64,000 bases of DNA from Thermotogota bacterium (GTDB lineage Bacteria > Thermotogota > Thermotogae > MWEM01): contig DAOTHY010000001.1 of the NCBI GenBank assembly GCA_035447925.1, forward strand, positions 201,004 to 265,003, in the 5' to 3' direction. The notes under the pieces are model-generated. The model was not told where the DNA came from. It was given only the letters and a program-made list of their open reading frames with translations, and made no database searches. This document shows positions 1 through 64,000 of this stretch, one piece after another. Positions within the stretch are counted from its first letter, which is position 1; each line of letters begins with the position of its first letter. The position numbers and the translations under genes are program-made.

Positions 1-333
1 ACTTTGGTTTTTTCCCCTGCCCAGGCATTACTGGCTGCAAAAGCTGGAGCCAGTTATATCAGTCCTTTTTTGGGTAGAATCGATGATATTGGCTGGGATT
101 CTATGGAAATGCTGGAAAAGACATTGGAAATTATAAGAAATTATGATTTCAAATCCGAAATCATTGCAGCCAGCATGAGGCATCCAAAGCATGTGATTGA
201 CGCTGCATTGATGGGCTGTGATATTGCAACGCTTCCTTATAAAACCCTTGAACAATTGTTTGTTCACCCGCTGACGGACATCGGGATCGAAAGGTTTTTA
301 TCAGATTGGAATCAATTAAACAAAGAAAAATGA
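1..333 (+). CDS. tal: Transaldolase/fructose-6-phosphate aldolase family (TalC/FSA), 5'-truncated by window edge
   Basis: [38 protein letters not shown] and [15 protein letters not shown] motifs. Confidence 0.9.
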
Positions 334-348
334 AAGGAATGATAGAAT

Positions 349-1776
349 TTGCCACGTAAAAAGGAAGAAGATAATTTTATTGAACAAGAAATACTGACCA
401 ATGAATCCGTTGACTTAGATTCATTGGGAACGTTTCCGGATATGGAAGAAGATGAAGAGGTTGAGGAATTAGAACAGGAAAATGACAGAAAAGACAATAT
501 CCAAGAGATGGATGTTGATATCAGAAAGCTTAGCAATATGAATATCAGAGACTTGTACACACTGGCAAAAAAATACAAAATAACAGGGTTTACAAGAATG
601 AGGAAAAACGAGCTGGTTTTTGCGATATTACAAGCGCAGGCTAAAAATTTTGGTTACTTTTTTAATGAAGGTGTTCTTGATATTATCCCTAATGAAGGCT
701 ATGGTTTTTTGCGTACCGGTAATATGCTTCCGGGAAATAACGATGATATTTACGTTTCACAATCTCAAATCAGAAAATTCAGTTTGAATACCGGCGATAT
801 TGTATCTGGACAAGTACGAGCACCTAAAGAAGGTGAAAAGTATTTTGCGCTGTTGAGGATTGAAGCGGTAAACCAACGACCACCGGAAGAAGTTTTTGAA
901 AGAGTTGCTTTTACAAATCTAACACCTATCTATCCGCTTGAACAGTTTCAAACGGAACACGATCAAAAAAATCTTAGTACAAGGATCATCGATATATTCT
1001 CCCCTATTGGTAAAGGTCAAAGGGGTTTGATTGTTGCACCTCCCAAAACCGGTAAAACAACCTTACTTAAAGATATAGCCAATGGTATTGCCAAAAATCA
1101 TCCGGATACTAAGCGTATTGTATTGCTTATCGATGAAAGACCAGAAGAAGTAACCGATATTACACGTTCGGTTGATGCACAAGTGATTGCCGCCCCGTTT
1201 GATATGCCTCCAGAGAAGCAGATTAAGGTGGCTCAATTAACATTAGCCATGGCGAAAAGAATGGCTGAATACAAACACGACGTTGTGATTTTATTAGATT
1301 CAATTACCAGATTAGCCAGGGCTTATAACAACGTTGTTCCTCCAAGCGGTAAACTGCTTTCAGGTGGTGTCGATCCCAAGGCGTTATATGGTCCCAAGTA
1401 TTTTTTTGGTGCTGCAAGAAACATAGAAGAAGGCGGAAGCATTACCATTGTGGCTACTGCATTAGTTGATACGGGTAGTAAAATGGATGAAGTTATCTTT
1501 GAGGAATTTAAAGGGACCGGCAATATGGAGCTCATTTTGTCCAGACAGTTATCCAATAAAAGGATTTTTCCATCCATTAATATCAATCTTTCCGGTACGC
1601 GAAAAGAAGAGTTGTTGCTGTCCTCAGCTGAAATAAAAAAGGTTTGGTTGTTAAGAAAAATGTTAGCTACTATGGGGGAAGAAGAAGGTTTGAATTTAAT
1701 ACTAAGGAAATTGAAAGAAACCGATACGAATGATTTTTTCTTTGCGCTTTTAGATAGAGAAAAAAATAATTATTGA
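349..1776 (+). CDS. rho: Transcription termination factor Rho
   Basis: GYGFLR RNP1-like motif, DIYVSQSQIRKF, P-loop APPKTGKT, LLIDERPEEVTD, FEEFKGTGNMEL; TTG start. Confidence 0.97.
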   Translation: MPRKKEEDNFIEQEILTNESVDLDSLGTFPDMEEDEEVEELEQENDRKDNIQEMDVDIRKLSNMNIRDLYTLAKKYKITGFTRMRKNELVFAILQAQAKNFGYFFNEGVLDIIPNEGYGFLRTGNMLPGNNDDIYVSQSQIRKFSLNTGDIVSGQVRAPKEGEKYFALLRIEAVNQRPPEEVFERVAFTNLTPIYPLEQFQTEHDQKNLSTRIIDIFSPIGKGQRGLIVAPPKTGKTTLLKDIANGIAKNHPDTKRIVLLIDERPEEVTDITRSVDAQVIAAPFDMPPEKQIKVAQLTLAMAKRMAEYKHDVVILLDSITRLARAYNNVVPPSGKLLSGGVDPKALYGPKYFFGAARNIEEGGSITIVATALVDTGSKMDEVIFEEFKGTGNMELILSRQLSNKRIFPSININLSGTRKEELLLSSAEIKKVWLLRKMLATMGEEEGLNLILRKLKETDTNDFFFALLDREKNNY

Positions 1777-1801
1777 CTTTTAAGCGGTTATCATGTAAAA
1801 T
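1773..1801 (+). promoter_or_regulatory. Sigma70-type promoter for tRNA-Leu/FmdB
   Basis: TTGACT (1773-1778), 17 nt spacer, TAAAAT (1796-1801); the -35 element overlaps the rho stop codon. Confidence 0.75.
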
Positions 1802-1838
1802 AGACTCGCTGATCCAAGAAAAATGGATTCAGTATTGA

Positions 1839-1926
1839 GCCGGGGTGGCGGAACTGGCAGACGCGCATGATTCAGGTTCATGTGGGAATTATTCCTGTGC
1901 GGGTTCAAATCCCGCCCTCGGCACCA
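1839..1926 (+). tRNA. tRNA-Leu(CAG)
   Basis: Acceptor GCCGGGG/CCTCGGC-A-CCA, anticodon arm CATGA-TTCAGGT-TCATG, long variable arm, T-loop GGTTCAAATCC. Confidence 0.97.
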
Positions 1927-1959
1927 AAATCTATATTCGGTTTCGCAGGAGGTGATTTC

Positions 1960-2250
1960 ATGCCTATTTACAGATATCGTTGCGAAAAATGTGGACATGA
2001 GGAAAAAAGGTTACAATCGATTAATTCTGAACCATTGGAAAGATGTGAAGTGTGTGGTGGAAAGATGCATAAACTAATCGGTATGATCGGGATTAAATTC
2101 AATGGAAACGGGTATTATGTGACAGATACCAGTTCTGCAAAAAAGACCACTACTCACCCCGGCACATCGGCGAAAGAAAGTCCAAAAAAAGAACCTAAAA
2201 CGACTCAAAAAGATATTCCGAAGAATTCAGAAGTAAAAAAAGCGGTATAA
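1960..2250 (+). CDS. FmdB family zinc-ribbon regulatory protein
   Basis: MPIYRYRCEKCGH...CEVCGG, F-x-G-x-GYY-x-TD; GGAGGTGA SD before ATG 1960; low-complexity Lys-rich tail. Confidence 0.88.
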   Translation: MPIYRYRCEKCGHEEKRLQSINSEPLERCEVCGGKMHKLIGMIGIKFNGNGYYVTDTSSAKKTTTHPGTSAKESPKKEPKTTQKDIPKNSEVKKAV

Positions 2251-2282
2251 AAAAAGACTCTCTTTAAGGGAGTCTTTTTTTT
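2249..2282. terminator. Bidirectional intrinsic terminator between FmdB gene and tRNA-Gly
   Basis: A-run, GACTCTCT/AGGGAGTC stem, T-run. Confidence 0.8.
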
Positions 2283-2356
2283 GGAGCGGCCGACGGGACT
2301 CGAACCCGCAACCCTCAGCTTGGGAAGCTGATATTCTACCATTGAACTACAGCCGC
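2282..2356 (-). tRNA. tRNA-Gly(CCC)
   Basis: Reverse complement GCGGCTGTAGTTCAATGGTAGAA...TCAGC-TTCCCAA-GCTGA...GGTTCGAGTCCC...GCCGCTCCA. Confidence 0.97.
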
Positions 2357-2386
2357 AAAAAGTAAACAACTCATAGAATCATCTGT

Positions 2387-2415
2387 ATTGTAAACGAAAA
2401 TCTTTCAATTGTCAA
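2387..2415 (-). promoter_or_regulatory. Sigma70-type promoter of tRNA-Gly
   Basis: TTGACA (2415-2410), 17 nt spacer, TACAAT (2392-2387). Confidence 0.8.
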
Positions 2416-2423
2416 GCTGTTAT

Positions 2424-2699
2424 TTATGAACTGCAACATCCGTTGCAGCCGCCGCAAGATGAGCAATCAGTTTGATGATCAGAACAATCATGCGTTTTTT
2501 GCTGTGAACACTGTGAGTTTTTGGAAAGATTTTTGAGTTTTTGCTTACTCCACGATTCCAGTTGGTCAGTATTGGGTTTTTTAATACCCAATGCCTTGCA
2601 GAATAAGATGACTGCTCTATCTGTTGTACAGCTAAATTTTCTCTCAATCTCGGATATAGTCATCTGATTTTCGATGATCAATCTGCTTTTTGAATCCAT
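2424..2699 (-). CDS. Small hypothetical protein with Cys-rich C-terminus
   Basis: 91 aa ORF with AGGAG SD; ends DCSDHQTDCSSCGGCNGCCSS. Confidence 0.7.
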   Translation of the reverse strand: MDSKSRLIIENQMTISEIERKFSCTTDRAVILFCKALGIKKPNTDQLESWSKQKLKNLSKNSQCSQQKTHDCSDHQTDCSSCGGCNGCCSS

Positions 2700-2713
2700 A
2701 GTTTTCTCCTTTT

Positions 2714-3502
2714 CTAATTAGCAGGAAGCCATATATTAAAAGCTCCCGGTACGTTATTGATAGATCGCGCATTCATTTTAACCATTTTTGTGCTTCCAAA
2801 ATTAAAAAACAAGATATAGGTGTCTTCGTAATTCCCGCTGGTTATTTTGAAATTCCTGGGTACAATGATTGTTTTATCCTCGAGAATTACTTTAGGTTCT
2901 TTGTAATAGTAAAATTGCTCTTCGGATAATCCCGGTGAAACATTCTTTCCAAATAGGGTTTTCGAATTGCCTTCAATCGATATCCATACAGGTGAGTTTC
3001 CACTGATGAAAAGACGGCAATAGCCTAAATTCTTAAAATCACCTAGTTGCGAGATGTTGATAATGTCATCAATGCCAATCAGGTAATCCTCTATTAAATG
3101 TGCTGAGATCACGGCTTGATTAAACCATCCGTTTGGTTTTAACATATTATAGGTTTCTTCTGATTGCTGTTTGATATCTTGATACCAGCTGTTGTACTTA
3201 GCGCTCATTGCATCAAGTCGTGAATTCGTTGCTTTCTCGTTGCTGTACATCTTTAAAAAAGCTGCTACAGAAAAGAAAACAGCAATAATGAGACATAGAT
3301 ATAAGAAAAATGAATGAGTATTTTTTGTTTTTTTGCTTCTCGGCATATCCATTTCTGAAGATATTTTGATTCTTTCTTTTCTTGGCCGTCTTTTTTTCTT
3401 TTCCTCTTTCATTGGTACAGTTTGTTCATCGTTTTTTTCAATGATGGGTTTTTTGATTGATTCTGGTGTGTTCTTGGCACCTGGTCCGGGAATGTATACC
3501 AT
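2714..3502 (-). CDS. Hypothetical single-pass membrane protein
   Basis: 262 aa; basic N-terminal region, one hydrophobic segment (FFLYLCLIIAVFFSVAAFL), starts immediately after the sigma factor stop. Confidence 0.7.
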   Translation of the reverse strand: MVYIPGPGAKNTPESIKKPIIEKNDEQTVPMKEEKKKRRPRKERIKISSEMDMPRSKKTKNTHSFFLYLCLIIAVFFSVAAFLKMYSNEKATNSRLDAMSAKYNSWYQDIKQQSEETYNMLKPNGWFNQAVISAHLIEDYLIGIDDIINISQLGDFKNLGYCRLFISGNSPVWISIEGNSKTLFGKNVSPGLSEEQFYYYKEPKVILEDKTIIVPRNFKITSGNYEDTYILFFNFGSTKMVKMNARSINNVPGAFNIWLPAN

Positions 3503-4168
3503 TCAGCTCATCCTTCCTAAAAACCAATCTTGGAAATATCTGAATTCGGCTTGGTACTTGTCAAAATGGTTTTTAAAAATTTTTTTGCATTTTTGAATCG
3601 TGTTATCAACTTTTTTCTTTTTCATCGTTTCTTGCTTAGAGATGTCATCATAGGTATATTTTTTAAGAAACATCTCAAATACTCGGTACTCTAATTCTGT
3701 GACTTCTTTTTTTAAGGCATTCATGGTTTTATCGATAATCATTTGATCATCATATGGATTCTCATAAATATCCTGTTTTTCTTTAGTAATGAAATAAGTG
3801 CCTTCTTCATCTTCCTGAGTTTCATGCAATACTTCTTCAAATGAAATCGATTCAGAAAGCATTTTGTTCTTTTTTCGGTTCAAGTAGGTTAAAAATGATT
3901 TCATCTCAGAATTAATATTCATCCAAGCAAAAGTGTTAAAATTTGATTTTTTGTCGCAATCATAGTAGAAGATAGCTTTTAATAATCCAACATAACCGTT
4001 TTGAATTATATCACTTTTTTCAGCCCATGAACCATAGTATTGCTGGGACAATTTGTACACCATGTCATGGTATCGCTCTACTATTAACTCAATAGCCTCT
4101 TGAGTACCTGTTTGAGCATATTCGATTAATGCTTCCGTACTCATTTTTCTCAGTTTATAGATGATCAT
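3503..4168 (-). CDS. Sigma-70 family RNA polymerase sigma factor, SigH-like
   Basis: Region 2 DIIQNGYVGLLKAIFYYD...FNTFAWMNI; region 4 TYDDIS...KKKVDNTIQKCKK; true start may be ATG 4144. Confidence 0.85.
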   Translation of the reverse strand: MIIYKLRKMSTEALIEYAQTGTQEAIELIVERYHDMVYKLSQQYYGSWAEKSDIIQNGYVGLLKAIFYYDCDKKSNFNTFAWMNINSEMKSFLTYLNRKKNKMLSESISFEEVLHETQEDEEGTYFITKEKQDIYENPYDDQMIIDKTMNALKKEVTELEYRVFEMFLKKYTYDDISKQETMKKKKVDNTIQKCKKIFKNHFDKYQAEFRYFQDWFLGRMS

Positions 4169-5063
4169 GTTTTGATTCTGATTTATTTTCGGAATAAAAA
4201 AGGCCTGCTATAACCAAAGTTCCTCCAATAATAGTAGTTAAGTGTGGAACATCTTTTAAGAAGATGCCTTGTGCAAAAGCGGTAACAATTGGAATGGTAA
4301 ATAAAGAATTGGTTGTTTTTCTCGGGCCAAGGTGTTTAAGGGATTCATTCCAAAAATAATAGGCAAGGCTTGAACAAAATATACCGAGATACAACAGACT
4401 GATAATGATTTGCGGGCTTTGAAAAGGCAAAAGAATATCTCCTTTAAAAGAAAAAAATTCAACCGCAGATGGAGGAATCAAAAAAATAAACCCCCAAAAA
4501 GTAATCGACTTGGTTACCGATAAGGTCCTAAAAAAATCATTTTTTTGTGAATGGTCATTATTCTTTTTTTCAATTTCGATGAGATAGTGAGTATACATAA
4601 TCCATGCGATAACGGCAAAAATAGTCAGTAAATCTCCGAGCGGGTTCACTTCAAGCCGAAATTGGTCTCCTACGATGACAACGCCAACCCCCAGAAAAGC
4701 GGTCAACGACCCAGCAACATTTTTCTTAGATATGTTAATTGACGAGAACATTTTAAGATAGATTAGATTGAACATTGGAATGGTGCTGATAATCAGTGCA
4801 ACATTAGTGGGAGAAGTGTATCTCAACGCAAAATTTTCAAAAACAAAGTAAAGCGTTATACCCCATAATCCGCATAATAACCTATGCTTAAGGCTACCAT
4901 ACGGTTTATGACCTTTGGTGATAATAATCAACACAAACCAGGCGATTAAAAATCTTATCATCGCTGTCATAACAGGAGGAAGTGTATCAATAATGACGGA
5001 TGTTGCTACAAAGGATAATCCCCAAAATACAATCGTTGACCATAAAAAAATGTGATAGATCAT
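4155..5063 (-). CDS. DMT/EamA family transporter
   Basis: About 10 TM helices; WGLSF, FENFALRYTSPTNVALI, GDLLT, YLGIFCSSLAYYFWN. Confidence 0.9.
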   Translation of the reverse strand: MIYHIFLWSTIVFWGLSFVATSVIIDTLPPVMTAMIRFLIAWFVLIIITKGHKPYGSLKHRLLCGLWGITLYFVFENFALRYTSPTNVALIISTIPMFNLIYLKMFSSINISKKNVAGSLTAFLGVGVVIVGDQFRLEVNPLGDLLTIFAVIAWIMYTHYLIEIEKKNNDHSQKNDFFRTLSVTKSITFWGFIFLIPPSAVEFFSFKGDILLPFQSPQIIISLLYLGIFCSSLAYYFWNESLKHLGPRKTTNSLFTIPIVTAFAQGIFLKDVPHLTTIIGGTLVIAGLFYSENKSESKHDHL

Positions 5064-5088
5064 AAAGCTCCTAATTGATTTTATGAAA

Positions 5089-5391
5089 GAGTGGGACTAT
5101 AAGCCGGATTCTGTCTTGAATGGCCATTTATCTTTGCGGTCTACCCGGAAAGTTTGAGCCGGGCCGCTCGTCTTTCCTGTTTGACCTTGCTCAAGGCGGG
5201 GGTTACCAAGCCATCTGATTACTCAGATGCTGGTGAGCTCTTACCTCACCTTTCCATCCTTGCCAAAACGGCGGTCTGCTTTTCTATAGCCCTTACCAAG
5301 GATCGCTCCTTCCGATTGTTACTCGGCGCCTTGCCCTAAGAGTCCGGACTTTCCTCTGGATCATTCACTCCAGCGACCATCCATCCCACTC
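5089..5391 (-). ncRNA. rnpB: RNase P RNA, bacterial type A (M1 RNA)
   Basis: Reverse complement has GAGGAAAGTCCGG and ACAGAATCCGGCTTAT (P4), P1 GAGTGGGA/TCCCACTC, P2 GATGGTC/GGCCATT. Confidence 0.96.
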
Positions 5392-5419
5392 TAAATAAGT
5401 TTTAATAAACGATGACAAT

Positions 5420-6265
5420 CTAAAAAAAGATTCTTTGAATTGCTTCTCCAACTGCATGATGATTGTTGCTGGCGACGATCATTTTACAATGTTCTTTTAT
5501 TTCCTTCGATGCATTTTCTGGCGCTATTGATAAACCGACTTTTTTCAATAAAGGGAGATCGTTGAAATTATCTCCAATAAAGACTGTTTTTTGTGCAGTT
5601 GTATGGTAACGCTCTAATAAATGGGTTAGGGCATCTCCTTTTGAAACTTTTGGTCCAAAAAATTCCAAGAAACTGCAATCATCTCCTATAGGAGATAAGA
5701 CATGGCTGATTTCATTTGAATATTGAAAAGAAACTTGTTCTAATAGATCACACAAATCCATTTCATTACCTATAATTGCTAATTGCCCAATTTCTTTTCG
5801 TTTATCAAAGTAAGCATCCAACGAATCCACAAAAGTGATTCTTTCGTGATTATGCTGGAAATAATGATCGAAAGAAGGACAGTCAATCGAATTTTTCTCA
5901 ACCATCATATCTTTTGATTGGGATGTTTCTGTTTCGTGATAGCCAGTATAAGCTATTATAGTGAAATTTCGGTCTTTTGCCAACTGATAGATATTCCAAG
6001 CTACAGAGGCGTTCAAATAGATTTCATTGATCACCTTTCTGGAAGGCATTTCAATAATCAAGGCCCCGTTTTGCAGAGCGACCAATCCTTCTACATTCAA
6101 AACCTTTAAATAGTCATAGGCTGAATAAAAGTTTCGGCCTGTAAAAACACTGAAGGCTATTTGCTTCTCACGCAACATCTCAATCGCTTGATAATTTTTA
6201 TCAGAAATTTTTTTATCGTCATCAAGCAACGTTCCGTCAAGATCTGTGATGAATAATTCGAACAT
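5420..6265 (-). CDS. Cof-type HAD-IIB family hydrolase
   Basis: ITDLDGTLL motif I, FTGR, SKGDAL, FIGDNFNDLPL, PENA. Confidence 0.92.
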   Translation of the reverse strand: MFELFITDLDGTLLDDDKKISDKNYQAIEMLREKQIAFSVFTGRNFYSAYDYLKVLNVEGLVALQNGALIIEMPSRKVINEIYLNASVAWNIYQLAKDRNFTIIAYTGYHETETSQSKDMMVEKNSIDCPSFDHYFQHNHERITFVDSLDAYFDKRKEIGQLAIIGNEMDLCDLLEQVSFQYSNEISHVLSPIGDDCSFLEFFGPKVSKGDALTHLLERYHTTAQKTVFIGDNFNDLPLLKKVGLSIAPENASKEIKEHCKMIVASNNHHAVGEAIQRIFF

Positions 6266-6305
6266 AAATCAACCCCTGCCACAATTAAATGTCTACGATT
6301 CGATC

Positions 6306-6815
6306 CTATGCAGTAAATTCTTTGAATTTCTCTCCCGGTACACCACATATCGGGCATTTTTCAGGAACTTCTTCTTCAACAGTATGACCACAAACGGGAC
6401 AAATAAATATTTTTGTTGCTGGATAATCCTTTTCATCCTCGGCAATTTTTTTTGCTTTTCTATACATGTCTTCATGAATCTTCTCAGCTTCAAGCGCATA
6501 ATGTGTCGATCTTTGAGCTTCTTTTTCTCCTTGAAATTTGGTTACTTCATGATAAACAGGATACATTTCTTCAACTTCAAAATTCTCGCCGTCTATGCAT
6601 TGCTCAATGTTTTCAGGGATAGAGCCTAGTTTTTTCAGTGCTTTGAAATGGTTCTTGGCGTGTACATATTCAGCATATGAGATTGCCTCAAATAAATTTG
6701 CTAAACCAGGTTTTCCTTTCATTTTTGCGTCTTCAGCAAATATGGCATATTTCATGTGTGCTTCTGATTCGCCTGCAAAGGCGGCCGCTAAAAACTCTTT
6801 AGTCATTTCTTTCAT
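6306..6815 (-). CDS. Rubrerythrin
   Basis: AFAGESEAHMKY, EYVHA, GENFEVEEMYP, EKIH; C-terminal CPVCGH...CPICG rubredoxin-like domain. Confidence 0.93.
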   Translation of the reverse strand: MKEMTKEFLAAAFAGESEAHMKYAIFAEDAKMKGKPGLANLFEAISYAEYVHAKNHFKALKKLGSIPENIEQCIDGENFEVEEMYPVYHEVTKFQGEKEAQRSTHYALEAEKIHEDMYRKAKKIAEDEKDYPATKIFICPVCGHTVEEEVPEKCPICGVPGEKFKEFTA

Positions 6816-6864
6816 ACAGTTCCCTCCTCATATGGATTTCGATCAATTATAACATGGATATTTG

Positions 6865-6873
6865 TGATATAAT
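6865..6873 (+). promoter_or_regulatory. Extended -10 promoter
   Basis: TGATATAAT upstream of the PLP enzyme gene. Confidence 0.55.
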
Positions 6874-6915
6874 CCTTAAAAGCTAACAGGAGGTGAAGCG
6901 CATTAAGCGCAAATT

Positions 6916-8307
6916 ATGAAGAAAAAGATCTTAGGTCCGACTTTTGAAGAAATGCTACACCCGGAAAAGATTGACAGAACAATTAGAGAAATGGCTTTAA
7001 AGGCTATGAAAGAAGATCCTCTTGATCCGATTAACCTCTTTAATATAACCTGGAAGGATTCAGATAATCAAATCAGATATTTTGTAATGCCAAAGGAAAT
7101 CACCGGGGTAAAAGCTAACATCGTTGTCTTATATGGTAAAGATTTTCCGACTGAAAGCCATAAAGTAGGCGCCACATATTCCATTTTAATGGAAAAAGTG
7201 ATAAGAAATGAGATAGATCCTTTTTACAATACACTGATATGGCCATCAACGGGTAATTATGGTATTGGTGGAGCCTGGGTGGGTTGCAGAATGGGGTTTG
7301 ATTCGGTTGTTCTGCTTCCTGAGATGATGAGCCAAGAAAGGTTTGATCTAATCAGAGAATATGGTGGCAAAGTGATTCCAACCCCTGGGTGTGAATCAAA
7401 TGTGAAAGAGATCTATGATAAATCCAAAGAATTGAAAGCTCAAAATCCGGAAAAAGTAAGGGTATTGAATCAATTTGAAGAGTTCGGCAATTACAGGTTC
7501 CATTATTATGTTACTGGAAATACACTTTTGGAATTAACCCAAGAACTTCATTCAAAAGGGATTGGAACGGGAAAAATCTCAGCCATTGTCAGCTCTATGG
7601 GATCATCCGGTACCATTGCCTGCGGTGATCGAATCAAGGAAGAGCAGCCGAGATGCCTGATTATCGGGTCAGAACCGATACAGTGCCCCACTTTGATCAG
7701 CAATGGTTATGGTGGTCATGACATTCAGGGAATTGGTGACAAGCACGTCACATGGATTCATAATGTGATGAACATGGATGCCATGGTTGCGGTAGATGAT
7801 GTGGAATCTAAAAAGGGATTACAATTTTTGACGGACCCTGTTGGAATGGATTTCATTTCCAAACTTGGTGTTAAACAAGAAGAAGTTGAATTAATGTCTA
7901 AAATATTTGGAATTTCCGGCGTTTGCAATCTTTATAGTGCAATAAAAGCGGCTAAATATTATGATATGACCGAAAAAGACACTTTGTTCACAATAGCAAC
8001 TGACAATATCGACAGATACCGAACAGTAATGAATGACCTTGATAAGCAATATGGACAAATGGATACTTGTGAGGCTAAAGTACGGTATGAAATGCTGTTT
8101 AAAGGTGTAAAGACCGATTGGGTACAAGAAGCAACATATGCTATTAGAAAAAGATGGCATAATTTGAAATACTACACTTGGGTAGAACAACAAGGTAAAT
8201 CAGTAGAAGAATTAAACTATACAATGACAGAAGAGTTTTGGCAGGAACAAAGGGATAAGATTAAGGAAACAGACAAATTGATGGAAGAATATCGAAAAAG
8301 CGAATAA
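6916..8307 (+). CDS. PLP-dependent fold-type II enzyme (long cysteine synthase/tryptophan synthase beta-like family), function unknown
   Basis: SHKVG (PLP lysine), PSTGNYG, SSMGSSGT glycine loop, HDIQGIGD. Confidence 0.82.
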   Translation: MKKKILGPTFEEMLHPEKIDRTIREMALKAMKEDPLDPINLFNITWKDSDNQIRYFVMPKEITGVKANIVVLYGKDFPTESHKVGATYSILMEKVIRNEIDPFYNTLIWPSTGNYGIGGAWVGCRMGFDSVVLLPEMMSQERFDLIREYGGKVIPTPGCESNVKEIYDKSKELKAQNPEKVRVLNQFEEFGNYRFHYYVTGNTLLELTQELHSKGIGTGKISAIVSSMGSSGTIACGDRIKEEQPRCLIIGSEPIQCPTLISNGYGGHDIQGIGDKHVTWIHNVMNMDAMVAVDDVESKKGLQFLTDPVGMDFISKLGVKQEEVELMSKIFGISGVCNLYSAIKAAKYYDMTEKDTLFTIATDNIDRYRTVMNDLDKQYGQMDTCEAKVRYEMLFKGVKTDWVQEATYAIRKRWHNLKYYTWVEQQGKSVEELNYTMTEEFWQEQRDKIKETDKLMEEYRKSE

Positions 8308-8324
8308 AAACGATCAGTAGAATC

Positions 8325-8359
8325 AAAAAAAGGGGCAATAGTAAAGTTGCCCCTTTTTT
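8325..8359. terminator. Bidirectional intrinsic terminator
   Basis: A7-GGGGCAA-loop-TTGCCCC-T6 between convergent genes. Confidence 0.88.
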
Positions 8360-8363
8360 AATT

Positions 8364-9404
8364 TCAAAAATATCTTCCAAATACTTCAGAAACGGTTGTC
8401 ACGTTGTTTATCTTGCCGGCATTTGTTCCGGAAAAAGCAAAGCCGTTTTCAAAATCTCCTATCGAAGCGGAGTATAAGGCCTTTGCTATACAATAAGGTG
8501 CTGTTCGAAAATCGCATGTTCTAATACATTGATAGGGGCATGTAAAAGGTTTTTTGATCCCCTGCTGTACTTCATCCAAAAACTTGTTTTTTACTGCTCT
8601 TCCTGGCATCCCAACTGGGCTGTTAATAATTTCTATATCCGATTCTTTCGCATTGATAATAATATCTTTAAAAGCCGGATGAGCATCACATTCTTCGGTG
8701 GCAATAAAAGAAGTGCCTACTTGTATGCCATCTGCGCCTAAATCATACAGTTTATCAGAGTCTTTTTTAGAAAAAACACCACCTCCGGTAATTAACGGTA
8801 TCTTTTTTTCCTTAATCGTAGATAAAAATTCCTTTATGGAGGGGATCACTTCTTCCAAATAGTGCTGATGCGGCGTATCTAAAAAATCTCTCTTGAAGCC
8901 TAAATGTCCACCAGCTTGTGGTCCTTCAAGTACAAAAGCATCCGGCAATCTGTTGAAATAGCGCATCCAGCCTTTTATGATAACCTTGGCAGCTTTTAAA
9001 GATGATATGATCGGCACCAACTTTGTCTTTGAGTCTTCTGGTACCAATCCCGGTAGTTCCAAGGGCAATCCGGCACCTGAAAAAATGACATCAATGCAAT
9101 TTTTCACAGCCGTTTTAACCATATCGTTGTAATTGGATAAAGCGACCATGATGTTCACGCCGATAATACCGTTTGATTTTTTTCTGGCGGCTTTAATTTC
9201 GTTAGCCAATGCCCTTAAATCAGCACCTCTAAAGTCATTAAAGTGGTTTTCATCTCTAAAACCAATCCCCGCTGTTCCAATGACACCAATCCCGCCCGCA
9301 TTAGCTACAGCAGCTGCGAGATTGGATAATGAAACACCCACTGCCATCCCGCCTTGAACGATTGGGATTTTGGGTATCAGCCCGTTTATATTTAATTCTT
9401 TTAT
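8364..9404 (-). CDS. Nitronate monooxygenase/FabK-like FMN oxidoreductase; probable ATA start at 9404
   Basis: PIVQGGMAVGVS, AVANAGGIG, EGPQAGGHLG, GADGIQVGTSF; the conserved N-terminus lies upstream of the first ATG (9347). Confidence 0.85.
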   Translation of the reverse strand: MKELNINGLIPKIPIVQGGMAVGVSLSNLAAAVANAGGIGVIGTAGIGFRDENHFNDFRGADLRALANEIKAARKKSNGIIGVNIMVALSNYNDMVKTAVKNCIDVIFSGAGLPLELPGLVPEDSKTKLVPIISSLKAAKVIIKGWMRYFNRLPDAFVLEGPQAGGHLGFKRDFLDTPHQHYLEEVIPSIKEFLSTIKEKKIPLITGGGVFSKKDSDKLYDLGADGIQVGTSFIATEECDAHPAFKDIIINAKESDIEIINSPVGMPGRAVKNKFLDEVQQGIKKPFTCPYQCIRTCDFRTAPYCIAKALYSASIGDFENGFAFSGTNAGKINNVTTVSEVFGRYF

Positions 9405-9602
9405 ACTATCACTCTCCAGCTAAAAAATTGACTAATGGTCATCGAAGTATAACATATTTTTTTTGATTTCAGCTTCTTGTTTTTCAAAATAATTTAGTAG
9501 TTTGGTATACTATAAAATGTTTCAAAGAAAGTCAATAGAGTCACATTCCTTTTTTTCAGACCGTACAGATAATTGAGGAATTACTTTCAAGAGGTGAATG
9601 AA

Positions 9603-10688
9603 TTGAAAAAAGGGCTCAAAATTAAAAAAATAAGTAAAGTCAAAAGTACAATACCGGGTGATATTGTAGTAACTCAAGAAATGCCATATCCTTTGATTCA
9701 AGTGATTGATTATCAATCAGATGAAATCAACGTTCTCAAATCCGTGAAATTAATCGAAGGTCTTTCTGATATACCAACGGGTTTTACAAGATGGATAGAC
9801 ATTCAGGGGTTGGGAGATAAAAAGGTCTTGGAAGAAATAAAAAAGGAATTTCAAATCCATCCATTAATTATGGAAGATGTTGTGAATATTCCCCAGAGAG
9901 TTAAAGTTGATTCTTTCAGTGATTATCTGTTTTTGGTTTTAAAAATGTTTCATAGACAAAATAGTGATCATTTTTATGAAGAACAGGTCAGTATCATTTT
10001 AGGGAAAAACTATGTTATTTCCTTTCAAGAAAAATACGGCGACTGCTTAGATTCTCTTAGAGATAGACTTTTACATTCAAAAGGCATCATTCGAAAAATG
10101 AATGCGGATTATCTTTGCTACGCAATAGCAGATACCATATTTGATCATTATTTTTCTTATTTGGAATATTTATCAGAAAATATTGAGATCCTTGAGGAAA
10201 AAGTGACCGTTGCAACAGAAGAAGCAGAGTTGAGAAAGATTTATGAATTAAAACATGCGTTGATATCATTGAAAAGAGAGCTTTGGCCAACACGAGAATG
10301 TCTGAATCAATTCACGAAAGAAGAGATGCCCTTTATTAGCGAAAAAGTGAAATTCTATTTTAGGGATTGTTATGATCATATTCTACAAACTCTTGAAATT
10401 ACAGAGTCTTTAAAGGAATTGACGACTGAGCTTTTGAATATTTATCTATCAGTACAAGGAAATAAATTAAATGAGATTATGAAAGTATTGACAATCATTT
10501 CAACAATATTTATACCTCTTTCGTTTCTGGTGGGTTTGTATGGAATGAATTTCGAGTACATGCCTGAATTAAGTTTGAAATTTGGTTATTTCTTCTTGAT
10601 TGGTGTGATGATAATCATCACTTTATCCATGTTTTTGTGGTTTAGAAAGAAAGGCTGGATTGGCAAAAAGAAAAGCAAACGAGACTAA
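9603..10688 (+). CDS. corA: Magnesium/cobalt transporter CorA
   Basis: WIDIQGL, HPLIMED, QRVKVD, YFRDCYDH, GLYGMNF signature; GAGGTG SD with TTG at 9603. Confidence 0.95.
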   Translation: MKKGLKIKKISKVKSTIPGDIVVTQEMPYPLIQVIDYQSDEINVLKSVKLIEGLSDIPTGFTRWIDIQGLGDKKVLEEIKKEFQIHPLIMEDVVNIPQRVKVDSFSDYLFLVLKMFHRQNSDHFYEEQVSIILGKNYVISFQEKYGDCLDSLRDRLLHSKGIIRKMNADYLCYAIADTIFDHYFSYLEYLSENIEILEEKVTVATEEAELRKIYELKHALISLKRELWPTRECLNQFTKEEMPFISEKVKFYFRDCYDHILQTLEITESLKELTTELLNIYLSVQGNKLNEIMKVLTIISTIFIPLSFLVGLYGMNFEYMPELSLKFGYFFLIGVMIIITLSMFLWFRKKGWIGKKKSKRD

Positions 10689-10743
10689 TAAGATGTTTTT
10701 ATGATGGTTGTTTTTGGCAAAAAATAAGAGGAGGAAATTCAAT

Positions 10744-11499
10744 ATGGAAAAAATGATTAAAGAGGGCAGAGAATTTCTTAAATCTAATCGCTTTGAATTA
10801 TTGGCTCAAAACATTGAAAGTGATCAAAGTAGAGGGCTTCAACAGCCACCGTTGGAAAAACCTGTACATGAAAACGATCCATTCGTAGATCTTCCAGATC
10901 CCAAGTCGCTTTCACTCAAAGAAAGCGATATGATCAAAATCATTGAAGGGAGAGAAAGCCGCCGGTTATTTGATTCAGCTTCCATGACAATAGAGCAACT
11001 TTCCTACCTTTTATGGGCTACACAAGGTGTGAAATCAATTATGGGCAATCATTATGCCACGAAACGGACGGTTCCCTCAGCAGGCGCCAGACATCCCTTT
11101 GAAACGTATTTATGGATTAATAGAGTGGATGGTGTGAATAGGGGACTTTACAGGTATGTAGCACTTCAACACCAGTTGATTTTGATTAAAGAAGGTGATT
11201 TCACCAAAGAGATGATAAAAGCTGCGATGGATCAAAAATTTGCTGGTGAATGTGCCTGTACTTTTGTCTGGGCAGTGATTCCTTATAGAGGTGAATGGCG
11301 ATACCATGTCGGTTCTCACAAAACCATGCTTCTTGATGCCGGACATGTTTGTCAGAACCTTTATCTTGCTTGCCAATCGATTGGTCTTGGAACCTGTGCT
11401 ATTGCCGCATATTTTCAAAAGCCCCTTGATGAGCTATTCCAGTTAGACGGTGAGGATGAGTTTTCCGTTTATCTAGCACCCGTGGGAGTTTTGAAGTAA
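10744..11499 (+). CDS. SagB/ThcOx-like nitroreductase family protein
   Basis: RESRR, QLSYLLWATQG, RTVPSAGARHPFETY, LDAGHVCQNLYL; GGAGG SD. Confidence 0.88.
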   Translation: MEKMIKEGREFLKSNRFELLAQNIESDQSRGLQQPPLEKPVHENDPFVDLPDPKSLSLKESDMIKIIEGRESRRLFDSASMTIEQLSYLLWATQGVKSIMGNHYATKRTVPSAGARHPFETYLWINRVDGVNRGLYRYVALQHQLILIKEGDFTKEMIKAAMDQKFAGECACTFVWAVIPYRGEWRYHVGSHKTMLLDAGHVCQNLYLACQSIGLGTCAIAAYFQKPLDELFQLDGEDEFSVYLAPVGVLK

Positions 11500-11513
11500 T
11501 TTTTGATTTGGTG

Positions 11514-11541
11514 TTGATTGTTTTACAAAAGGTGTTATAAT
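11514..11541 (+). promoter_or_regulatory. Sigma70-type promoter upstream of umuD
   Basis: TTGATT (11514-11519), 16 nt spacer, TATAAT (11536-11541) with extended TG. Confidence 0.65.
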
Positions 11542-11559
11542 ATTAGGGGAAGGTTATTG

Positions 11560-11585
11560 GGGGAAGTGTTTATAAACACTTCCCC
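11560..11585. repeat. Perfect 26-bp palindrome (terminator, attenuator or operator)
   Basis: GGGGAAGTGTTTA|TAAACACTTCCCC followed by TTTG. Confidence 0.85.
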
Positions 11586-11660
11586 TTTGTCGTTTCAAAA
11601 GGTGTTTCAGGTGGTATTAAAGCAGGGGTTATGTCTTAAACACTAAAATGAGGTGAAAAA

Positions 11661-12086
11661 ATGAAAGTTGTTGATATAATCTTGCCCGATTCAAGTACAT
11701 CTTGCAAATTACCCGTTGCGGGATCAAGGATTTCCGCCGGGTTCCCTTCTCCGGCAGATGATTTTATCGAAAATTCTCTTGATCTGAATATGGAGTTGAT
11801 TAAAAATCCGGCCGCTACTTTTTTTGTCCGAGTATCGGGGTCTTCCATGAAAGATGCTGGGATTTTTGACGGGGATATATTAATCGTTGACAGATCGCTC
11901 AGGGCGACAAACAGAAAAATAGTCATAGCCATTTTGAACGGAGAACTTCTGGTCAAGCGTTTATGTATCCATGATGATCAATATATTCTGATGCCTGAGA
12001 ACAAAAATTACTCGCCGATTTATCTAACCAATGACAGCGATTTGAATGTATGGGGAGTTGTCACAAATGTCATTCATAAGGTATGA
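11661..12086 (+). CDS. umuD: DNA polymerase V subunit UmuD (S24 peptidase)
   Basis: AGFPSPADD cleavage region, VSGSSM (Ser), GDILIVDR, VKRL (Lys), WGVVT; no N-terminal DNA-binding domain. Confidence 0.92.
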   Translation: MKVVDIILPDSSTSCKLPVAGSRISAGFPSPADDFIENSLDLNMELIKNPAATFFVRVSGSSMKDAGIFDGDILIVDRSLRATNRKIVIAILNGELLVKRLCIHDDQYILMPENKNYSPIYLTNDSDLNVWGVVTNVIHKV

Positions 12087-12945
12087 TGAAGAGGGAACAC
12101 AACAAACACTTTTTGAGAATCAACTGGATAACAATCAAGCAAAAAGGGAATCAACACCAAATTGGATGAAAAATTGCTGGATTGGAACCAGTGGTTTTTC
12201 TTATGCTGATTGGGTTGGTGAGGTTTATCCTCTCAAACTCTCCAAAAATAAATGGTTTGATTATTACTGTAGTTTTTTCAATGCGCTTGAATTAAACATG
12301 TCATATTATAGGCTGCCTTCAAAAAAGGTTGTTCAATCTCTTTTGAATCGTGCGCCAAAAGATTTCTTCTTGTCCGTTAAAGCACACCAATCCATGACAC
12401 ACAAAAATCAAATGGATTTTGTCCCGGCTTTTAATGAGTTGATGAACATGATTGGAGATTACGGTGTGCATTCCATTTTACTGCTCCAGTTTCCCAATGC
12501 CTTTAAAAATAAACCGGATAATTTTGAATACCTACGTGGATTATGCAGTGCCTTGAATTGTAAAAAAGCCGTAGAATTTCGTGACAACTCCTGGGATAGC
12601 AAAGAGACCGTCAACTGGATGCGAAATAATGCGGTTGTTTGTGTATCTGTAGATGAACCTCAGTTAAAGGGGCTGATGTCGCCCAAATTGTTAGATTGTA
12701 ACGGTTATTACGTCCGATTTCACGGAAGAAATGTCGCTAAGTGGTGGAACCATGAAAAGCCCTACGAACGTTATGACTATCTTTATTCTACAGAAGAGCT
12801 GTTAGAATGGGTAAAAAAAATTAGGATTGTGCCTGAAAAACCCAGTGTATTTTTCTTTAATAATCATTACAAAGGTCAAGCGGTTATAAATGCCAGGATG
12901 TTCTCAAGAATGCTTAAGAAAACCAACGCTCATCCTATCCAGTGA
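12067..12945 (+). CDS. DUF72 (YecE-like) TIM-barrel protein; start either 12067 or 12166
   Basis: IGTSGFSYADW, ELNMSYYRLP, LLQFP, AVEFRDNSW, VSVDEP, YVRFHGRN, YDYLYS, FFNNH. Confidence 0.9.
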   Translation: MSFIRYDEEGTQQTLFENQLDNNQAKRESTPNWMKNCWIGTSGFSYADWVGEVYPLKLSKNKWFDYYCSFFNALELNMSYYRLPSKKVVQSLLNRAPKDFFLSVKAHQSMTHKNQMDFVPAFNELMNMIGDYGVHSILLLQFPNAFKNKPDNFEYLRGLCSALNCKKAVEFRDNSWDSKETVNWMRNNAVVCVSVDEPQLKGLMSPKLLDCNGYYVRFHGRNVAKWWNHEKPYERYDYLYSTEELLEWVKKIRIVPEKPSVFFFNNHYKGQAVINARMFSRMLKKTNAHPIQ

Positions 12946-12958
12946 GGTTGAATTGCTG

Positions 12959-14236
12959 ATGAACGGGAATAGTCATTACGCATTAGTGGATTGTAATAAT
13001 TTTTTCGTCTCATGTGAAAGAGTTTTCAACCCCGCTCTTGAATCTAAACCGGTAATAGTACTTTCAAATAACGATGGTTGTGTTGTAGCCAGATCACAAG
13101 AAGTGAAAAACATGGCCATCCCAATGGGAATTCCGCTTTTTAAGGTCAAGGAGAAATTAGCGTCGGCTAATGTGCAGATTTTCTCCTCGAATTTTGTTTT
13201 GTATGCTGATATGTCGGCAAGGGTTCTAAAGGTACTATCTAATTTTTCAGGAGAAATCGAACCGTATTCCATCGATGAATCTTTTTTAAAAGTCAAGGGC
13301 ATGAATGATAAACAGCTCAATTCATGGGGAAAAGAAATTGTTCATACTGTGAAACAATGGACAGGCATTCCTGTTTCGGTGGGCATTGGGCCCACCAGAA
13401 CACTTGCGAAATTCTCCAATCATGTGGCAAAAAAGCAACCGCAGTATCAAGGTGTGTACAATTGTGCTGATTGCAGTCTGGACTACTGGATGAAGCGTTA
13501 TCCCGTAGAAGAAGTGTGGGGAATAGGGCGAAAGCTTGCTTTAAAATGTCATCATGCTCATATCGACACAGTATATGACTTGAAACACGTGGATCTGCAT
13601 TGGGCCAAAAAGTATTTGGATACTGTCGGAACTCGAACGGTTATGGAACTCAGAGGCGAAGAATGTATTCTTACAACTGTCCCGGCCAAAAGAGGCAGCG
13701 TTATCAGATCCCGAAGCTTTGATCCTCCCATTGAGGAGTTTGAATCCCTCTATAGAAGAATTGCTTTGTTCGTTGCAACTGCCGCAGAAAAGCTTAGAGA
13801 ATACAAAATGTGTGCCAAGGCCTTCACCATTTTTGTCATGTCCTCTCGGTTTATCAGAGACAATTATTATGGTTCGGTTCCCGTCTTATTAGACAGGGCA
13901 ACGGATAATACCGTTGAAATGCTTAAACTATCCAGAGAGGCATTGAGCAAGATCTATCGGCAAGGTGTTTTGTATAAAAAAGGTGGGGTGGTGATGGAAA
14001 AACTGGTACCCAGAGACGCTGTTCAAATCCCCTTAAACGACCCGGTTCCTTATTCCTTTCAAAAAAGAACTGCAAAAATTGTTTATGCGTTGGATGATGT
14101 CAATAAAAAGTTGGGACAAAATGTTGTAAAACTGGGAAGTTATTCGATGATTAATAAAACCACAGATAAAAAAGAAATGATTTCAAAACGTTTCACAACG
14201 CATTGGCCAGATATACCTGTTGTGAAAGCAAAATAA
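12959..14236 (+). CDS. umuC: Y-family DNA polymerase, UmuC-type
   Basis: LVDCNNFFVSCER, VLSNNDGCVVAR, YSIDESF, VSVGIGPTRTLAK, VWGIG, UmuC-type C-terminus SKRFTTHW. Confidence 0.93.
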   Translation: MNGNSHYALVDCNNFFVSCERVFNPALESKPVIVLSNNDGCVVARSQEVKNMAIPMGIPLFKVKEKLASANVQIFSSNFVLYADMSARVLKVLSNFSGEIEPYSIDESFLKVKGMNDKQLNSWGKEIVHTVKQWTGIPVSVGIGPTRTLAKFSNHVAKKQPQYQGVYNCADCSLDYWMKRYPVEEVWGIGRKLALKCHHAHIDTVYDLKHVDLHWAKKYLDTVGTRTVMELRGEECILTTVPAKRGSVIRSRSFDPPIEEFESLYRRIALFVATAAEKLREYKMCAKAFTIFVMSSRFIRDNYYGSVPVLLDRATDNTVEMLKLSREALSKIYRQGVLYKKGGVVMEKLVPRDAVQIPLNDPVPYSFQKRTAKIVYALDDVNKKLGQNVVKLGSYSMINKTTDKKEMISKRFTTHWPDIPVVKAK

Positions 14237-14252
14237 TGAGGAGGAAACAAAG

Positions 14253-15422
14253 GTGAAGAATTTTGTGTTTGAGAACAAAACAAAGATTATATTCGGAAGA
14301 GGTACAGAAGAAAAAGTTGGACAGGAAATAAAACGGTTGGGAAAGAAAAAAGTGCTTTTTCATTATGGCGGTGGCAGCATTAAGAAATTCGGTTTATATG
14401 ATAAGGTTTTGGGCTATTTGAGAAATGAGGGTATCGAATTTACGGAATTAGGAGGTGTTAAGCCCAATCCGTCTTTGAAGCTAGTGAAAGAGGGGATAGA
14501 ACTTTGCAGAAAAGAAAAGGTGGATTTCATTCTTGCAGTTGGCGGTGGAAGTGTGATTGATTCTGCAAAAGCTATTGCGATGGGTGTACCTTATCAAGGG
14601 GATGTTTGGGACTTTTACGATCACAAGGCGCAAATTCAAGATTCATTACCCTTGGGTGTTATTTTGACATTACCTGCAGCGGGAAGTGAAGCGAGTGATG
14701 CCAGTGTGATTACAAATGATGAAAAACAGTTGAAAAGGGGAACCGGAAGTCCGTTAATTCGGCCGTTATTTTCAATCTTGAATCCGGAAGTAACGTTTAC
14801 TTTGCCTCCTTACCAGACTGCAGCCGGAATTACTGATATGATGGCACATATTATGGAACGCTATTTCACTCAGGAAAGAAACGTGGACCTTACCGATCAT
14901 ATGTGTGAAGCAGTTTTAAAAACAATCATAAAAAATGCCCCGTTGGTTTTAAAAAATCCTGAAGATTACAATGCCAGGGCTGAGATCATGTGGGCAGGGA
15001 CATTAGCACATAATGGTTTGCTTGATACCGGAAGACTTGGGGATTGGGGAACGCATATGATCGAACATGAACTGAGTGCATTGTATGATTTGACACATGG
15101 TGCCGGGTTGGCAATCATTTTCCCGGCATGGATCAAATACGTTTATCAAGCATATCCGGAAAGGATGATGCGGTTTTTTCATGCTGTATTTGATGTTGAG
15201 GCTGAATTTGACAATCCGGAGTATATGGTTGAACAAGGGCTGAAAAGGTTGAAAGCCTTTTATCGTTCCATCGGGATGCCGGTGTCATTAAAAGATGCTG
15301 GGATTGAGGAAGTCAGATTTGAAGAAATGGCTGAGAAATGCACTACTTTTGGCCCGATCAGTCATTTCGTTAAATTGGAAAAATCGGATGTTGTTAAGAT
15401 ATACCAATCAGCAGCCGAATAA
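14253..15422 (+). CDS. Iron-containing alcohol dehydrogenase (NADH-dependent butanol dehydrogenase-like)
   Basis: GGVKPNP, AVGGGSVID, DMMAHIMERY, HMIEHELS, HGAGLA; GTG start with GAGGAGG SD. Confidence 0.92.
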   Translation: MKNFVFENKTKIIFGRGTEEKVGQEIKRLGKKKVLFHYGGGSIKKFGLYDKVLGYLRNEGIEFTELGGVKPNPSLKLVKEGIELCRKEKVDFILAVGGGSVIDSAKAIAMGVPYQGDVWDFYDHKAQIQDSLPLGVILTLPAAGSEASDASVITNDEKQLKRGTGSPLIRPLFSILNPEVTFTLPPYQTAAGITDMMAHIMERYFTQERNVDLTDHMCEAVLKTIIKNAPLVLKNPEDYNARAEIMWAGTLAHNGLLDTGRLGDWGTHMIEHELSALYDLTHGAGLAIIFPAWIKYVYQAYPERMMRFFHAVFDVEAEFDNPEYMVEQGLKRLKAFYRSIGMPVSLKDAGIEEVRFEEMAEKCTTFGPISHFVKLEKSDVVKIYQSAAE

Positions 15423-15450
15423 TTTTAAAAATCTTCAAAAAAGAATGTAT

Positions 15451-15486
15451 AATAATCACGCTGCTTTTTCAGCGTGATTATTTTTT
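15451..15486 (+). terminator. Intrinsic terminator-like hairpin after the Fe-ADH gene
   Basis: AATAATCACGCTG-CTTTTT-CAGCGTGATTATT followed by T-run. Confidence 0.7.
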
Positions 15487-15500
15487 GGGGGGTGTTTGAT

Positions 15501-16199
15501 ATGGACATCAAAGAACAGCTGAAAGAAATGGTTGCAAAAGAAGTTGTGAAATACGTTGAATCAGATATGGTGATCGGGTTAGGGTCCGGATCAACAATGG
15601 TTTATGTGATTAATGAAATTGGAAAAGCGATTCGGGAAGGTCGGATGAAAGGAATCGTTGGTGTGCCTACCTCTTTTCAATCAGAGATTTTGGGAAGAGA
15701 AAATGGTATTCAAATCGTTGATTTTAATCAGATCGTTCGCATTGATCTGGCAATAGACGGTGCGGATGAAGTGGATCCCGAGAAGAGGCTTATAAAAGGA
15801 GGGGGAGGCGCTCATACCAGAGAAAAGTATATCGATTACTTTGCTGACCGGTTGATCATTGTAGCTGATGAAAGTAAACTGGTTCAGCGGTTGGGACAAC
15901 ATTTTGCAGTTCCCGTTGAGGTCTTACCGCAAACTTATCAATCAGTAAAAAAAAGAATGCTTCAAATGAACGGTGAACCACAACTAAGAATGGCCATAAA
16001 AAAAGCAGGGCCGGTGATTACTGATCAAGGAAATTTCATTCTGGATGTCAAGTTTCAAGTCATAGATGATCCGATTCAGCTGGAAAGTGAGCTTAATAAT
16101 ATTCCCGGTGTGATTGAAAACGGTATTTTCACAAAACAGGTAGAAGAAGTATTAATCGGAAGTTATTCAGACGGTAAAATGAAATTAATTCGGTTATAG
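15501..16199 (+). CDS. rpiA: Ribose-5-phosphate isomerase A
   Basis: GLGSGST, DGADEVD, IKGGGGA-x-x-REK, DESKLV, ITDQGN, GVIENGIF. Confidence 0.95.
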   Translation: MDIKEQLKEMVAKEVVKYVESDMVIGLGSGSTMVYVINEIGKAIREGRMKGIVGVPTSFQSEILGRENGIQIVDFNQIVRIDLAIDGADEVDPEKRLIKGGGGAHTREKYIDYFADRLIIVADESKLVQRLGQHFAVPVEVLPQTYQSVKKRMLQMNGEPQLRMAIKKAGPVITDQGNFILDVKFQVIDDPIQLESELNNIPGVIENGIFTKQVEEVLIGSYSDGKMKLIRL

Positions 16200-16306
16200 A
16201 ACGATATTTTGTATAATAGTAGGTGCCATTCATCAACCTGGACATTGAATGCACCAGAATGATGGATGAGGTTTTCCAAAAGTGATAAAATCAAGGGGAG
16301 GTCTAA

Positions 16307-18067
16307 ATGAAGAAAAGCAAGGGGTATATTGGGACATTTTTATCAAAAAAATACTATTTGTACATTTGCGGAATAGCAGTCCTTCTTGGTGTTGATTATC
16401 TTCAAATTCAAATTCCCATTTATCTGGAACAATTAATTGATGGGGTCAAGTACTTAAATGAAGGCATGGACGAGATATTGGCGATTATTCAAATCATCCT
16501 CTTGCTTGCTGTTGGTATGTTTGTTTTAAGGTTTTTTTGGCGATTTTTCATTATCGGGACTTCCAGAAATTTTGAAAAATACGTACGGGCGAGTGTTTTT
16601 AAGAAATTGGTGTCTTTGTCCTCGGCTTTTTATGATAAAACCAAAACAGGGGATATTATGGCAAGAACAACAAACGATCTCAATGCCACCAGAATGATGC
16701 TTTCGCAAGGTGTGATCATGCTCACTGATTCCATTATTCTTGGTACTTTAAGTGTCTATATGATGATCACAAGGGTGGACCTTCGATTGACTCTGATAGG
16801 AATCATCCCGTTGCCTATTCTCGCAGTTGTAGCACTTTCTTATGGCGGAACTATTCACAGGCGCTTTGAGGCTATGCAGAAATCCTTTTCGGATATTACG
16901 GATACCGTACAAGAAACATTGGATGGCATGCAGGTTGTTAAAAGTTATACCATGGAAAAGGAACGGGGTAATACCTTTTTTGGTAAATGTCAAGATTATT
17001 TTAAAAAGTCCATGAAGCTAATCAAACTCTGGGGGACTTTTAACCCCATGATCGAGTTGATGGCTTCGTTGGGAATGGCCTTGACGATTTTGTATGGTGG
17101 CCGTTTGGTTATTCTTGGAGAAATATCTCTTGGGCAATTTGTCGCTTTTTCACAATATTTAATGATGTTAGTTTGGCCAATCATAGCCATAGGCTGGGTT
17201 GTTAATGTCATTCAGAGGGGGAGAGCTTCCTATAAACGCATAATGTGGATAGAAGAACAAACATCAGAAGTTAGGGATCCGGATTATGCAAAAACTGCTG
17301 ACTTGTCAAAGGAGATTAGCATTAAAAATCTTTCTTTTCATTATCCCGGAAGCGAAAAAAGGGTACTCCATCATATCAATATAATGATTAAACCGGGACA
17401 GACTGTAGCATTTGTGGGGAAAACAGGAAGCGGGAAATCTACAATGGCCAAATTACTGGTCAAGATGTATTCTGTTAAGGATCAGCAAATTTACATCGGG
17501 AATGATGATATCAATCAGTTAAGGATGAAAGAAATAAGAGAACAAGTTGCCTACGTCCCACAGGAAACGTTTTTGTTTTCTGCAACCATCACTGAAAATA
17601 TTGGGTTTAGTGTAGACAATTATTCTCAAGAGGATGTTGAACAATACGCCCATTTGGCTGCTGTTCATTCTAATATCGAAGATTTTCCACATGGGTATAA
17701 AACCATTATAGGAGAAAGAGGGGTTACTTTATCAGGAGGTCAGAAACAAAGAGTGGCTATTGCAAGAGCGCTTATGAAAAAAACACCAGTTGTTATTCTT
17801 GATGATTGTTTGAGTGCAGTGGATACGGAAACTGAACTGAGAATCTTGAATAGTCTGAATGAGGAGATCAAAGATCGTACGACAATTATCATCTCGCATC
17901 GTTTAAAAGCCGTTTCAAGAGCCGATCAAATATTTGTTTTTGATGAGGGCAGAGTGATAGAAACAGGGACACATGAAGAGCTTCTGGAAAAGAATGGACA
18001 ATACACTCAATTGTACAATAAGCAATTAATCGAAGAAGAACTCAAAGGAGAGGATATCAATGGCTGA
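16307..18067 (+). CDS. Heterodimeric ABC exporter subunit (TMD+NBD) with degenerate catalytic Glu
   Basis: GKTGSGKST, LSGGQKQR, Walker B ILDDC (D for E), SHR; resembles YheI/TM287-type subunits. Confidence 0.92.
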   Translation: MKKSKGYIGTFLSKKYYLYICGIAVLLGVDYLQIQIPIYLEQLIDGVKYLNEGMDEILAIIQIILLLAVGMFVLRFFWRFFIIGTSRNFEKYVRASVFKKLVSLSSAFYDKTKTGDIMARTTNDLNATRMMLSQGVIMLTDSIILGTLSVYMMITRVDLRLTLIGIIPLPILAVVALSYGGTIHRRFEAMQKSFSDITDTVQETLDGMQVVKSYTMEKERGNTFFGKCQDYFKKSMKLIKLWGTFNPMIELMASLGMALTILYGGRLVILGEISLGQFVAFSQYLMMLVWPIIAIGWVVNVIQRGRASYKRIMWIEEQTSEVRDPDYAKTADLSKEISIKNLSFHYPGSEKRVLHHINIMIKPGQTVAFVGKTGSGKSTMAKLLVKMYSVKDQQIYIGNDDINQLRMKEIREQVAYVPQETFLFSATITENIGFSVDNYSQEDVEQYAHLAAVHSNIEDFPHGYKTIIGERGVTLSGGQKQRVAIARALMKKTPVVILDDCLSAVDTETELRILNSLNEEIKDRTTIIISHRLKAVSRADQIFVFDEGRVIETGTHEELLEKNGQYTQLYNKQLIEEELKGEDING

Positions 18068-20048
18068 AAATAAAGATTTCAGATTAGAAAGTGAAACAGC
18101 CGGAAGTAAATTTGACTTTGAGATATTCAAACGATTATGGGAATATGTGAAACCCTATAAACTGCTTTTTGTTTTAAGTCTTGTCTTTTTAGGTTTGGGT
18201 ACTGTTCTTCAGTTGTCTATTCCCTATTTTACGAAAATTGCCATTGATAATTACATGTCACAGGATTATGCATACAGTGTATCCGACGTTGAATTAGATC
18301 AGGGAATTCAGATAGATTCACAAGGCAAACAGATTTGGATTCAAAAAAACGATCAAGGTCGTTTTCAATTGATGTTTTTAAAAGAGGGAAATGAGACTGG
18401 TTTTAACTTAACCGATGGAGAAACGGCTTATTATTTGAGTTCTGAGGATATGAGTATATTAAGGGACAAAGACATTCATTCCTTAAATATCTTGGTTATT
18501 TTGCTTATTGCCGTTTTGATTGGAAATTTCTTTTGTACATTTGGGCAAGTCATAACGTCAAATCTAATGGGACAAAAAGTCATTTTAGATATTAGAGACC
18601 AACTATTTAGACACCTGTTAAGACTACCTATGAAATTTTACGATAAAAATCCCACCGGTCGAATAGTTACCAGAGTGACGAATGATACTGAAAACTTAAA
18701 CGAATTTTTTACAACAGCCATAACGAGTTTGATCAAAGATGTTTTATTATTGGCTGGAATTATTGTGTTTATGATTATTATCAGTCCCCAGTTAACGGGT
18801 TATGCCATGATAGTCGTTCCTTTTATTGTGCTTGCAACCATTTTGTTTAGGCTTTTTGCACGAAAAGCATTCAGAAAGGTTCGAACCAGATTGGCCAGGA
18901 TTAACGCTTTTATGGCAGAGCATATCTCCGGGATGTCAGTGATTCAGCTGTTTAACCGAGAGAAGTCGAAACAAAAGGAGTTTGCAGACATCAATCAAAG
19001 TTATTACAAATCAACCTTACAACAATTAATGGTCTTTGCCATTTTCAGACCTACCATGGATTTGTTGTTTTATTTAGGGATGACGACCGTTATATGGTTT
19101 GCGGCAAAGGATTTGATATCCGGTACATTGACTTTTGGAATCCTTTACGCCTTTATCAATTATATCGATATGCTTTTTCAACCGCTTCGTGATATTTCTG
19201 AAAAGTTTAACATTGTTCAAAATGCCTTTGCCTCTTCAGAAAAAATATTTAATTTAATGGATGAAAAAGAAGGTATCGGTGTTGATTCAAAAACAATCAA
19301 GAAAGAAATTAGTAAAGGCGAAGTCGTCTTTAAAGATGTGAAACTTTCTTATGATGGAGAAAAACAAGTACTAAGGGGTATTTCTTTTGACATTAAGCCT
19401 GAAGAAGAAATTGCAATTGTAGGAGAAACAGGTGCAGGGAAAACCTCAATGATGAATATTTTAACCGCACTATATCCCATTCAGGATGGGGAGATAAGGA
19501 TTGATGATTTATCCATCTATGATTATCAAACAAAGCTTCTACGCCAGGGGATAGCTGTTGTACTTCAAGATGTATTCTTATTTTCAGGCACCGTTTTGGA
19601 TAATATCAAATTGTTCAATGAGGATATCACAGATGAACAGGCAATTGAAGCCGCCAAATACGTTCATGTAGATCATTTGATCAATAAGTTTGAAAATGGG
19701 TTTCACACTAATATTACTGAAAGGGCGGCAACATTGTCTGCTGGTGAAAGACAACTGATTGCTTTAGCAAGAGCAGTGGTTTCAGACCCTAAGATTCTGG
19801 TTTTAGATGAAGCAACCAGTAACATCGATCCGGTAACGGAAGCACTCATCCAAGATGCTATGAAAAAAGTGTCCTGCAACAGGACGGTGATCACCATTGC
19901 ACATCGACTATCCACAATTAGAAGTGCCGATCGAATTCTTGTATTACATAAAGGTCAATTGGTTGAGCAGGGTTCTCATGAGGAGTTGATGAAACTCAAT
20001 GGTGTGTACAAACAGTTATATCGCTTGCAATACGATTTGACAGCCTAA
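18060..20048 (+). CDS. Heterodimeric ABC exporter subunit (TMD+NBD)
   Basis: GETGAGKT, degenerate signature LSAGERQ, LDEATS, AHR; overlaps the partner gene. Confidence 0.92.
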   Translation: MAENKDFRLESETAGSKFDFEIFKRLWEYVKPYKLLFVLSLVFLGLGTVLQLSIPYFTKIAIDNYMSQDYAYSVSDVELDQGIQIDSQGKQIWIQKNDQGRFQLMFLKEGNETGFNLTDGETAYYLSSEDMSILRDKDIHSLNILVILLIAVLIGNFFCTFGQVITSNLMGQKVILDIRDQLFRHLLRLPMKFYDKNPTGRIVTRVTNDTENLNEFFTTAITSLIKDVLLLAGIIVFMIIISPQLTGYAMIVVPFIVLATILFRLFARKAFRKVRTRLARINAFMAEHISGMSVIQLFNREKSKQKEFADINQSYYKSTLQQLMVFAIFRPTMDLLFYLGMTTVIWFAAKDLISGTLTFGILYAFINYIDMLFQPLRDISEKFNIVQNAFASSEKIFNLMDEKEGIGVDSKTIKKEISKGEVVFKDVKLSYDGEKQVLRGISFDIKPEEEIAIVGETGAGKTSMMNILTALYPIQDGEIRIDDLSIYDYQTKLLRQGIAVVLQDVFLFSGTVLDNIKLFNEDITDEQAIEAAKYVHVDHLINKFENGFHTNITERAATLSAGERQLIALARAVVSDPKILVLDEATSNIDPVTEALIQDAMKKVSCNRTVITIAHRLSTIRSADRILVLHKGQLVEQGSHEELMKLNGVYKQLYRLQYDLTA

Positions 20049-20099
20049 TAGAAAAGGGTTAACAAGGGTTCGGCTTGAACAAATAGCATCAGTTTTTGT

Positions 20100-20783
20100 T
20101 TATTTCGGACTCTTTTTTTTTCGATAAACCAACAGGTTTCCTTTTTTTGAAATAGATTCAATGAGGTCCATCCTACTAAGACAGTAACAAATCTTTTGAG
20201 CTCGATTCATGGTGATGTTCATCGCAGCGGATAGTTCTTTAGTGGTGAAATCATTAAGAATAATATGTTGGGGAAGATATTTCAGTAATTGAATACCATC
20301 TACCAGTAAATGTTCTTCATGGACTTTTTTTAATTTTGCATTGATAATACTAACGCCATGGCGTCTCCAGCTTCCGTTCCCGTCATCTTTTCTGATTTCT
20401 TGTATACTAACCATCAACAACAACAGTTCCAGATTTAAGTGTCTGAAAAGTTCGGGAATATAAATCAATTCTTCGAAAATGTCCGTTATATCTCCTTGTT
20501 TTGGAGACATTCGCTTTCGTAAAACACAATCATCTGAAGTCAAAACAACAATCTCTTTTGTCTTTATGATAGGGTGTACGATCCTTATTCGATTGATATC
20601 CAATAATTGATTGAGTTTCTTTTTCAACGCACCGAGGGACTTGGTTTGAATTTCAATGAGCAGATCATCTCGCTTGATATCAATAATAAATCCTTTGTAG
20701 GGTACTTCAATTTGATCCCCCGGTTTGAACAGATATTGTTTGATTTCATGATGCAGATCCTTTTCATTGAAGGTGTTAATCAT
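20100..20783 (-). CDS. Hypothetical protein with PD-(D/E)XK-like nuclease motifs and C-terminal winged helix
   Basis: EKDLH, E-V, IIDIKR, LIEIQTK pattern; FTTKELSAAM...AQKICYCL. Confidence 0.6.
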   Translation of the reverse strand: MINTFNEKDLHHEIKQYLFKPGDQIEVPYKGFIIDIKRDDLLIEIQTKSLGALKKKLNQLLDINRIRIVHPIIKTKEIVVLTSDDCVLRKRMSPKQGDITDIFEELIYIPELFRHLNLELLLLMVSIQEIRKDDGNGSWRRHGVSIINAKLKKVHEEHLLVDGIQLLKYLPQHIILNDFTTKELSAAMNITMNRAQKICYCLSRMDLIESISKKGNLLVYRKKKSPK

Positions 20784-20797
20784 TTGAAAAATACCTT

Positions 20798-22054
20798 TTA
20801 TTGTTGTTTGATGAAGACGATTGCCTGTAACGGGCTTGGATAATATTGTCTGGTTTGTGTGAGTTCCTGAACAGTTTGATAATAAAGAATCAGATGATCG
20901 AGATGATTGGTATCAATCAAACTAAAATCCATCTGATAAAGGGATTGAAACTTTTGCAAAATGGCCTGGCTTTTCTCACTGTGCTTATCAGAAAAGACCA
21001 TTATGGTGTTGTTTGTAAAAGTTTCTGAAATCAGAGTGTTGAGTGGTTCGTTGATTAAAAAGTAATTGAGCCCTGTACCACTGAGAATGTTATAATTGAC
21101 GATTGAAAAAACTCTTGCTGTTTGAGATGTACAATTGATCACATTGATAGTCCCTTCTTTTTCAGCTATTTGAGTTTTACTAAAGGATTTGAAGTCGTCA
21201 ATTAAAGTGGTCATCCGAGTATCATCTGAATGTATCGATCCGTCAGATGATATCTTATAAGGGTAATTAAAGAAAATGACATCATTCAAATCGCTGATAC
21301 TCAATAATGTATAAATAATATCCTGCGTGGTAAAATCAGTTTCCATCTGACCTATAATACTTTTAAATTCATTTTCGATGAATTCAAAAGATAATTTGTT
21401 CTTAAATTGTATAAAAATACTTTTTATAGCGTTCTTTTGGCGTTCAATTCGCCCTAAATCGCCTTTGCTGTCATCTCTGAAACGAACATAATTCAAAAGA
21501 TCTTCACCATACATTTCATAAACACCAGGTTCAAAATGGATGCTTAACGATTGCTGATGATCTTCATAGTGCATGGATTCATCTACTTTGATTTCAATTG
21601 GACCAACCAGATCACCTAAATATTTAAAAAGAGAATAATCGATAACCGCATATTTTTCTATTTGAACGGTCATAAGGTTTTCGATAACATTTTTAAGTGC
21701 TTCCAGACCTCCACTTTTGTAAACCGAATTGATTTTTATGGTATCCTTGGTGTTTTTCGGATCATTGATCATCAAATCACGTGGAATCGATACCAATTCA
21801 AATGCAGAGGTATTCAGGTCTAATCCAACCAACATGATGGCATCTGTTCTATCCGATCCGGCTTCTCCGGCATCGTCCACACCTAAAACAAGAAAAAAAA
21901 CCTTCTCTGAGAGTGCTGTTTCACCTTTATAAAAGGAAGGCTTAGCAATCTGTTCAGGGAAAAATTGAATGAAAGGTCGTGGAAATAGGAACACAAAAAA
22001 AAGTATGGCGATCATGCCTAAACAGCAAGATAAAAATTGAACTGTTTTTCTCAT
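20798..22054 (-). CDS. LCP (LytR-CpsA-Psr) family glycopolymer transferase
   Basis: LVLGVD, RTDAIM, SIPRD, KINS, YVRFR, DLGRIERQ; N-terminal TM. Confidence 0.9.
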   Translation of the reverse strand: MRKTVQFLSCCLGMIAILFFVFLFPRPFIQFFPEQIAKPSFYKGETALSEKVFFLVLGVDDAGEAGSDRTDAIMLVGLDLNTSAFELVSIPRDLMINDPKNTKDTIKINSVYKSGGLEALKNVIENLMTVQIEKYAVIDYSLFKYLGDLVGPIEIKVDESMHYEDHQQSLSIHFEPGVYEMYGEDLLNYVRFRDDSKGDLGRIERQKNAIKSIFIQFKNKLSFEFIENEFKSIIGQMETDFTTQDIIYTLLSISDLNDVIFFNYPYKISSDGSIHSDDTRMTTLIDDFKSFSKTQIAEKEGTINVINCTSQTARVFSIVNYNILSGTGLNYFLINEPLNTLISETFTNNTIMVFSDKHSEKSQAILQKFQSLYQMDFSLIDTNHLDHLILYYQTVQELTQTRQYYPSPLQAIVFIKQQ

Positions 22055-22821
22055 CTTTTCATAAACTCCATGATTGTATCAAGACTTTTATCATCAATAT
22101 AGAGTCTTTCGTATTCAATGGGTTTCTCATTGCTTTCGGGTCCATTTTGCTGTATGGTAATTTTAACCGGTGCCTTGGTCATAAATGTCATGGGGACTTC
22201 TTTATTGGCATATTGATTAATATGTTTAATAATTCGATATGAACCATGTTGGGTATAATTATGTTCTGATTGTGCCTGTATGAGTGATTTTGATTGATTG
22301 AAAAAAAGAAATTCATACCAATCTAATGTGATATGCTCTATGATTTCTACAAATTGTCCAATGGTTAACTGTTCATAGTTAATGGTATTTTCATTGGTTG
22401 ATAGATTCACAATATGATTAAAAGCCTCTTGATCGATGGATGAATAAAAACTGGAATCAACCGCACCAAACAATTTTTCCACCGAACGTGAGATTTCTCT
22501 GGGATTAGGTTGATCCATCGAAATAGCCATAATGGGTTCATAACTAATTTTTGGTATAGAAATCAGATAATTTATCTTTTCTTTTTTGTCTGTCCTTATT
22601 AGGAATATCTTTTCAATCCCTTTCATATAAAAAACATAATCAATCCTGTCATCTGTCACGACTTTGGAATGAATTAAGTTGTTGTACAAAAAAAAGACAA
22701 CACTCAAAATGGCAATAACAATGATAATTGCTATGGCAACAATAAATGGGAGTTTAGATTTCTTTTTTTTCTTCTTTGTTCTTTTTGTATAAGAATGACT
22801 TCTTTGTACGGGGTATACCAT
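22051..22821 (-). CDS. Membrane-anchored hypothetical protein, degenerate LCP-like fold
   Basis: Basic N-terminus plus TM; FLIRTD..K..LISIPK...VEKLFG...IDQEAF pattern. Confidence 0.6.
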   Translation of the reverse strand: MVYPVQRSHSYTKRTKKKKKKSKLPFIVAIAIIIVIAILSVVFFLYNNLIHSKVVTDDRIDYVFYMKGIEKIFLIRTDKKEKINYLISIPKISYEPIMAISMDQPNPREISRSVEKLFGAVDSSFYSSIDQEAFNHIVNLSTNENTINYEQLTIGQFVEIIEHITLDWYEFLFFNQSKSLIQAQSEHNYTQHGSYRIIKHINQYANKEVPMTFMTKAPVKITIQQNGPESNEKPIEYERLYIDDKSLDTIMEFMKR

Positions 22822-22830
22822 TTTAACCTC

Positions 22831-23391
22831 CTATGGAATGCTGGTGTTAAAAGTAGGACTTGTAATGGTTGCTGGATCTTCAGTCAATAATTCTTTTACC
22901 TTTTCGATGCATCCGAGGCTATAAGATACAAGTTCCCAATTGTTTTTGGCATTACGAATATCATAATCTAAAACGGTTAACATGGGATCTATATCATGAA
23001 CGTCAGAGAATTCCTGCGTAATCAGGCAAACCAACCCTTCTTCAAACCAAGCTGGGATCGGATATTGATGTTTAATTGTAAAATGAATTAATTCATGAAT
23101 GATAGCTGGCTGAAATCTGCTACCAAGAAGATAACGGCTTTGAATATGAATACCTTGTTTGTTTGAGAAAGCAGATACAAAAAAGGGAGCACCAGTCACT
23201 TTTGTAAATTCGTTTAATTGATCATACTCATAAACCTTGGCATCAACACTTTCAATTTGAAATCCTACTAATTCAGACAATCTGTTGAAGTGCTCCTCCG
23301 AATAATCCAAAAGATTCAACTCATAAACGGATAATGCATATTGAAGTGTTGAAAGAAGTAAACCAAAGAGAACCAAAATATATTTATTCAT
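22831..23391 (-). CDS. Secreted zinc metallopeptidase-like protein (peptidase MA/gluzincin-like)
   Basis: Signal peptide; IIHELIH (HEXXH) followed by PAWFEEGL. Confidence 0.7.
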   Translation of the reverse strand: MNKYILVLFGLLLSTLQYALSVYELNLLDYSEEHFNRLSELVGFQIESVDAKVYEYDQLNEFTKVTGAPFFVSAFSNKQGIHIQSRYLLGSRFQPAIIHELIHFTIKHQYPIPAWFEEGLVCLITQEFSDVHDIDPMLTVLDYDIRNAKNNWELVSYSLGCIEKVKELLTEDPATITSPTFNTSIP

Positions 23392-25771
23392 GTCGGGTAG
23401 ATTTCACCCCCCTTTCTGATATACTCTTTGCAATGTGAAAGTACAACTCAATTTCTCTTTGAGAAAAGACTCTGTAATCAGGATATTCAAAGTAAAGACC
23501 CGATTTTCTACCCTTGATATAAAAGGGGATGGTCCCAAATGAACGAGCTAACCCGGAAAGAGATTGTTCAGGACTGATATGGTCAAATTCAGAGACATCT
23601 TTTTTAAGTGTGTTGAAATGAGAATCGTCTGAATCCTCAGATGCAATTGAATCAGGCATAGGCAATTTCCTCGTATTTATTCGTCCATTTTCTGTAGTTT
23701 TGAAAACAATATCATTTTTTTGAACATCATAAAAGGATATGAAAACAGGCTTATTTAACAGTATTCGCATCTCTTTTAGTAGTGATATAATCCATTCTTC
23801 AGATAAAAAATCAAACAATTGTATTTGCTCAAACATCTTTAACAGGATGAATGTTTTGTCAATAATATTATCATTCCTTGATAAAAACTTATGTTGCCGA
23901 ATGTAGAATTTACTTATTTCGAATAGATCCTTAAGGAATTCCTGTTCTTTCAAAACACTTAACATGTTATCTCTTTTCTTAACACATAAGATAAAGTCAG
24001 AATCTTCAACGCAAATGCCATTAAATGATGAGGTGTTCGTTTGCATAATCAATTCATTTGGCAATTGACCTTTTTTGATTTCAATCTTTTCACCTTTTAA
24101 TGTACTGTCAGAAGTTGCAAAAATTCGTTTTTCAGAAAGGTACTTTTGAATCAGAAAGAGTTCTTCAAACATCTGAAAACGGTTTATGAAACTTTTATAG
24201 AAATAACTGAGTGCAATATCGCTTTTTTGCTGAAAGTTATTGCTATTTAAGAAATCAAGTAAATAAGCATAATGACTATAGATTTCTTCGGTAATCCATT
24301 CCTTTTTCGAAATATCCTTACTCATAAACGTCATTGAATTTTTAATAGTATCGAGTTTTTTTCTGTATTCTAAGGTTTCTGATTTTGCTTCATGAAAAAA
24401 CTGCATGGCATGTTTCTCCCAATTATTCATATAGTAACCGTAAAAAGCCCATATTAATACCAAGATTAACACTGAAAAAAAGAGGAAATAGATGGTAAAA
24501 AGGCTCAGTTCAGGCGCTGAAGTTTGAAAGATCATGATAATTTCCATATTTTTATCAAACAGCTTTCTTTGAGATTCAAAAGCATATTGATATTTGTTTG
24601 AAAAAACCAATTCTTCACGCTTTGTTTGTATGTTTGGCGGAGAGATGACAGGAATTTGATCGTCAAAAACATAAAATTGATGTTCTGATTTTAACGGAAG
24701 ATCGTTGTAAATCTTTTTACCATCAACCGTTAGTTTAATAGCCCATCCCTTTTGACTGTCTGAAGAAAATTCGATCATGCCATTTTGAGTAGACATATTG
24801 ACCCCCTCAAATGGTGAAGTTTTATAGGCTATGATTTGACCGGCGTGAATCTCAGGGTTTGAAAACTTATAAGACTCAATTTTCCATTGTGCTGAAGCGA
24901 TCGATGGGGAATTTAACAGGTCGTTGATGATTCGTGTATATTTGTTGGAATAATCGTTGAGTTTCTCCAAAGATAACATGAAAATCTCCTGCGAAACACT
25001 AATCTCATTTTCTTGTAATTTCTTATGATTGATATTGACCTGCCAAAAAGCAGTATAAAAAACCATCACTGGAAAGATGGTAAGTAACATAAACAATAAG
25101 TTATTTAATTTTTTTGTCCCCTTAATGATTTCGCATGGGGCTTCTTTCTTAATTTGTGAACCAAATAGGCTGATAAGGGAAAATAACGCAATAAAGCCGA
25201 CCCTGAATAATTCTGAAATGACAAGGGTATAATCAGCCGGTATGATCATGAACAGATTTGTTCGAATAGCAAAATCTAAGGAGAAAAAAGCAACTGATGC
25301 TAAAACTCCCCAAAATATTGAATTGACAGATATTCCAAGAAGTATCGATACAAAAATGCTCATTGGGAAAATCCCAATCAAATAAGCGGTGTTGAAAATG
25401 ATTTCAGTGAATTCCACGACGGGATTGTAAAAGAGTATCAGAGAGATGGGAATGAGTAAACAGATGATGGTCCATAAAAAATACCTGCCAATGTTTATCG
25501 TTTGGTTGTAGCTGATAATCGAGTTTCTCAAAAATATCAGAAACCAAGCGTTGTTGATAAAGAAGATACTATAGGCCATTACTTTGAAATTATCCGAAAT
25601 CGTGCTTGAAAGAAAATAAAAACCGCCGTAAAAAAGGGGGAACAATAAAGCGGCAAAACCTATCGAAACAATGATCTTTTTGCTATTTTCAAACGTGAGT
25701 ATCTTGTTGTAAATAATCAAATTTGAGATAAATAGTGAACCGAATAATACCAGGCTTTGCCATATTTCCAT
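23384..25771 (-). CDS. Large polytopic membrane hypothetical protein, possibly GAF-like C-terminus
   Basis: 795 aa; multiple N-terminal TMs, extracytoplasmic region, further TM, coiled coil, C-terminal IPF..G..SGL....R.FS..EIEL pattern. Confidence 0.65.
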   Translation of the reverse strand: MEIWQSLVLFGSLFISNLIIYNKILTFENSKKIIVSIGFAALLFPLFYGGFYFLSSTISDNFKVMAYSIFFINNAWFLIFLRNSIISYNQTINIGRYFLWTIICLLIPISLILFYNPVVEFTEIIFNTAYLIGIFPMSIFVSILLGISVNSIFWGVLASVAFFSLDFAIRTNLFMIIPADYTLVISELFRVGFIALFSLISLFGSQIKKEAPCEIIKGTKKLNNLLFMLLTIFPVMVFYTAFWQVNINHKKLQENEISVSQEIFMLSLEKLNDYSNKYTRIINDLLNSPSIASAQWKIESYKFSNPEIHAGQIIAYKTSPFEGVNMSTQNGMIEFSSDSQKGWAIKLTVDGKKIYNDLPLKSEHQFYVFDDQIPVISPPNIQTKREELVFSNKYQYAFESQRKLFDKNMEIIMIFQTSAPELSLFTIYFLFFSVLILVLIWAFYGYYMNNWEKHAMQFFHEAKSETLEYRKKLDTIKNSMTFMSKDISKKEWITEEIYSHYAYLLDFLNSNNFQQKSDIALSYFYKSFINRFQMFEELFLIQKYLSEKRIFATSDSTLKGEKIEIKKGQLPNELIMQTNTSSFNGICVEDSDFILCVKKRDNMLSVLKEQEFLKDLFEISKFYIRQHKFLSRNDNIIDKTFILLKMFEQIQLFDFLSEEWIISLLKEMRILLNKPVFISFYDVQKNDIVFKTTENGRINTRKLPMPDSIASEDSDDSHFNTLKKDVSEFDHISPEQSLSGLARSFGTIPFYIKGRKSGLYFEYPDYRVFSQREIELYFHIAKSISERGVKSTRHE

Positions 25772-25785
25772 GATTACACCTTATT

Positions 25786-26445
25786 TTATTTTAAATTTTT
25801 AACTGGGCGATATTGTCGCATATCCGATATACGATAATCAACTACCAATCCGTTTACCTGAAATGTATTGAGGACACTAGTAAAACGTTTTATTTTCTCG
25901 GATTCAACGTACACTTCCAATTGAATGTGCTCTCCAAATTCGATTTCATCTTTATTTATGCGAATCCCCATTCTTTCGGTTTCATATTGTATTCTTGGCC
26001 ATTCACTGTAGCCACAGTTTATTTGTAATTGAACGAATAGGCGATATTCACATAAACCGGATTTTTCAATGACGGTCAATGCGGCTTCTGAATAGGCATC
26101 AATCAGACCACGAATGCCAAGTTTATGTCCCCCGTAATACCTGGAAACAACAACGGCAATATTGCTGATGATGTTTTTTTCAATAGCACCAATAAGAGGT
26201 TTCCCGCCAGTTCCTGGAGGTTCGCCGTCATCTGACGAAAAGAGTTCATGCTGATTCGACCATTCATTCTGACTAATTTTGTAAGCCCAACAATTGTGGT
26301 TCGCTTTTGAGTGTAAAGAAGACCGTTCGGCAATAAATGATCTTGCTTCCTGGGGACTTAGAACCATTTTTGCCGAACTGATAAATCTTGATCTTCTAAT
26401 GACTATTTCGCTTTCAATTTTGTTCTCGATGGAATTGAATCTTAT
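25786..26445 (-). CDS. YigZ/IMPACT family protein; probable ATA start at 26445
   Basis: IRRSRFI, ANHNCWAY, SDDGEPPGTGG, VVVSRYYGGHKLGIRGLIDAY. Confidence 0.88.
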   Translation of the reverse strand: MRFNSIENKIESEIVIRRSRFISSAKMVLSPQEARSFIAERSSLHSKANHNCWAYKISQNEWSNQHELFSSDDGEPPGTGGKPLIGAIEKNIISNIAVVVSRYYGGHKLGIRGLIDAYSEAALTVIEKSGLCEYRLFVQLQINCGYSEWPRIQYETERMGIRINKDEIEFGEHIQLEVYVESEKIKRFTSVLNTFQVNGLVVDYRISDMRQYRPVKNLK

Positions 26446-27332
26446 TGCGTTTCCTTTGTCTGCTTGATTTCTAATGAGGTAAATCCTCCGTAAAATTCAT
26501 TCAGATATTCCATGTCTTTACCCATGACAATAGATGTGCCGTTTTTCATGGAATTTTTATAAGCGGTCATAATTCTCCAAAATCTATAAAAATCAGGGTC
26601 TTGTGAAAAGGCATTCGCATAGATCTCCAAAGCCTGCGCATCTCCTTCACCACGGAGAACTTCTGCTGTTTTGTTAGCCTCTGCAATCAGGATATCTGCA
26701 TCCTTTTGAGCTCTGGCTCGCGTGTCTTGGGCTTGTCTTTCTCCTTCTGCTCTGATTAAAGATGCTTCTTTATTTCTCTCTGATTTCATTCTGTCGAAAA
26801 CCGCTTGAGCATTTGCTGAAGGCAAGTCGGTTCTTTTTACATCTACATCTAAAATATCAATCCCATATTGGTTCATTGTTTTTTCTGCTGTATCAGTAAT
26901 AGTTTGAAGTGTTCTTCTTCTTCTTTCAGAAATGATATCGCCTATATATAATTCTGCAAATTTATCCCTCAGTGTGGAATACACCACATCATCCAATCGT
27001 GTCAAAGCAGATGTGATTGTTTTCATGGTTTCTATGAACTGTTGCGGTTCAGATATACGCCATAAGACATATGTATCCACTTCAAGCCTTTTTTGATCTG
27101 TTGTTAAGATGCTTTCCGGAGGAATATCATATATTTGAATTCTTTTGTCCCTGGTCAAGATGGTGTCAATAAAGGGGGCTTTAAAATAGAGACCCGGTTC
27201 GGTGTTCACGGTTAGTATTTTTCCAAATCTGGTTCTAACAGCAACTTCAGCTTGATCTACTTGATATGTGAATAAAGCAAAAACGATAAAAAACAGGATA
27301 AAAACAACTAAAGTCCAGACGACTTTTTTCAT
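26442..27332 (-). CDS. hflC: Protease modulator HflC
   Basis: RFGK..PGLYFKAPFID, DQKRLEVD, DVKRTDLP, RMKSER, GEGDA, DPDFYRF. Confidence 0.93.
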   Translation of the reverse strand: MKKVVWTLVVFILFFIVFALFTYQVDQAEVAVRTRFGKILTVNTEPGLYFKAPFIDTILTRDKRIQIYDIPPESILTTDQKRLEVDTYVLWRISEPQQFIETMKTITSALTRLDDVVYSTLRDKFAELYIGDIISERRRRTLQTITDTAEKTMNQYGIDILDVDVKRTDLPSANAQAVFDRMKSERNKEASLIRAEGERQAQDTRARAQKDADILIAEANKTAEVLRGEGDAQALEIYANAFSQDPDFYRFWRIMTAYKNSMKNGTSIVMGKDMEYLNEFYGGFTSLEIKQTKETQ

Positions 27333-28303
27333 TTTGAATCACCTCCGGAAAGTATGCCGTCAAGATCCAGGAAGTTCAATGTGTCGTTGTTTTCATTAAA
27401 CAAAAGAATTTTTTTTGCATCGGGAAGAATCTCTTCCATGGTTTCAATATAAAGTCTTGTCCGGGTAATTTCAGGAGCTTCAATGTACTTTTCAAGAATG
27501 TTGACGAATCGTGCAACTTCACCCTGAGCATTCAAGATTTGAATTTCTTTATAGGCAGATGCTTCCTGGACAGTTTGTGAGGCTTGCCCCTGTGCCCTTG
27601 GAACAATATCATTATAATAAGCTAATGCGTCGTTAATGGTCTTTTCCTTGTCCTGCAAAGAACTGTTGACATCATCAAAGGCAGCTAATACCTGATCAGG
27701 GGGATTGACTTCCTGTAATCGAACATTTTCAACCTTTATGCCTACTTGGTATTTGTCAAGAGCCTCTTGAATCGCTTGTTTAGATTCAATCGCAATGGCA
27801 TCTCGGTCGCTTGTTAAAACTTCATTCACTGTTCTTTGGGCGACTCTCTCTCTGATCATGGCTTCTGCCACATATTTTACGATAGTATCAGGCTCTTTTA
27901 CGTTAAAAGCATATAATTCTGGTTCTTTGACACGGTACTGAATTGCCGATTCAACATCCGCAAAATTGTTATCTCCAGTCATCATTAGCGATTCTTTGTC
28001 CACATCTGAGTATCTTCCTGGAGCAGTTGTCCTAAAACCTATTTCAATTTTTCTCAAGGTTAACACATCTACAATTGTTACCGATTCAAATGGAGCCGGC
28101 AGATGATAGTTGATTCCAGGTTCATCTGTTCTTACAAATTTCCCAAACCTCTTAACTAAGCCCACTTCAGAAGGTTCTACCTGATAAATTCCCGTGGCAA
28201 AATAAAGGCCAATAATAATCAGTATCACTAAAACTGAAAAGGTACTGATAAACTTTTTTACTTTTTCGATGGTATCCTGTTGTCTATCAAAATCTCCTTC
28301 CAT
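27329..28303 (-). CDS. hflK: Protease modulator HflK
   Basis: RFGKF..PGINYHLPAPFE, MMTGDNN, VNPPDQV..AFDDV, AQGEVARF, TRTRLYIETMEEI. Confidence 0.93.
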   Translation of the reverse strand: MEGDFDRQQDTIEKVKKFISTFSVLVILIIIGLYFATGIYQVEPSEVGLVKRFGKFVRTDEPGINYHLPAPFESVTIVDVLTLRKIEIGFRTTAPGRYSDVDKESLMMTGDNNFADVESAIQYRVKEPELYAFNVKEPDTIVKYVAEAMIRERVAQRTVNEVLTSDRDAIAIESKQAIQEALDKYQVGIKVENVRLQEVNPPDQVLAAFDDVNSSLQDKEKTINDALAYYNDIVPRAQGQASQTVQEASAYKEIQILNAQGEVARFVNILEKYIEAPEITRTRLYIETMEEILPDAKKILLFNENNDTLNFLDLDGILSGGDSK

Positions 28304-28321
28304 TCTTACACCTCCACCATT

Positions 28322-29092
28322 TCAACATTTTGGTAATGCAAATAAATCTGCTGCATTCTCACATAAAATTTCTTCTAAATCTATAATAGGTATTTTTTTT
28401 ATTTTTGCAATTTCCTGAGCGACATATTGAACAAAAGCGGGCTCATTTCGATGACCTCTTTTTGGAACGGGAGTTAAATAAGGACAATCGGTTTCAATAA
28501 TAAGGTTTTCAACGGGTATTTTTTTAATAGTGTCTCGAAGATCTTGATTTTTCTTGAATGTGATGGGTCCACCAATACCCAAGTATAAATTCAAATCAAT
28601 AAACTGTCTGGCATGATGCTCATTTGATAGAAAACTGTGTACCACACCACCGGCTTTGGGTATCCCTTCTATTCTTAGAATTTCGATCATTTCTTCGTAA
28701 GCATCTCTAATATGTAGAACAATCGGAAGATTGACTTCATTGGCAAAACGGAGAAAACGAACAAAGCAAGCCTTTTGGACCTTAGGAGTTGAATAATTTT
28801 TATAGAAATCCAGCCCGATTTCTCCGATTCCAACGACTCGATCCAATTTTGACAATTCTCTGATACGTTCAAACCCCTCATTATTCAGTTCTTTTGCATC
28901 GTGAGGGTGGACACCGATGACCGCAAAAACATGATCATTTTGATAAGCTAAAGACAAAGCCTGCTCTGATGTTGCACAATTCACACCAATTTCAATAACA
29001 TACTTTATATCCTTCCCGATAGAAGTAAGAATTTCGTTACGATCATGATCAAATTGTTTATCCCATAAGTGAGTGTGTGTGTCAATCCACAT
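28322..29092 (-). CDS. tatD: TatD family hydrolase/DNase
   Basis: DTHTH, GVHPH, GEIGLD, LHIRDA, GVVHSF, ETDCPYL. Confidence 0.93.
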   Translation of the reverse strand: MWIDTHTHLWDKQFDHDRNEILTSIGKDIKYVIEIGVNCATSEQALSLAYQNDHVFAVIGVHPHDAKELNNEGFERIRELSKLDRVVGIGEIGLDFYKNYSTPKVQKACFVRFLRFANEVNLPIVLHIRDAYEEMIEILRIEGIPKAGGVVHSFLSNEHHARQFIDLNLYLGIGGPITFKKNQDLRDTIKKIPVENLIIETDCPYLTPVPKRGHRNEPAFVQYVAQEIAKIKKIPIIDLEEILCENAADLFALPKC

Positions 29093-29099
29093 CTTTGAC

Positions 29100-30143
29100 T
29101 TAACCTTTCATCAATTTTGATAGATTTTCTGAATAGGGTGGATAGACAATCCCCTTTTCAGTGACAATCGCCGTAATATTCTCGGACGGTGTCACATCAA
29201 AAGCAGGATTATAAACAGAAATATTCAAAGGAGCTACCTGTTGTCCTTTAAACATTGTAATCTCCTCATGCGATCTTTCCTCAATAGGGATGTCATTACC
29301 ACTTACCGTTGCCAAATCTATTGTTGGAGTTGGCGCTGCAATGTAAAATGGAATATGAAATTCTTTTGCCAAAACAGACAATGTCATGGTGCCAATTTTA
29401 TTGGCAGCATCACCATTAGCAGCTACCCTGTCGCATCCAACGATCACTGCATCGATCTTTCCTTGAGACATAACAACGCCTGCCATGTTATCACAGATCA
29501 GGGTCACATCCATGCCGGCCTCAGATAATTCAAATGCCGTCAATCTGGCTCCCTGATTATACGGCCGTGTTTCGTCGGCGTAGATTTTAAAGCCCCAACC
29601 CCTTTCATGTCCCAAATACATGGGGGCAGTGGCAGTACCATATTTGTAAGTTGCCAAAGCTCCGGCGTTGCAGTGTGTTAACAACCCGCTTCCCTTTTCT
29701 AATAAGGTCAGAAGGTTTTCGCCTATATTTTTACAAATTTGGATATCTTCATTATTGATCAAAAGAGCTTCGGACAACAATTCTTTCTTTAACTCATCGA
29801 TGCCTTTTGCAGCATGCATCTGTGCGACGGCAGTCATTCTTTTAATAGCCCAATCCAAATTTACTGCAGTTGGTCTGGCTTGTACCAGATATTCTCCGTT
29901 TTTATCAAGCAATCTTAGCAAATCATCTGAAGAACCTTCAAAATCAAGAATCGAAAGGTACATACCATAGGCTGCTGTGATGCCAATCAAAGGTGCGCCT
30001 CTAAGCTCCATATCCCTAATTGCACAGAAAACCTCATCAAGGGTCTTTCTTCTATTGTAAACTATTTGCGTAGGAAGTTCTCTTTGATCAAGAATATCCA
30101 AGTGATCGTTTTTAAATATTAACGGTAAAAGTTCTTTCTTCAA
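29100..30143 (-). CDS. mtnA: S-methyl-5-thioribose-1-phosphate isomerase
   Basis: LDQRELP, LRGAPLIG, RPTAVNL, LTHCNAGALAT, ETRPYNQGARLT, ANKIGT, NPAFDVTP. Confidence 0.95.
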   Translation of the reverse strand: MKKELLPLIFKNDHLDILDQRELPTQIVYNRRKTLDEVFCAIRDMELRGAPLIGITAAYGMYLSILDFEGSSDDLLRLLDKNGEYLVQARPTAVNLDWAIKRMTAVAQMHAAKGIDELKKELLSEALLINNEDIQICKNIGENLLTLLEKGSGLLTHCNAGALATYKYGTATAPMYLGHERGWGFKIYADETRPYNQGARLTAFELSEAGMDVTLICDNMAGVVMSQGKIDAVIVGCDRVAANGDAANKIGTMTLSVLAKEFHIPFYIAAPTPTIDLATVSGNDIPIEERSHEEITMFKGQQVAPLNISVYNPAFDVTPSENITAIVTEKGIVYPPYSENLSKLMKG

Positions 30144-30159
30144 ATTCTTTCACTTCCCT

Positions 30160-32733
30160 TCAATTATCCAACCATCTAACGAGAGCGGTATCGTGTTTAT
30201 GCGGTAAAAGCTCATTGTAAGGAATTACACGGATACTGTAATCATAGCGCCCTCTTTCAGGCAAATGGGCTTTACCACGGTAAATATAAGTGTTATGGAG
30301 TGTTTGCTTTTCCATTTTCATCGGGAATATTTCATAGCCTTCCATTTCATTGTGAATATTGTATCTTGCAAAATATAGCTCCACTGAAAGAAATTCTGGT
30401 TCTATATCCCCTGAAAACAGCATGGCGGTAAAGTCAATGTCCATATTAACCGGGATCTCTTCACCTTGATTATATTGTGTTTCGGTGTTTATTCTTACAG
30501 CCTCCCATTCTGCCTTTATCTTTCTTTTCCACGAAGAAAGTTCTTTGGCATTTTTGTAATCATCGGCTTTAATCTTTTGACCATAGCGGTAAGCTGGAAT
30601 GTACAATTTATTCAAATAATCAATCAACATTCTGTGCGTGTTGAATTCAGGTATACACGATTCCATGGAATGTCGCATCATCTTGATAAAGCCATTAGGT
30701 AAACCTTCTTCATTTCTGTCATAATAGAGCGGAATGATTTCTTTTTCTAGGGTATCGTAAAAACTCACCGCATCAACAGTATCTTGAATGTTGGTGTCTT
30801 CGTACTCCCTTCCGTCTCCTATTACCCAGCCGTTGTTTCCATTATAGCCTTCAACCCACCATCCATCCAATACACTAAAGTTAACTCCGCCGTTTACCGG
30901 TACTTTTTGTCCGCTGGTACCACTTGCTTCATGTGGTCTTCTTGGTGTATTTAGCCAAATATCCACTCCTGAAACCAAAAATCGTGCAACCTCCATATCG
31001 TAATTTTCCAAAAAAACGATTTTGTTCTTATAAGGTTCTTCTCGAGTGATTTCGTAAACTCGTTTAATCAGTTCTTGGCCAGGTTTATCAGCGGGATGAG
31101 CTTTACCGGCAAATACAAATTGAACCGGGCGCTCTGAATTGGTGATAATGTTTTTAAGGCGTTCGATATTTCTCAACAGTAATGTAGCCCGCTTATAAGT
31201 TGCAAATCTTCTAGCAAAACCAATTGTAAGTGTATCAGGATCCAAAATACTTTCAATCTCACGCAATTGTTCAATGGTTTCGCCGTTTCTTTCTCTTTGT
31301 AATTTTATCCTCTGATGGATAAAATCAACCATTGATTTCTTCATCTTGCTCTTTACATTCCACAGAACCTTATCGGGTATATCTTCTAATCTTTTCCAAT
31401 ATTCCTTATTAAATAGATTGGACTTCCAATCTTGCAAATACTCATCATACATGTTACGCATATCGTTGTTCAACCAGGTTTCCAAATGAATGCCATTTGT
31501 GACATGATCAATGGGAATTTCCTGGACAGGAATATCATACCAGGCGTTTTTCCACATAGCACGAGAAACTTCGCCGTGTAATTTACTCACACCGTTTCTC
31601 CATGCTGTCATATTCAGAGCAAAAACGGTCAAGTTAAAAAGATTATGATCGCCCTCTTTTTCTATACCCAACTCTAAAAATTCTTTTCTGGAAATAGATA
31701 AACGACTCCAGAAATGAGCAAAATACTTTTCCATCATATGAATTGGAAAGGCATCGTTTCCAGCGGGAACGGGAGTGTGAGTTGTGAAAACAGTCTTTGC
31801 CCTAACTGCTTCTAGAGCTTCAAAGAAAGTTAAAGATTTGCCCTCCACTAATTCTCTGATTCTTTCCAAGGCCATAAAAACCGAATGGCCTTCGTTCATA
31901 TGCCAGACACTGGGTTTGTAGCCGGCCATTCTTAATGCTCTAACACCACCTATTCCCAATAAAATCTCCTGTTTTATTCGCATTTCTTGACCGCCGCCGT
32001 AGAGTTGTGAAGTGATTTCTCTGAATTTAGGCGGGTTTTCTTTGATATCGGTATCCAGCAATAAAAGGGTTGTTCGCATGATTTGAACTTTCCAGACCTT
32101 TGCGACAAGATTCCCATCGGGAAGGGGGACCGTTATCTTTATTTCCTCGTTTTGATCATTTTTAATGGGAATGACCGAGAAATCAGCAAAATCATATTCT
32201 GGGTAATCGGACTCCTGCCAGCCATGATTATTGATCTTTTGCTGAAAGTAGCCATTTCGATATAAAAGGCCAATTCCCAACAAAGGAATTCCCAAATCAC
32301 TAGCAGATTTAACATGATCCCCGGCGAGAATACCCAACCCACCGGAATAAATAGGAAGCGATTCATGAAGGCCAAATTCCGCTGAAAAATAGGCGATTAA
32401 AAGAGTTTCCTTTTCTTCTTCATTTAAAATTTCATTTTCATTGAAGTAAGTTTTTTTATCTGAGAGATATCGAGTGAATTTTTCATAAACATGATCATAT
32501 TTATTCAAATATTCTTCTGATTTTGATGCTTTGTCCAGCCGTTTTTGGCTGATATGTTTTAGAAACCGAACCGGGTTTCTTTGGACTATCTCCCATAAAT
32601 AGGGATTCATGTCTTCGAACAAACATCGAACCTCTGGGTTCCATGCATTCCAAAAGCTATATGCCAGTTCTCTCAGTCCCTTGATTCTGTCGGGTATATG
32701 TGGAACCACCGAAATACTGTTGAATTTGTTCAT
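30160..32733 (-). CDS. glgP: Alpha-glucan (glycogen/maltodextrin) phosphorylase
   Basis: YFSAEFGLHESLPIYSGGLG, HMNEGH, FARRFATYKRA, EASGTSGQK (PLP lysine). Confidence 0.96.
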   Translation of the reverse strand: MNKFNSISVVPHIPDRIKGLRELAYSFWNAWNPEVRCLFEDMNPYLWEIVQRNPVRFLKHISQKRLDKASKSEEYLNKYDHVYEKFTRYLSDKKTYFNENEILNEEEKETLLIAYFSAEFGLHESLPIYSGGLGILAGDHVKSASDLGIPLLGIGLLYRNGYFQQKINNHGWQESDYPEYDFADFSVIPIKNDQNEEIKITVPLPDGNLVAKVWKVQIMRTTLLLLDTDIKENPPKFREITSQLYGGGQEMRIKQEILLGIGGVRALRMAGYKPSVWHMNEGHSVFMALERIRELVEGKSLTFFEALEAVRAKTVFTTHTPVPAGNDAFPIHMMEKYFAHFWSRLSISRKEFLELGIEKEGDHNLFNLTVFALNMTAWRNGVSKLHGEVSRAMWKNAWYDIPVQEIPIDHVTNGIHLETWLNNDMRNMYDEYLQDWKSNLFNKEYWKRLEDIPDKVLWNVKSKMKKSMVDFIHQRIKLQRERNGETIEQLREIESILDPDTLTIGFARRFATYKRATLLLRNIERLKNIITNSERPVQFVFAGKAHPADKPGQELIKRVYEITREEPYKNKIVFLENYDMEVARFLVSGVDIWLNTPRRPHEASGTSGQKVPVNGGVNFSVLDGWWVEGYNGNNGWVIGDGREYEDTNIQDTVDAVSFYDTLEKEIIPLYYDRNEEGLPNGFIKMMRHSMESCIPEFNTHRMLIDYLNKLYIPAYRYGQKIKADDYKNAKELSSWKRKIKAEWEAVRINTETQYNQGEEIPVNMDIDFTAMLFSGDIEPEFLSVELYFARYNIHNEMEGYEIFPMKMEKQTLHNTYIYRGKAHLPERGRYDYSIRVIPYNELLPHKHDTALVRWLDN

Positions 32734-32762
32734 GCCTAACCTCCCAAAGCAATATTGGATTT

Positions 32763-32771
32763 ATTATAGCA
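32763..32771 (-). promoter_or_regulatory. Extended -10 promoter of the glgP operon
   Basis: TGCTATAAT on minus strand about 30 nt upstream of glgP ATG. Confidence 0.6.
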
Positions 32772-32795
32772 TATCCCTTTTTTGCGATTATTTTT

Positions 32796-33623
32796 CTACT
32801 TTTGAATGGCTTTCACCAATCCTTTTTTTCTTTTTAAGAGCGTTGAAATAAAAAAAGAGGCTGAAAGCAGAAGGATAATCATGGCACCTGAAGGAATATT
32901 TAAATAGAAAGAGAGCCAAATGCCACTTATACTGATGATCATTCCAATCAATCCGGAAATGATCATTAATTTTTTTAGATTGAAAGTGAAGTGTTTGGCG
33001 ATTGCCGTTGGAGCTGTAAGCAATGCGATGACTAAAATAATTCCTACCACTCGAATCAAAACAACAATACTCAAGGCAATCAGTAAAAACATAAAGTATT
33101 CCATGAAACAAGTGTTCATGCCGATGATAAAAGAGAACTCATCATCGAACAAATATGATAACCATCGGCTGAAAAATGCCACAATTACAAATACAGTAAA
33201 AACAGCTAAAGCGAATATGATGTACAAATCAAAACGTGTGACGGTTAAAATATCACCAAAGAGATAAGATGCCATATCAGGGGGGTATCCTGGTGAAAGA
33301 TAGATGAATAAAATTCCCAGGGCCATCCCACTTGACCAAAGTATGCCAATCAGAGTATCTGTATTGGTGTTGGTTTTTCTTTTAATGGTGGTGATTAACA
33401 GTGATGAGCCTACTGAGAAAAATATAGCACCTAAGATGGGTTCGAAACCCAACCAATAGCCTAAGCCGATACCTCCAAAAGCTGTGTGGGCAATACCACC
33501 ACTCATCATCACAAGCTTTTTTTCCACAACAATCGTCCCGATAATGCCACAAACGATACTTGCTATAATAGCTGTCATTAAAGCATTTTGCATGAATTGA
33601 TAATTTAAAATAGCTTCAATCAT
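32796..33623 (-). CDS. znuB: Zn/Mn ABC transporter permease
   Basis: IAHTAFGG, YLFGDIL, VVGIILVIALLTAP, PSGAMII. Confidence 0.9.
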   Translation of the reverse strand: MIEAILNYQFMQNALMTAIIASIVCGIIGTIVVEKKLVMMSGGIAHTAFGGIGLGYWLGFEPILGAIFFSVGSSLLITTIKRKTNTNTDTLIGILWSSGMALGILFIYLSPGYPPDMASYLFGDILTVTRFDLYIIFALAVFTVFVIVAFFSRWLSYLFDDEFSFIIGMNTCFMEYFMFLLIALSIVVLIRVVGIILVIALLTAPTAIAKHFTFNLKKLMIISGLIGMIISISGIWLSFYLNIPSGAMIILLLSASFFISTLLKRKKGLVKAIQK

Positions 33624-34398
33624 GATAAATCTCCTTATCCTCTTTAAAAACTCTATGTGGTATGCCATGAGCAATGAGATCCACGGGACATCCGAATGTA
33701 TCGTCTATGATCCCCTGTGTTAATTGATCAGTGCCGTGATAATGAATTTTTCTGTTTAAACACGCAACTGTATCAAAATAAGAAGAAATAGCCCCTATGT
33801 CGTGAGTGACGATGATGATAGTTATTTCAGGTACAAGATGATGAAGAATTTGATAAATCTGATTTTTTGTTTGTGTATCAATACTAGCAGTAGGTTCATC
33901 CAGTAATAGAATTTTGGGGTCTTTAACTAAGGCTCGACCAATAAGAACCTTTTGAAGCTGGCCTCCAGATAAATGACCAATTTGTCTGTCCTTTAAATCC
34001 AATAATCCCAATTGTTCTAATATTCCATGACTTTTTCGATAATTATCCATAGAGTATTTCTTAAAGGGAATCAAATGATTGTTTAATGTTCCTGTTAATA
34101 TAACTTCTTCTACTTTGATTGGAAATAATTTGTCAAATTGTGCCGCTTGAGGAACATACCCAAGCCACCCTTTTTCTCTTGCTGCTTTTGCTTCTTCTCC
34201 AAAAATGGAGATCTCTCCGGAATCTATTTTAATCAAACCACAGATGACTTTTAAAAGTGTAGTTTTCCCGCCCCCATTAGGACCAATTATTGCCGTCATT
34301 TCCGATGCTGGGAAATTGACTGAAATATCTGAAAGGACCTGCTTACTTCCGTAAGATACATTGACTTGATTTAATGCGATGGCAATGTTATTGTCCAT
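33616..34398 (-). CDS. znuC: Zn/Mn ABC transporter ATP-binding protein
   Basis: GPNGGGKTT, LGYVPQ, LSGGQLQK, LLDEPT, VTHD. Confidence 0.9.
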   Translation of the reverse strand: MDNNIAIALNQVNVSYGSKQVLSDISVNFPASEMTAIIGPNGGGKTTLLKVICGLIKIDSGEISIFGEEAKAAREKGWLGYVPQAAQFDKLFPIKVEEVILTGTLNNHLIPFKKYSMDNYRKSHGILEQLGLLDLKDRQIGHLSGGQLQKVLIGRALVKDPKILLLDEPTASIDTQTKNQIYQILHHLVPEITIIIVTHDIGAISSYFDTVACLNRKIHYHGTDQLTQGIIDDTFGCPVDLIAHGIPHRVFKEDKEIYHD

Positions 34399-35239
34399 CC
34401 TGTTCTCCCAAAACATCTTTGAAAATCTGCCCCATACTTAAAAGATTATTGATATAATCCGCTGACAAAGGATCCAGTTTCAAAGCTTTTCCGTTAATCT
34501 CATGGGCAAAAGAATCAGTTTGAGAACTGTCTATTTCCGCTTGATAGAAGATGACCTTATAGTTATTTTCTCTTGCAAAAGCTACCATTTCTGCAATTCT
34601 TTTAGGCGAGGCCTCTTTGCCGTTATCTTCCAATGCATACATATTCAAACCATAATCATCTGCAAAATATCCGAAAGAAGGATGATAACAAAAAAACCCC
34701 TTGTTTTCAATTTTAGAGAGGTTTTCATTCAAATGTTGATGTGTCATTGTTAGCTTGTTGATAAAGTTCTGGGCATTCTGACGATAATATAGATCATTTT
34801 CGGGATCTAATGAGCATAAATAATCTCGTATGACTTCCACCATTATCATGACTCTTTTAGGCGAGAGCCAAATATGAGGATCTCTTACATTTTCGTTAAA
34901 ATACCTCGGTTGATAAACCTTATCAACAGCCTCTTGCAATGAGACAAGTTTCACATGAGGAGCATTTTTTGCCAATTTCGGTAAAATATTGGATAATTCA
35001 GCGGGTACACCAATTGTGAAATAAACAGATGATCGTGAAAATTCAATAATTTGTTTTGCTGTTGGGGCGTAATTTGAAGGACTATAACCCGGAGGGATAA
35101 TCACCGTGATATCAACCAATTCCTTTCCAACCGCTTCCACAAAAGTTTTTTGTGGAATGATAGAGACAGATATTTTCATGATAGAGAAAATGCTTAATTC
35201 AAAAACTAAGAAAACAATCAGTAAGAAGGTTTTTTTCAT
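34388..35239 (-). CDS. znuA: Zn ABC transporter substrate-binding protein
   Basis: Signal peptide, PPGYSPSNY, DPHIWLSP, YHPSFGYFADDYGL, LDPL. Confidence 0.88.
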   Translation of the reverse strand: MKKTFLLIVFLVFELSIFSIMKISVSIIPQKTFVEAVGKELVDITVIIPPGYSPSNYAPTAKQIIEFSRSSVYFTIGVPAELSNILPKLAKNAPHVKLVSLQEAVDKVYQPRYFNENVRDPHIWLSPKRVMIMVEVIRDYLCSLDPENDLYYRQNAQNFINKLTMTHQHLNENLSKIENKGFFCYHPSFGYFADDYGLNMYALEDNGKEASPKRIAEMVAFARENNYKVIFYQAEIDSSQTDSFAHEINGKALKLDPLSADYINNLLSMGQIFKDVLGEQDGQ

Positions 35240-35240
35240 C

Positions 35241-35630
35241 TTATTCTCCTTTACAATTTTCACACAAACCTGTGAAATAAAAAATATGTGAATGGATATT
35301 GAAATGGTACTTTTTCAATACCATTTCTTCTAATGACTGCGCCATACACTGATCAAATACCTGAATATTCTGGCACTTCTCGCAGTACAGAAAATGCTTG
35401 AATTTATCTTTGCAAAAAAAGAAACGAACGTTTTTCCCGAAAGAAGCAGAATCCACATAAGATCTTTTTTCTAAGTAATCAATTGCCCGATAAATAGTGG
35501 ACAAATTCATTTTCGCATCAAAAGAGATAGAGGACGCTTCTAATGTCCTTTTGATTTGTTCTGCTGTTAGAGGTTTTTTAGCATGACTTAAAATTTCAAA
35601 AATCCGCTGACGGTTTTTTGTGAATCTCAT
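35241..35630 (-). CDS. zur: Fur family regulator, Zur-like
   Basis: TKNRQRI, LSTIYRAI, HFLYCEKC, GLCENC; first gene of the Zn-ABC operon. Confidence 0.82.
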   Translation of the reverse strand: MRFTKNRQRIFEILSHAKKPLTAEQIKRTLEASSISFDAKMNLSTIYRAIDYLEKRSYVDSASFGKNVRFFFCKDKFKHFLYCEKCQNIQVFDQCMAQSLEEMVLKKYHFNIHSHIFYFTGLCENCKGE

Positions 35631-35643
35631 AAGATCACCTATT

Positions 35644-35658
35644 TGCAAACGATTCGCA
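35644..35658. promoter_or_regulatory. Candidate Fur-family (Zur) operator, imperfect 7-1-7 palindrome
   Basis: TGCAAAC-G-ATTCGCA between an extended -10 (TGGTAGAAT, minus strand) and the zur SD. Confidence 0.5.
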
Positions 35659-35690
35659 TTTTCTGGTTTTATTCTACCATATACTCTAAT

Positions 35691-35723
35691 AAAAAAAAAG
35701 GGTCCATACTAAATGACCCTTTT
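35691..35723 (-). terminator. Intrinsic terminator ending the sulfo-TK operon
   Basis: Minus strand AAAAGGGTCAT-loop-ATGGACCC followed by T9. Confidence 0.75.
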
Positions 35724-35769
35724 ATTTGTTTTTTGCTTTTTCTAGTATTCTTTTTTTGATATCAATGTG

Positions 35770-36243
35770 TTATTTGAAATTCTCATCTTCTATGGTTTGA
35801 ACCTGTTCAAATGCATTGGTTAAGAATTCTCGTTTAAATTCAAACCCTTCAAGAAATTCAGTGTTCAGCCATCTATCCAACATATCTATTGCTTCTTGAG
35901 GAGCCAGTTTCCAGCCTCCCATGGTTAATATATTGGCATTATTGATGACTTTACACATCTTTGCCGCATAAGATCCCTCTACAACAGCTGCATAAACGCC
36001 TTTGAATTTGTTGGCTACAATCGCCATGCCCATACCGGTACCACAACACAATAACCCCTTTTCAAATTCCCCTGATTGCACCTTTTTGGCAACCTTTGAG
36101 GCTACTTCATAATACGCTTGAAAATCGTCCGAATTTTGCATGCCTAAATCTTCAATCTCATATCCCTTTTCAATCAAATGTTCTTTTAAGGCTTCTTTTA
36201 AAGAAAATCCCGATTTATCTGCACCCATGACAATCTTTTTCAT
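35770..36243 (-). CDS. RpiB/LacA/LacB family isomerase, probable sulfoerythrose isomerase (SqwI-like)
   Basis: CGTGMG and ANKFKG retained; DH changed to DK, HN to IN, no C-terminal RH motif; lies in the sulfosugar cluster. Confidence 0.8.
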   Translation of the reverse strand: MKKIVMGADKSGFSLKEALKEHLIEKGYEIEDLGMQNSDDFQAYYEVASKVAKKVQSGEFEKGLLCCGTGMGMAIVANKFKGVYAAVVEGSYAAKMCKVINNANILTMGGWKLAPQEAIDMLDRWLNTEFLEGFEFKREFLTNAFEQVQTIEDENFK

Positions 36244-38273
36244 TCTATATCCTCCTTCATTCTTATCAACATTTCTCGGTAAGGTGATTTCATTCGAACA
36301 AAAACGGGTGGTTTTCCCAATGGCGATGTTATTTTATAAGTGCCACCACTATAGTGTTGTTCGTCCCAAAGATAAATCCATTCATCTTCAGGAAGAAAGA
36401 CATTGTGTTCATTTTCTCCCGCTTTCAAAACGGGACAAATTAACAAGTCTCTTCCTAAAAGGTATTCGGTTTGAATATTTTTCGTTTTATCAGTTGGATA
36501 ATGGGTATACAAGCTTCGCATAAAAGGCAAACCGGTTGTTGCATTTTCTTCGTTCAGAATTTGGAAGTATGGTTTTAATCGAACGTGAATAGCAACCATT
36601 TTTCTAAAATGTTCCAACGTATCCTCATCATAATCAAATTGGCAGTTTAAATCGGGCCTATTTCCTTCATGTGTTCTCATGACTGGCGTATAGGCGGCCA
36701 TTTCAATCCATCTCATCAACAGTTCTTTAGATCTGGTTATCTTCCCCAATTGATTGTCAAAGGTTGTATATCCACCGATATCTGAATGACTAATACCGAA
36801 TCCGCTAAGCCCGAGAGACAATGATGCTGGTATAACTGAAGGCAACCCATCATCCATACTCCAATCCACCATTTGATCTCCGTTCCACATTAAAGTTGAA
36901 TATCTCTGTGTGAATGAATAACCCGCACGTGTAAAGAAGACTGCTTCCCCTAATTTTCCCGACTCTTCAATTGCTTCCCTATTTAATTTAGCCCACAAAA
37001 CCGGAAATTGATTGTGAATTAAAGTCGGATCTTCGCCGGAAAAAAGTTTGCAATCACAGGGAAGGTATTCACCAAAATCAGCCATCCAGCCAGACAATCC
37101 AATTGCAAGCATATTGTTTTTAATAATACCTTTTAACCATTGATAGGCTTCAGGATTTGTTAAATCAACAATCGCCGCAGGAAAGGTAGTGACTTCAACC
37201 AAATATTCTTCATTATTCTGATTTTTTAGAAGATAATGCTTTTCACTCGCCTCACGGTATAAAGCACCTTCTATGGCTAAGAAAGGATTGATGTATCCCA
37301 TCGTACGAATACCACGCTTGTTTAGATTTTTGATTGTTTCAGGAAGATCGGGGTACATCGCTTCTTCAAATTGCCAGTTCCACATGAGCTGTTTTCCAAA
37401 AGAAGTGATGCGTTTTCCCTCCCAGTCTTGAATCCAAATAGCAGAAAGCTTGATCCCTTTATTTCTTGCCAGTTCAACTTTGGGTTGAACCACTTCGGTG
37501 CCACCTTGAAGACCCAATATCAAGCCATCGAAGATCCAATCAGGTAATTTTGGTTGTAATCCGAAATATTTCGCCTGTGTTTGGATCACTTCCTTAAAAT
37601 CTTCTCCGATGCCGATGATGATTTCTTCAGGAACTGACCAGCATTCAATTTGTGAAAAATCATCGTGAGTAAAGTCAAACTCCATGTAACTTGAATGGTT
37701 CACATGACAGAAAAAATTCGAAGTCGTAATGAATGATGGCTGCGGAAAATAGGTGGTGTACCAATCGCCGCCGGCTTTGTCAAACTTATCAGCAAAAAAG
37801 GTCAGTAACTCTTTCTTATTTCTACCTACCCCTTGTTCACTAACCCAAAGAGGTAATTTTGAGCCTTTGAGATTGAGTTTGGAGTATTGTTCGCCACCTC
37901 CGTAAATGCCTTCATTTCTATTCGATATAAAACGACACCAAAAACGATTATATCTGATGGCTTGATTATCAATTTTCATTTTCAGGATTTGATTGTCTTG
38001 AACCTGCAAAGTAACAAAAACCTCTATCGATTCAAAGAAAAATCGGATAACGGCAGTTTCAGGTGTTTTTTCAACGATTTGGAAATTTACCAGCGGATAC
38101 TTTGATTCCAACTCGTTGGTGAACTCAAAATTTCCATGGTACATTTCATAGGTTGAACAACCCTTTCCGATAAAAAAGGCTGGATTTTCTGATGAATGAC
38201 AGAGTATTTCTATTTCTCCAAAACTGATTTGAAGTCCTTGCTTGTTTTCATTTATTTTTAGCATTTCCCTCAA
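36240..38273 (-). CDS. yihQ: GH31 sulfoquinovosidase (YihQ family)
   Basis: LWVSEQGVGRNK, GLQGG, WIQDW, GWMADFGEYLP (nucleophile), WNGDQ (acid/base), HSDIGGYT, RTHEGNRP; closely parallels E. coli YihQ. Confidence 0.92.
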   Translation of the reverse strand: MREMLKINENKQGLQISFGEIEILCHSSENPAFFIGKGCSTYEMYHGNFEFTNELESKYPLVNFQIVEKTPETAVIRFFFESIEVFVTLQVQDNQILKMKIDNQAIRYNRFWCRFISNRNEGIYGGGEQYSKLNLKGSKLPLWVSEQGVGRNKKELLTFFADKFDKAGGDWYTTYFPQPSFITTSNFFCHVNHSSYMEFDFTHDDFSQIECWSVPEEIIIGIGEDFKEVIQTQAKYFGLQPKLPDWIFDGLILGLQGGTEVVQPKVELARNKGIKLSAIWIQDWEGKRITSFGKQLMWNWQFEEAMYPDLPETIKNLNKRGIRTMGYINPFLAIEGALYREASEKHYLLKNQNNEEYLVEVTTFPAAIVDLTNPEAYQWLKGIIKNNMLAIGLSGWMADFGEYLPCDCKLFSGEDPTLIHNQFPVLWAKLNREAIEESGKLGEAVFFTRAGYSFTQRYSTLMWNGDQMVDWSMDDGLPSVIPASLSLGLSGFGISHSDIGGYTTFDNQLGKITRSKELLMRWIEMAAYTPVMRTHEGNRPDLNCQFDYDEDTLEHFRKMVAIHVRLKPYFQILNEENATTGLPFMRSLYTHYPTDKTKNIQTEYLLGRDLLICPVLKAGENEHNVFLPEDEWIYLWDEQHYSGGTYKITSPLGKPPVFVRMKSPYREMLIRMKEDIE

Positions 38274-39211
38274 CCTTTTCTCTTAAGAACTTTTTTGGCG
38301 GCTAACACGATGTCATCAGACGTCATTTGGTATTTTTTTAAAAGGAAATCTGTCAGCCCTACTTCACCAAAATGATCTTTGATTCCGATTCTTTCAAGGG
38401 GTACGGGACAATGTTCTGCTAAGACTTCAGAGACGGCACTTCCCCAGCCGTTAATAATGCTGTGATTTTCAGCGGTTACGATAGCACCAGTTTCTTCAGC
38501 GGCTTTAACTATGGTTTCCCAATCTACTGGTTTTAAGGTATGCATATTTAAAACCCTCGCATGTATCCCTTCTTTTTCTAGAATCTGGGCAGCCACAAGC
38601 GTGTTTTTAATCATTATTCCGCTGCAGATAAGGGTAACATCCGTTCCAGGAAGGATTTCATATATTTTTCCCAGTTCAAATTCCGTTCCATCAGGAAAGT
38701 ATCGGTCATTTGATTTACGAGCTAATCGCATATAAACAGGACTATCAACGGTTGCTATTTGGGGTAAAAGTGATCTTAACTGAGTCCCGTCAGCTGGTTC
38801 AACAACGATCATATTGGGAATTGAACGGATAAGCCCAGCATCTTCAACACTCATGTGTGTTCCACCGTTTAACTCAGCGGTTACCCCGGGATCTGTTCCT
38901 CCTATTTTTGCGTTTAATTTTGCATAAGCAATTGAAATGGCAATTTGATCAAGTACCCTTCTAGTGGCAAACGGTGTAAAAGAATGTGCAAAGGGAATTT
39001 TACCCGTAACAGCAAGTCCGGCTGAAATACCAATCATATTTGCTTCAGCTACACCTACATCGATGAAGCGATCCGGAAATCTTTCTTTGAATGAAGTGGT
39101 TCCAGTAGCTTTCATTAAATCAGCTTCAAGAACAACGATTCGCTCATCACCTTCAGCTAAATCCAATAGTATCTCAGCGTAGATTTGTCTTAATTCCTTT
39201 TCGTTTGACAT
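38270..39211 (-). CDS. Transketolase, C-terminal subunit (SqwH-like)
   Basis: DVGVAEANM, FATRR, GGTHMS, PVYMRLAR, AENHS. Confidence 0.92.
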   Translation of the reverse strand: MSNEKELRQIYAEILLDLAEGDERIVVLEADLMKATGTTSFKERFPDRFIDVGVAEANMIGISAGLAVTGKIPFAHSFTPFATRRVLDQIAISIAYAKLNAKIGGTDPGVTAELNGGTHMSVEDAGLIRSIPNMIVVEPADGTQLRSLLPQIATVDSPVYMRLARKSNDRYFPDGTEFELGKIYEILPGTDVTLICSGIMIKNTLVAAQILEKEGIHARVLNMHTLKPVDWETIVKAAEETGAIVTAENHSIINGWGSAVSEVLAEHCPVPLERIGIKDHFGEVGLTDFLLKKYQMTSDDIVLAAKKVLKRKG

Positions 39212-39212
39212 A

Positions 39213-40046
39213 TTAAACACCTGCTTCCTTTAATTGAGCAACTGCTTTTTTCCATTCTTCGCTTGAGACTTTCATATTATGGCAACTTATTTGATTTTCA
39301 GCAAAATAGGCGCCTTTTCCCTTAATGGTGTTTAAGATAATCATCGTTGGTTTTTCTTTGCTTAATTTTGATTGGTCCAGTGCATCGCATATCTGATTAA
39401 AATCATGTCCGTCTATTGAAAAAACATTCCAGCCGAAGGCTTTCCATTTATCCGATAGCGGTTCAAGTGAATTGATTTCATCAGTTGTGCCATCAATTTG
39501 CATTCTATTGTAATCTTGCATAACGGTTAGATTGTTTATTTTTTTTGAAGAAGCAAACATGGCAGCTTCCCAAATTTGTCCTTCCTGACTTTCTCCATCA
39601 CCGATGATACAATAGACCCTTGATGGCTTTTTATCAATCTTTTTGCCTAAGGCAATTCCAATTGCGGCTGATAATCCTTGTCCTAATGATCCAGCTGTCA
39701 TATCGATTCCCGGAGTGCGTAGCCTATCGCAATGTGAAGGTAAGTTTGTATTCGGTTGATTTAAAGTGTCGGTCCATGATTTTGGAAAAAACCCCTTGTC
39801 TGCTAAAACCGAATATAAAGCGGGCCCACCGTGTCCTTTGGACAGAACGAAATGGTCTCTATCTCCCCATTTAGGGTCTTCTGATTTAACTTGCATGGTT
39901 CTGTAATACAAAGCCACCAGGGCTTCAATGATGGATAAGGAACCACCGATGTGGCCAACACCAAGTTTGCCTATTTGTTCGATGGTCAAACAACGTATTT
40001 CATTCGCTTTTTTTTCCAGTTCCTTCAATTCTGTTTGATTCAACAT
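39213..40046 (-). CDS. Transketolase, N-terminal TPP-binding subunit (SqwG-like)
   Basis: GHIGGSLS, DHFVLSKGH, GSLGQG, GDGESQEG...N TPP motif. Confidence 0.92.
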   Translation of the reverse strand: MLNQTELKELEKKANEIRCLTIEQIGKLGVGHIGGSLSIIEALVALYYRTMQVKSEDPKWGDRDHFVLSKGHGGPALYSVLADKGFFPKSWTDTLNQPNTNLPSHCDRLRTPGIDMTAGSLGQGLSAAIGIALGKKIDKKPSRVYCIIGDGESQEGQIWEAAMFASSKKINNLTVMQDYNRMQIDGTTDEINSLEPLSDKWKAFGWNVFSIDGHDFNQICDALDQSKLSKEKPTMIILNTIKGKGAYFAENQISCHNMKVSSEEWKKAVAQLKEAGV

Positions 40047-40056
40047 ATTCACCTCT

Positions 40057-41172
40057 TTAGTAGATTTGATTTAACAGGTTCACTAACTCGTTTTGCTGAT
40101 ATTTTTTGGGATTGAGTTGTGATATGGGAGCCGATAGTGTGATTTGAGCAATCCTTTCTAAATCCTCTCTTTTCACTCCAATTTGACTAAGGGTCGTTGG
40201 TGCATTGACATTTTTCATGATTTCCGCAATTTTGTTTGAAAACTGTTGAACCGTTTCGTAATTCAAATGACGGATTAAAATATCCATGTTTGGCTTATCA
40301 CTATCGTAATTGTCTTTGATGATTTTTGGCAATGCCAATGCACAAGCAAAACCATGTTCCAAGCCATATTCATTGGTTAGAGGAAAACTCAGTGCGTGTA
40401 GAATGGTTGTCCGTGTTTGTGCAAACGATATTCCGGCAAGAAGACTGGCGTAAAGCAGCTGTTCTCTGCCTTCATAATCCTTTGGAGAAACGTATGTTTT
40501 TTCTATGTTTAGCATGATTAGCTTCATTGCTTCCATTGAAAATAATTTTGACATAGGTTGGGAAGAATCCGCCCAATAGGCTTCAATAGCATGAGTAAAA
40601 GCGTCAAGAGAAGTGGATGCGGTCACTCTTGGCGGCATGGAAAGTGTCATCATCGGATCGAGAATTGCATGATCTGGCCAGAAATATTCGGTGACTAACG
40701 GTTTTTTTTGACCTCTTTCATGATCTGTATAAACGCCAACATTTGTCACTTCACTGCCTGTTCCGGATGTGGTTGGAATGGCAATTAACTGTGTTGTTCT
40801 TCCTTTTAATATTTTTCCGTTAAACAGAAATTCCTGTAAAGTACCATCGGTATCAATGAGACAGGAAATGGCTTTGGCCGTGTCAATGGCACTGCCTCCC
40901 CCAAGTCCGATCACTGTTTTTATCTTTCTTTCCTTGGCGTAGCGGACTCCATTATTGACTGTTGAACAAGAGGGGTTTGGCTCAACCTCACAAAAATTAA
41001 AGATTGAGTCTTTTGGTTTTAATACCTGTTTAATTTGATCAACTAGTCCAACCTTTTTTAGGACAGGATCACTAACAATCAGAATAGGAGATTCGATATG
41101 AAGTGTATTTAAATGTAGGATCTTGTTTTTCCCAAAAAAGATCTCTACCGGTAAATAAAAACGATAGTCCAT
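40057..41172 (-). CDS. Iron-containing alcohol dehydrogenase, probable sulfoacetaldehyde reductase (SqwF-like)
   Basis: VEPNP, GGGSAID, PTTSGTGSE, DAFTHAIE, HALS, HG. Confidence 0.85.
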   Translation of the reverse strand: MDYRFYLPVEIFFGKNKILHLNTLHIESPILIVSDPVLKKVGLVDQIKQVLKPKDSIFNFCEVEPNPSCSTVNNGVRYAKERKIKTVIGLGGGSAIDTAKAISCLIDTDGTLQEFLFNGKILKGRTTQLIAIPTTSGTGSEVTNVGVYTDHERGQKKPLVTEYFWPDHAILDPMMTLSMPPRVTASTSLDAFTHAIEAYWADSSQPMSKLFSMEAMKLIMLNIEKTYVSPKDYEGREQLLYASLLAGISFAQTRTTILHALSFPLTNEYGLEHGFACALALPKIIKDNYDSDKPNMDILIRHLNYETVQQFSNKIAEIMKNVNAPTTLSQIGVKREDLERIAQITLSAPISQLNPKKYQQNELVNLLNQIY

Positions 41173-41200
41173 TCTTTTCCTCCTTGTTATTTTTTTAGCG

Positions 41201-42109
41201 TTATTTTTTATCTGCTTTTTTGTTCTTCTGGACTAATATTATCCCCATTGTTGAGAGTAATACAATAATCATTCCGATTATTTGCAGTCCTGATAATAAT
41301 TCACCCAAAAGGAAGAATCCAATGAACGAGGCAAAAACAGGCATGAGTAATAGGGTGATTCTTACAATCCAAACGGGTAAAATTCTTAAATTATAGTAAT
41401 ATAGAATATAAATTAAAGTCTGCATGATCCCGGTGTAAATCAAAGAAACGATTAACATTGGATGCTCACTAATGGTTTTTTGATCAATTTTACGTTCAAA
41501 TAGAATGAAAACAATCACAAAAATAGAAAATGTAATCAGATTATTGTAAAAAGCAACTGTTGAATCCCTTACTTTTACTCTTGGATCATTTTGAACAGAT
41601 TTAATGATAAATCCGTTCAAAGCAACAAAAAGGGCACTTAAGATGAAGAGGAAATCACCGATTCCATTGAGTTTGAATTTTGTAAAATCGATATTAATGA
41701 CCAATAGGGTGCCTAACAAGATGAAAAGCGTTAATACCCAATCTACTTTGGTAAATTTTTGCTTAAGCAAAAAGATTGAGATGAAATTGGTGAAAAGAAC
41801 ATCCGCTTTCAACAAAATAGCTGCATTTGAAGCTGTTGAAAGCTGTAAGCCCAAAAAGGCTGTAATATCCAGCGAAAATCCTAGAATTCCAATCAGAATC
41901 AATTTGGGCATTACGCTTCTGACTTCTATCAGATTTTTTTGATAACCTTTCAAAAAAATAAAAATGACTAAAAAAATCAAAGCTAAAAAACGTACTGTTA
42001 CACCAACAAAAATAGGAGACAGTTCTAACAGCGAAAACCGATTTACTACGTAAAAACTGGACCAAACAACATTGAGAATTAATAGTGAAAAAATGGATTT
42101 TGAACTCAT
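41201..42109 (-). CDS. DMT/EamA family transporter, candidate sulfonate exporter
   Basis: Ten hydrophobic segments in two EamA-like repeats; GDFLFILSA. Confidence 0.85.
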   Translation of the reverse strand: MSSKSIFSLLILNVVWSSFYVVNRFSLLELSPIFVGVTVRFLALIFLVIFIFLKGYQKNLIEVRSVMPKLILIGILGFSLDITAFLGLQLSTASNAAILLKADVLFTNFISIFLLKQKFTKVDWVLTLFILLGTLLVINIDFTKFKLNGIGDFLFILSALFVALNGFIIKSVQNDPRVKVRDSTVAFYNNLITFSIFVIVFILFERKIDQKTISEHPMLIVSLIYTGIMQTLIYILYYYNLRILPVWIVRITLLLMPVFASFIGFFLLGELLSGLQIIGMIIVLLSTMGIILVQKNKKADKK

Positions 42110-42115
42110 TTTATT

Positions 42116-43573
42116 TTAGATCAACTCATCTTTTAACTTCATGAGTTCCTTTTCATCCATATCTTTAACAGTTTGCCCTTTTCTATGTGCTGTCAGGTAA
42201 TCGATTAATTGTCTGTGATTTTTAGGATTGATTGGATATTTCAAAGCAGCCCATATTCCCAGTGCCATCAAGATGATGGGAACAAAGGCAATTATCAATC
42301 TAATCGTCAGCAAAACTGATTCTGGCTGAATCCTTTCAATCGATTTTTCAACCCCGTTTTCAATGATGATTTCGGGATTCAGATAGCCGGTTACACCTAA
42401 AAGGAATGTAACAAATGCGACTGCAATTCCTGAAGCAAATTTTCTTACAAACGTGATAATGCCGCTGAATGACCCCTCTCTTCTTTCTGAATATGCCAAT
42501 TCACCCACATCCGTGACATCGCCGAATAATGTGTGTGGAATAACAGCAGCTGCACTCACTCCAGAACCTATCAAAGCAGCTAAAATAATGATTACATATA
42601 ATGGCGCTGTAGAAGGAACGATAAAGATCAAAACACTGCCGATAGCCCATATGATCGCACCCACAATATATGCAATCGTTTTGCTTTTCTTTTTTGCGAT
42701 AAAGGCATAAAAGGGTATAAAAAGAATTTCAACGATCAACAGGACTCCCAAAACTAATGACAGATATCCAGGCTGTAAAACGTAATATTTCATGTAGTAA
42801 GCGAAAATCATTGATACAATGTCCATGCTTAGATAGGCAGCAAGAAACATCAACAACAAATAACGGAAGGATTTGATCTTAAACGGGTCAATAAACATCG
42901 CTCTGAAATTGATGGCCTTTTTCTGAGGTCTGAAATCTTCTCGTTCTTTTGTTGAAAAAAATACCCCGATCCATGGAAGAGAGAAAAGCAATCCGAACAC
43001 AATAGCCATGATGATATAGCCAGTTCTAAGATTTTCAAAGGAATTAACAATCAGCATCGGAAGAACAGCACAAATCAATGAAGAACCAAGTGAAAAAGCC
43101 AGTCGAATGGAATTTACAGATGTTCTTTCATTGTAGTCGAGAGAAATTTCTGCAGACATGGCCTGATAAGGAACCATTACTATTGTTACAACCGTGTTGA
43201 ACAATAAATAGGCAAATAAAACATAAATGAATTTTGATATTTGGGAATCAAACTGAACCGGATACCACAACATGAAAAATGAAATGAAAATCAGAATTAT
43301 TCCAGCTAAGAAGTAAGGTCTTCTTCTGCCGTATTTCGATTTGGTTCCGTCAGTAATCGTTCCCATGAAGGGATCAGTAACAGCATCCCAGATTTTTCCT
43401 ATCAGAAAGACCGGTGAAACATAGACCATATTTAGACCAATTACATCGGTTAAAAACAAGGCGAAGAAAAAATTAATGATATTAAATGCCCCGCCACCGA
43501 ATATATCTCCAGCACCAAAAAGCAGCTTAGTCTTTAGAGGGATTTTGTCATGTACTCCATTATGATTATCCAT
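42116..43573 (-). CDS. MFS glycoside-pentoside-hexuronide (GPH) symporter
   Basis: FGAGD, KIWDAVTDPFMG, GRRRPY, VPYQAM, DYNERT, REGSFSG. Confidence 0.9.
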   Translation of the reverse strand: MDNHNGVHDKIPLKTKLLFGAGDIFGGGAFNIINFFFALFLTDVIGLNMVYVSPVFLIGKIWDAVTDPFMGTITDGTKSKYGRRRPYFLAGIILIFISFFMLWYPVQFDSQISKFIYVLFAYLLFNTVVTIVMVPYQAMSAEISLDYNERTSVNSIRLAFSLGSSLICAVLPMLIVNSFENLRTGYIIMAIVFGLLFSLPWIGVFFSTKEREDFRPQKKAINFRAMFIDPFKIKSFRYLLLMFLAAYLSMDIVSMIFAYYMKYYVLQPGYLSLVLGVLLIVEILFIPFYAFIAKKKSKTIAYIVGAIIWAIGSVLIFIVPSTAPLYVIIILAALIGSGVSAAAVIPHTLFGDVTDVGELAYSERREGSFSGIITFVRKFASGIAVAFVTFLLGVTGYLNPEIIIENGVEKSIERIQPESVLLTIRLIIAFVPIILMALGIWAALKYPINPKNHRQLIDYLTAHRKGQTVKDMDEKELMKLKDELI

Positions 43574-43576
43574 ATT

Positions 43577-44893
43577 CTACCTCACAATCTCCCATTTGTT
43601 GATATGGGCTAAAATTTCAAAAGATTTTGTGTAATCACCATATACAACAGAGATATGGTGTGCGAATCCATTGTAAACAACTTTGTCAAGGAGTTCAGTT
43701 AATGGGAGGTCAAATCGTGCTTTCATATATGTGCCACGCAATTCTTTTTCCATTGGAAAGGCCTCACCTTTTTGCAGCAACAACCTTGTTTTTCCTCTTG
43801 CCGTATCTATTCGACAGAATGAAATGATTCCTGGCTTCATCACAAAATCTGCTGTTACGCCTTTTCCACCGGCATGATAAGAATCCAGCGAGCAATGACA
43901 AACCCCATCGGTCAAATTACAAGGAGCAACTCCGCAATGCCATAACAATGCAAAATTCTCTTTTAAGTCAACTTGAGAGAAATCCGCTAAAAATGGTGTT
44001 TGGGCACCTGCAGCTTGATGAGCAACCATACTCATGAGTCCTTCAACATCTCCTTCACAACCCAGTAAATATCCTTTAGATTGAAGATAAGACATTGAAG
44101 CACAAGGAGCAATACCAAATTCAGCTGCAAATTCAGGCCAGCATCGAATTGCTAAGGCATCTACATGATTGTTATCCAAAAAATGTTTGAATTTGACTGA
44201 TAATTCAGCTACTTTATAAAGCTGTTCTGAGTTGATTGCATTAACATCGAATAATTCAACGAGTTCTTGTTGAATTTGTTGAACTTCTAACTCTGGGGAG
44301 ATGGTATTGAATACTTCAGATAACTCATAATGATCAACGAGCATGCCGGTTTTTGAATAAGCGCCTAATTCATCAATTCCAACATTGAAAAAACCTTTGG
44401 CCCGATAACCCAAAATCCCTATGTGATAATCACTTAATGCCTTTTTCATTTTGATTGCCTTTAGCCAATTCTCATCCAACTCATCAGAGACAGAAACCCA
44501 AAAGGAATCTGTCCCGCCTTTGTAAAGATTGGAAGCGTTCAAATTAACGCCACACACCGAATTTAATCTTATTTTACCCCCGTTATATGGAAGTTCTGGA
44601 AGACCCCAGAGCAGTATTGGTTTTTGAACGCTCTTATTGATAATTAAAGCTAAATGCCCTAAATGAAAAGTACCACTGATGATTATAACAGCATCGACAT
44701 GTTGGCTCAATAACATTTCCGATGCCTGTTGTGCATCCTCGGGTTCAATAAGTGGCTCTTCAACAAATACAAACTCCAAGTCTTTTCTTTCTTTGTATTT
44801 TTTAATCATATTTCTGTATATTTCCCCTGCGGTTAGATAATCAAAAGTTTTTCTAACCAGACAAACCACACCAATTCTTACCAGATTCTTCAT
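43577..44893 (-). CDS. L-fucose/L-arabinose isomerase family protein, probable sulfoquinovose isomerase (SqvD-like)
   Basis: IRCWPEF, CEGDVEG, LWHCG, HHISVVYGD; AGGAGTGA SD. Confidence 0.85.
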   Translation of the reverse strand: MKNLVRIGVVCLVRKTFDYLTAGEIYRNMIKKYKERKDLEFVFVEEPLIEPEDAQQASEMLLSQHVDAVIIISGTFHLGHLALIINKSVQKPILLWGLPELPYNGGKIRLNSVCGVNLNASNLYKGGTDSFWVSVSDELDENWLKAIKMKKALSDYHIGILGYRAKGFFNVGIDELGAYSKTGMLVDHYELSEVFNTISPELEVQQIQQELVELFDVNAINSEQLYKVAELSVKFKHFLDNNHVDALAIRCWPEFAAEFGIAPCASMSYLQSKGYLLGCEGDVEGLMSMVAHQAAGAQTPFLADFSQVDLKENFALLWHCGVAPCNLTDGVCHCSLDSYHAGGKGVTADFVMKPGIISFCRIDTARGKTRLLLQKGEAFPMEKELRGTYMKARFDLPLTELLDKVVYNGFAHHISVVYGDYTKSFEILAHINKWEIVR

Positions 44894-44913
44894 TGAATCA
44901 CTCCTGTATTCTC

Positions 44914-46137
44914 TTATTTGTAAATTGCACCCGTATCGTAAAAAAGTCTTTCCAAAGCCAAAGCCAGAGGTCCGATTGCTTTGGTTTGGTATTCCAGGCA
45001 ACTGGTCACGATCTTTTTTTTCACCGAATCATCACAAAGCATTTCGCTGATTTTGTTGACCAATTGTTCCATTAACGTATTATATTTAAATAGCTCTCCA
45101 AAAAAAACAATTCTTTGAGGATCCAAAATTTTCATGAGATTGATAATACCGGTAGCCATATAGGCAATGTTTTCATCTATAGTCTTTTTGATGAAGGAAT
45201 CGCCTTTTTCATATGCATCAAAAATCATAGCCGTGTCAATATTCAAAGGCTCTTCTTGGCATAGTTCGTACAATATGGGCGTTTCTGTCTTTGAGAAGGC
45301 ATTTTTAACATATTGCTTCATACGTCTGGTGGAAACGACTGTTTCCAGACATCCTTTTTGACCACAGTTGCATAGGGGGCCATCGGGTTCTACAATGATA
45401 TGACCGATTTCCCCTGCTTGATTTTCCGAGCCATAAATCAGCCTTTTATTGATGACAATAGCAGCACCAATTCCGGGACCATGCTTGATAAAAACAAAAT
45501 CCTCAACTGTATCAATCTTTGAGCAATTAATTTCAGCAATTGCCAAAGCCCTAACGTTATTATCGACAATTACCGGTAGTTTGAGTGATTTTGTCAATAG
45601 TTCACGAATACTCACTTCGCTTTCCCATATCCCGTAAGCATCCACACTTTTTCCTTTTTGAGGATCAACTTTTCCAACTATTCCAACGCCGATACCCAAG
45701 ATGTTGCCTTTGGAAATATCGAGTTTCCAGAGAATGTCTTTGATTTGATCGACAATGATGTTCAGGAACACCTCCGGTGATACACTGGCATCTGTAATAA
45801 ATTCTTTGTTTGAAAGAATGTTTAAATTAAGATCTGAAATTGCTATGGTTGTCATATCTTTTTCAATGCTGATCCCTAAAACAAATTTGTGGCTTTTTTC
45901 AATTTCGATTAAGATTTTCTTCCTTCCTGCTTTACCATTTCTCTCTGCAAGACCAACTTCCTTAATAATGCCCTCATGAAGCATCTCATTGGAAATAATG
46001 GTAATTGCTCCAGCTGATAAACCTGAAATAGCCGCAATGTCCTTTCTGGACATCGGACCGTTTTCTCTGAGTATATTTAGCAGAACGGATCGATTGACTT
46101 TTTTGATGGAATTTAAATCCATTACCTTTTTCTTCAT
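44914..46137 (-). CDS. ROK family transcriptional regulator
   Basis: N-terminal HTH (MSRKDIAAISGLS), DNNVRALA, GPGIGA, GEIGH, CNCGQKGCLE. Confidence 0.92.
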   Translation of the reverse strand: MKKKVMDLNSIKKVNRSVLLNILRENGPMSRKDIAAISGLSAGAITIISNEMLHEGIIKEVGLAERNGKAGRKKILIEIEKSHKFVLGISIEKDMTTIAISDLNLNILSNKEFITDASVSPEVFLNIIVDQIKDILWKLDISKGNILGIGVGIVGKVDPQKGKSVDAYGIWESEVSIRELLTKSLKLPVIVDNNVRALAIAEINCSKIDTVEDFVFIKHGPGIGAAIVINKRLIYGSENQAGEIGHIIVEPDGPLCNCGQKGCLETVVSTRRMKQYVKNAFSKTETPILYELCQEEPLNIDTAMIFDAYEKGDSFIKKTIDENIAYMATGIINLMKILDPQRIVFFGELFKYNTLMEQLVNKISEMLCDDSVKKKIVTSCLEYQTKAIGPLALALERLFYDTGAIYK

Positions 46138-46184
46138 TTTCAAACACCACTTTATAATGATCTGTAAAAAGATAAATCAATTCT

Positions 46185-46193
46185 ATTATATCA
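46185..46193 (-). promoter_or_regulatory. Extended -10 promoter of the ROK/sulfo-TK operon
   Basis: TGATATAAT on the minus strand. Confidence 0.55.
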
Positions 46194-46329
46194 GAATGAG
46201 TTTAAAAATTAAAAGATTAAAATAATTGGCATATCTTCCAAAATACATCATTTTTATCGATTATCCTAAAATAACTAAAGAAATCTTTGATTACTGATAA
46301 TATCCTTCTATATTCACTGAATATGTTTT

Positions 46330-46358
46330 TTGATTTTTTTATGGAACTTTTGTATAAT
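46330..46358 (+). promoter_or_regulatory. Sigma70-type promoter of the divergent ABC importer
   Basis: TTGATT (46330-46335), 17 nt spacer, TATAAT (46353-46358). Confidence 0.7.
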
Positions 46359-46423
46359 AGCGTTGTAATTGATTAAAGCTCTATATTAATTCATCTAATA
46401 ACCTTAAAAGGAGGTATAATTTA

Positions 46424-47686
46424 ATGAGAAAATTTATGCTCGTCGTTTTAACCGTGTTGTTTGCCACAATGATGTTTTCACAAACCATTAAAGTATTGGC
46501 TTGGGATGATGCCCATTCCCAATCCTGGAATGCTTTGGTGAGTGAGTTTGAAAAAGCTACGGGAATCAAAGTAGACCTTGAATTGATTCCTTCTGGTTCA
46601 ATGCTTCAAAAAACATCGTTAAATGTTACAGAGAACAAAGCAAATTATGATTTGGTGGCTATTGATGAAGGCAACGTTGCCAAATTTGGAGATTTGTTAC
46701 TGCCTTATTCACAATGGCCGGCTGGGAAAGTATTTCCTAAGGTTGGAACAACAGATATTCCAGCAGCAATCTTTGCAGCAGCTGAATGGGACGGAAAGCT
46801 GGTTGGTATACCAAATAACGGAAACATGTATATTTGGATGACCAGAGAAGACCTCATCAACGATGAGACAAACAAAACTGAATTCTATAATCAATTTGGT
46901 TATGAACTTCAAGTTCCTCAAACCTTGGATCAGTTAATGAATATGTGTGTCTTTTTTGAACCCAAGGGTATATTTGGTTTTGCCCCATTCACTGCTTCAA
47001 GCGAGGGTGCAACCTGTGAAGCGGTTATGTTTTTTGAGTCTTTTGGAACCAGCGTACTTGAAATGGAAAAAGGAAATTATAAAGTCTCTCTGGACAGGGA
47101 TAAGGCCTTACAAGCCATTCGGTTCTATAAGGAATTGATGTCTTTTTCACCAGAAGGTGCTTTAAGCATGGGGCATGCCGAGAGAATCGCTGCTTTTAGT
47201 GATGGACTTGTTCTGTCCATGTTCCAATGGCCGGGGATTGTTCCTTCCCATGAAAACGAAGACGAATCAATGGTAGCGGGCCAGATCATTTACAGTGCAC
47301 CTCCTGCCGGACCGATCGCTAGAACAGCTGTCAGAGGCTGCTGGATTTTCGGTATTCCAAAGGCTTCCAGTAATCAGGCAGCGGCTGCAGAATTTGCTTA
47401 CTGGGTCAATAATTATGAAGTGGGATTGAAACTTGCAAAATTGGGAATGACACCTGTAAGAACCGATTTACTAAATGAACTATCAAACGAAAAACCTTGG
47501 TACACTGGAATGGCTGAAGCAGGTCAGTTCGCCGTCAGTAGGCCAAACCGATCAGTTCATTATCCTGAACTTTCAGAAGTTATTAAGAATAACTGGCTAG
47601 GTGCCGTAACTAACAGAATGACTCCAGAGCAAGCTGTCGATAACATGATTAAAGAGTTAACAGAACTGTTGGAGACCTATGAATAA
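46424..47686 (+). CDS. Carbohydrate ABC transporter (CUT1) substrate-binding protein
   Basis: Signal peptide; EFEKATGIKV, GKLVGIP, REDL, GCWIFGIP. Confidence 0.88.
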   Translation: MRKFMLVVLTVLFATMMFSQTIKVLAWDDAHSQSWNALVSEFEKATGIKVDLELIPSGSMLQKTSLNVTENKANYDLVAIDEGNVAKFGDLLLPYSQWPAGKVFPKVGTTDIPAAIFAAAEWDGKLVGIPNNGNMYIWMTREDLINDETNKTEFYNQFGYELQVPQTLDQLMNMCVFFEPKGIFGFAPFTASSEGATCEAVMFFESFGTSVLEMEKGNYKVSLDRDKALQAIRFYKELMSFSPEGALSMGHAERIAAFSDGLVLSMFQWPGIVPSHENEDESMVAGQIIYSAPPAGPIARTAVRGCWIFGIPKASSNQAAAAEFAYWVNNYEVGLKLAKLGMTPVRTDLLNELSNEKPWYTGMAEAGQFAVSRPNRSVHYPELSEVIKNNWLGAVTNRMTPEQAVDNMIKELTELLETYE

Positions 47687-48584
47687 AAGTACCAATATGA
47701 AAAGGCTTCCCCTTCGTAAGAAGAGGGGGCCTTTTTTATACTTTATTCTCCCAGCTGCATTGCTGGTTGGTGTTGTACTTGTTTTCCCTATTATATACGG
47801 TTTTGGCCTTTCTTTTTTTCATTGGCCTCAAGTAAATGATGGGACAAGATCTTTTATTCAGTTTAAGAACTATCTGGATCTGTTCAAAGATCAAGAATTT
47901 TGGCACTCTTTATTTTTACAGTTGGGTTTTATTTTTATCGCCATTCCAATTGAACTGATTATTGGATTTTTTGTGGCGATTCTTTTCAACCACGATTTCC
48001 CTTTTTCTGGTTTTTTAAGAACCCTATTGCTTTTACCCGTTTTTATCCTACCTATATTATCCGGGTTGACCTGGAAACTCATGTTGCAGCCCAGATATGG
48101 CGCCATTACTTATTTGCTATCGGTATTCGGAATGGAATTTCCTCAAGGAATCCTTTCAGATCAATCTTTGGCTTATACAGCCGTGGTTATTCAGGATATC
48201 TGGAGGATGTGGCCTTTCATGTTCATGATATTGTATGCCGGTATTACCAGCTTGCCAAAGGATGTGATTGAAGCAGCCGAGATAGACGGAGCTGGTTTCT
48301 TAAAAAAAACTTTTGCTATCACTTTGCCTATGCTTAGGGGAACCATCACTACCGCTATCCTTCTTAGAACAATCGATGCGTTAAGAATCTTCTCCGAAGT
48401 TTTCGTTATGACCGGAGGAGGGCCCGGAAATGGAACGATGCTGTTTTCGCTTTACATTCATAAACAAGCTTTTGAGTTTGGAAAACTGGGTTATGCATCG
48501 GCAATGGCTGTAATTTTGATTGTCATTTCTTTATTCTTCGCTTTTGGGTTAGTCAGAAAAAACATGGATATCGATACGATGTAG
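47679..48584 (+). CDS. Carbohydrate ABC transporter permease
   Basis: EAAEIDGA EAA loop, RTIDALRIFSEV, GYASA. Confidence 0.92.
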   Translation: MNKSTNMKRLPLRKKRGPFLYFILPAALLVGVVLVFPIIYGFGLSFFHWPQVNDGTRSFIQFKNYLDLFKDQEFWHSLFLQLGFIFIAIPIELIIGFFVAILFNHDFPFSGFLRTLLLLPVFILPILSGLTWKLMLQPRYGAITYLLSVFGMEFPQGILSDQSLAYTAVVIQDIWRMWPFMFMILYAGITSLPKDVIEAAEIDGAGFLKKTFAITLPMLRGTITTAILLRTIDALRIFSEVFVMTGGGPGNGTMLFSLYIHKQAFEFGKLGYASAMAVILIVISLFFAFGLVRKNMDIDTM

Positions 48585-48596
48585 TGTGGGGTGTAG

Positions 48597-49430
48597 ATGA
48601 TGAAAATGAAAAAGAGAAAAAAAATAATAAAATGGATTGTTTTTCTATCAGCACTAATCATTGTGCTTGTGGAATTGTTCCCTATTTGGATCATTGTGTC
48701 AAGTGGTTTTAAGAGGGATTTAGATATAAGAAACAATAATCCTTTTGATTTCAAAGCCACCCTTAAAAGCTATGAGCTTGTTTTTCAGAAAAGTGACTTC
48801 GTTCCATCGATCAGAAATTCGCTGATTGTTGGGTTGTCATCCACTATTATTTCATTGATTTTTGGTTCAATGGCATCCTACGGAATTGCGCGTTTTAGAT
48901 TTAAAGGCAGAAAAGGTCTGTCGTATTCATTTTTGGTGTCCAGAATGGTTCCGCAAATTGCACTCTCAGTTCCTATTTTTATTTTATTTGACCGTCTTTC
49001 TTTAACCGACACTCATATAGCATTAATTCTGGCTTATACCAGTTTTAATTTACCGTATATTATCTGGCTTTTGCTGCCGTTTTTCAGTTCTGTATCCCCT
49101 TCGTTTGAGGAAGCGGCGTTAGTGGATGGATGTAATAAACGACAAGTATTTTGGAGAATTTTTCTTCCCTTAACCGCTCCAGGTCTTGTTGTTGCTTCGA
49201 TTTTCGGATTTATTATGGCTTGGAATGAATATATCTATGCTCTCATTTTAACGGGTAATGCCACCAAAACAGCACCTATTGCTGTTAATGGATTTATGGG
49301 ACAGTATGCACCAAAATGGGGGCAACTTGCTGCGTCGGGAACTCTGATATTGATCCCGATCGTTATATTTACACTAACTTTACAGAAATATATTATAAAA
49401 GGACTGACAGCCGGTGGTGTTAAAGGATGA
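48597..49430 (+). CDS. Carbohydrate ABC transporter permease
   Basis: EEAALVDGC, AWNEY, GLTAGGVKG. Confidence 0.92.
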   Translation: MMKMKKRKKIIKWIVFLSALIIVLVELFPIWIIVSSGFKRDLDIRNNNPFDFKATLKSYELVFQKSDFVPSIRNSLIVGLSSTIISLIFGSMASYGIARFRFKGRKGLSYSFLVSRMVPQIALSVPIFILFDRLSLTDTHIALILAYTSFNLPYIIWLLLPFFSSVSPSFEEAALVDGCNKRQVFWRIFLPLTAPGLVVASIFGFIMAWNEYIYALILTGNATKTAPIAVNGFMGQYAPKWGQLAASGTLILIPIVIFTLTLQKYIIKGLTAGGVKG

Positions 49431-50243
49431 TTATTTTAAATAAATTGTGGGTTTGATGTATTTAAAATTTTGTTTCAAGTTTATCAGGCTTTCCGAATGA
49501 CCAATAATAAAGATTCCTGAAGCGACCAATGAATGAAAAAAACGATTAACAAGTGATTCTCGGACCGGTTCACTAAAGTAAATCATGACATTTCGGCAGA
49601 AGATGATGTCAAAATCTTTTTTAAATTTGAAGTTTTTCGTGAGGTTAAAGCTTCGAAAAGTGATGAATTGTTTCAAACCCGGATTGATTTGAAACCCATT
49701 CAAATCCTTTTTGAAGTATTTACTCAAATAATAAGGGGGGAGTTCATTTTTAATCGTGTAGGGGTATATTCCTTTTATTGCAGTTAAAAGGCTTTCGGTA
49801 CTAATATCTGTTGCCAGTATTTTCGGATAAATATCAGGAAATGTTTCTCTGAAAAACATTGCTAAAGTATAGGGTTCCTCTCCGGATGAACAACCTGCAC
49901 TCCAGATTCTGATTTCTTTATTCAACAGTATTCTTCGATTTCTTTGTGCCATGGTGGGTAAATAATCTTTCAAGAAAGAAAAGTGTTGGTTTTCCCTGAA
50001 AAAGTCTGTTTTATGTGTTGTTATTTTGTGGACAAAAGAATTCCATTGTTCCGTATCTTCATTCGTTTTTAAAAAGTCCAGAAGATCGTTATAAGTGTCA
50101 ATTTCATTCATTCTCATGAAACTGTCAATTTTTGACTGCAACATTTGCCGTTTATTCATTTTGCATTCCATACCAAGGCGTTTGCTAAGATAATCCGTAA
50201 ATTCAGCGTATATCTTTTCTGTAAACTGCTGTTTATAAGGCAT
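49431..50243 (-). CDS. cheR: Chemotaxis protein-glutamate O-methyltransferase
   Basis: TTHKTDFFRE, IWSAGCSSGEEPY, ATDIS, DIIFCRNVMIYF, GHSES. Confidence 0.95.
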   Translation of the reverse strand: MPYKQQFTEKIYAEFTDYLSKRLGMECKMNKRQMLQSKIDSFMRMNEIDTYNDLLDFLKTNEDTEQWNSFVHKITTHKTDFFRENQHFSFLKDYLPTMAQRNRRILLNKEIRIWSAGCSSGEEPYTLAMFFRETFPDIYPKILATDISTESLLTAIKGIYPYTIKNELPPYYLSKYFKKDLNGFQINPGLKQFITFRSFNLTKNFKFKKDFDIIFCRNVMIYFSEPVRESLVNRFFHSLVASGIFIIGHSESLINLKQNFKYIKPTIYLK

Positions 50244-51295
50244 TATAACCCCTCCAGATATCTAAAAAGAGATGTGGGAATTTCTTTTAGATCTAATATT
50301 TTTTGAGCTGCCTGAAGTTTAATTGCCTCTTTTGGCATACCAAAAACAATTGAACTTTTTTCATCTTGTGCTATGGTATGAGCTCCATTGTTTTTCATGT
50401 TCAGAAGACCTTTTGCACCATCTGCACCCATACCGGTTAAAATAATACCCACAGCATCATTTTTGGCGTATTTGGCTACCGAATCAAATAAAATCTCAAC
50501 AGCGGGTTTTTGATGGTGAACAAGCGGACCATCAAAGACTCTCGTATAATAAAAAGCTCCCTTTTTAATAACCTCAAGATGTTTGCCACCAGGGGCTAAA
50601 AAAGCTGTTCCATTTACGAGCTGTTCGCCTCCTTGAGCTTCCACAACGTGCAATCTTGAAATTTCATTCAGGCGGGCAGCAAACTGCGTAGTGAAATTTT
50701 CCGGCATGTGTTGAACCATTACAATGGGGGGGAATTTCTCAGGCAATTTCGCCATAATCTTTCTGATCGCATGAGTACCCCCGGTCGACGCTCCAATGGC
50801 GATAATGGGTTTTGACATCAAATAATCTTTAGGATTTTCAGGAGTTTGTACTGCAGTTATTCGCCGGTTCTTTAATAGTCTTAATTGTGTAGCACTTAAT
50901 CTGGAAGAAGTTCTGATTAAATCTGCGATTGTATCTTTTATTTCAGCTAAATTTGTTTGTTGTGCAGGTTTTGCTACTACACCTACAGCACCTAAATCAT
51001 AGGCTTTATATTCGTATTTGGATCTGCCTTTTGCCAAGGAGCTGAATATGATAACCGGCATTGGCTTAGATTTCATTAGTTTTTCCAGAAAAGTCAGTCC
51101 ATCCATTCGAGGCATTTCGATGTCAAGAATGACAACATCCGGATTGAGATAGACAATTTTATCTCTTCCTTCGTAAGCATCTGCCGCTTCACCTATGATT
51201 TCAATATCTGGTTCGGAATGCAACATTTCTGTTACTGCACGGCGTATTAATTTAGAATCATCGATAATTAAAACCTTAATCTTTTTTTCCATCAT
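50243..51295 (-). CDS. cheB: Chemotaxis response regulator methylesterase
   Basis: Receiver IIDDS...LDIEMP; esterase GASTGG, VQHMP, LTGMGADG. Confidence 0.96.
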   Translation of the reverse strand: MMEKKIKVLIIDDSKLIRRAVTEMLHSEPDIEIIGEAADAYEGRDKIVYLNPDVVILDIEMPRMDGLTFLEKLMKSKPMPVIIFSSLAKGRSKYEYKAYDLGAVGVVAKPAQQTNLAEIKDTIADLIRTSSRLSATQLRLLKNRRITAVQTPENPKDYLMSKPIIAIGASTGGTHAIRKIMAKLPEKFPPIVMVQHMPENFTTQFAARLNEISRLHVVEAQGGEQLVNGTAFLAPGGKHLEVIKKGAFYYTRVFDGPLVHHQKPAVEILFDSVAKYAKNDAVGIILTGMGADGAKGLLNMKNNGAHTIAQDEKSSIVFGMPKEAIKLQAAQKILDLKEIPTSLFRYLEGL

Positions 51296-51780
51296 TCTTC
51301 GTACCAATCCGAATCTCGAATCTTTTTTAGTTTATAAACCAACAATTCGCCATTTTCGGTGTTAAAAACAATTTTGCGACCAAGAGCTCCACCAGTATCT
51401 TTGGAATCAATCTGATAATGATTGCTTTTGAGCCAGTGTAAGGCAAACTCAACATTTAAAGGACCGACGCTTGATTTCATGGTCTCGTTCGAAGACCCAC
51501 CCAGTAAATGAATTTCAAGATTATTACGGTCAGATTTAATCTTTTTCATCAGATAGAATAGGTAGGGAATGGAGACGTTTCCATACCTTCCATTGGGCTT
51601 GTTTTCAGCAGATGGTAAAACATAATGATTCATGCCTCCACAATGGTTGAACTTATCCCAAATCGCTATGGCAACACATGATCCTAAAACGGTATGAATA
51701 TAATATGGTTCTTGACTAACAAAAACGTAACCTGGATGAAGGAAATAACTGTTACCGTTCTCGCCAAATTTTGTCTCCAA
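51292..51780 (-). CDS. cheD: Chemoreceptor glutamine deamidase
   Basis: TVLGSCVA (Cys), GGMNHYVLP (His), DTGG..GRK; TTG start. Confidence 0.92.
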   Translation of the reverse strand: METKFGENGNSYFLHPGYVFVSQEPYYIHTVLGSCVAIAIWDKFNHCGGMNHYVLPSAENKPNGRYGNVSIPYLFYLMKKIKSDRNNLEIHLLGGSSNETMKSSVGPLNVEFALHWLKSNHYQIDSKDTGGALGRKIVFNTENGELLVYKLKKIRDSDWYEE

Positions 51781-51923
51781 AAATACCACCCTACTTTCTA
51801 TCGATGAACCTTCTCATTCGTTACATTTACTTTTTATATCTATGATTTTATCACACAGCTAAAACAAAATACAATATTTAGAATGCAAGTAAAAAAAACA
51901 AACCTCCGAAAAGAATTGATTAT

Positions 51924-53009
51924 TTAATAAGGAATAATGAGAAGTCTTGGTTCTTTTCCGGTTTCAAATACACAGGCAACGATTTTCGAATAAATATCTG
52001 AAAAAAAGGGATAAAAAATGTCTGCATTTTTAGTCTCGAAGACGAGCTGGTAGTCTGACGGAACATTTTCAAAAGAGACCTTTTGTTTATAAATGCCATA
52101 ATTGCCGGTTTTGTTAGATGAAAAAATACTGTTTATCTGACTTTGAAAGATCACATCAACTTCGTTGTATTCTGTATCAGTCAAGCGGATTAGTTTTAAA
52201 TCTTCAACGTTGTAAAGAAATAGATCGTATTGAATCCTATCCAGCAAACTGACAATTAGGTTATTGTCTATTAAATCGAAGGATTGGATTGGGTATTCAA
52301 AGATAAATTGATTGATGATTTCCCCTTTAGCGTTCAATTGAAACACCCCGTTTTTCTCAGAGTAATATAAAAATCCTTTATTACTTCTCAAACAGGTTAA
52401 ATCTCCCCTGATTAACTCTGAATACAGTCCACTGGATAAATCGTAAGACATGATGGCAAAGCCATCTTCCACTGCCATGAGAAAGAACAAGGTATCATCT
52501 AACAACACTGGGAAATAGTCTCCGGTTTCTGGAATAATCACGTGCCTTTCTTGATAATTCAACAGATTAAGGATAACAGGATTTCTGTTGCCAGTCTTTT
52601 TATCACTGATATAAACAAGATATTCTCCCTTAGCGTCTATGAAAGGGTATTCGTATACAGCATTTATGACATCAATAATCGTGGTGTTTTTAGAATTTAT
52701 ATCCATTAAACTCGTTATGATTGACAATTGTTCTTCAACGTTTAAAAAGAAACTGACAATTTTTTCGGTTGTAAAATCATCTGCCTCTTTTAGGGTTAAT
52801 CGGTTAACAAGTTGCTTCATATATTTTACTTCTATTGCTATGGGATTTTCATAACTTAAGACAGTAATGCCGGAAAACAACGATTCCAATCGGGATGAAC
52901 GGCTTGATATGATAGACTCTAAATGATCAATACGGCCTTGAACAACCGCTTCAGAAAAGCCCAGAGTTGATAATGCCAAAAGTAAAAATGTAATTACTTT
53001 TTTTAACAT
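51924..53009 (-). CDS. Secreted hypothetical protein with TolB/PD40-like beta-propeller repeats
   Basis: Signal peptide MLKKVITFLLLAL; repeated YPF/YFP...L-x-F/Y-x-S units, RLTD, FSSNKTGNYGIY. Confidence 0.6.
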   Translation of the reverse strand: MLKKVITFLLLALSTLGFSEAVVQGRIDHLESIISSRSSRLESLFSGITVLSYENPIAIEVKYMKQLVNRLTLKEADDFTTEKIVSFFLNVEEQLSIITSLMDINSKNTTIIDVINAVYEYPFIDAKGEYLVYISDKKTGNRNPVILNLLNYQERHVIIPETGDYFPVLLDDTLFFLMAVEDGFAIMSYDLSSGLYSELIRGDLTCLRSNKGFLYYSEKNGVFQLNAKGEIINQFIFEYPIQSFDLIDNNLIVSLLDRIQYDLFLYNVEDLKLIRLTDTEYNEVDVIFQSQINSIFSSNKTGNYGIYKQKVSFENVPSDYQLVFETKNADIFYPFFSDIYSKIVACVFETGKEPRLLIIPY

Positions 53010-54427
53010 GTATGGATTTTGATCATATTCGTCGTACCAGATTTTCCCCATGGAATACCAGCGGTGATAAGGATCTTTTCACGTTTTCTCACAAGTCCGA
53101 TTTCTAACAGTTTCGCCACCCCTTTGATAATCATTTCATCTGTATTTTCAGTTTCGGGTATCAGAACTGGTGTAACACCACCGACTAACGAAAGGTTGTA
53201 ATAGGTTTCAATACTGGGTGTAATGCCGATTAGATTTGCATCAGGTTTAAAACTGGAAACAATTCTTGCTGTTAATCCGGTGACAGTGGATGTCACAATG
53301 ATATTGATTCCAAGTTGCCGACATATTGCCTTGCAGGATTTAGCAATGGCTCCCTCGTCGGTCGTGATATGCTCATCTCGAATATAATCTTCTGTTTTCT
53401 TATTATAAATTAACTCGTTTAACTCCTCTTCGGTTTTTTTTGCTATTCGATCCATTACTTGAACGGCATTCACCGGGTGCTTACCCACTGTTGTTTCCCC
53501 GGAAAGCATGACTGCATCTGTACCATCAATAATGGCGTTTGCAATATCGGTGGCTTCGGCTCTTGTCGGTCTTGGGTTTTCGATCATGGACTCTAACATC
53601 TGAGTGGCGGTAATGACGGGTTTGTTTTGAGCGTTTGACATTTGAATAATCAGTTTTTGTGCCACAGGTACTTCTTCCGTGGGAATTTCAACACCAAGAT
53701 CTCCCCTTGCCACCATGATTCCGTCTGCTTTATAAATAATGCTTCTTAAATGTTGCATTGCTTGTTTGGTTTCAATTTTTGCAATAATGGGTATTTTTGT
53801 TTTGTATTTCAATTGAACTTCTCGGCACAGATCAATATCATCGGGTGTACGCACGAAGGATTGGGCAAAATAATCCACTCCTTCTTTTGCACCCAATTTG
53901 ATGTATTCTTTATCCTTTTCTGTTAATGGAGGAAGCCCAATGTTTACACCAGGCACGTTGATTCCCTTGTTATTAGAAATAATGCCGGTATTAAGAACCT
54001 TAGTTCTGATCATGTTTTCTTCTCTTTCAATGACTTTTAGTCCGATTAGACCATCATAAAGAAGTATCAGGTCTCCTTGCCTGACATCTTTTGCAAGATT
54101 TCGATAACTAATCGAGCATCTTTGATCATCCCCAAGTATTTCATCTGTGAGCAGTGTAAATTCTTGCCCCTCTTTCAGTTCAACTTCTTGTGATTTAAAT
54201 TTGCCAGTTCTAATTTTGGGCCCCTCAAGATCCAGTAAAATTCCCAACGGCATTTGCAAATCATTACGTATCTTTTTGATCCGATGGATCACTTTTAGAT
54301 GATCTTCAGGTGCTTCATGGGATGTATTTAGCCGGAAAACATTGACTCCAGCCTTGATTAACTCTTTGAGCATGGCTTCTTCTCTTGAAGCCGGCCCAAG
54401 TGTGGCAACAATTTTTGTTCTTCTCAT
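53003..54427 (-). CDS. pyk: Pyruvate kinase
   Basis: RRTKIVATLGP, FRLNTSH, AKIET, MVARGDLG, TQMLESM, PTRAE, DAVMLSGET. Confidence 0.97.
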   Translation of the reverse strand: MRRTKIVATLGPASREEAMLKELIKAGVNVFRLNTSHEAPEDHLKVIHRIKKIRNDLQMPLGILLDLEGPKIRTGKFKSQEVELKEGQEFTLLTDEILGDDQRCSISYRNLAKDVRQGDLILLYDGLIGLKVIEREENMIRTKVLNTGIISNNKGINVPGVNIGLPPLTEKDKEYIKLGAKEGVDYFAQSFVRTPDDIDLCREVQLKYKTKIPIIAKIETKQAMQHLRSIIYKADGIMVARGDLGVEIPTEEVPVAQKLIIQMSNAQNKPVITATQMLESMIENPRPTRAEATDIANAIIDGTDAVMLSGETTVGKHPVNAVQVMDRIAKKTEEELNELIYNKKTEDYIRDEHITTDEGAIAKSCKAICRQLGINIIVTSTVTGLTARIVSSFKPDANLIGITPSIETYYNLSLVGGVTPVLIPETENTDEMIIKGVAKLLEIGLVRKREKILITAGIPWGKSGTTNMIKIHTC

Positions 54428-54447
54428 GTATGGTTCACCACCATATC

Positions 54448-55413
54448 TTAAGATAAAATGTAGGACAGCTGATATAAATCCATGTTGAGCGGTTTCTTTT
54501 TACCCAGCATTTCTTCATAGGGAACTCTTGCCATGCTATTTGCCTGTAATCCGATCATCTTCCCAAAATCTCCTTCTAAAATCGCTTTAACAGCGTGCAA
54601 TCCCATTCGAGTTGATAAAATACGATCAAAAGCGGATGGACTGCCTCCCCTTTGCACATGCCCTAAGATGGTGATACGGGTTTCGTAACCAATCTTGTGT
54701 TCCAAATGCCTCGAAACGGTGTAAGCGCTTGCTGCACCCTCTGCAACGATGATAATGCTGTTGATTTTGCCCCTTTTTCTTTCCTCAAGTAGTCTATCTG
54801 AAAGCTTATCGTAATCAACAGGCACTTCGGGGATGATGGCTGCTTCAGAGCCGGTTATAATAGCTGACATTAGAGCGATATATCCGTTTTCTCTCCCCAT
54901 CACTTCAACAATAAATGCCCTTTCATGGGAAGTTGCCGTATCTTTAAGTTTTTGAATGGCATCCATCGTGGTATTAAGACACGTATCCACACCGATACAC
55001 ATATCTGTTCCATATATATCGTTATCAATGCTTCCCGGAATACCAATAGTGGGGATGCCATGATCTGCATCAAGAAATGCAGCGCCGTGTAAACTGCCGT
55101 CCCCGCCTATAACTACAAGTGCTTCAATTTCATGTTTTTTTAAGATTTCTGCTGCTTCGTTCCGGACATCCGCTACTTTGAATTCTGGACATCTGGCTGT
55201 TCTGAGTACAGTTCCGCCTTTTTCCATAATTCCGGATACATCACGATATTCTAATTTTTGAATCTCTTCATCCAATAAACCGGCATATCCTCTATAGATG
55301 CCATAGACTTCCAAGCCGCTTTTGATACCGTATCGCACAATTGCTCTTACCGCTGCATTCATTCCTGGTGAATCGCCACCACTTGTTAAAACACCTATTC
55401 GCTTGATTGCCAT
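54448..55413 (-). CDS. pfkA: ATP-dependent 6-phosphofructokinase
   Basis: [34 protein letters not shown]. Confidence 0.96.
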
Positions 55414-55414
55414 A

Positions 55415-55903
55415 TTAATAAACCTCCTGATTGGTTTGATTGATATTTCTTCTTGCTTGCTTTGCAGAAGAAAGTACAATTTCTTCAAGGTCTTCAATTC
55501 TATTGTTTTTGAAAAGTGAAACCAAATCGATTAATATCATGACTTTTTCTTTAACAAAAAAGGACACGGTGTCTTGAATTCCCAAAGCACCGACTAAATA
55601 AATGACAAAATCCTCTCTTTCCAATTCCAACTCCTTGCTCGAAAGATTAAGAGCCTTTGCCGATCTTTGCTTCAAATGTTTGATTTCATCGTTTTTTTGT
55701 TTAATTTTGTCTAAAAAAGGTCTTTTGGTTTGTGTTAATATCTTTTCAATCTTGTGAGTGTCTAATTCGAGGGTTTTCGTGTAACCACTCATAAAGTCTC
55801 TGTTTTCAAAACAGTATTGTTTCCAAAAGGTTAGCCAATCGGCTTGGTCGTGTTGAAGGATACAAAAAAAATCCTGTGATTTTTCCCTTAAAATGCTACG
55901 CAA
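55415..55903 (-). CDS. Hypothetical protein
   Basis: 162 aa ORF with GAGGTG SD, tightly packed in the operon. Confidence 0.6.
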
Positions 55904-55913
55904 AACACACCTC

Positions 55914-56531
55914 TCAACTATATTTTCTTTTAAATAGTCCTAAAACCAAATCCACTTCACCTTTACCGATTCCAAGTTGTTTTGCAATTTCAATCGCCTC
56001 AAGCCCTTCAGAGGACAAATTCATAATTTTGTGCTCCAAAGAACTTGTTTTTAAATCAGGAGGATTGATGAATTCTTCTTCAAATGTAAAATGATCCACT
56101 TTATCTTTGAAAGAAGATTCTTTTTCATTAACAGGTTCTTCAATCTCTTCTTGGAGAATATTGGAGATGTCATTAGGATAAGCTTTTTTTTGAAATAATT
56201 CAGATTGTTCCAGAATTGGTTCTTTCATTGAATCAATCTTGCTTAAAACCTTTGTAGCATCTGACGCAACGGCTGATAGTTTAAAATACATTTCATTGGC
56301 CGACCTCAATACTTTATTCATTTCTTCTATCTTATTCTCCATGGCAGTTAATCTCGTTGCTGAAATGTGTTGGAACTTACTGATCAGCTCTAGAACCCTG
56401 TCTTCAAACGCCGATAAGTCGATTTCCATTTCATTATTCTTTTTATTTGATTTCTTTAAAAAGATAACACTAAAAATGACTATTACCACCAGTGTGAGTA
56501 ATGTCACCGCTATGATAATAAATTCAGACAT
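55914..56531 (-). CDS. Hypothetical membrane-anchored coiled-coil protein with C-terminal HTH-like motif
   Basis: N-terminal TM; C-terminal IEIAKQLGIGKGEVDLVL. Confidence 0.7.
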   Translation of the reverse strand: MSEFIIIAVTLLTLVVIVIFSVIFLKKSNKKNNEMEIDLSAFEDRVLELISKFQHISATRLTAMENKIEEMNKVLRSANEMYFKLSAVASDATKVLSKIDSMKEPILEQSELFQKKAYPNDISNILQEEIEEPVNEKESSFKDKVDHFTFEEEFINPPDLKTSSLEHKIMNLSSEGLEAIEIAKQLGIGKGEVDLVLGLFKRKYS

Positions 56532-56565
56532 CAGAATGACTAGTGCCCCTTAATTTTAGGATAGA

Positions 56566-56994
56566 TTATTCTTCTTTTTCTTTGAGTTTTGCTTCTATTT
56601 TCTCAAGTTTCTCAAACATCTTGTTAAAATCTTCCTTTTTAACATAATCGTCTTCATTCATAACTTCATCTTTCGTTTCTTTGAATTTCTTCTGAAGATC
56701 TTCAGGAATATACTTTTCATAGTATTTTTTTGCTTCTTCTGTGCTAATTTTCCCACTTTGCTTAAGATCATCTAATAGCTCATTAAGTCGCTTTTTCATA
56801 TACATGGAAAAACCCAAACTGAGAGATAACGGACTCAACTGTTCTTTTAACTGCTCTCCCTCTTTTAAATCTTCGAACATTCTTTGTGCTTCTTCTTGAG
56901 AAATCTTCCCTTTGTTTAACAAATCTTCCGCTCTTTTTTTTATTTCTGAGACTGCGCCTACACCCATAAAGAAAACATCGTCAAATAGTGACAT
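56566..56994 (-). CDS. Phasin-like protein with internal duplication
   Basis: FMGVGAVS...GKISQEEA and GKISTEEA repeats; adjacent to a UbiB-family kinase. Confidence 0.65.
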   Translation of the reverse strand: MSLFDDVFFMGVGAVSEIKKRAEDLLNKGKISQEEAQRMFEDLKEGEQLKEQLSPLSLSLGFSMYMKKRLNELLDDLKQSGKISTEEAKKYYEKYIPEDLQKKFKETKDEVMNEDDYVKKEDFNKMFEKLEKIEAKLKEKEE

Positions 56995-56995
56995 T

Positions 56996-58573
56996 TCACT
57001 TCCTCCTTCCTTCAGTTAAAAATTCGTAAATGACAAAAAGACCCAAAATAAACACACCTGCATAGGCTAAAAATTGATTTTCGAAATTTTTGATACTAAT
57101 AAGCAAGGCTGCAATAATGATAGATATTGCTAAACTGTTTAAGCCGTTTTTTAACCCGTGAAGTATTCGCTCAATTCGTGTTGATTCTATGTCCAGTTTA
57201 ATTTTTCCCGTATCAAATACCTTTTGAATGTTTCTGAGTTTCCGAGGAGACATTAAAAAATTCCATAGAAATTCGTCTTCAAGTGCATCCATTCTCTCTG
57301 AATAAAGACTCAGCCATCTGGTTCGTAAATAATCTTCTGTAAAACGTATGGCGTTGAAGGAAGGATCCAATTTTCTTGCGATCCCTTCGATCATTAAAAT
57401 GACTTTTCCCATCAATAATAATTGTCCTGGAACTTGAATCTTATAAGCTCTAATCAGCTTAAAGGTTTCCATAATCATTTCCGACATACTGAATTCAGCA
57501 AGCGGTTTTCCATAATATTTAGAAAACATAAGTTTTACGTCTTCAGAAAAACTGTCAGAATCATTCATTGAAAAATGCTCTGTAATAATCAAAGTAAGAA
57601 ATTCGGCATCACGGCGGGTCAAGGCTAAAACCATCTCCAGCAAGAACCTTCTGGTATATTTGTCTACGACACTAACCTGGCCAAAATCAATGAAATATAA
57701 ACGGTTGTTTTTTGTTGCGATTAAATTACCCGGATGCGGATCATTATGCAAAAATCCAATCATAAAAACCTGTTGAAACATACAATCAGCACCTGATTCT
57801 ACCAAAGTGGATTTATTGATTTTAATGGGTATTTGGTCATTTTCCATATCTAACAATTCAGAAAATCTTATGCCGGGAATATAGTCCATAATCAAAACGG
57901 TTTCGGAGCATAAATCAAAATATGGCTTTGGTGCAAAAATCACATCGTTCATTCTAAACGACTGATTAAAGCGCTCAAGAGCTTGTGCTTCGCAATATAG
58001 ATTCATTTCTCTATTGATCGCCATACCAAATTCATTGATTAAATTCTGAAGATCAAAATCCTTAAATACCGGAAACCCTCTCACAAAATTGGCCAAGCTT
58101 TTTAAAACTTCAATATCAGCTTTAACCAATTCTTGTATACAGGGTCTTCTGACTTTGATCACAACTTCACTGCCATCCAGTAATAAGGCTCGGTGAACTT
58201 GTGCAATAGAAGCAGCAGCTAAAGGTTTTTCTTGAATGTACAAAATATGTTTTTCCCAATCTGGTAGTGACAATTGTAGTTGATTCATAAAGTCTGAATA
58301 TTCGATGGGAGGAACATCATCCTGAAGCTTTCTTAATTCAGCGATGATGTCCACAGGCAAAAGATCATACCGTGTTGACAACATCTGGCCCAACTTGATA
58401 AACGTTGTACCAAGTTCCTCTAAAGCATGACGAATCCGAATACCCCTATCAATCGGATGCTGTTTTAAAGTGATTTTTCTAAAAAGATAACTAAAACCGT
58501 ATTTTGAAAAGATCTCGATAATCTGAAAAAAACGCTTTCGGTTATTCTTTCGGGAGATATTCTCTTTTTCCAT
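56996..58573 (-). CDS. AarF/ABC1/UbiB family atypical kinase
   Basis: FIKLGQMLSTR, LQDDVPP, AAASIAQVH, VIKVRRP, HNDPHPGN, FIDFG. Confidence 0.93.
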   Translation of the reverse strand: MEKENISRKNNRKRFFQIIEIFSKYGFSYLFRKITLKQHPIDRGIRIRHALEELGTTFIKLGQMLSTRYDLLPVDIIAELRKLQDDVPPIEYSDFMNQLQLSLPDWEKHILYIQEKPLAAASIAQVHRALLLDGSEVVIKVRRPCIQELVKADIEVLKSLANFVRGFPVFKDFDLQNLINEFGMAINREMNLYCEAQALERFNQSFRMNDVIFAPKPYFDLCSETVLIMDYIPGIRFSELLDMENDQIPIKINKSTLVESGADCMFQQVFMIGFLHNDPHPGNLIATKNNRLYFIDFGQVSVVDKYTRRFLLEMVLALTRRDAEFLTLIITEHFSMNDSDSFSEDVKLMFSKYYGKPLAEFSMSEMIMETFKLIRAYKIQVPGQLLLMGKVILMIEGIARKLDPSFNAIRFTEDYLRTRWLSLYSERMDALEDEFLWNFLMSPRKLRNIQKVFDTGKIKLDIESTRIERILHGLKNGLNSLAISIIIAALLISIKNFENQFLAYAGVFILGLFVIYEFLTEGRRK

Positions 58574-58806
58574 AATTCCTCCTTACCTGAATAATTATAG
58601 CATATCTTCATAGAGAAACATTCTTATCCGCCATATTCCCATAAAAAGTAATAACTGAAAAATAAACCAAAATGGATATCTTTATAAGTCTAAATAAAAT
58701 ATGCCGAATATAAAAGAAATAATGATTATATCATCACTAATCATAAATATAGTCAGATAATCTCTGATACTTCTGAATATTTAGACTTTCATTCGTTTTT
58801 TTTTTC

Positions 58807-58828
58807 TGCTATAATGGAAACGTTTCCA
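58807..58828 (+). promoter_or_regulatory. Extended -10 promoter with abutting LacI-family operator
   Basis: TGCTATAAT (58807-58815) then perfect palindrome TGGAAAC|GTTTCCA (58815-58828). Confidence 0.85.
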
Positions 58829-58854
58829 CGACAAAACACAAGAGTGGTGTAACG

Positions 58855-59847
58855 ATGAAGAATAAACCCGTCACTATACGCGATGTTGCAAGAGAAGCTG
58901 GTGTTGGCGTTGGAACTGTTTCCAGAGTCTTAAATTCCGGTTCAGTGAAAGAAGACACACGAAAAAGAATACAGGAGACCATTAAAAAACTCGGTTATCA
59001 GCCTAATATGTTTGCGAGAACTCTTGCTGGAGGCAAATCAAGGCGTATATTAGCACTTATTCCGGAGGTTAAAACAGAATTTCATTGGCGTATTCTTGAA
59101 AGTTTCGACCACGAAATAGACAAGGAAGATTATCAGAGCATCATTTATCCTTTGATATCACAAAAGCGTTACGACGCCCTTATCAATAACCCCTCTTTTG
59201 CCCAGGAAGTAGAAGGCGTCGTGATTATGACGATAACGCCAAGTATTTTTAACGATGGAATAAGGATAAAAGTTCCTGTTGTTCTTATAGAAGAATACAA
59301 AGAAAATTACAGTTGTGTTTATCTGAATAACCTGAATGGCGGAAGGATTGCAGCTAACCATTTACTGGAACGAGATATTACCAAATACTATGCCATTTAT
59401 TCATCTGTATCAAATCCCTATATCAAGAACGAACACATGAGAGAAAGGGTTACCGGATTTAAAAATACTTTAAAAAGTAAAGGGGTTCCATTTGATGACG
59501 ATCAGATTATTTATGCCGACTACAGTATGGGACCCAGCAATGACTTAATTAAAAAGATGTTGACAGAAACAAAAAGACCCGGAATATTTGCAATGACAGA
59601 TAATTTTGCTTTGTTAGTGATGCAAGTAGCTTCAACGATAGGTTTGATGCCTGGAAAAGATTTCTTTTTAGTGGGATACGATAATCAGACATGGACAGAA
59701 AAGGCAGGATTAACAACAATCGAACAACCCATTGAAGAATTTGGTAAAGTCGGTGCGAGGCTGTTGTTGGAGAGAATCAAAAATCCCGAAACACCAATAA
59801 GGCAAGTAGAATTCCCGCCATTGCTGATCAAGAGAAATACTACATAA
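58855..59847 (+). CDS. LacI family transcriptional regulator
   Basis: TIRDVAREAGVGVGTVSRVLN, YQPNMFARTL, GYDN, LTTIEQP. Confidence 0.95.
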   Translation: MKNKPVTIRDVAREAGVGVGTVSRVLNSGSVKEDTRKRIQETIKKLGYQPNMFARTLAGGKSRRILALIPEVKTEFHWRILESFDHEIDKEDYQSIIYPLISQKRYDALINNPSFAQEVEGVVIMTITPSIFNDGIRIKVPVVLIEEYKENYSCVYLNNLNGGRIAANHLLERDITKYYAIYSSVSNPYIKNEHMRERVTGFKNTLKSKGVPFDDDQIIYADYSMGPSNDLIKKMLTETKRPGIFAMTDNFALLVMQVASTIGLMPGKDFFLVGYDNQTWTEKAGLTTIEQPIEEFGKVGARLLLERIKNPETPIRQVEFPPLLIKRNTT

Positions 59848-59860
59848 AAGGAGGTAGTTT

Positions 59861-60931
59861 ATGGGGAAGACTCCGAAGGGAAACATCCTGAAAAATGAAC
59901 AATCGTTGGCTTATAAGTTGCTGATCCCTACTTTAGTTGTATTAGCGATTGTGGCGATATATCCATTAGGCCAAGTTGTTGTTACAAGCTTTACAAACAG
60001 GGTGTTTGCAAGTAATCAAGAAACAAAGTTTGTTGGATTTGATAATTATGCCAGACTTCTCGGTGTAACCTTTAAGGTGCTGGAACCAAAAACAGATAAG
60101 AATTCCGGAGAAATAATCAAAGATGAAAAGACCGGTGCAATCGTGTATGAAAGTTCGATTTCGGTTTTACCGAGAACACCAAATCGATATAAAGAATTGT
60201 TTCAGTTCAACTGGTTTGGCAAACGGATTGTTGTCGGAGCAAGAGACAGAGAATTCCTTGTCGCCGTCGGAAACACCCTTGTTTTTACGGTTTTTTCTGT
60301 GTTATTAGAAACCATCATCGGCTTATTTCTAGCTCTGGTTGTCAACAGCAACTTTAAAGGTAAAGGCCTTATGCGTACCACTATGCTCATTCCATGGGCA
60401 GTTATTACGGTTGTCTCTGCAAGAATTTGGGAGTGGATGCTTCAACCTGGAACAGCAGGGTTTTTTAACATGATCATGTTCCGACTGGGGTTAAGTGACG
60501 GACAAGCTTCTTTCTTGACCAATTCTGCGCTTCAAATGCCTACAATGGTGGCGGTAGATGTGTGGAAAACAGCTCCATATATGGCTTTGTTGATACTTGC
60601 TGGATTGCAGATGATACCAAAAGAGTTGTATGAAGCATCAGAGGTTGATGGTGCCAGCAAGATCAGACAATTTTTCCAGATTACTTTACCCTTGTTAAAA
60701 CCCTCTTTGGCTGTCGCATTGATATTTAGAACATTAGATGCTCTGAGGGTTTTCGATGTCTTCCAGGTTTTGATGTCCAGCAAGATGTATTCGATGGCTT
60801 CCTACAATTATTTCCAATTGATTCAGAATAGGAACATGGGATTATCATCAGCAGTTGGAATGATCATATTTATCCTGATTGGTATATTCTCGATCATTTA
60901 TATCCGTTCTTTTGGAGTTGATCAATCATGA
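59861..60931 (+). CDS. Alpha-glycoside ABC transporter permease (MalF/ThuF-like)
   Basis: WKTAPYMAL, EASEVDGA, RTLDALRVFD. Confidence 0.92.
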   Translation: MGKTPKGNILKNEQSLAYKLLIPTLVVLAIVAIYPLGQVVVTSFTNRVFASNQETKFVGFDNYARLLGVTFKVLEPKTDKNSGEIIKDEKTGAIVYESSISVLPRTPNRYKELFQFNWFGKRIVVGARDREFLVAVGNTLVFTVFSVLLETIIGLFLALVVNSNFKGKGLMRTTMLIPWAVITVVSARIWEWMLQPGTAGFFNMIMFRLGLSDGQASFLTNSALQMPTMVAVDVWKTAPYMALLILAGLQMIPKELYEASEVDGASKIRQFFQITLPLLKPSLAVALIFRTLDALRVFDVFQVLMSSKMYSMASYNYFQLIQNRNMGLSSAVGMIIFILIGIFSIIYIRSFGVDQS

Positions 60932-61791
60932 AAAGAGCAACTAAAAAGAAAATTAAAAAAGTATTGTTCTGGTTTGTTGTTATTTTTGTGTTTGTCTATT
61001 TGATTTTCCCATTTTATTGGGCACTCAATTCCTCTTTCAAAACAGAAAACCAGCTCATGATGACGCCTGCTACATTTATTCCAAGAGATACACAAGGGAA
61101 TTTTGCCCCAACGTTTGACAATTATAAATCGGTTTTCACAAATCCTACTTTTCTGAGGGCTATCCTAAACAGTACGCTTGTTGGAGGTATTACCACACTT
61201 CTTTCCCTTATTATAGGATCCTTTTCGGCGTTTGCATTAGGAAAACTGAGGTTTAAGGGAAAAAGACTGTTTCTATATTTGGTTTTATCAATGACCATGT
61301 TTCCACAAGTAACCGTATTAGCGGGTTTGTATGCTGTGATCAACACGTTGAACATGTCTGCAACGTTAAGTATGATTCTATCTTATATGATATTTACTTT
61401 GCCTTTCACAACGTGGGTTTTGACGGCATTTTTTAAAGAACTTCCAGTAGAAATCATGCAATCGGCTCAAGTTGATGGCGCTACAGCTTTTCAGACCTTT
61501 TATCATATTTTAATGCCATTAACCGCACCGGCAATGGTTACCACAGGGCTTTTGGCTTTTATAGCCGCATGGAACGAGTACCTGTTTGCATTAACTTTTA
61601 CTAGTATTGAAACACAAGCCAGAACGATACCCGTTGCCATATCTCTGTTTACCGGTCAGATTGCTAGGCAGGAACCCTTTGGAGAGATCATGGCTGGAGC
61701 AGTAATTGTAACGATTCCGGTTGTCGTGTTGGTTTTGATTTTCCAGAAGAAAATTGTTGCAGGATTAACTGCTGGCGCAGTTAAAGGATAA
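60928..61791 (+). CDS. Alpha-glycoside ABC transporter permease (MalG/ThuG-like)
   Basis: QSAQVDGA, AWNEYLFA, GLTAGAVKG. Confidence 0.92.
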   Translation: MKRATKKKIKKVLFWFVVIFVFVYLIFPFYWALNSSFKTENQLMMTPATFIPRDTQGNFAPTFDNYKSVFTNPTFLRAILNSTLVGGITTLLSLIIGSFSAFALGKLRFKGKRLFLYLVLSMTMFPQVTVLAGLYAVINTLNMSATLSMILSYMIFTLPFTTWVLTAFFKELPVEIMQSAQVDGATAFQTFYHILMPLTAPAMVTTGLLAFIAAWNEYLFALTFTSIETQARTIPVAISLFTGQIARQEPFGEIMAGAVIVTIPVVVLVLIFQKKIVAGLTAGAVKG

Positions 61792-61830
61792 ACAAACGGG
61801 TAGAACCCGAAAATTCAAGGAGGTTGAATT

Positions 61831-63099
61831 ATGAAAAAAGTATTGTTGACGGTTTTATTGGTAGCGCTGTTATCAGTGGCTTTGTTTGCAGAGAAAACCA
61901 TAACAGTTGCAGCCGGAGCAGTTGGAATTGAATTAGAACTTGCCAGACAGGCAGCTGCGGAATTCGAAGCCTTATTCCCAGGAGTTAAAGTCAATGTTTT
62001 AGATACTCCCGACATGGTTCAGGACAGACTTGGACTCTATCTCCAGTTCTTTGAAGCAAAGAGTGATAAGGTAGACGTTTATCAAATTGATGTCATTTGG
62101 CCAGGAGATCTAGCACAGCATTTTGTCGATTTATACCAGTACGGTGCCTATGACTATGCTCCAAACCACTTTCCAGCAATAGTAGAAAACAACACAGTCG
62201 ATGGAAAACTCATTGGTATTCCATGGTTTACTGATGCAGGAGTTCTGTATTACAGAACCGATTTACTTGAAAAATACGGTTATGATCACCCACCTGCAAC
62301 TTGGGACGAACTTGAAGAAATGGCAGAAGTTGTCATGGCTGGCGAAAAGAAGAACAATCCTGATTTCTGGGGTTTTGTCTTCCAGGGAAATGCATATGAA
62401 GGTTTGACTTGTGATGCTCTTGAATGGATTGCTTCCAATGATGGTGGTTCCATTGTAAACAGAAATCAGGAAGTCACTATTGCCAATGAAAATGCTGTAG
62501 AGATTTTGGATAAAGTAGCCAGTTGGATTGGTACCATTAGTCCAGAAGGTGTTCTTGCTATGGATGAAGAAGGAGCCAGACAAGCATGGCAGGCCGGAAA
62601 TGCATTATTTATGAGAAACTGGCCCTACGCTTATGCTCTTGGAAATGCAGATGACAGTGCAATCAAAGGAAAATTCGATGTTTCAGTTCTTCCAGCTGGT
62701 AAAGGTGGCAGTGCAGCAACACTTGGCGGATGGCAGTTGGCAGTAAGTAAATACAGTAAAGATCCTGCGTTGGCAGCACAAGTTGCATTCTTCATGGCTA
62801 ATTACGATCATCAAAAGGCAAGAGCAATGCAATCTTATAACCCAACTATTAAAACACTGTACGAGGATCCAGAAGTACTGGAAGCCGTTCCATTCTTCGG
62901 TTCACTCTATGATGTGTTTATCAATGCTGTAGCAAGACCTTCCACAGCATCTGCTCCAAATTACAATGAAGTATCCACATTGTTCTTCAAAGCGGTTCAT
63001 AAAATAATCAGCGGAGATTCCAATGATACAATGGCTACCTTAGAAGAATTAGCATTGGATATTTCAGATGTAACTGGCTTTGAACCTGTTTTTGAATAA
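61831..63099 (+). CDS. Trehalose/maltose-type alpha-glycoside ABC substrate-binding protein
   Basis: IDVIWPG, PWFTDAG, YEGLTCD, FMRNWPYAY, TLGGWQL, resembling archaeal/Thermus trehalose-maltose binding proteins. Confidence 0.88.
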   Translation: MKKVLLTVLLVALLSVALFAEKTITVAAGAVGIELELARQAAAEFEALFPGVKVNVLDTPDMVQDRLGLYLQFFEAKSDKVDVYQIDVIWPGDLAQHFVDLYQYGAYDYAPNHFPAIVENNTVDGKLIGIPWFTDAGVLYYRTDLLEKYGYDHPPATWDELEEMAEVVMAGEKKNNPDFWGFVFQGNAYEGLTCDALEWIASNDGGSIVNRNQEVTIANENAVEILDKVASWIGTISPEGVLAMDEEGARQAWQAGNALFMRNWPYAYALGNADDSAIKGKFDVSVLPAGKGGSAATLGGWQLAVSKYSKDPALAAQVAFFMANYDHQKARAMQSYNPTIKTLYEDPEVLEAVPFFGSLYDVFINAVARPSTASAPNYNEVSTLFFKAVHKIISGDSNDTMATLEELALDISDVTGFEPVFE

Positions 63100-63111
63100 T
63101 ATTTCAAACGA

Positions 63112-63145
63112 TTCCCCCCCTTTTCATTGGGGGGGATTTTTTTTT
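63112..63145 (+). terminator. Intrinsic terminator between the SBP and alpha-glucosidase genes
   Basis: C7-TTTTCATT-G7 stem-loop followed by A and T9. Confidence 0.8.
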
Positions 63146-63160
63146 AAGGAGGCTTTTACT

Positions 63161-64000
63161 ATGCAAATTCCATGGTGGAAAGGTTCTGTCATCTATCAAA
63201 TTTACCCGAGGAGTTTTCAGGATTCGAATAATGATGGTATTGGAGATTTACAAGGGATTATAAGCAGACTGGATTATCTTCAATGGCTTGGAGTTGATGC
63301 CATCTGGCTTTCTCCGATTTTTAAATCCCCCATGAAAGATTTTGGATACGACATTAGTGATTACCGTGGTATTGATCCTATGTTTGGGAGTTTAGAAGAT
63401 TTTAGGAATCTGCTTCAAAAAGCACATGAAAGAAAGATTAAAGTGATCATTGATCAGGTATACAATCATACATCGGATCAGCATCCTTGGTTTTTAGAAT
63501 CTATGTCTTCAAAAGACAACCCTAAAGCGGACTGGTATATATGGGTTGATGGTAAAAAAGGAAAGCCGCCAAATAACTGGCTTTCATATTTTGGAGGATC
63601 TGCTTGGGAATGGTGCGAGCAAAGAGAACAATATTACTTACATCTTTTTGTCAAAGAACAACCCGATCTGAATTGGAGAAATCCCGACGTCGTTGAAGCC
63701 GTAATGGAATCCATTACATACTGGTTGGATATGGGTGTAGACGGATTCAGATTTGATGTCGTGAATATGTTTTATAAAGACATTTTCTTAAGAGATGATC
63801 CGCTGGTTGAAGGGCGAAATTCAAAAATCGATTTCGAAAATTATTACCGAGTCTTTGATAATGACAGACCGGAAACACTCTTGGCAGTTGAAAAGATAAA
63901 CGATCTTGTGAATCAGTACAAGGAAAGAGTGACCATTGGTGAGGTAGGGTCTCCAATGGGGTTACCAGCCTATTTTCTTTATACCATGCCCGGCAGGCTT
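63161..64000 (+). CDS. GH13 alpha-glucosidase/oligo-1,6-glucosidase, 3'-truncated by window edge
   Basis: AGGAGG SD; WWKGSVIYQIYPRSFQDS, GYDISDY, NHTSDQHPWF, DGFRFDV; not in the ORF track because it has no stop within the window. Confidence 0.93.
   Translation, partial: MQIPWWKGSVIYQIYPRSFQDSNNDGIGDLQGIISRLDYLQWLGVDAIWLSPIFKSPMKDFGYDISDYRGIDPMFGSLEDFRNLLQKAHERKIKVIIDQVYNHTSDQHPWFLESMSSKDNPKADWYIWVDGKKGKPPNNWLSYFGGSAWEWCEQREQYYLHLFVKEQPDLNWRNPDVVEAVMESITYWLDMGVDGFRFDVVNMFYKDIFLRDDPLVEGRNSKIDFENYYRVFDNDRPETLLAVEKINDLVNQYKERVTIGEVGSPMGLPAYFLYTMPGRL

Follow-up and report, generated by a model that had tools for sequence, protein, structure and literature searches.

Organization of the locus

The generic names alpha-glucosidase, transketolase and ribose-5-phosphate isomerase B would fit several products of a gene cluster in a Thermotogota genome, which raises the question whether the cluster serves ordinary sugar metabolism or the degradation of sulfoquinovose, a sulfo-sugar of plants. 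The cluster lies within a stretch of 64,000 nucleotides (the window; contig DAOTHY010000001.1, assembly GCA_035447925.1). Considering its sequence and gene context, on which our reading is based, we regard the locus as probably (at roughly 0.8) a reductive transketolase-type sulfoglycolysis (sulfo-TK) cluster of an uncultured Thermotogota, ending in isethionate.

Open reading frames searched with Pfam and NCBIfam models revealed nine closely packed genes in one run on the minus strand (35770-46143; Table 1). The intergenic distances vary from -8 to +28 nt, and thus fit a single operon. All genes named in the initial annotation were recovered, in place or nearly so, including the divergent sugar ABC importer with its binding protein and two permeases (46424-49430), in which no ATPase gene was found. 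The terminator proposed there was also recovered; the automatic scan, which allowed loops of up to 8 nt, did not pick it up because its loop is longer. Upstream of the operon, the extended -10 element TGATATAAT is common to the window and a related genome (L006), the remaining spacer having diverged, and the -10 of the promoter-like site preceding the importer is kept in L006 as well.

Table 1. Features of the cluster and the evidence for their assignment.
Feature	Position	Strand	Evidence
Intrinsic terminator, 3' end of operon	35691-35723	-	Stem GGGTC/GACCC around a 10-nt loop, followed by T9 (minus-strand sequence); sequence read and fold
SqwI-like RpiB-family isomerase, proposed sulfoerythrose to sulfoerythrulose	35770-36243	-	PF02502, E=7e-43
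GH31 YihQ-family glycosidase, Gln-type, proposed sulfoquinovosidase	36240-38264	-	NCBIfam PRK10426, 902 bits
Transketolase C-terminal subunit, SqwH-like	38270-39220	-	PF02779 + PF02780
Transketolase N-terminal TPP-binding subunit, SqwG-like	39213-40052	-	PF00456, E=2e-51
Iron-type alcohol dehydrogenase (ADH), SqwF-like, proposed sulfoacetaldehyde reductase	40057-41172	-	PF00465 + PF25137
EamA/DMT permease, proposed isethionate exporter	41201-42109	-	PF00892
GPH-family MFS symporter, putative sulfoquinovose/SQ-glycoside importer	42116-43573	-	PF13347, 276 bits
FucI-like isomerase, SqvD/SftI-like, proposed sulfoquinovose to sulfofructose	43577-44893	-	NCBIfam SftI, E=2e-59
ROK-family regulator, N-terminal winged HTH	44914-46143	-	PF00480 + HTH_24/MarR, residues 20-61
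Extended -10 element, operon promoter	46185-46193	-	Kept in related genome L006
Promoter-like site, ABC importer	46330-46358	+	TTGATT, 17 nt, TATAAT; promoter scan
Sugar-binding protein, ABC importer	46424-47686	+	Full-length match to SmoF 7NBZ, E=5e-10
ABC permease 1	47679-48584	+	UgpA/GlcT/MalF-like
ABC permease 2	48597-49430	+	GlcU/MalG-like

Two gene starts were revised. For the FucI-like isomerase, whose listed frame is 43577-45001, the most likely start is Met37 (ATG at 44893), where its homologues also begin; this choice removes the overlap with the ROK gene. For the GH31 gene, the ATG at 38264 is the probable start and not 38273, as close homologues count 674 amino acids.

Transketolase and RpiB-like isomerase

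The residues that line the head-group site of the split transketolase provide a functional signature. The C-terminal subunit carries Arg11, Ala38, Asp110 and Arg168, the residues published for sulfofructose transketolases, in contrast to the Arg, Ser, His and Arg of canonical enzymes (PMC11659671). Among the orthologues that adjoin SqwI-like genes the Asp is present in 67/67 and the Ala in 63/68. The N-terminal subunit matches the split transketolase 6YAK (E=2e-85) and shares 50-92% identity with the subunit that accompanies SqwI-like genes in other genomes.

The RpiB-like protein retains Asp9, the catalytic Cys67-Gly-Thr and Asn101. Compared to E. coli RpiB, however, the ring-opening His99 is replaced by Ile, and the phosphate-binding His10, Arg110 and Arg133 by Lys, Trp and Phe, respectively, a signature common to 120 homologues. 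Judged by sequence, it represents a distinct RpiB subfamily devoid of the phosphate-binding and ring-opening residues. It is the only RpiB-family gene of the genome; an RpiA is encoded elsewhere. The activity of SqwI has never been measured directly, not even for the archetype (PMC9594981).

A glycosidase with glutamine in place of Arg301

The GH31 protein scores well above the cut-off of the NCBI YihQ model (553 bits) and matches the E. coli YihQ structure 5AED with E=1.7e-211. It is about 50% identical over the full length to YihQ and the other solved members of the GH31 sulfoquinovosidase family (5AED, 5OHS, 6PNR, 8R56), with which it shares the counterparts of the catalytic pair Asp405 and Asp472, and of Gln262, Gln288, Trp304 and Tyr508. 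The position of YihQ Arg301, however, is occupied by a glutamine (Gln295, codon 37389-37391), a feature that the initial annotation had missed. Arg301 holds the sulfonate in E. coli YihQ (PMC8006165, PMC12780224); it is one of three published sulfonate-binding residues and is kept in all six solved members of the family, so that no structure of a Gln-type enzyme is among them. Its replacement counts against our reading. Moreover, the loop matching YihQ 362-373 is altered alongside (EVTTFPAA versus DFGEFYGG), and an acidic residue of most Arg-type enzymes is Thr. The glutamine is found in 67 of the 120 best homologues. The Gln-type enzyme belongs to a large clade whose members also sit in sulfonate clusters containing SuyAB, and it constitutes an unstudied point.

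Isomerase, alcohol dehydrogenase and transporters

The two remaining enzymes score far below the cut-offs of their sulfo-specific models. The FucI-like isomerase reaches 201 bits against the SftI model (cut-off 700) and the iron-type ADH 236 bits against the sulfoacetaldehyde reductase model SarD (cut-off 700), and both shortfalls count against our reading. Of 80 SqwI loci from other genomes, 22 contain an orthologue of the isomerase (50-72% identity) and 54 an iron-type ADH within 10 kb. An orthologous ROK gene adjoins the isomerase gene in L006, L011, L019, L042 and L046, and ROK-isomerase pairs are also found in Bacillota clusters. Sulfoacetaldehyde is the presumed substrate of the ADH.

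The DMT permease, found within 10 kb in 32 of the 80 loci and mostly adjoining the ADH, is proposed to export isethionate, a direction of transport that we infer; in Faecalicatena a DMT permease has already been put forward as sulfonate exporter (PMC11659671). Two TauE genes are located elsewhere in the genome. The GPH symporter attains 233 bits against TIGR00792 (cut-off 231) and its orthologues lie in the cluster of Fervidobacterium and those of other Thermotogota. The ABC binding protein resembles SmoF, which binds sulfoquinovosyl-glycerol, over its full length; maltose-binding proteins match better, but over part of the length. The binding protein shares 83% identity with its orthologue in L006 and 51% with that of the Fervidobacterium cluster.

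Conservation

In the 80 loci of other genomes the SqwI-like gene lies at most 10 kb from a split transketolase in 66 cases and from a YihQ-family GH31 in 30. Of 151 Thermotogota species genomes, 29 carry the SqwI-like gene; within the genus to which the window belongs, it is present in 7 of 8 genomes. The identical gene set recurs in identical order in the related Thermotogota loci L004, L006, L009 and L010, and in slightly changed order in Fervidobacterium islandicum (L002/L013), which argues against a chance arrangement. SqvB (DUF4867), present in most published sulfo-TK clusters, was found nowhere in the genome, which counts against our reading, nor in any of the five Thermotogota genomes tested.

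Proposed pathway and alternative explanations

Sulfoquinovose or its glycerol glycoside would be imported via the GPH symporter and/or the ABC importer, set free by the GH31 enzyme and converted to sulfofructose by the FucI-like isomerase. The split TPP-dependent transketolase would then transfer C1-C2 of sulfofructose to glyceraldehyde-3-phosphate, yielding xylulose-5-phosphate and 4-deoxy-4-sulfoerythrose. After isomerization of the latter to sulfoerythrulose by the RpiB-like protein, the same transketolase would generate a second xylulose-5-phosphate and sulfoacetaldehyde, which the iron-type ADH may reduce to isethionate with regeneration of NAD+, and the isethionate would leave via the DMT permease. 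A fused transketolase, an RpiA and a transaldolase, also encoded by the genome, could return the xylulose-5-phosphate to central metabolism. As long as the sugar is absent, both divergent promoters are probably repressed by the ROK protein. Fermentation of sulfoquinovose with excretion of isethionate is what this scheme predicts; our literature search revealed no assayed enzyme for any Thermotogota sulfo-TK cluster, which weighs against it.

That the genes form an ordinary alpha-glucoside operon with a canonical transketolase, RpiB and a general alcohol dehydrogenase is very improbable and, by the residue comparisons, already disfavoured. Apart from the generic names, it could invoke the PRK05571 score of the RpiB-like protein (135.1 bits, cut-off 135), but the same protein stays below the rpiB equivalog cut-off (119.8 versus 138.65), the phosphate-binding residues are gone from it and from the operon transketolase, and the GH31 protein falls in the YihQ model and not in the MalA/xylosidase models. 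Moreover, a fused transketolase that keeps the canonical Ser/His is encoded separately, as is an RpiA. With Ala38/Asp110 in the operon transketolase and a distinct subfamily for the RpiB-like protein, these two enzymes do not group with those of the canonical pentose-phosphate pathway, and the sulfo-TK identity advanced in the initial annotation is borne out. A further possibility, unlikely yet the least so of the alternatives, is that the cluster serves another 6-substituted alpha-glucoside, uncharged or of other charge, in which case the Gln-type GH31 would not be a sulfoquinovosidase and a different C2 alcohol would be made. The glutamine, its frequency among homologues, the remodelled loop and the lack of a solved Gln-type structure speak for it. 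Nevertheless, Gln-type enzymes occur in Thermotoga sp. Ku-13t beside the sulfolactate sulfo-lyase SuyAB, in a transaldolase cluster that also encodes an aldehyde dehydrogenase, and in Alicyclobacillus inside a sulfo-EMP2-type cluster. In addition, the same SqwI/transketolase core, with identical Ala/Asp head-group residues, has an Arg-type GH31 as its partner in 12 loci and a Gln-type in 17. Trp304 and Tyr508 are retained, and the head-group sites of the RpiB-like protein and the transketolase keep one or two Arg/Lys, which fits an anionic substrate.

It is also improbable, though somewhat less so than an ordinary operon, that a sulfo-TK pathway operates here without excretion, the sulfoacetaldehyde or isethionate being processed further, for instance desulfonated, and the DMT permease acting as importer. 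What the ADH reduces and which way the permease transports are both deduced, and the TauE genes elsewhere could be cited in its favour. However, Pfam and NCBIfam searches found no SqwD or SqwKL homologues in the cluster, the genome's single glycyl radical enzyme is identified as a trans-4-hydroxy-L-proline dehydratase (1242 bits, cut-off 1100) and not as an isethionate lyase, and the ADH and DMT genes are adjacent and co-conserved. We therefore retain the sulfo-TK cluster ending in isethionate as the preferred reading.

Comparison with known systems

The reductive sulfo-TK pathway of Clostridium sp. MSTE9 (YihQ, SqvD, SqwGH, SqwI, SqwF, SqwE; Liu et al. 2021 via PMC9594981, PMC12890257) shares its predicted chemistry and enzyme set with the window, a likeness drawn from the published description. 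As far as that description goes, both have a YihQ-family GH31, a FucI-like isomerase, a split TPP transketolase, PF02502 and PF00465 proteins and an ABC importer, whereas the window has a DMT/EamA permease in place of the TauE-type SqwE, lacks SqvB and has an extra GPH symporter. Its GH31 differs from other YihQ-family enzymes in the Gln for Arg301.

Faecalicatena sp. DSM22707 (Borusak et al. 2024, PMC11659671) likewise combines an Arg/Ala/Asp/Arg split transketolase with a SqwI-type isomerase, a candidate sulfoacetaldehyde reductase, a drug/metabolite permease and an ABC importer. Unlike the window, it has transaldolases, resulting in a bifurcated pathway, and an NAD-dependent GH188-type sulfoquinovosidase together with SqvB.

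The uncharacterised cluster of Fervidobacterium islandicum H-21 (NZ_CP126499.1) has the binding protein, both permeases, GPH, EamA, the iron-type ADH, transketolase N and C, a Gln-type GH31, a FucI-like isomerase and the SqwI-like gene in common with the window. It differs in having a LacI-type regulator where the window has ROK, an isomerase of a different FucI-like lineage (27% identity) and a nearby TauE gene.

The ROK regulator, the DMT permease and the two importers, on which the initial annotation had based a variant architecture, are indeed there. Like the missing SqvB, however, they are either usual for the lineage or described in earlier work. Since reviews name Thermotogae as sulfo-TK carriers (PMC12890257), both the pathway and its occurrence in this lineage were known, and on both counts the novelty had been rated too high. 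Apart from the Gln-for-Arg GH31, the cluster is an ordinary new example of a published route.

Organization of the cluster

A compact group of nine minus-strand open reading frames, assigned to families with Pfam and NCBIfam, carries the putative transketolase route from sulfoquinovose to isethionate (sulfo-TK). The initial annotation had described the region from 35770 to 49430 as an apparently complete cluster of this kind that looked like a variant. The genes and their order, the families, the residue signatures, the co-occurrence in other genomes and the occurrence in the phylum are shown by the sequences and their comparison, while all substrates, the transport directions, the regulatory role of ROK and the final product are inferred. 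Considering that neighbouring genes are separated by at most 28 nt and overlap by up to 8 nt, the nine genes are likely transcribed as a single unit. The most likely start of the FucI-like isomerase is the ATG at 44893, with which its apparent overlap with the ROK gene disappears, and the glycosidase probably starts at 38264, as its close homologues are 674 aa long. The terminator behind the RpiB-like gene was absent from the automatic promoter/terminator scan because the loop limit of that scan was 8 nt.

The ROK protein, the putative regulator, is encoded next to a 280-nt divergent spacer, in which no operator palindrome was found. A comparison with the spacer of a related Thermotogota genome (L006) revealed that conservation is limited to the two -10 elements. 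The sugar ABC transporter on the other side, presumably an importer, has no ATPase gene with it. The chemotaxis adaptation genes cheR, cheB and cheD adjoin it, and a link between these and the sugar cluster is not evident.

Features of the cluster and its surroundings (window coordinates)
Feature	Position	Strand	Basis or remark
Transaldolase/FSA-type gene	1-327 (contig C1: 200683-201330)		Runs across the left edge of the window
RpiA	15657-16163		PF06026, 217 bits
Fur-family regulator and metal ABC transporter	33616-35648		Flank, unrelated to the cluster
Intrinsic terminator, 3' of RpiB-like gene	35691-35723	-	GGGTC, 10 nt, GACCC, T9; by eye and folding
RpiB-family	35770-36243	-	PF02502
GH31	36240-38273 as ORF	-	NCBIfam PRK10426
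Transketolase, C half	38270-39220	-	Pfam/NCBIfam
Transketolase, N half	39213-40052	-	Pfam/NCBIfam
Fe-ADH	40057-41172	-	PF00465
EamA/DMT permease	41201-42109	-	Pfam/NCBIfam
GPH-type MFS	42116-43573	-	Pfam/NCBIfam
FucI-like isomerase	43577-45001 as ORF; 43577-44893 with revised start	-	Pfam/NCBIfam
ROK with N-terminal winged helix	44914-46143	-	Pfam/NCBIfam
Extended -10, TGATATAAT	46185-46193	-	Divergent spacer
Promoter-like site, TTGATT-17-TATAAT	46330-46358	+	Divergent spacer
Sugar ABC importer: sugar-binding protein and two permeases	46424-49430	+	Beyond the 280-nt spacer
CheR, CheB, CheD	49431-51789	-	Adjoin the ABC importer

Separation from the pentose-phosphate genes

According to the initial annotation, a grouping of the operon-encoded proteins with canonical pentose-phosphate enzymes would refute the sulfo-TK reading. 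The transketolase and the RpiB-like protein, however, differ from the canonical enzymes in specific residues, and canonical genes are encoded separately in the genome, which is 91% complete at 2.86 Mb. RpiA, a transaldolase and a fused transketolase on contig C52 constitute a canonical non-oxidative pentose-phosphate set apart from the operon. The fused transketolase, which keeps the phosphate-orienting Ser and His, is found at C52:13337-14709; part of this gene is masked (X in the translation), and since it extends beyond the contig end, its C-terminal part is unassembled.

The head-group site of the sulfofructose transketolase was reported to consist of Arg, Ala, Asp and Arg, versus Arg, Ser, His and Arg in the canonical enzyme (Borusak et al., PMC11659671). 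Our comparison covered these four residues of the published motif, which also includes a Phe. In the C subunit of the operon, Ala38 and Asp110 replace Ser and His, whereas Arg11 and Arg168 are kept. The same exchange is seen in the C subunits encoded beside SqwI-like genes in other genomes (Asp in 67/67, Ala in 63/68).

No second protein of the RpiB family is encoded in the genome, and the RpiB-like protein scores under the cut-off of the NCBIfam rpiB equivalog. Relative to the RpiB of E. coli and Clostridium thermocellum it retains Asp9, the catalytic Cys-Gly-Thr and Asn100, and has Lys, Ile, Trp and Phe in the place of His10, His99, Arg110 and Arg133, respectively (E. coli numbering). All of the nearest 120 homologues have Trp at position 110 and Ile, Val or Leu at position 99, and nearly all share the remaining substitutions. 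In RpiB, His99 takes part in the opening of the furanose ring, while His10, Arg110 and Arg133 bind the phosphate. Judged from these residues, the losses would fit an acyclic C4 substrate with an anionic group other than phosphate, and 4-deoxy-4-sulfoerythrose is the predicted substrate. Thus, Ala/Asp in the transketolase C subunit and Lys, Ile, Trp and Phe in the RpiB-like protein provide signatures that separate the cluster from pentose-phosphate genes.

Isomerase, reductase, exporter and SqvB

The match of the FucI-like isomerase to SftI spans the whole model (E=2e-59), with a score of 201 bits where 700 is the cut-off, and a search of the Protein Data Bank sequences gave no match. At least three FucI-like lineages with a mutual identity of 24-27% fill the position of the sulfoquinovose isomerase across sulfoglycolysis clusters. 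The genes compared were those of Fervidobacterium islandicum H-21 (NZ_CP126499.1; locus L002, 12022-13470), Thermotoga sp. Ku-13t (L084, 11965-13374), locus L085 (16387-17742) and the window; two distinct lineages occur within the Thermotogota. Likewise, the Fe-ADH belongs to PF00465, and its score on the SarD model (236 bits, cut-off 700) is no better than on other Fe-ADH models.

The TauE-type exporter SqwE is absent from the locus, although two TauE genes are present on other contigs; its position is held by the EamA/DMT permease, a candidate exporter. SqvB (DUF4867) is a putative ring-opening or mutarotase enzyme that is frequent, though not universal, in published clusters. Neither this genome nor four other Thermotogota genomes with sulfoglycolysis clusters contain the corresponding domain, PF16161. 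The same search recovered SqvB in all six Bacillota and spirochaete genomes that served as positive controls, mostly inside the cluster, and the absence of a mutarotase asserted in the initial annotation is thereby confirmed.

The glycosidase and its missing arginine

The GH31 enzyme is a member of the YihQ family. It passes the model of E. coli YihQ (PRK10426) with 902 bits, where 553 is the cut-off, stays far under the cut-offs of the alpha-xylosidase and MalA models, and aligns end to end with the YihQ structure 5AED (E=1.7e-211). Asp399 and Asp466 align with the nucleophile Asp405 and the acid/base Asp472 of YihQ, Trp298 and Tyr502 with Trp304 and Tyr508, and the equivalents of Gln262 and Gln288 are kept as well. 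The sulfonate pocket of YihQ is formed by Arg301, Trp304 and Tyr508 (PMC8006165), and the motif of the sulfoquinovosidase family has been described as Q/E-RWY (PMC12780224). It is this motif that fails at a single residue, the position of Arg301 being taken by Gln295.

A sequencing error does not account for the substitution. Gln occupies the position in 67 of the 120 best homologues (Gln-type, versus Arg-type), the division between the two states follows the tree with three changes by parsimony, and the state covaries almost perfectly with the next loop, which reads EVTTFPAA in the Gln-type and DFGEFYGG in the Arg-type. More specifically, the acidic residue of this loop is Glu or Asp in 39 of the 53 Arg-type sequences, whereas Thr is found in 59 of the 67 Gln-type sequences. 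All six solved members of the family are Arg-type, and the Gln-type branch is without a solved structure. In the N-terminal domain, residue 139 is Lys or Arg in 58/67 Gln-type sequences and Asn in most of the Arg-type; Lys139 could be a compensating positive charge.

The genomic context of the Gln-type genes links them to sulfoglycolysis in several ways. An extended sulfo-TAL cluster has been reported for Thermotogae (PMC9594981), and in such a cluster of Thermotoga sp. Ku-13t (LNFY01000011.1, 3486-14373) an ABC importer, a transaldolase, SuyA-like and SuyB-like genes, an aldehyde dehydrogenase, a FucI-like isomerase and a LacI regulator accompany a Gln-type GH31 gene. The latter is flanked by the aldehyde dehydrogenase and the isomerase, with the transaldolase and the SuyAB-type sulfo-lyase subunits immediately upstream, which ties the Gln-type glycosidase to genes for sulfonate cleavage. 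In Alicyclobacillus kakegawensis the Gln-type gene is clustered with a FucI-like isomerase, a PfkA-type kinase and a class II aldolase, a combination that matches the sulfo-EMP2 layout. Moreover, among the loci found via SqwI, the same core of transketolase, isomerase and ADH is combined with an Arg-type GH31 in 12 cases and with a Gln-type in 17. On the basis of these contexts the GH31 of the window is considered a probable sulfoquinovosidase.

The Gln-type branch, with Gln for Arg301 and Thr for the acidic loop residue, may recognize the sulfonate in a charge-neutral manner, and the ring opening proposed for SqvB may be dispensable in Thermotogota, for instance at high temperature; we rate the probability of this reading at slightly over one half (about 0.55). 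If charge-neutral recognition holds, motif calls based on RWY would miss a large share of the sulfoquinovosidases in genomes and metagenomes, and existing motif-based counts could be underestimates. A description of an arginine-free branch of the sulfoquinovosidase family was not found in our literature search.

Product fate

No homologues of SqwD or SqwKL are present in the cluster. An isethionate lyase, with which the organism could mineralize sulfoquinovose completely, was considered and rejected: the only glycyl radical/PFL-like gene of the genome (C5:44608-46974) encodes a trans-4-hydroxy-L-proline dehydratase, its NCBIfam score of 1242 bits exceeding the cut-off of 1100. Directly upstream (C5:43697-44611) lies a 304-aa ORF that is likely its activase. 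The pathway therefore most likely ends in isethionate, which would be excreted.

Distribution and relation to known systems

A scan with an alignment of SqwI-like proteins, for which every prokaryote species was represented by a single genome, confirmed 505 relatives; the 80 best loci were retained. At a distance of up to 10 kb from the SqwI-like gene, at least 66 of these 80 have a split transketolase, 54 an Fe-ADH, 32 a DMT permease, 30 a YihQ-family GH31 and 22 an orthologue of the isomerase of the window, all lower bounds since many loci lie on short contigs. Within the Thermotogota the SqwI-like gene is found in 29 of 151 species genomes and 11 of 48 genera; in the genus to which the window belongs, 7 of 8 genomes carry it. 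The pathway is thus common in the phylum, and anaerobic Thermotogota may supply isethionate to sulfite-reducing partners where the biomass of phototrophs is degraded.

Related Thermotogota genomes have exactly the gene order of the window; in L006 the divergent binding protein is followed by ROK, isomerase, DMT, ADH, transketolase N, transketolase C, GH31 and SqwI. The cultured strain Fervidobacterium islandicum H-21 shares this gene set; its regulator is LacI and its isomerase belongs to another FucI-like lineage. The DMT permease, the two importers and the ROK regulator, which had been put forward as variant traits, are all present, but none of them is peculiar to this genome. The DMT permease is frequent among the SqwI-found loci, and a drug/metabolite permease was earlier proposed as the exporter in Faecalicatena (PMC11659671); Fervidobacterium carries both importers; and ROK-isomerase pairs occur in the Bacillota loci L019, L042 and L046. 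Together with the absence of SqvB, the traits therefore represent the usual form of the cluster in Thermotogota.

In Ruminiclostridium papyrosolvens C7 (L056, 10506-13704) the SqwI-like gene is followed by two transaldolase-family genes and a FucI-like isomerase, and then by a DMT gene, a layout that resembles the bifurcated transketolase/transaldolase arrangement of Faecalicatena. Clostridium sp. MSTE9, the source of the archetype, is not among the best 80 of the 505 relatives. Generic pipelines name the genes alpha-glucosidase, transketolase and rpiB, which gives the present annotation its value. The sulfo-TK pathway itself is already published and reviews count the Thermotogae among its carriers (PMC12890257); with the present locus, an uncultured Thermotogota genus joins those already known.

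What the first reader, a model, noticed from the sequence alone, without database searches (positions are those of the whole stretch)
35770..36243. RpiB-family protein that has lost its phosphate-binding residues
Seen versus E. coli RpiB (recalled sequence): catalytic Cys in CGTG is kept, but H10 is K, H99 is I, R110 is W and the C-terminal R133-H134-R137 cluster is absent. A bona fide rpiA is present at 15501-16199, so R5P isomerase activity is covered. Inference: a non-phosphorylated substrate, consistent with an SqwI-type sulfoerythrose isomerase; this independently supports the sulfo-TK reading.
Basis: partly seen in the sequence, partly recalled or inferred. Interest (0 to 1): 0.55.

Follow-up and report, generated by a model that had tools for sequence, protein, structure and literature searches.

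The report
Sulfoerythrose isomerase (SqwI) of a sulfo-TK operon
This small gene is not a ribose-5-phosphate isomerase but a Thermotogota copy of SqwI, the already named but never directly assayed isomerase of the transketolase pathway for the plant sulfosugar sulfoquinovose. Its altered active-site residues fit a short, open-chain sulfonated sugar.

Summary
The 157-aa RpiB/LacAB-family protein (window 35770-36243, minus strand) keeps the isomerase core (D9, C67, T69, N101). Against E. coli RpiB it has H10->K, H99->I, R110->W, R133->F and H134->E. One detail was wrong: a basic residue survives at the R137 position (K137/R138).

These changes are not decay. They are conserved in 120 homologues (W111 in 120/120). 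The homologues form one clade (SH-aLRT 100), separate from canonical RpiB, LacA/B and DerI/EryI.

In 67 of 80 related loci the gene lies within 10 kb of a split transketolase. In 39 it lies directly behind it, as sqwI does in the archetype Clostridium sp. MSTE9 cluster. Here it ends an operon (ROK regulator, SqvD, GPH importer, EamA, Fe-ADH, SqwG, SqwH, YihQ) and overlaps the yihQ stop codon (ATGA).

All 29 Thermotogota genomes with this type also carry a canonical RpiB or, in this lineage only, RpiA.

SqwI and sulfo-TK in Thermotogae are published, and this scan has already met sulfo-TK clusters in at least 8 other genomes. This is a new member of a known kind. The added value is a residue-level rationale.

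The parts
35770..36243 (-). sqwI: 157-aa RpiB/LacAB-family isomerase, predicted 4-deoxy-4-sulfoerythrose to 4-deoxy-4-sulfoerythrulose isomerase
   Evidence: ORF and translation. PF02502 at 146 bits. Below the rpiB equivalog cut-off (119.8 < 138.65). AF2 model pLDDT 95.4, RpiB fold with TM 0.86-0.93. Clade-specific residues. Clade support SH-aLRT 100.
36251..36257 (-). Shine-Dalgarno AAGGAGG, 7 nt before the sqwI ATG and inside the end of yihQ
   Evidence: Read directly from the sequence.
36240..36243 (-). ATGA overlap of the sqwI start codon with the yihQ stop codon (translational coupling)
   Evidence: Sequence ...GAT ATA GAA TGA / ATG AAA AAG. ORF coordinates.
35691..35723 (-). Intrinsic-terminator-like hairpin AAAAGGGTC(10-nt loop)GACCCTTTT followed by a T run; it closes the operon
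   Evidence: Read from the sequence.
36240..38273 (-). yihQ-type GH31 sulfoquinovosidase
   Evidence: NCBIfam PRK10426 at 902 bits, cut-off 553. 45% identical to E. coli YihQ. Trp304 and Tyr508 equivalents are kept; Arg301 is Gln295.
38270..39220 (-). sqwH: transketolase pyrimidine-binding plus C-terminal half
   Evidence: PF02779 and PF02780.
39213..40052 (-). sqwG: transketolase thiamine-diphosphate-binding half
   Evidence: PF00456 at 175 bits.
40057..41172 (-). sqwF-like Fe-dependent alcohol dehydrogenase (sulfoacetaldehyde reductase candidate)
   Evidence: PF00465 and PF25137. NCBIfam SarD sulfoacetaldehyde reductase 236 bits, below its cut-off of 700.
41201..42109 (-). EamA/DMT transporter, candidate isethionate exporter
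   Evidence: PF00892. Conserved next to the cluster in 36/80 loci.
42116..43573 (-). GPH/MFS_2 sugar symporter, candidate sulfoquinovose or SQ-glycerol importer
   Evidence: PF13347 at 276 bits. TIGR00792.
43577..45001 (-). SqvD/SftI-type sulfoquinovose isomerase (the true start is probably the ATG about 36 codons in)
   Evidence: PF02952. NCBIfam SftI NF048012 at 201 bits, below its cut-off of 700, aligned from residue 46.
44914..46143 (-). ROK-family regulator, first gene of the operon
   Evidence: PF00480 plus an HTH domain.
15474..16199 (+). rpiA, the genome's actual ribose-5-phosphate isomerase (ATG at 15501)
   Evidence: NF001924 at 263 bits (cut-off 192) and TIGR00021 at 256 bits. It is the only PF06026 match in the genome.

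Best explanation

Pathway steps, as described in the literature:
1. YihQ releases sulfoquinovose.
2. SqvD isomerises it to sulfofructose.
3. The split transketolase SqwGH removes C1-C2, leaving 4-deoxy-4-sulfoerythrose (SE).
4. SqwI converts SE to 4-deoxy-4-sulfoerythrulose, so that SqwGH can remove a second C2 unit.
5. The remaining sulfoacetaldehyde is reduced by the Fe-ADH and exported as isethionate.

Inferred mechanism: the RpiB cis-enediolate chemistry is retained, with Cys67 as base, Thr69 as proton shuttle, and Asp9 and Asn101. The substrate site is rebuilt for a C4, open-chain, singly charged sulfonate.
- The two histidines assigned to furanose ring opening and substrate binding (His99, His134) are gone.
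- Three arginines are replaced by bulky neutral residues: R83->Y84, R110->W111, R133->F134.
- Two cationic residues remain: K10 at the N-cap of helix 1, and K137/R138.

What is shown: sequence, fold, clade, context, and the co-occurrence pattern with canonical Rpi genes. What is inferred: the substrate, and which residues bind the sulfonate.
For: Context
- The gene is the last gene of an operon: ROK, SqvD, GPH, EamA, Fe-ADH, SqwG, SqwH, YihQ, SqwI.
- It overlaps yihQ by ATGA and is followed by a terminator.

Related loci
- 67/80 related loci hold a split transketolase. Among loci with at least 8 kb on both sides the figure is 42/46.
- In 39/80 the transketolase C-half lies directly upstream. 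This is the sqwG-sqwH-sqwI order of the archetype MSTE9 cluster (IMG 2524472430-432; PMC11659671).

Clade
- 43 SqwI-like proteins form one branch (SH-aLRT 100, stem 1.26), apart from 21 Thermotogota RpiB, E. coli RpiB, LacA/B and DerI/EryI.
- In 151 Thermotogota genomes the matches are bimodal: at least 58% identity and 208 bits, or at most 47% identity and 114 bits.

Residues
- Catalytic D9, C67, T69 and N101 are invariant.
- Counts at the changed positions among 43 clade members: K10 40/43; I/V/L100 43/43; W111 43/43; F/L134 40/43; R/K137 43/43.
- The 21 Thermotogota RpiB have H, H, R, R, H and R at these positions.
- The roles of these residues in RpiB come from PMC4783025.
- DerI/EryI are tetrose-4-phosphate isomerases that pass NF051858. 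They also lack His99 and His134.

Separate R5P isomerase
- 29/29 SqwI-bearing Thermotogota genomes have a canonical RpiB (19) or RpiA (10) as well.
- Five cultured Firmicutes with SqwI also have extra RpiB-like paralogues.

Precedent
- Replacement of a phosphate Arg-Arg-Ser triad by a Lys-Arg-Asn sulfonate triad in SF kinase, and the Arg-Trp-Tyr sulfonate pocket in sulfoquinovosidase (PMC8006165).
Against: - SqwI activity has never been measured directly. SE isomerises spontaneously, and the 2022 review calls SqwI 'putative' (PMC9594981).
- I could not obtain the archetype MSTE9 SqwI sequence, so orthology rests on clade and synteny, not on a direct alignment (one search found no named MSTE9 member).
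- Four full-flank loci carry the gene without a nearby transketolase (L017, L053, L081, L082).
- Residue-to-ligand assignments come from alignment to RpiB structures, not from a model of the dimer with ligand. The active site of RpiB lies at a subunit interface, and only a monomer was modelled.
- The protein just reaches NCBIfam's RpiB 'subfamily' cut-off (135.1 against 135).
Confidence: 0.85

Rival explanations
1. It is a working ribose-5-phosphate isomerase B placed in the operon to process the xylulose 5-phosphate made by the transketolase. It would link Xu5P/Ru5P to R5P so that glyceraldehyde 3-phosphate can be regenerated.
For: The sulfo-TK pathway makes two Xu5P per sugar, so pentose-phosphate enzymes are needed (PMC9594981). 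The protein has the RpiB fold. It reaches the NCBIfam RpiB subfamily cut-off by 0.1 bit. Public databases name it RpiB.
Against: It falls below the rpiB equivalog cut-off (119.8 < 138.65). Clade-wide, it lacks His10, His99, Arg110, Arg133 and His134, which are invariant in 21/21 Thermotogota RpiB. H99N lowers kcat 26-fold in E. coli, and the equivalent H102N abolishes activity in Leishmania (PMC4783025). Every SqwI-bearing genome checked keeps a separate RpiB or RpiA. This genome has a full-scoring rpiA.
Confidence: 0.04
2. It is an isomerase for a different substrate of the pathway. Candidates are sulfoquinovose/sulfofructose (a second SQ isomerase, by analogy with the allose-6-P and galactose-6-P activities of the family) or erythrose 4-phosphate/erythrulose 4-phosphate, as for DerI/EryI.
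For: The family includes hexose-6-phosphate and tetrose-4-phosphate isomerases. 43/80 loci showed no SqvD-type gene within 10 kb with the window's SqvD as query. SqwI has never been assayed directly.
Against: An SqvD/SftI-type SQ isomerase is encoded in the same operon. Sulfoquinovose is a pyranose and would need ring opening, yet both histidines tied to ring opening are absent. The DerI model scores only 104 bits against a cut-off of 240. DerI/EryI keep Arg110 and have Ser10 and Asn137, a different pattern. The tight linkage is to the transketolase, whose product is SE.
Confidence: 0.08
3. It is a catalytically dispensable or decaying RpiB paralogue, carried along because SE isomerises spontaneously.
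For: Spontaneous SE to SEu isomerisation is reported (PMC9594981). A remnant cluster (L017) keeps the gene without the transketolase.
Against: The reading frame is intact. The catalytic Asp, Cys, Thr and Asn are invariant, and 28 columns are invariant across 31 sequences from several phyla. The AF2 model is confident. [quoted passage not shown]
Confidence: 0.03

Closest known systems
SqwI, putative 4-deoxy-4-sulfoerythrose isomerase of the sulfo-TK pathway (Clostridium sp. MSTE9; Liu et al. 2021 as reviewed in PMC9594981, PMC12890257; Faecalicatena, PMC11659671; rumen Caproiciproducens/Sphaerochaetaceae, PMC13219744)
   Same: Same Pfam family (PF02502). Same pathway gene set (YihQ, SqvD, SqwGH, SqwF-type ADH, exporter). 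Clade relatives lie directly downstream of sqwH, as in the archetype. The pathway is already reported in Thermotogae.
   Different: Here yihQ is inserted between sqwH and sqwI and is translationally coupled to sqwI. The exporter is an EamA/DMT protein. No DUF4867 (SqvB) gene was found in the genome. Direct identity to the MSTE9 protein could not be measured.
Ribose-5-phosphate isomerase B (E. coli RpiB/AlsB 1NN4/2VVR; T. maritima TM1080 1O1X; C. thermocellum 3HE8)
   Same: Same fold (TM 0.84-0.93, 33-36% identity). Same catalytic Asp9, Cys66, Thr68 and Asn100.
   Different: It lacks His10, Arg83, His99, Arg110, Arg133 and His134, and the DYP motif. It is below the rpiB equivalog cut-off. It forms a separate clade. 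It is always accompanied by a canonical Rpi.
D-erythrulose-4-phosphate isomerase DerI/EryI (NCBIfam NF051858; Rhizobium erythritol and tetrose loci)
   Same: An RpiB-fold isomerase for an acyclic C4 sugar with a terminal anion. It likewise lacks His10, His99, Arg133 and His134.
   Different: DerI/EryI keep Arg110 and Arg83 and have Ser10 and Asn137. The window protein scores 104 bits against a cut-off of 240. They form a separate clade (SH-aLRT 98) and sit beside a triose-phosphate-isomerase paralogue, not a transketolase.
Galactose-6-phosphate isomerase LacA/LacB
   Same: Same Pfam family.
   Different: A heteromeric enzyme for a hexose 6-phosphate. The scores are far below the cut-offs (89.6 against 164; 77.6 against 234).

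Membership tests
SqwI (sulfo-TK sulfoerythrose isomerase) | PF02502 (LacAB_rpiB) domain and RpiB fold | tested here: met
   146 bits, cut-off 24.7. AF2 pLDDT 95.4. Foldseek TM 0.86-0.93 to RpiB structures.
SqwI (sulfo-TK sulfoerythrose isomerase) | Encoded in a sulfo-TK cluster with the split SF transketolase SqwGH | tested here: met
   Same operon in the window. 67/80 related loci and 42/46 full-flank loci hold the split transketolase. 39/80 have sqwH directly upstream.
SqwI (sulfo-TK sulfoerythrose isomerase) | Orthology to the archetype protein of Clostridium sp. MSTE9 (IMG 2524472432) | tested here: inconclusive
   The archetype sequence could not be obtained. Support is indirect: one well-supported clade whose Clostridia and Oscillospiraceae members have the archetype gene order.
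SqwI (sulfo-TK sulfoerythrose isomerase) | Catalyses SE to SEu isomerisation | not testable with these tools
   Not measured directly for any SqwI, according to PMC9594981.
Ribose-5-phosphate isomerase B (RpiB) | Reaches the NCBIfam rpiB equivalog score (TIGR01120) | tested here: not met
   119.8 bits against a cut-off of 138.65. The broader subfamily model PRK05571 is reached by only 0.1 bit.
Ribose-5-phosphate isomerase B (RpiB) | Phosphate-anchoring residues His10, Arg110, Arg133, Arg137 (E. coli numbering) | tested here: not met
   K10, W111, F134 and K137/R138. Three of the four are changed, and only the last stays basic. Residue roles from PMC4783025.
Ribose-5-phosphate isomerase B (RpiB) | Histidines for furanose ring opening and substrate binding (His99, His134) | tested here: not met
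   I100 and E135. In the SqwI clade these are I/V/L in 43/43 and E, P or gap. In RpiB they are His in 21/21.
Ribose-5-phosphate isomerase B (RpiB) | Serves as the genome's R5P isomerase | tested here: not met
   A full-scoring rpiA is present. All 29 SqwI-bearing Thermotogota genomes have another Rpi. This is comparative evidence, not an assay.
D-erythrulose-4-phosphate isomerase DerI/EryI | Reaches NCBIfam NF051858 | tested here: not met
   104.3 bits against a cut-off of 240. Two Rhizobium references score 256-257 bits and form a separate clade.
Galactose-6-phosphate isomerase LacA/LacB | Reaches the LacA or LacB equivalog models | tested here: not met
   89.6 against 164 (LacA) and 77.6 against 234 (LacB).

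The most novel reading that the evidence does not exclude
The SqwI clade carries a dedicated sulfonate pocket built from K10/S11 at a helix N-cap, the invariant W111, Y84, and R/K137 from the partner subunit. This would be convergent with the Arg-Trp-Tyr pocket of sulfoquinovosidase and would exclude ribose 5-phosphate. If so, it explains why every SqwI genome keeps a separate Rpi. It also shows that two lineages of the RpiB fold (SqwI and DerI/EryI) each lack the ring-opening histidines and act on acyclic tetroses. It would give the first residue-level diagnostic for an enzyme that has never been assayed directly. Databases currently name this enzyme RpiB.
Probability: 0.55. Interest if true: 0.4.

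Novelty: new member of a known kind. Interest (0 to 1): 0.3.

Why it matters
[quoted passage not shown] SqwI is the one step of the sulfo-TK route whose activity has not been shown directly.

The clade-wide signature found here is K10, I/V100, W111, F/L134 and R/K137, with the catalytic Cys, Thr and Asn kept. It has three uses:
- It gives a concrete, testable picture of how an RpiB fold was retuned from a doubly charged, ring-forming pentose phosphate to a singly charged, open-chain C4 sulfonate.
- It offers a simple way to stop these genes being annotated as rpiB.
- It points to a lineage (RpiA plus SqwI, no RpiB) where the question 'can SqwI do RpiB's job?' has apparently been answered by evolution.

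It does not reveal a new pathway or a new protein family.

Tried and rejected
- I looked for the archetype MSTE9 SqwI sequence through cluster member names. No member carried that name, so no direct alignment to the 'characterised' protein was possible. The original paper (Liu et al. 2021) is not in the library.
- I searched plasmids for SqwI-type genes. None was found; the best hit was 44% identical and all hits were RpiB, LacB or DerI types. This search was useful only as a source of reference sequences.
- I considered and rejected the housekeeping RpiB, LacAB and DerI/EryI readings, on model scores, residues and the tree.
- I considered a pseudo-enzyme and rejected it, because the catalytic residues are invariant and the frame is intact across phyla.
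- The consensus terminator scan missed the hairpin after the gene because its loop is 10 nt. I read the hairpin by eye instead.
- Pocket geometry could not be examined.
- The basal branching order among SqwI, RpiB and DerI is unresolved (open forks), so I make no claim about which lineage SqwI arose from.

Full report
**1. What is there**

Window 35770-36243 on the minus strand is an intact ATG-started ORF of 157 aa.
- It matches Pfam PF02502 (LacAB_rpiB) at 146 bits.
- In NCBIfam it reaches the broad RpiB 'subfamily' model by 0.1 bit (135.1 against 135).
- It fails the rpiB equivalog (119.8 against 138.65), the DerI equivalog (104 against 240), and the LacA and LacB models.
- An AlphaFold2 model built on 31 homologues is confident (pLDDT 95.4).
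- The model superposes on solved RpiB structures at TM 0.84-0.93 with 33-36% identity. No closer solved structure exists.

**2.

I aligned the protein to E. coli RpiB, using the PDB chains 2vvr/1nn4 and the K-12 gene b4090 fetched as L003.
- D9, C66 (C67 here), T68 (T69) and N100 (N101) are kept.
- H10 is K10, H99 is I100, R110 is W111, R133 is F134, and H134 is E135 or a gap.
It aligns with K137/R138, and a basic residue is conserved there.

Further RpiB hallmarks are also changed: R83 to Y84, and the D of the DYP motif to A43.

According to PMC4783025:
- His10/11, Arg113, Arg137 and Arg141 (Leishmania/Mtb numbering; E. coli H10, R110, R133, R137) anchor the phosphate.
- His99/102 is proposed to protonate the ring oxygen during furanose opening. 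H99N lowers kcat 26-fold in E. coli.
- His134/138 contributes to substrate binding or ring opening.

**3. Not decay, but a conserved subfamily**

Counts among 120 database homologues of 53-90% identity:

| Position (window numbering) | Residue | Count |
|---|---|---|
| 10 | K/R | 114/120 |
| 11 | S | 114/120 |
| 67-70 | C-G-T-G | 120/120 |
| 100 | I/V/L | 120/120 |
| 101 | N | 120/120 |
| 111 | W | 120/120 |
| R137 position | R/K | 118/120 |

I then compared 43 such proteins with 21 canonical Thermotogota RpiB, E. coli RpiB, L. lactis LacA/LacB and two Rhizobium DerI/EryI proteins. The two DerI/EryI proteins pass NF051858.
- The 43 proteins form one branch with SH-aLRT 100 and a long stem of 1.26 substitutions per site.
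- The 21 RpiB have H10, H99, R110 and H134 in 21/21, and R133 in 20/21.
- In a survey of 151 Thermotogota genomes, matches to the query are cleanly bimodal: at least 58% identity and 208 bits in 29 genomes, and at most 47% identity and 114 bits for everything else.

**4. Context**

The gene is the last of a co-directional operon:
1. ROK regulator
2. SqvD/SftI-type isomerase
3. GPH symporter
4. EamA transporter
5. Fe-ADH
6. Transketolase N-half
7. Transketolase C-half
8. YihQ-type GH31
9. This gene

Its ATG overlaps the yihQ stop codon (ATGA). AAGGAGG lies 7 nt upstream, and a hairpin plus T-run follows at 35691-35723. A divergent ABC importer lies upstream of the operon.

Figures for 80 related loci from species-representative genomes:
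- 67 contain the split transketolase.
- 42 of the 46 loci with at least 8 kb on both sides contain it.
- In 39 the transketolase C-half ends within 250 nt upstream on the same strand. That is the sqwG-sqwH-sqwI order given for the archetype Clostridium sp. MSTE9 cluster (PMC11659671).

The loci come from Thermotogota, Clostridia, Halanaerobiales, Spirochaetes, Anaerolineales and Planctomycetota. The exceptions still sit in sulfosugar contexts:
- L081: SqwI, Fe-ADH, ROK, SqvD, YihQ, GPH, thiamin pyrophosphokinase.
- L017: a remnant of ABC transporter, GPH, short EamA, SqwI and LacI.

**5. Is R5P isomerase covered elsewhere?**

Yes.
- The window's rpiA (15474/15501-16199) scores 263 bits against the RpiA equivalog (cut-off 192) and is the only PF06026 match in the genome.
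- The gene under study is the only PF02502 match in the genome, which is 91% complete.
- Across Thermotogota, 19 SqwI-bearing genomes have a second, canonical RpiB. The other 10 have no RpiB but do have RpiA. These 10 belong to the window's genus and two neighbouring genera, and include a one-contig 4.0-Mb genome.
- RpiA above the family cut-off occurs nowhere else in the phylum.
- Ten of the 'second' copies were fetched, and all carry the canonical residues.
- Five cultured Firmicutes with an SqwI-type gene also have additional RpiB-like paralogues.

So the SqwI type is never the sole candidate R5P isomerase. This is what one expects if it cannot do that job. The genomes are related to one another, so this is a pattern and not a statistical test.

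**6. Mechanism**

Shown: the enediolate-chemistry residues are retained, and the substrate-end residues are replaced in a conserved way.

Inferred:
- SE (CHO-CHOH-CHOH-CH2-SO3-) has no 4-OH and cannot cyclise, so ring-opening histidines are unnecessary. The DerI/EryI enzymes act on acyclic tetrose 4-phosphates and likewise have Ser at both histidine positions.
- The sulfonate carries one charge and sits two atoms closer to C2 than the phosphate of R5P does. Fewer cationic ligands and a shorter pocket are therefore expected.
- K10/S11 lie at the N-cap of helix 1 (residues 10-25 in the model), and a basic residue is kept at position 137.
- W111, Y84 and F/L134 replace arginines. They could fill the distal pocket and donate N-H or O-H hydrogen bonds.

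Comparable phosphate-to-sulfonate remodelling is documented (PMC8006165): Arg-Arg-Ser to Lys-Arg-Asn in SF kinase, and the Arg-Trp-Tyr pocket in sulfoquinovosidase.

**7. Comparison with what is known**

- SqwI is a named component of the sulfo-TK pathway.
- It is assigned to PF02502 and described as 'putative', because spontaneous SE isomerisation hampered direct assays (PMC9594981).
- The pathway is reported in Clostridia, Spirochaetes and Thermotogae (PMC12890257).
- sqwI is highly transcribed during SQ degradation in rumen bacteria (PMC13219744).
- I found no paper in the library that discusses SqwI's active-site residues, and no solved structure.
- NCBIfam has models for SftI and SarD but none for SqwI. 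Public names for clade members are all 'RpiB' or 'RpiB/LacA/LacB family'.
- Earlier notes of this scan record sulfo-TK clusters in at least 8 other genomes, including one with the same yihQ-sqwI ATGA coupling.

**8. Verdict**

- The gene is a new member of a known kind.
- Interest is modest. The value lies in a residue-level, testable rationale for an unassayed enzyme, a practical annotation signature, and the RpiA-for-RpiB replacement in this lineage.

Noticed in passing
window 15474-16199 (+), and genomes G008-G010, G013-G015, G017-G019: Among 151 Thermotogota genomes, RpiA above the Pfam cut-off occurs only in the window's genus and two neighbouring genera. Those same genomes lack a canonical RpiB, which is otherwise near-universal in the phylum. 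This looks like a lineage-specific replacement of RpiB by RpiA. The origin of the rpiA gene was not traced.
   Followed up: partly
window 36240-38273 (-): The YihQ-type sulfoquinovosidase has Gln295 where E. coli YihQ has Arg301 of the Arg-Trp-Tyr sulfonate triad (KRVMW becomes KQLMW). Trp304, Tyr508, Gln262, Gln288 and both catalytic Asp equivalents are kept. Identity is 45%. An earlier scan note (e1-931033) describes a large Gln-bearing branch of this family.
   Followed up: partly
whole genome G000: No DUF4867 (SqvB, proposed SQ mutarotase or ring-opening helper) was found in the 91%-complete genome, although most published sulfo-TK clusters have one. The search had no positive control, so absence is not shown.
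   Followed up: partly
window 43577-45001 (-): The SqvD/SftI-type isomerase scores only 201 bits against NCBIfam SftI (cut-off 700). Across related loci, two classes of hit appear with it as query (about 50-79% and about 23-28% identity). This suggests two divergent SQ isomerase types in sulfo-TK clusters.
   Followed up: no
L081:9998-18482: A Clostridiales cluster has SqwI, Fe-ADH, ROK, SqvD-like, YihQ and GPH, but no transketolase within 10 kb. It ends with a thiamin pyrophosphokinase gene, which hints that a transketolase encoded elsewhere is used.
   Followed up: partly
L017:4653-11484: A Fervidobacterium sp. MAG carries a remnant: ABC importer, GPH, a shortened EamA (244 aa), SqwI and LacI. 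It lacks the transketolase, YihQ and ADH, whereas F. islandicum (L015) has the full cluster.
   Followed up: partly
window 35770-36243 (-), annotation: The protein reaches NCBIfam's RpiB subfamily model PRK05571 by 0.1 bit (135.1 against 135). All public names of clade members are RpiB-type, so automatic annotation will mislabel this enzyme.
   Followed up: yes
G155:C27:54088-54546 (Diplocloster hominis genome): A paralogue is intermediate between the SqwI type and RpiB (43% identity, 134 bits) in a genome with nine PF02502-family matches. It was not examined.
   Followed up: no
window 33616-35648 (-): Directly downstream of the operon lie a Fur/Zur-family regulator, a metal-binding-protein-like lipoprotein, an ABC ATPase and a permease. 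This looks like a ZnuABC-type metal uptake operon, unrelated to the finding. Only the regulator was run against family models.
   Followed up: no
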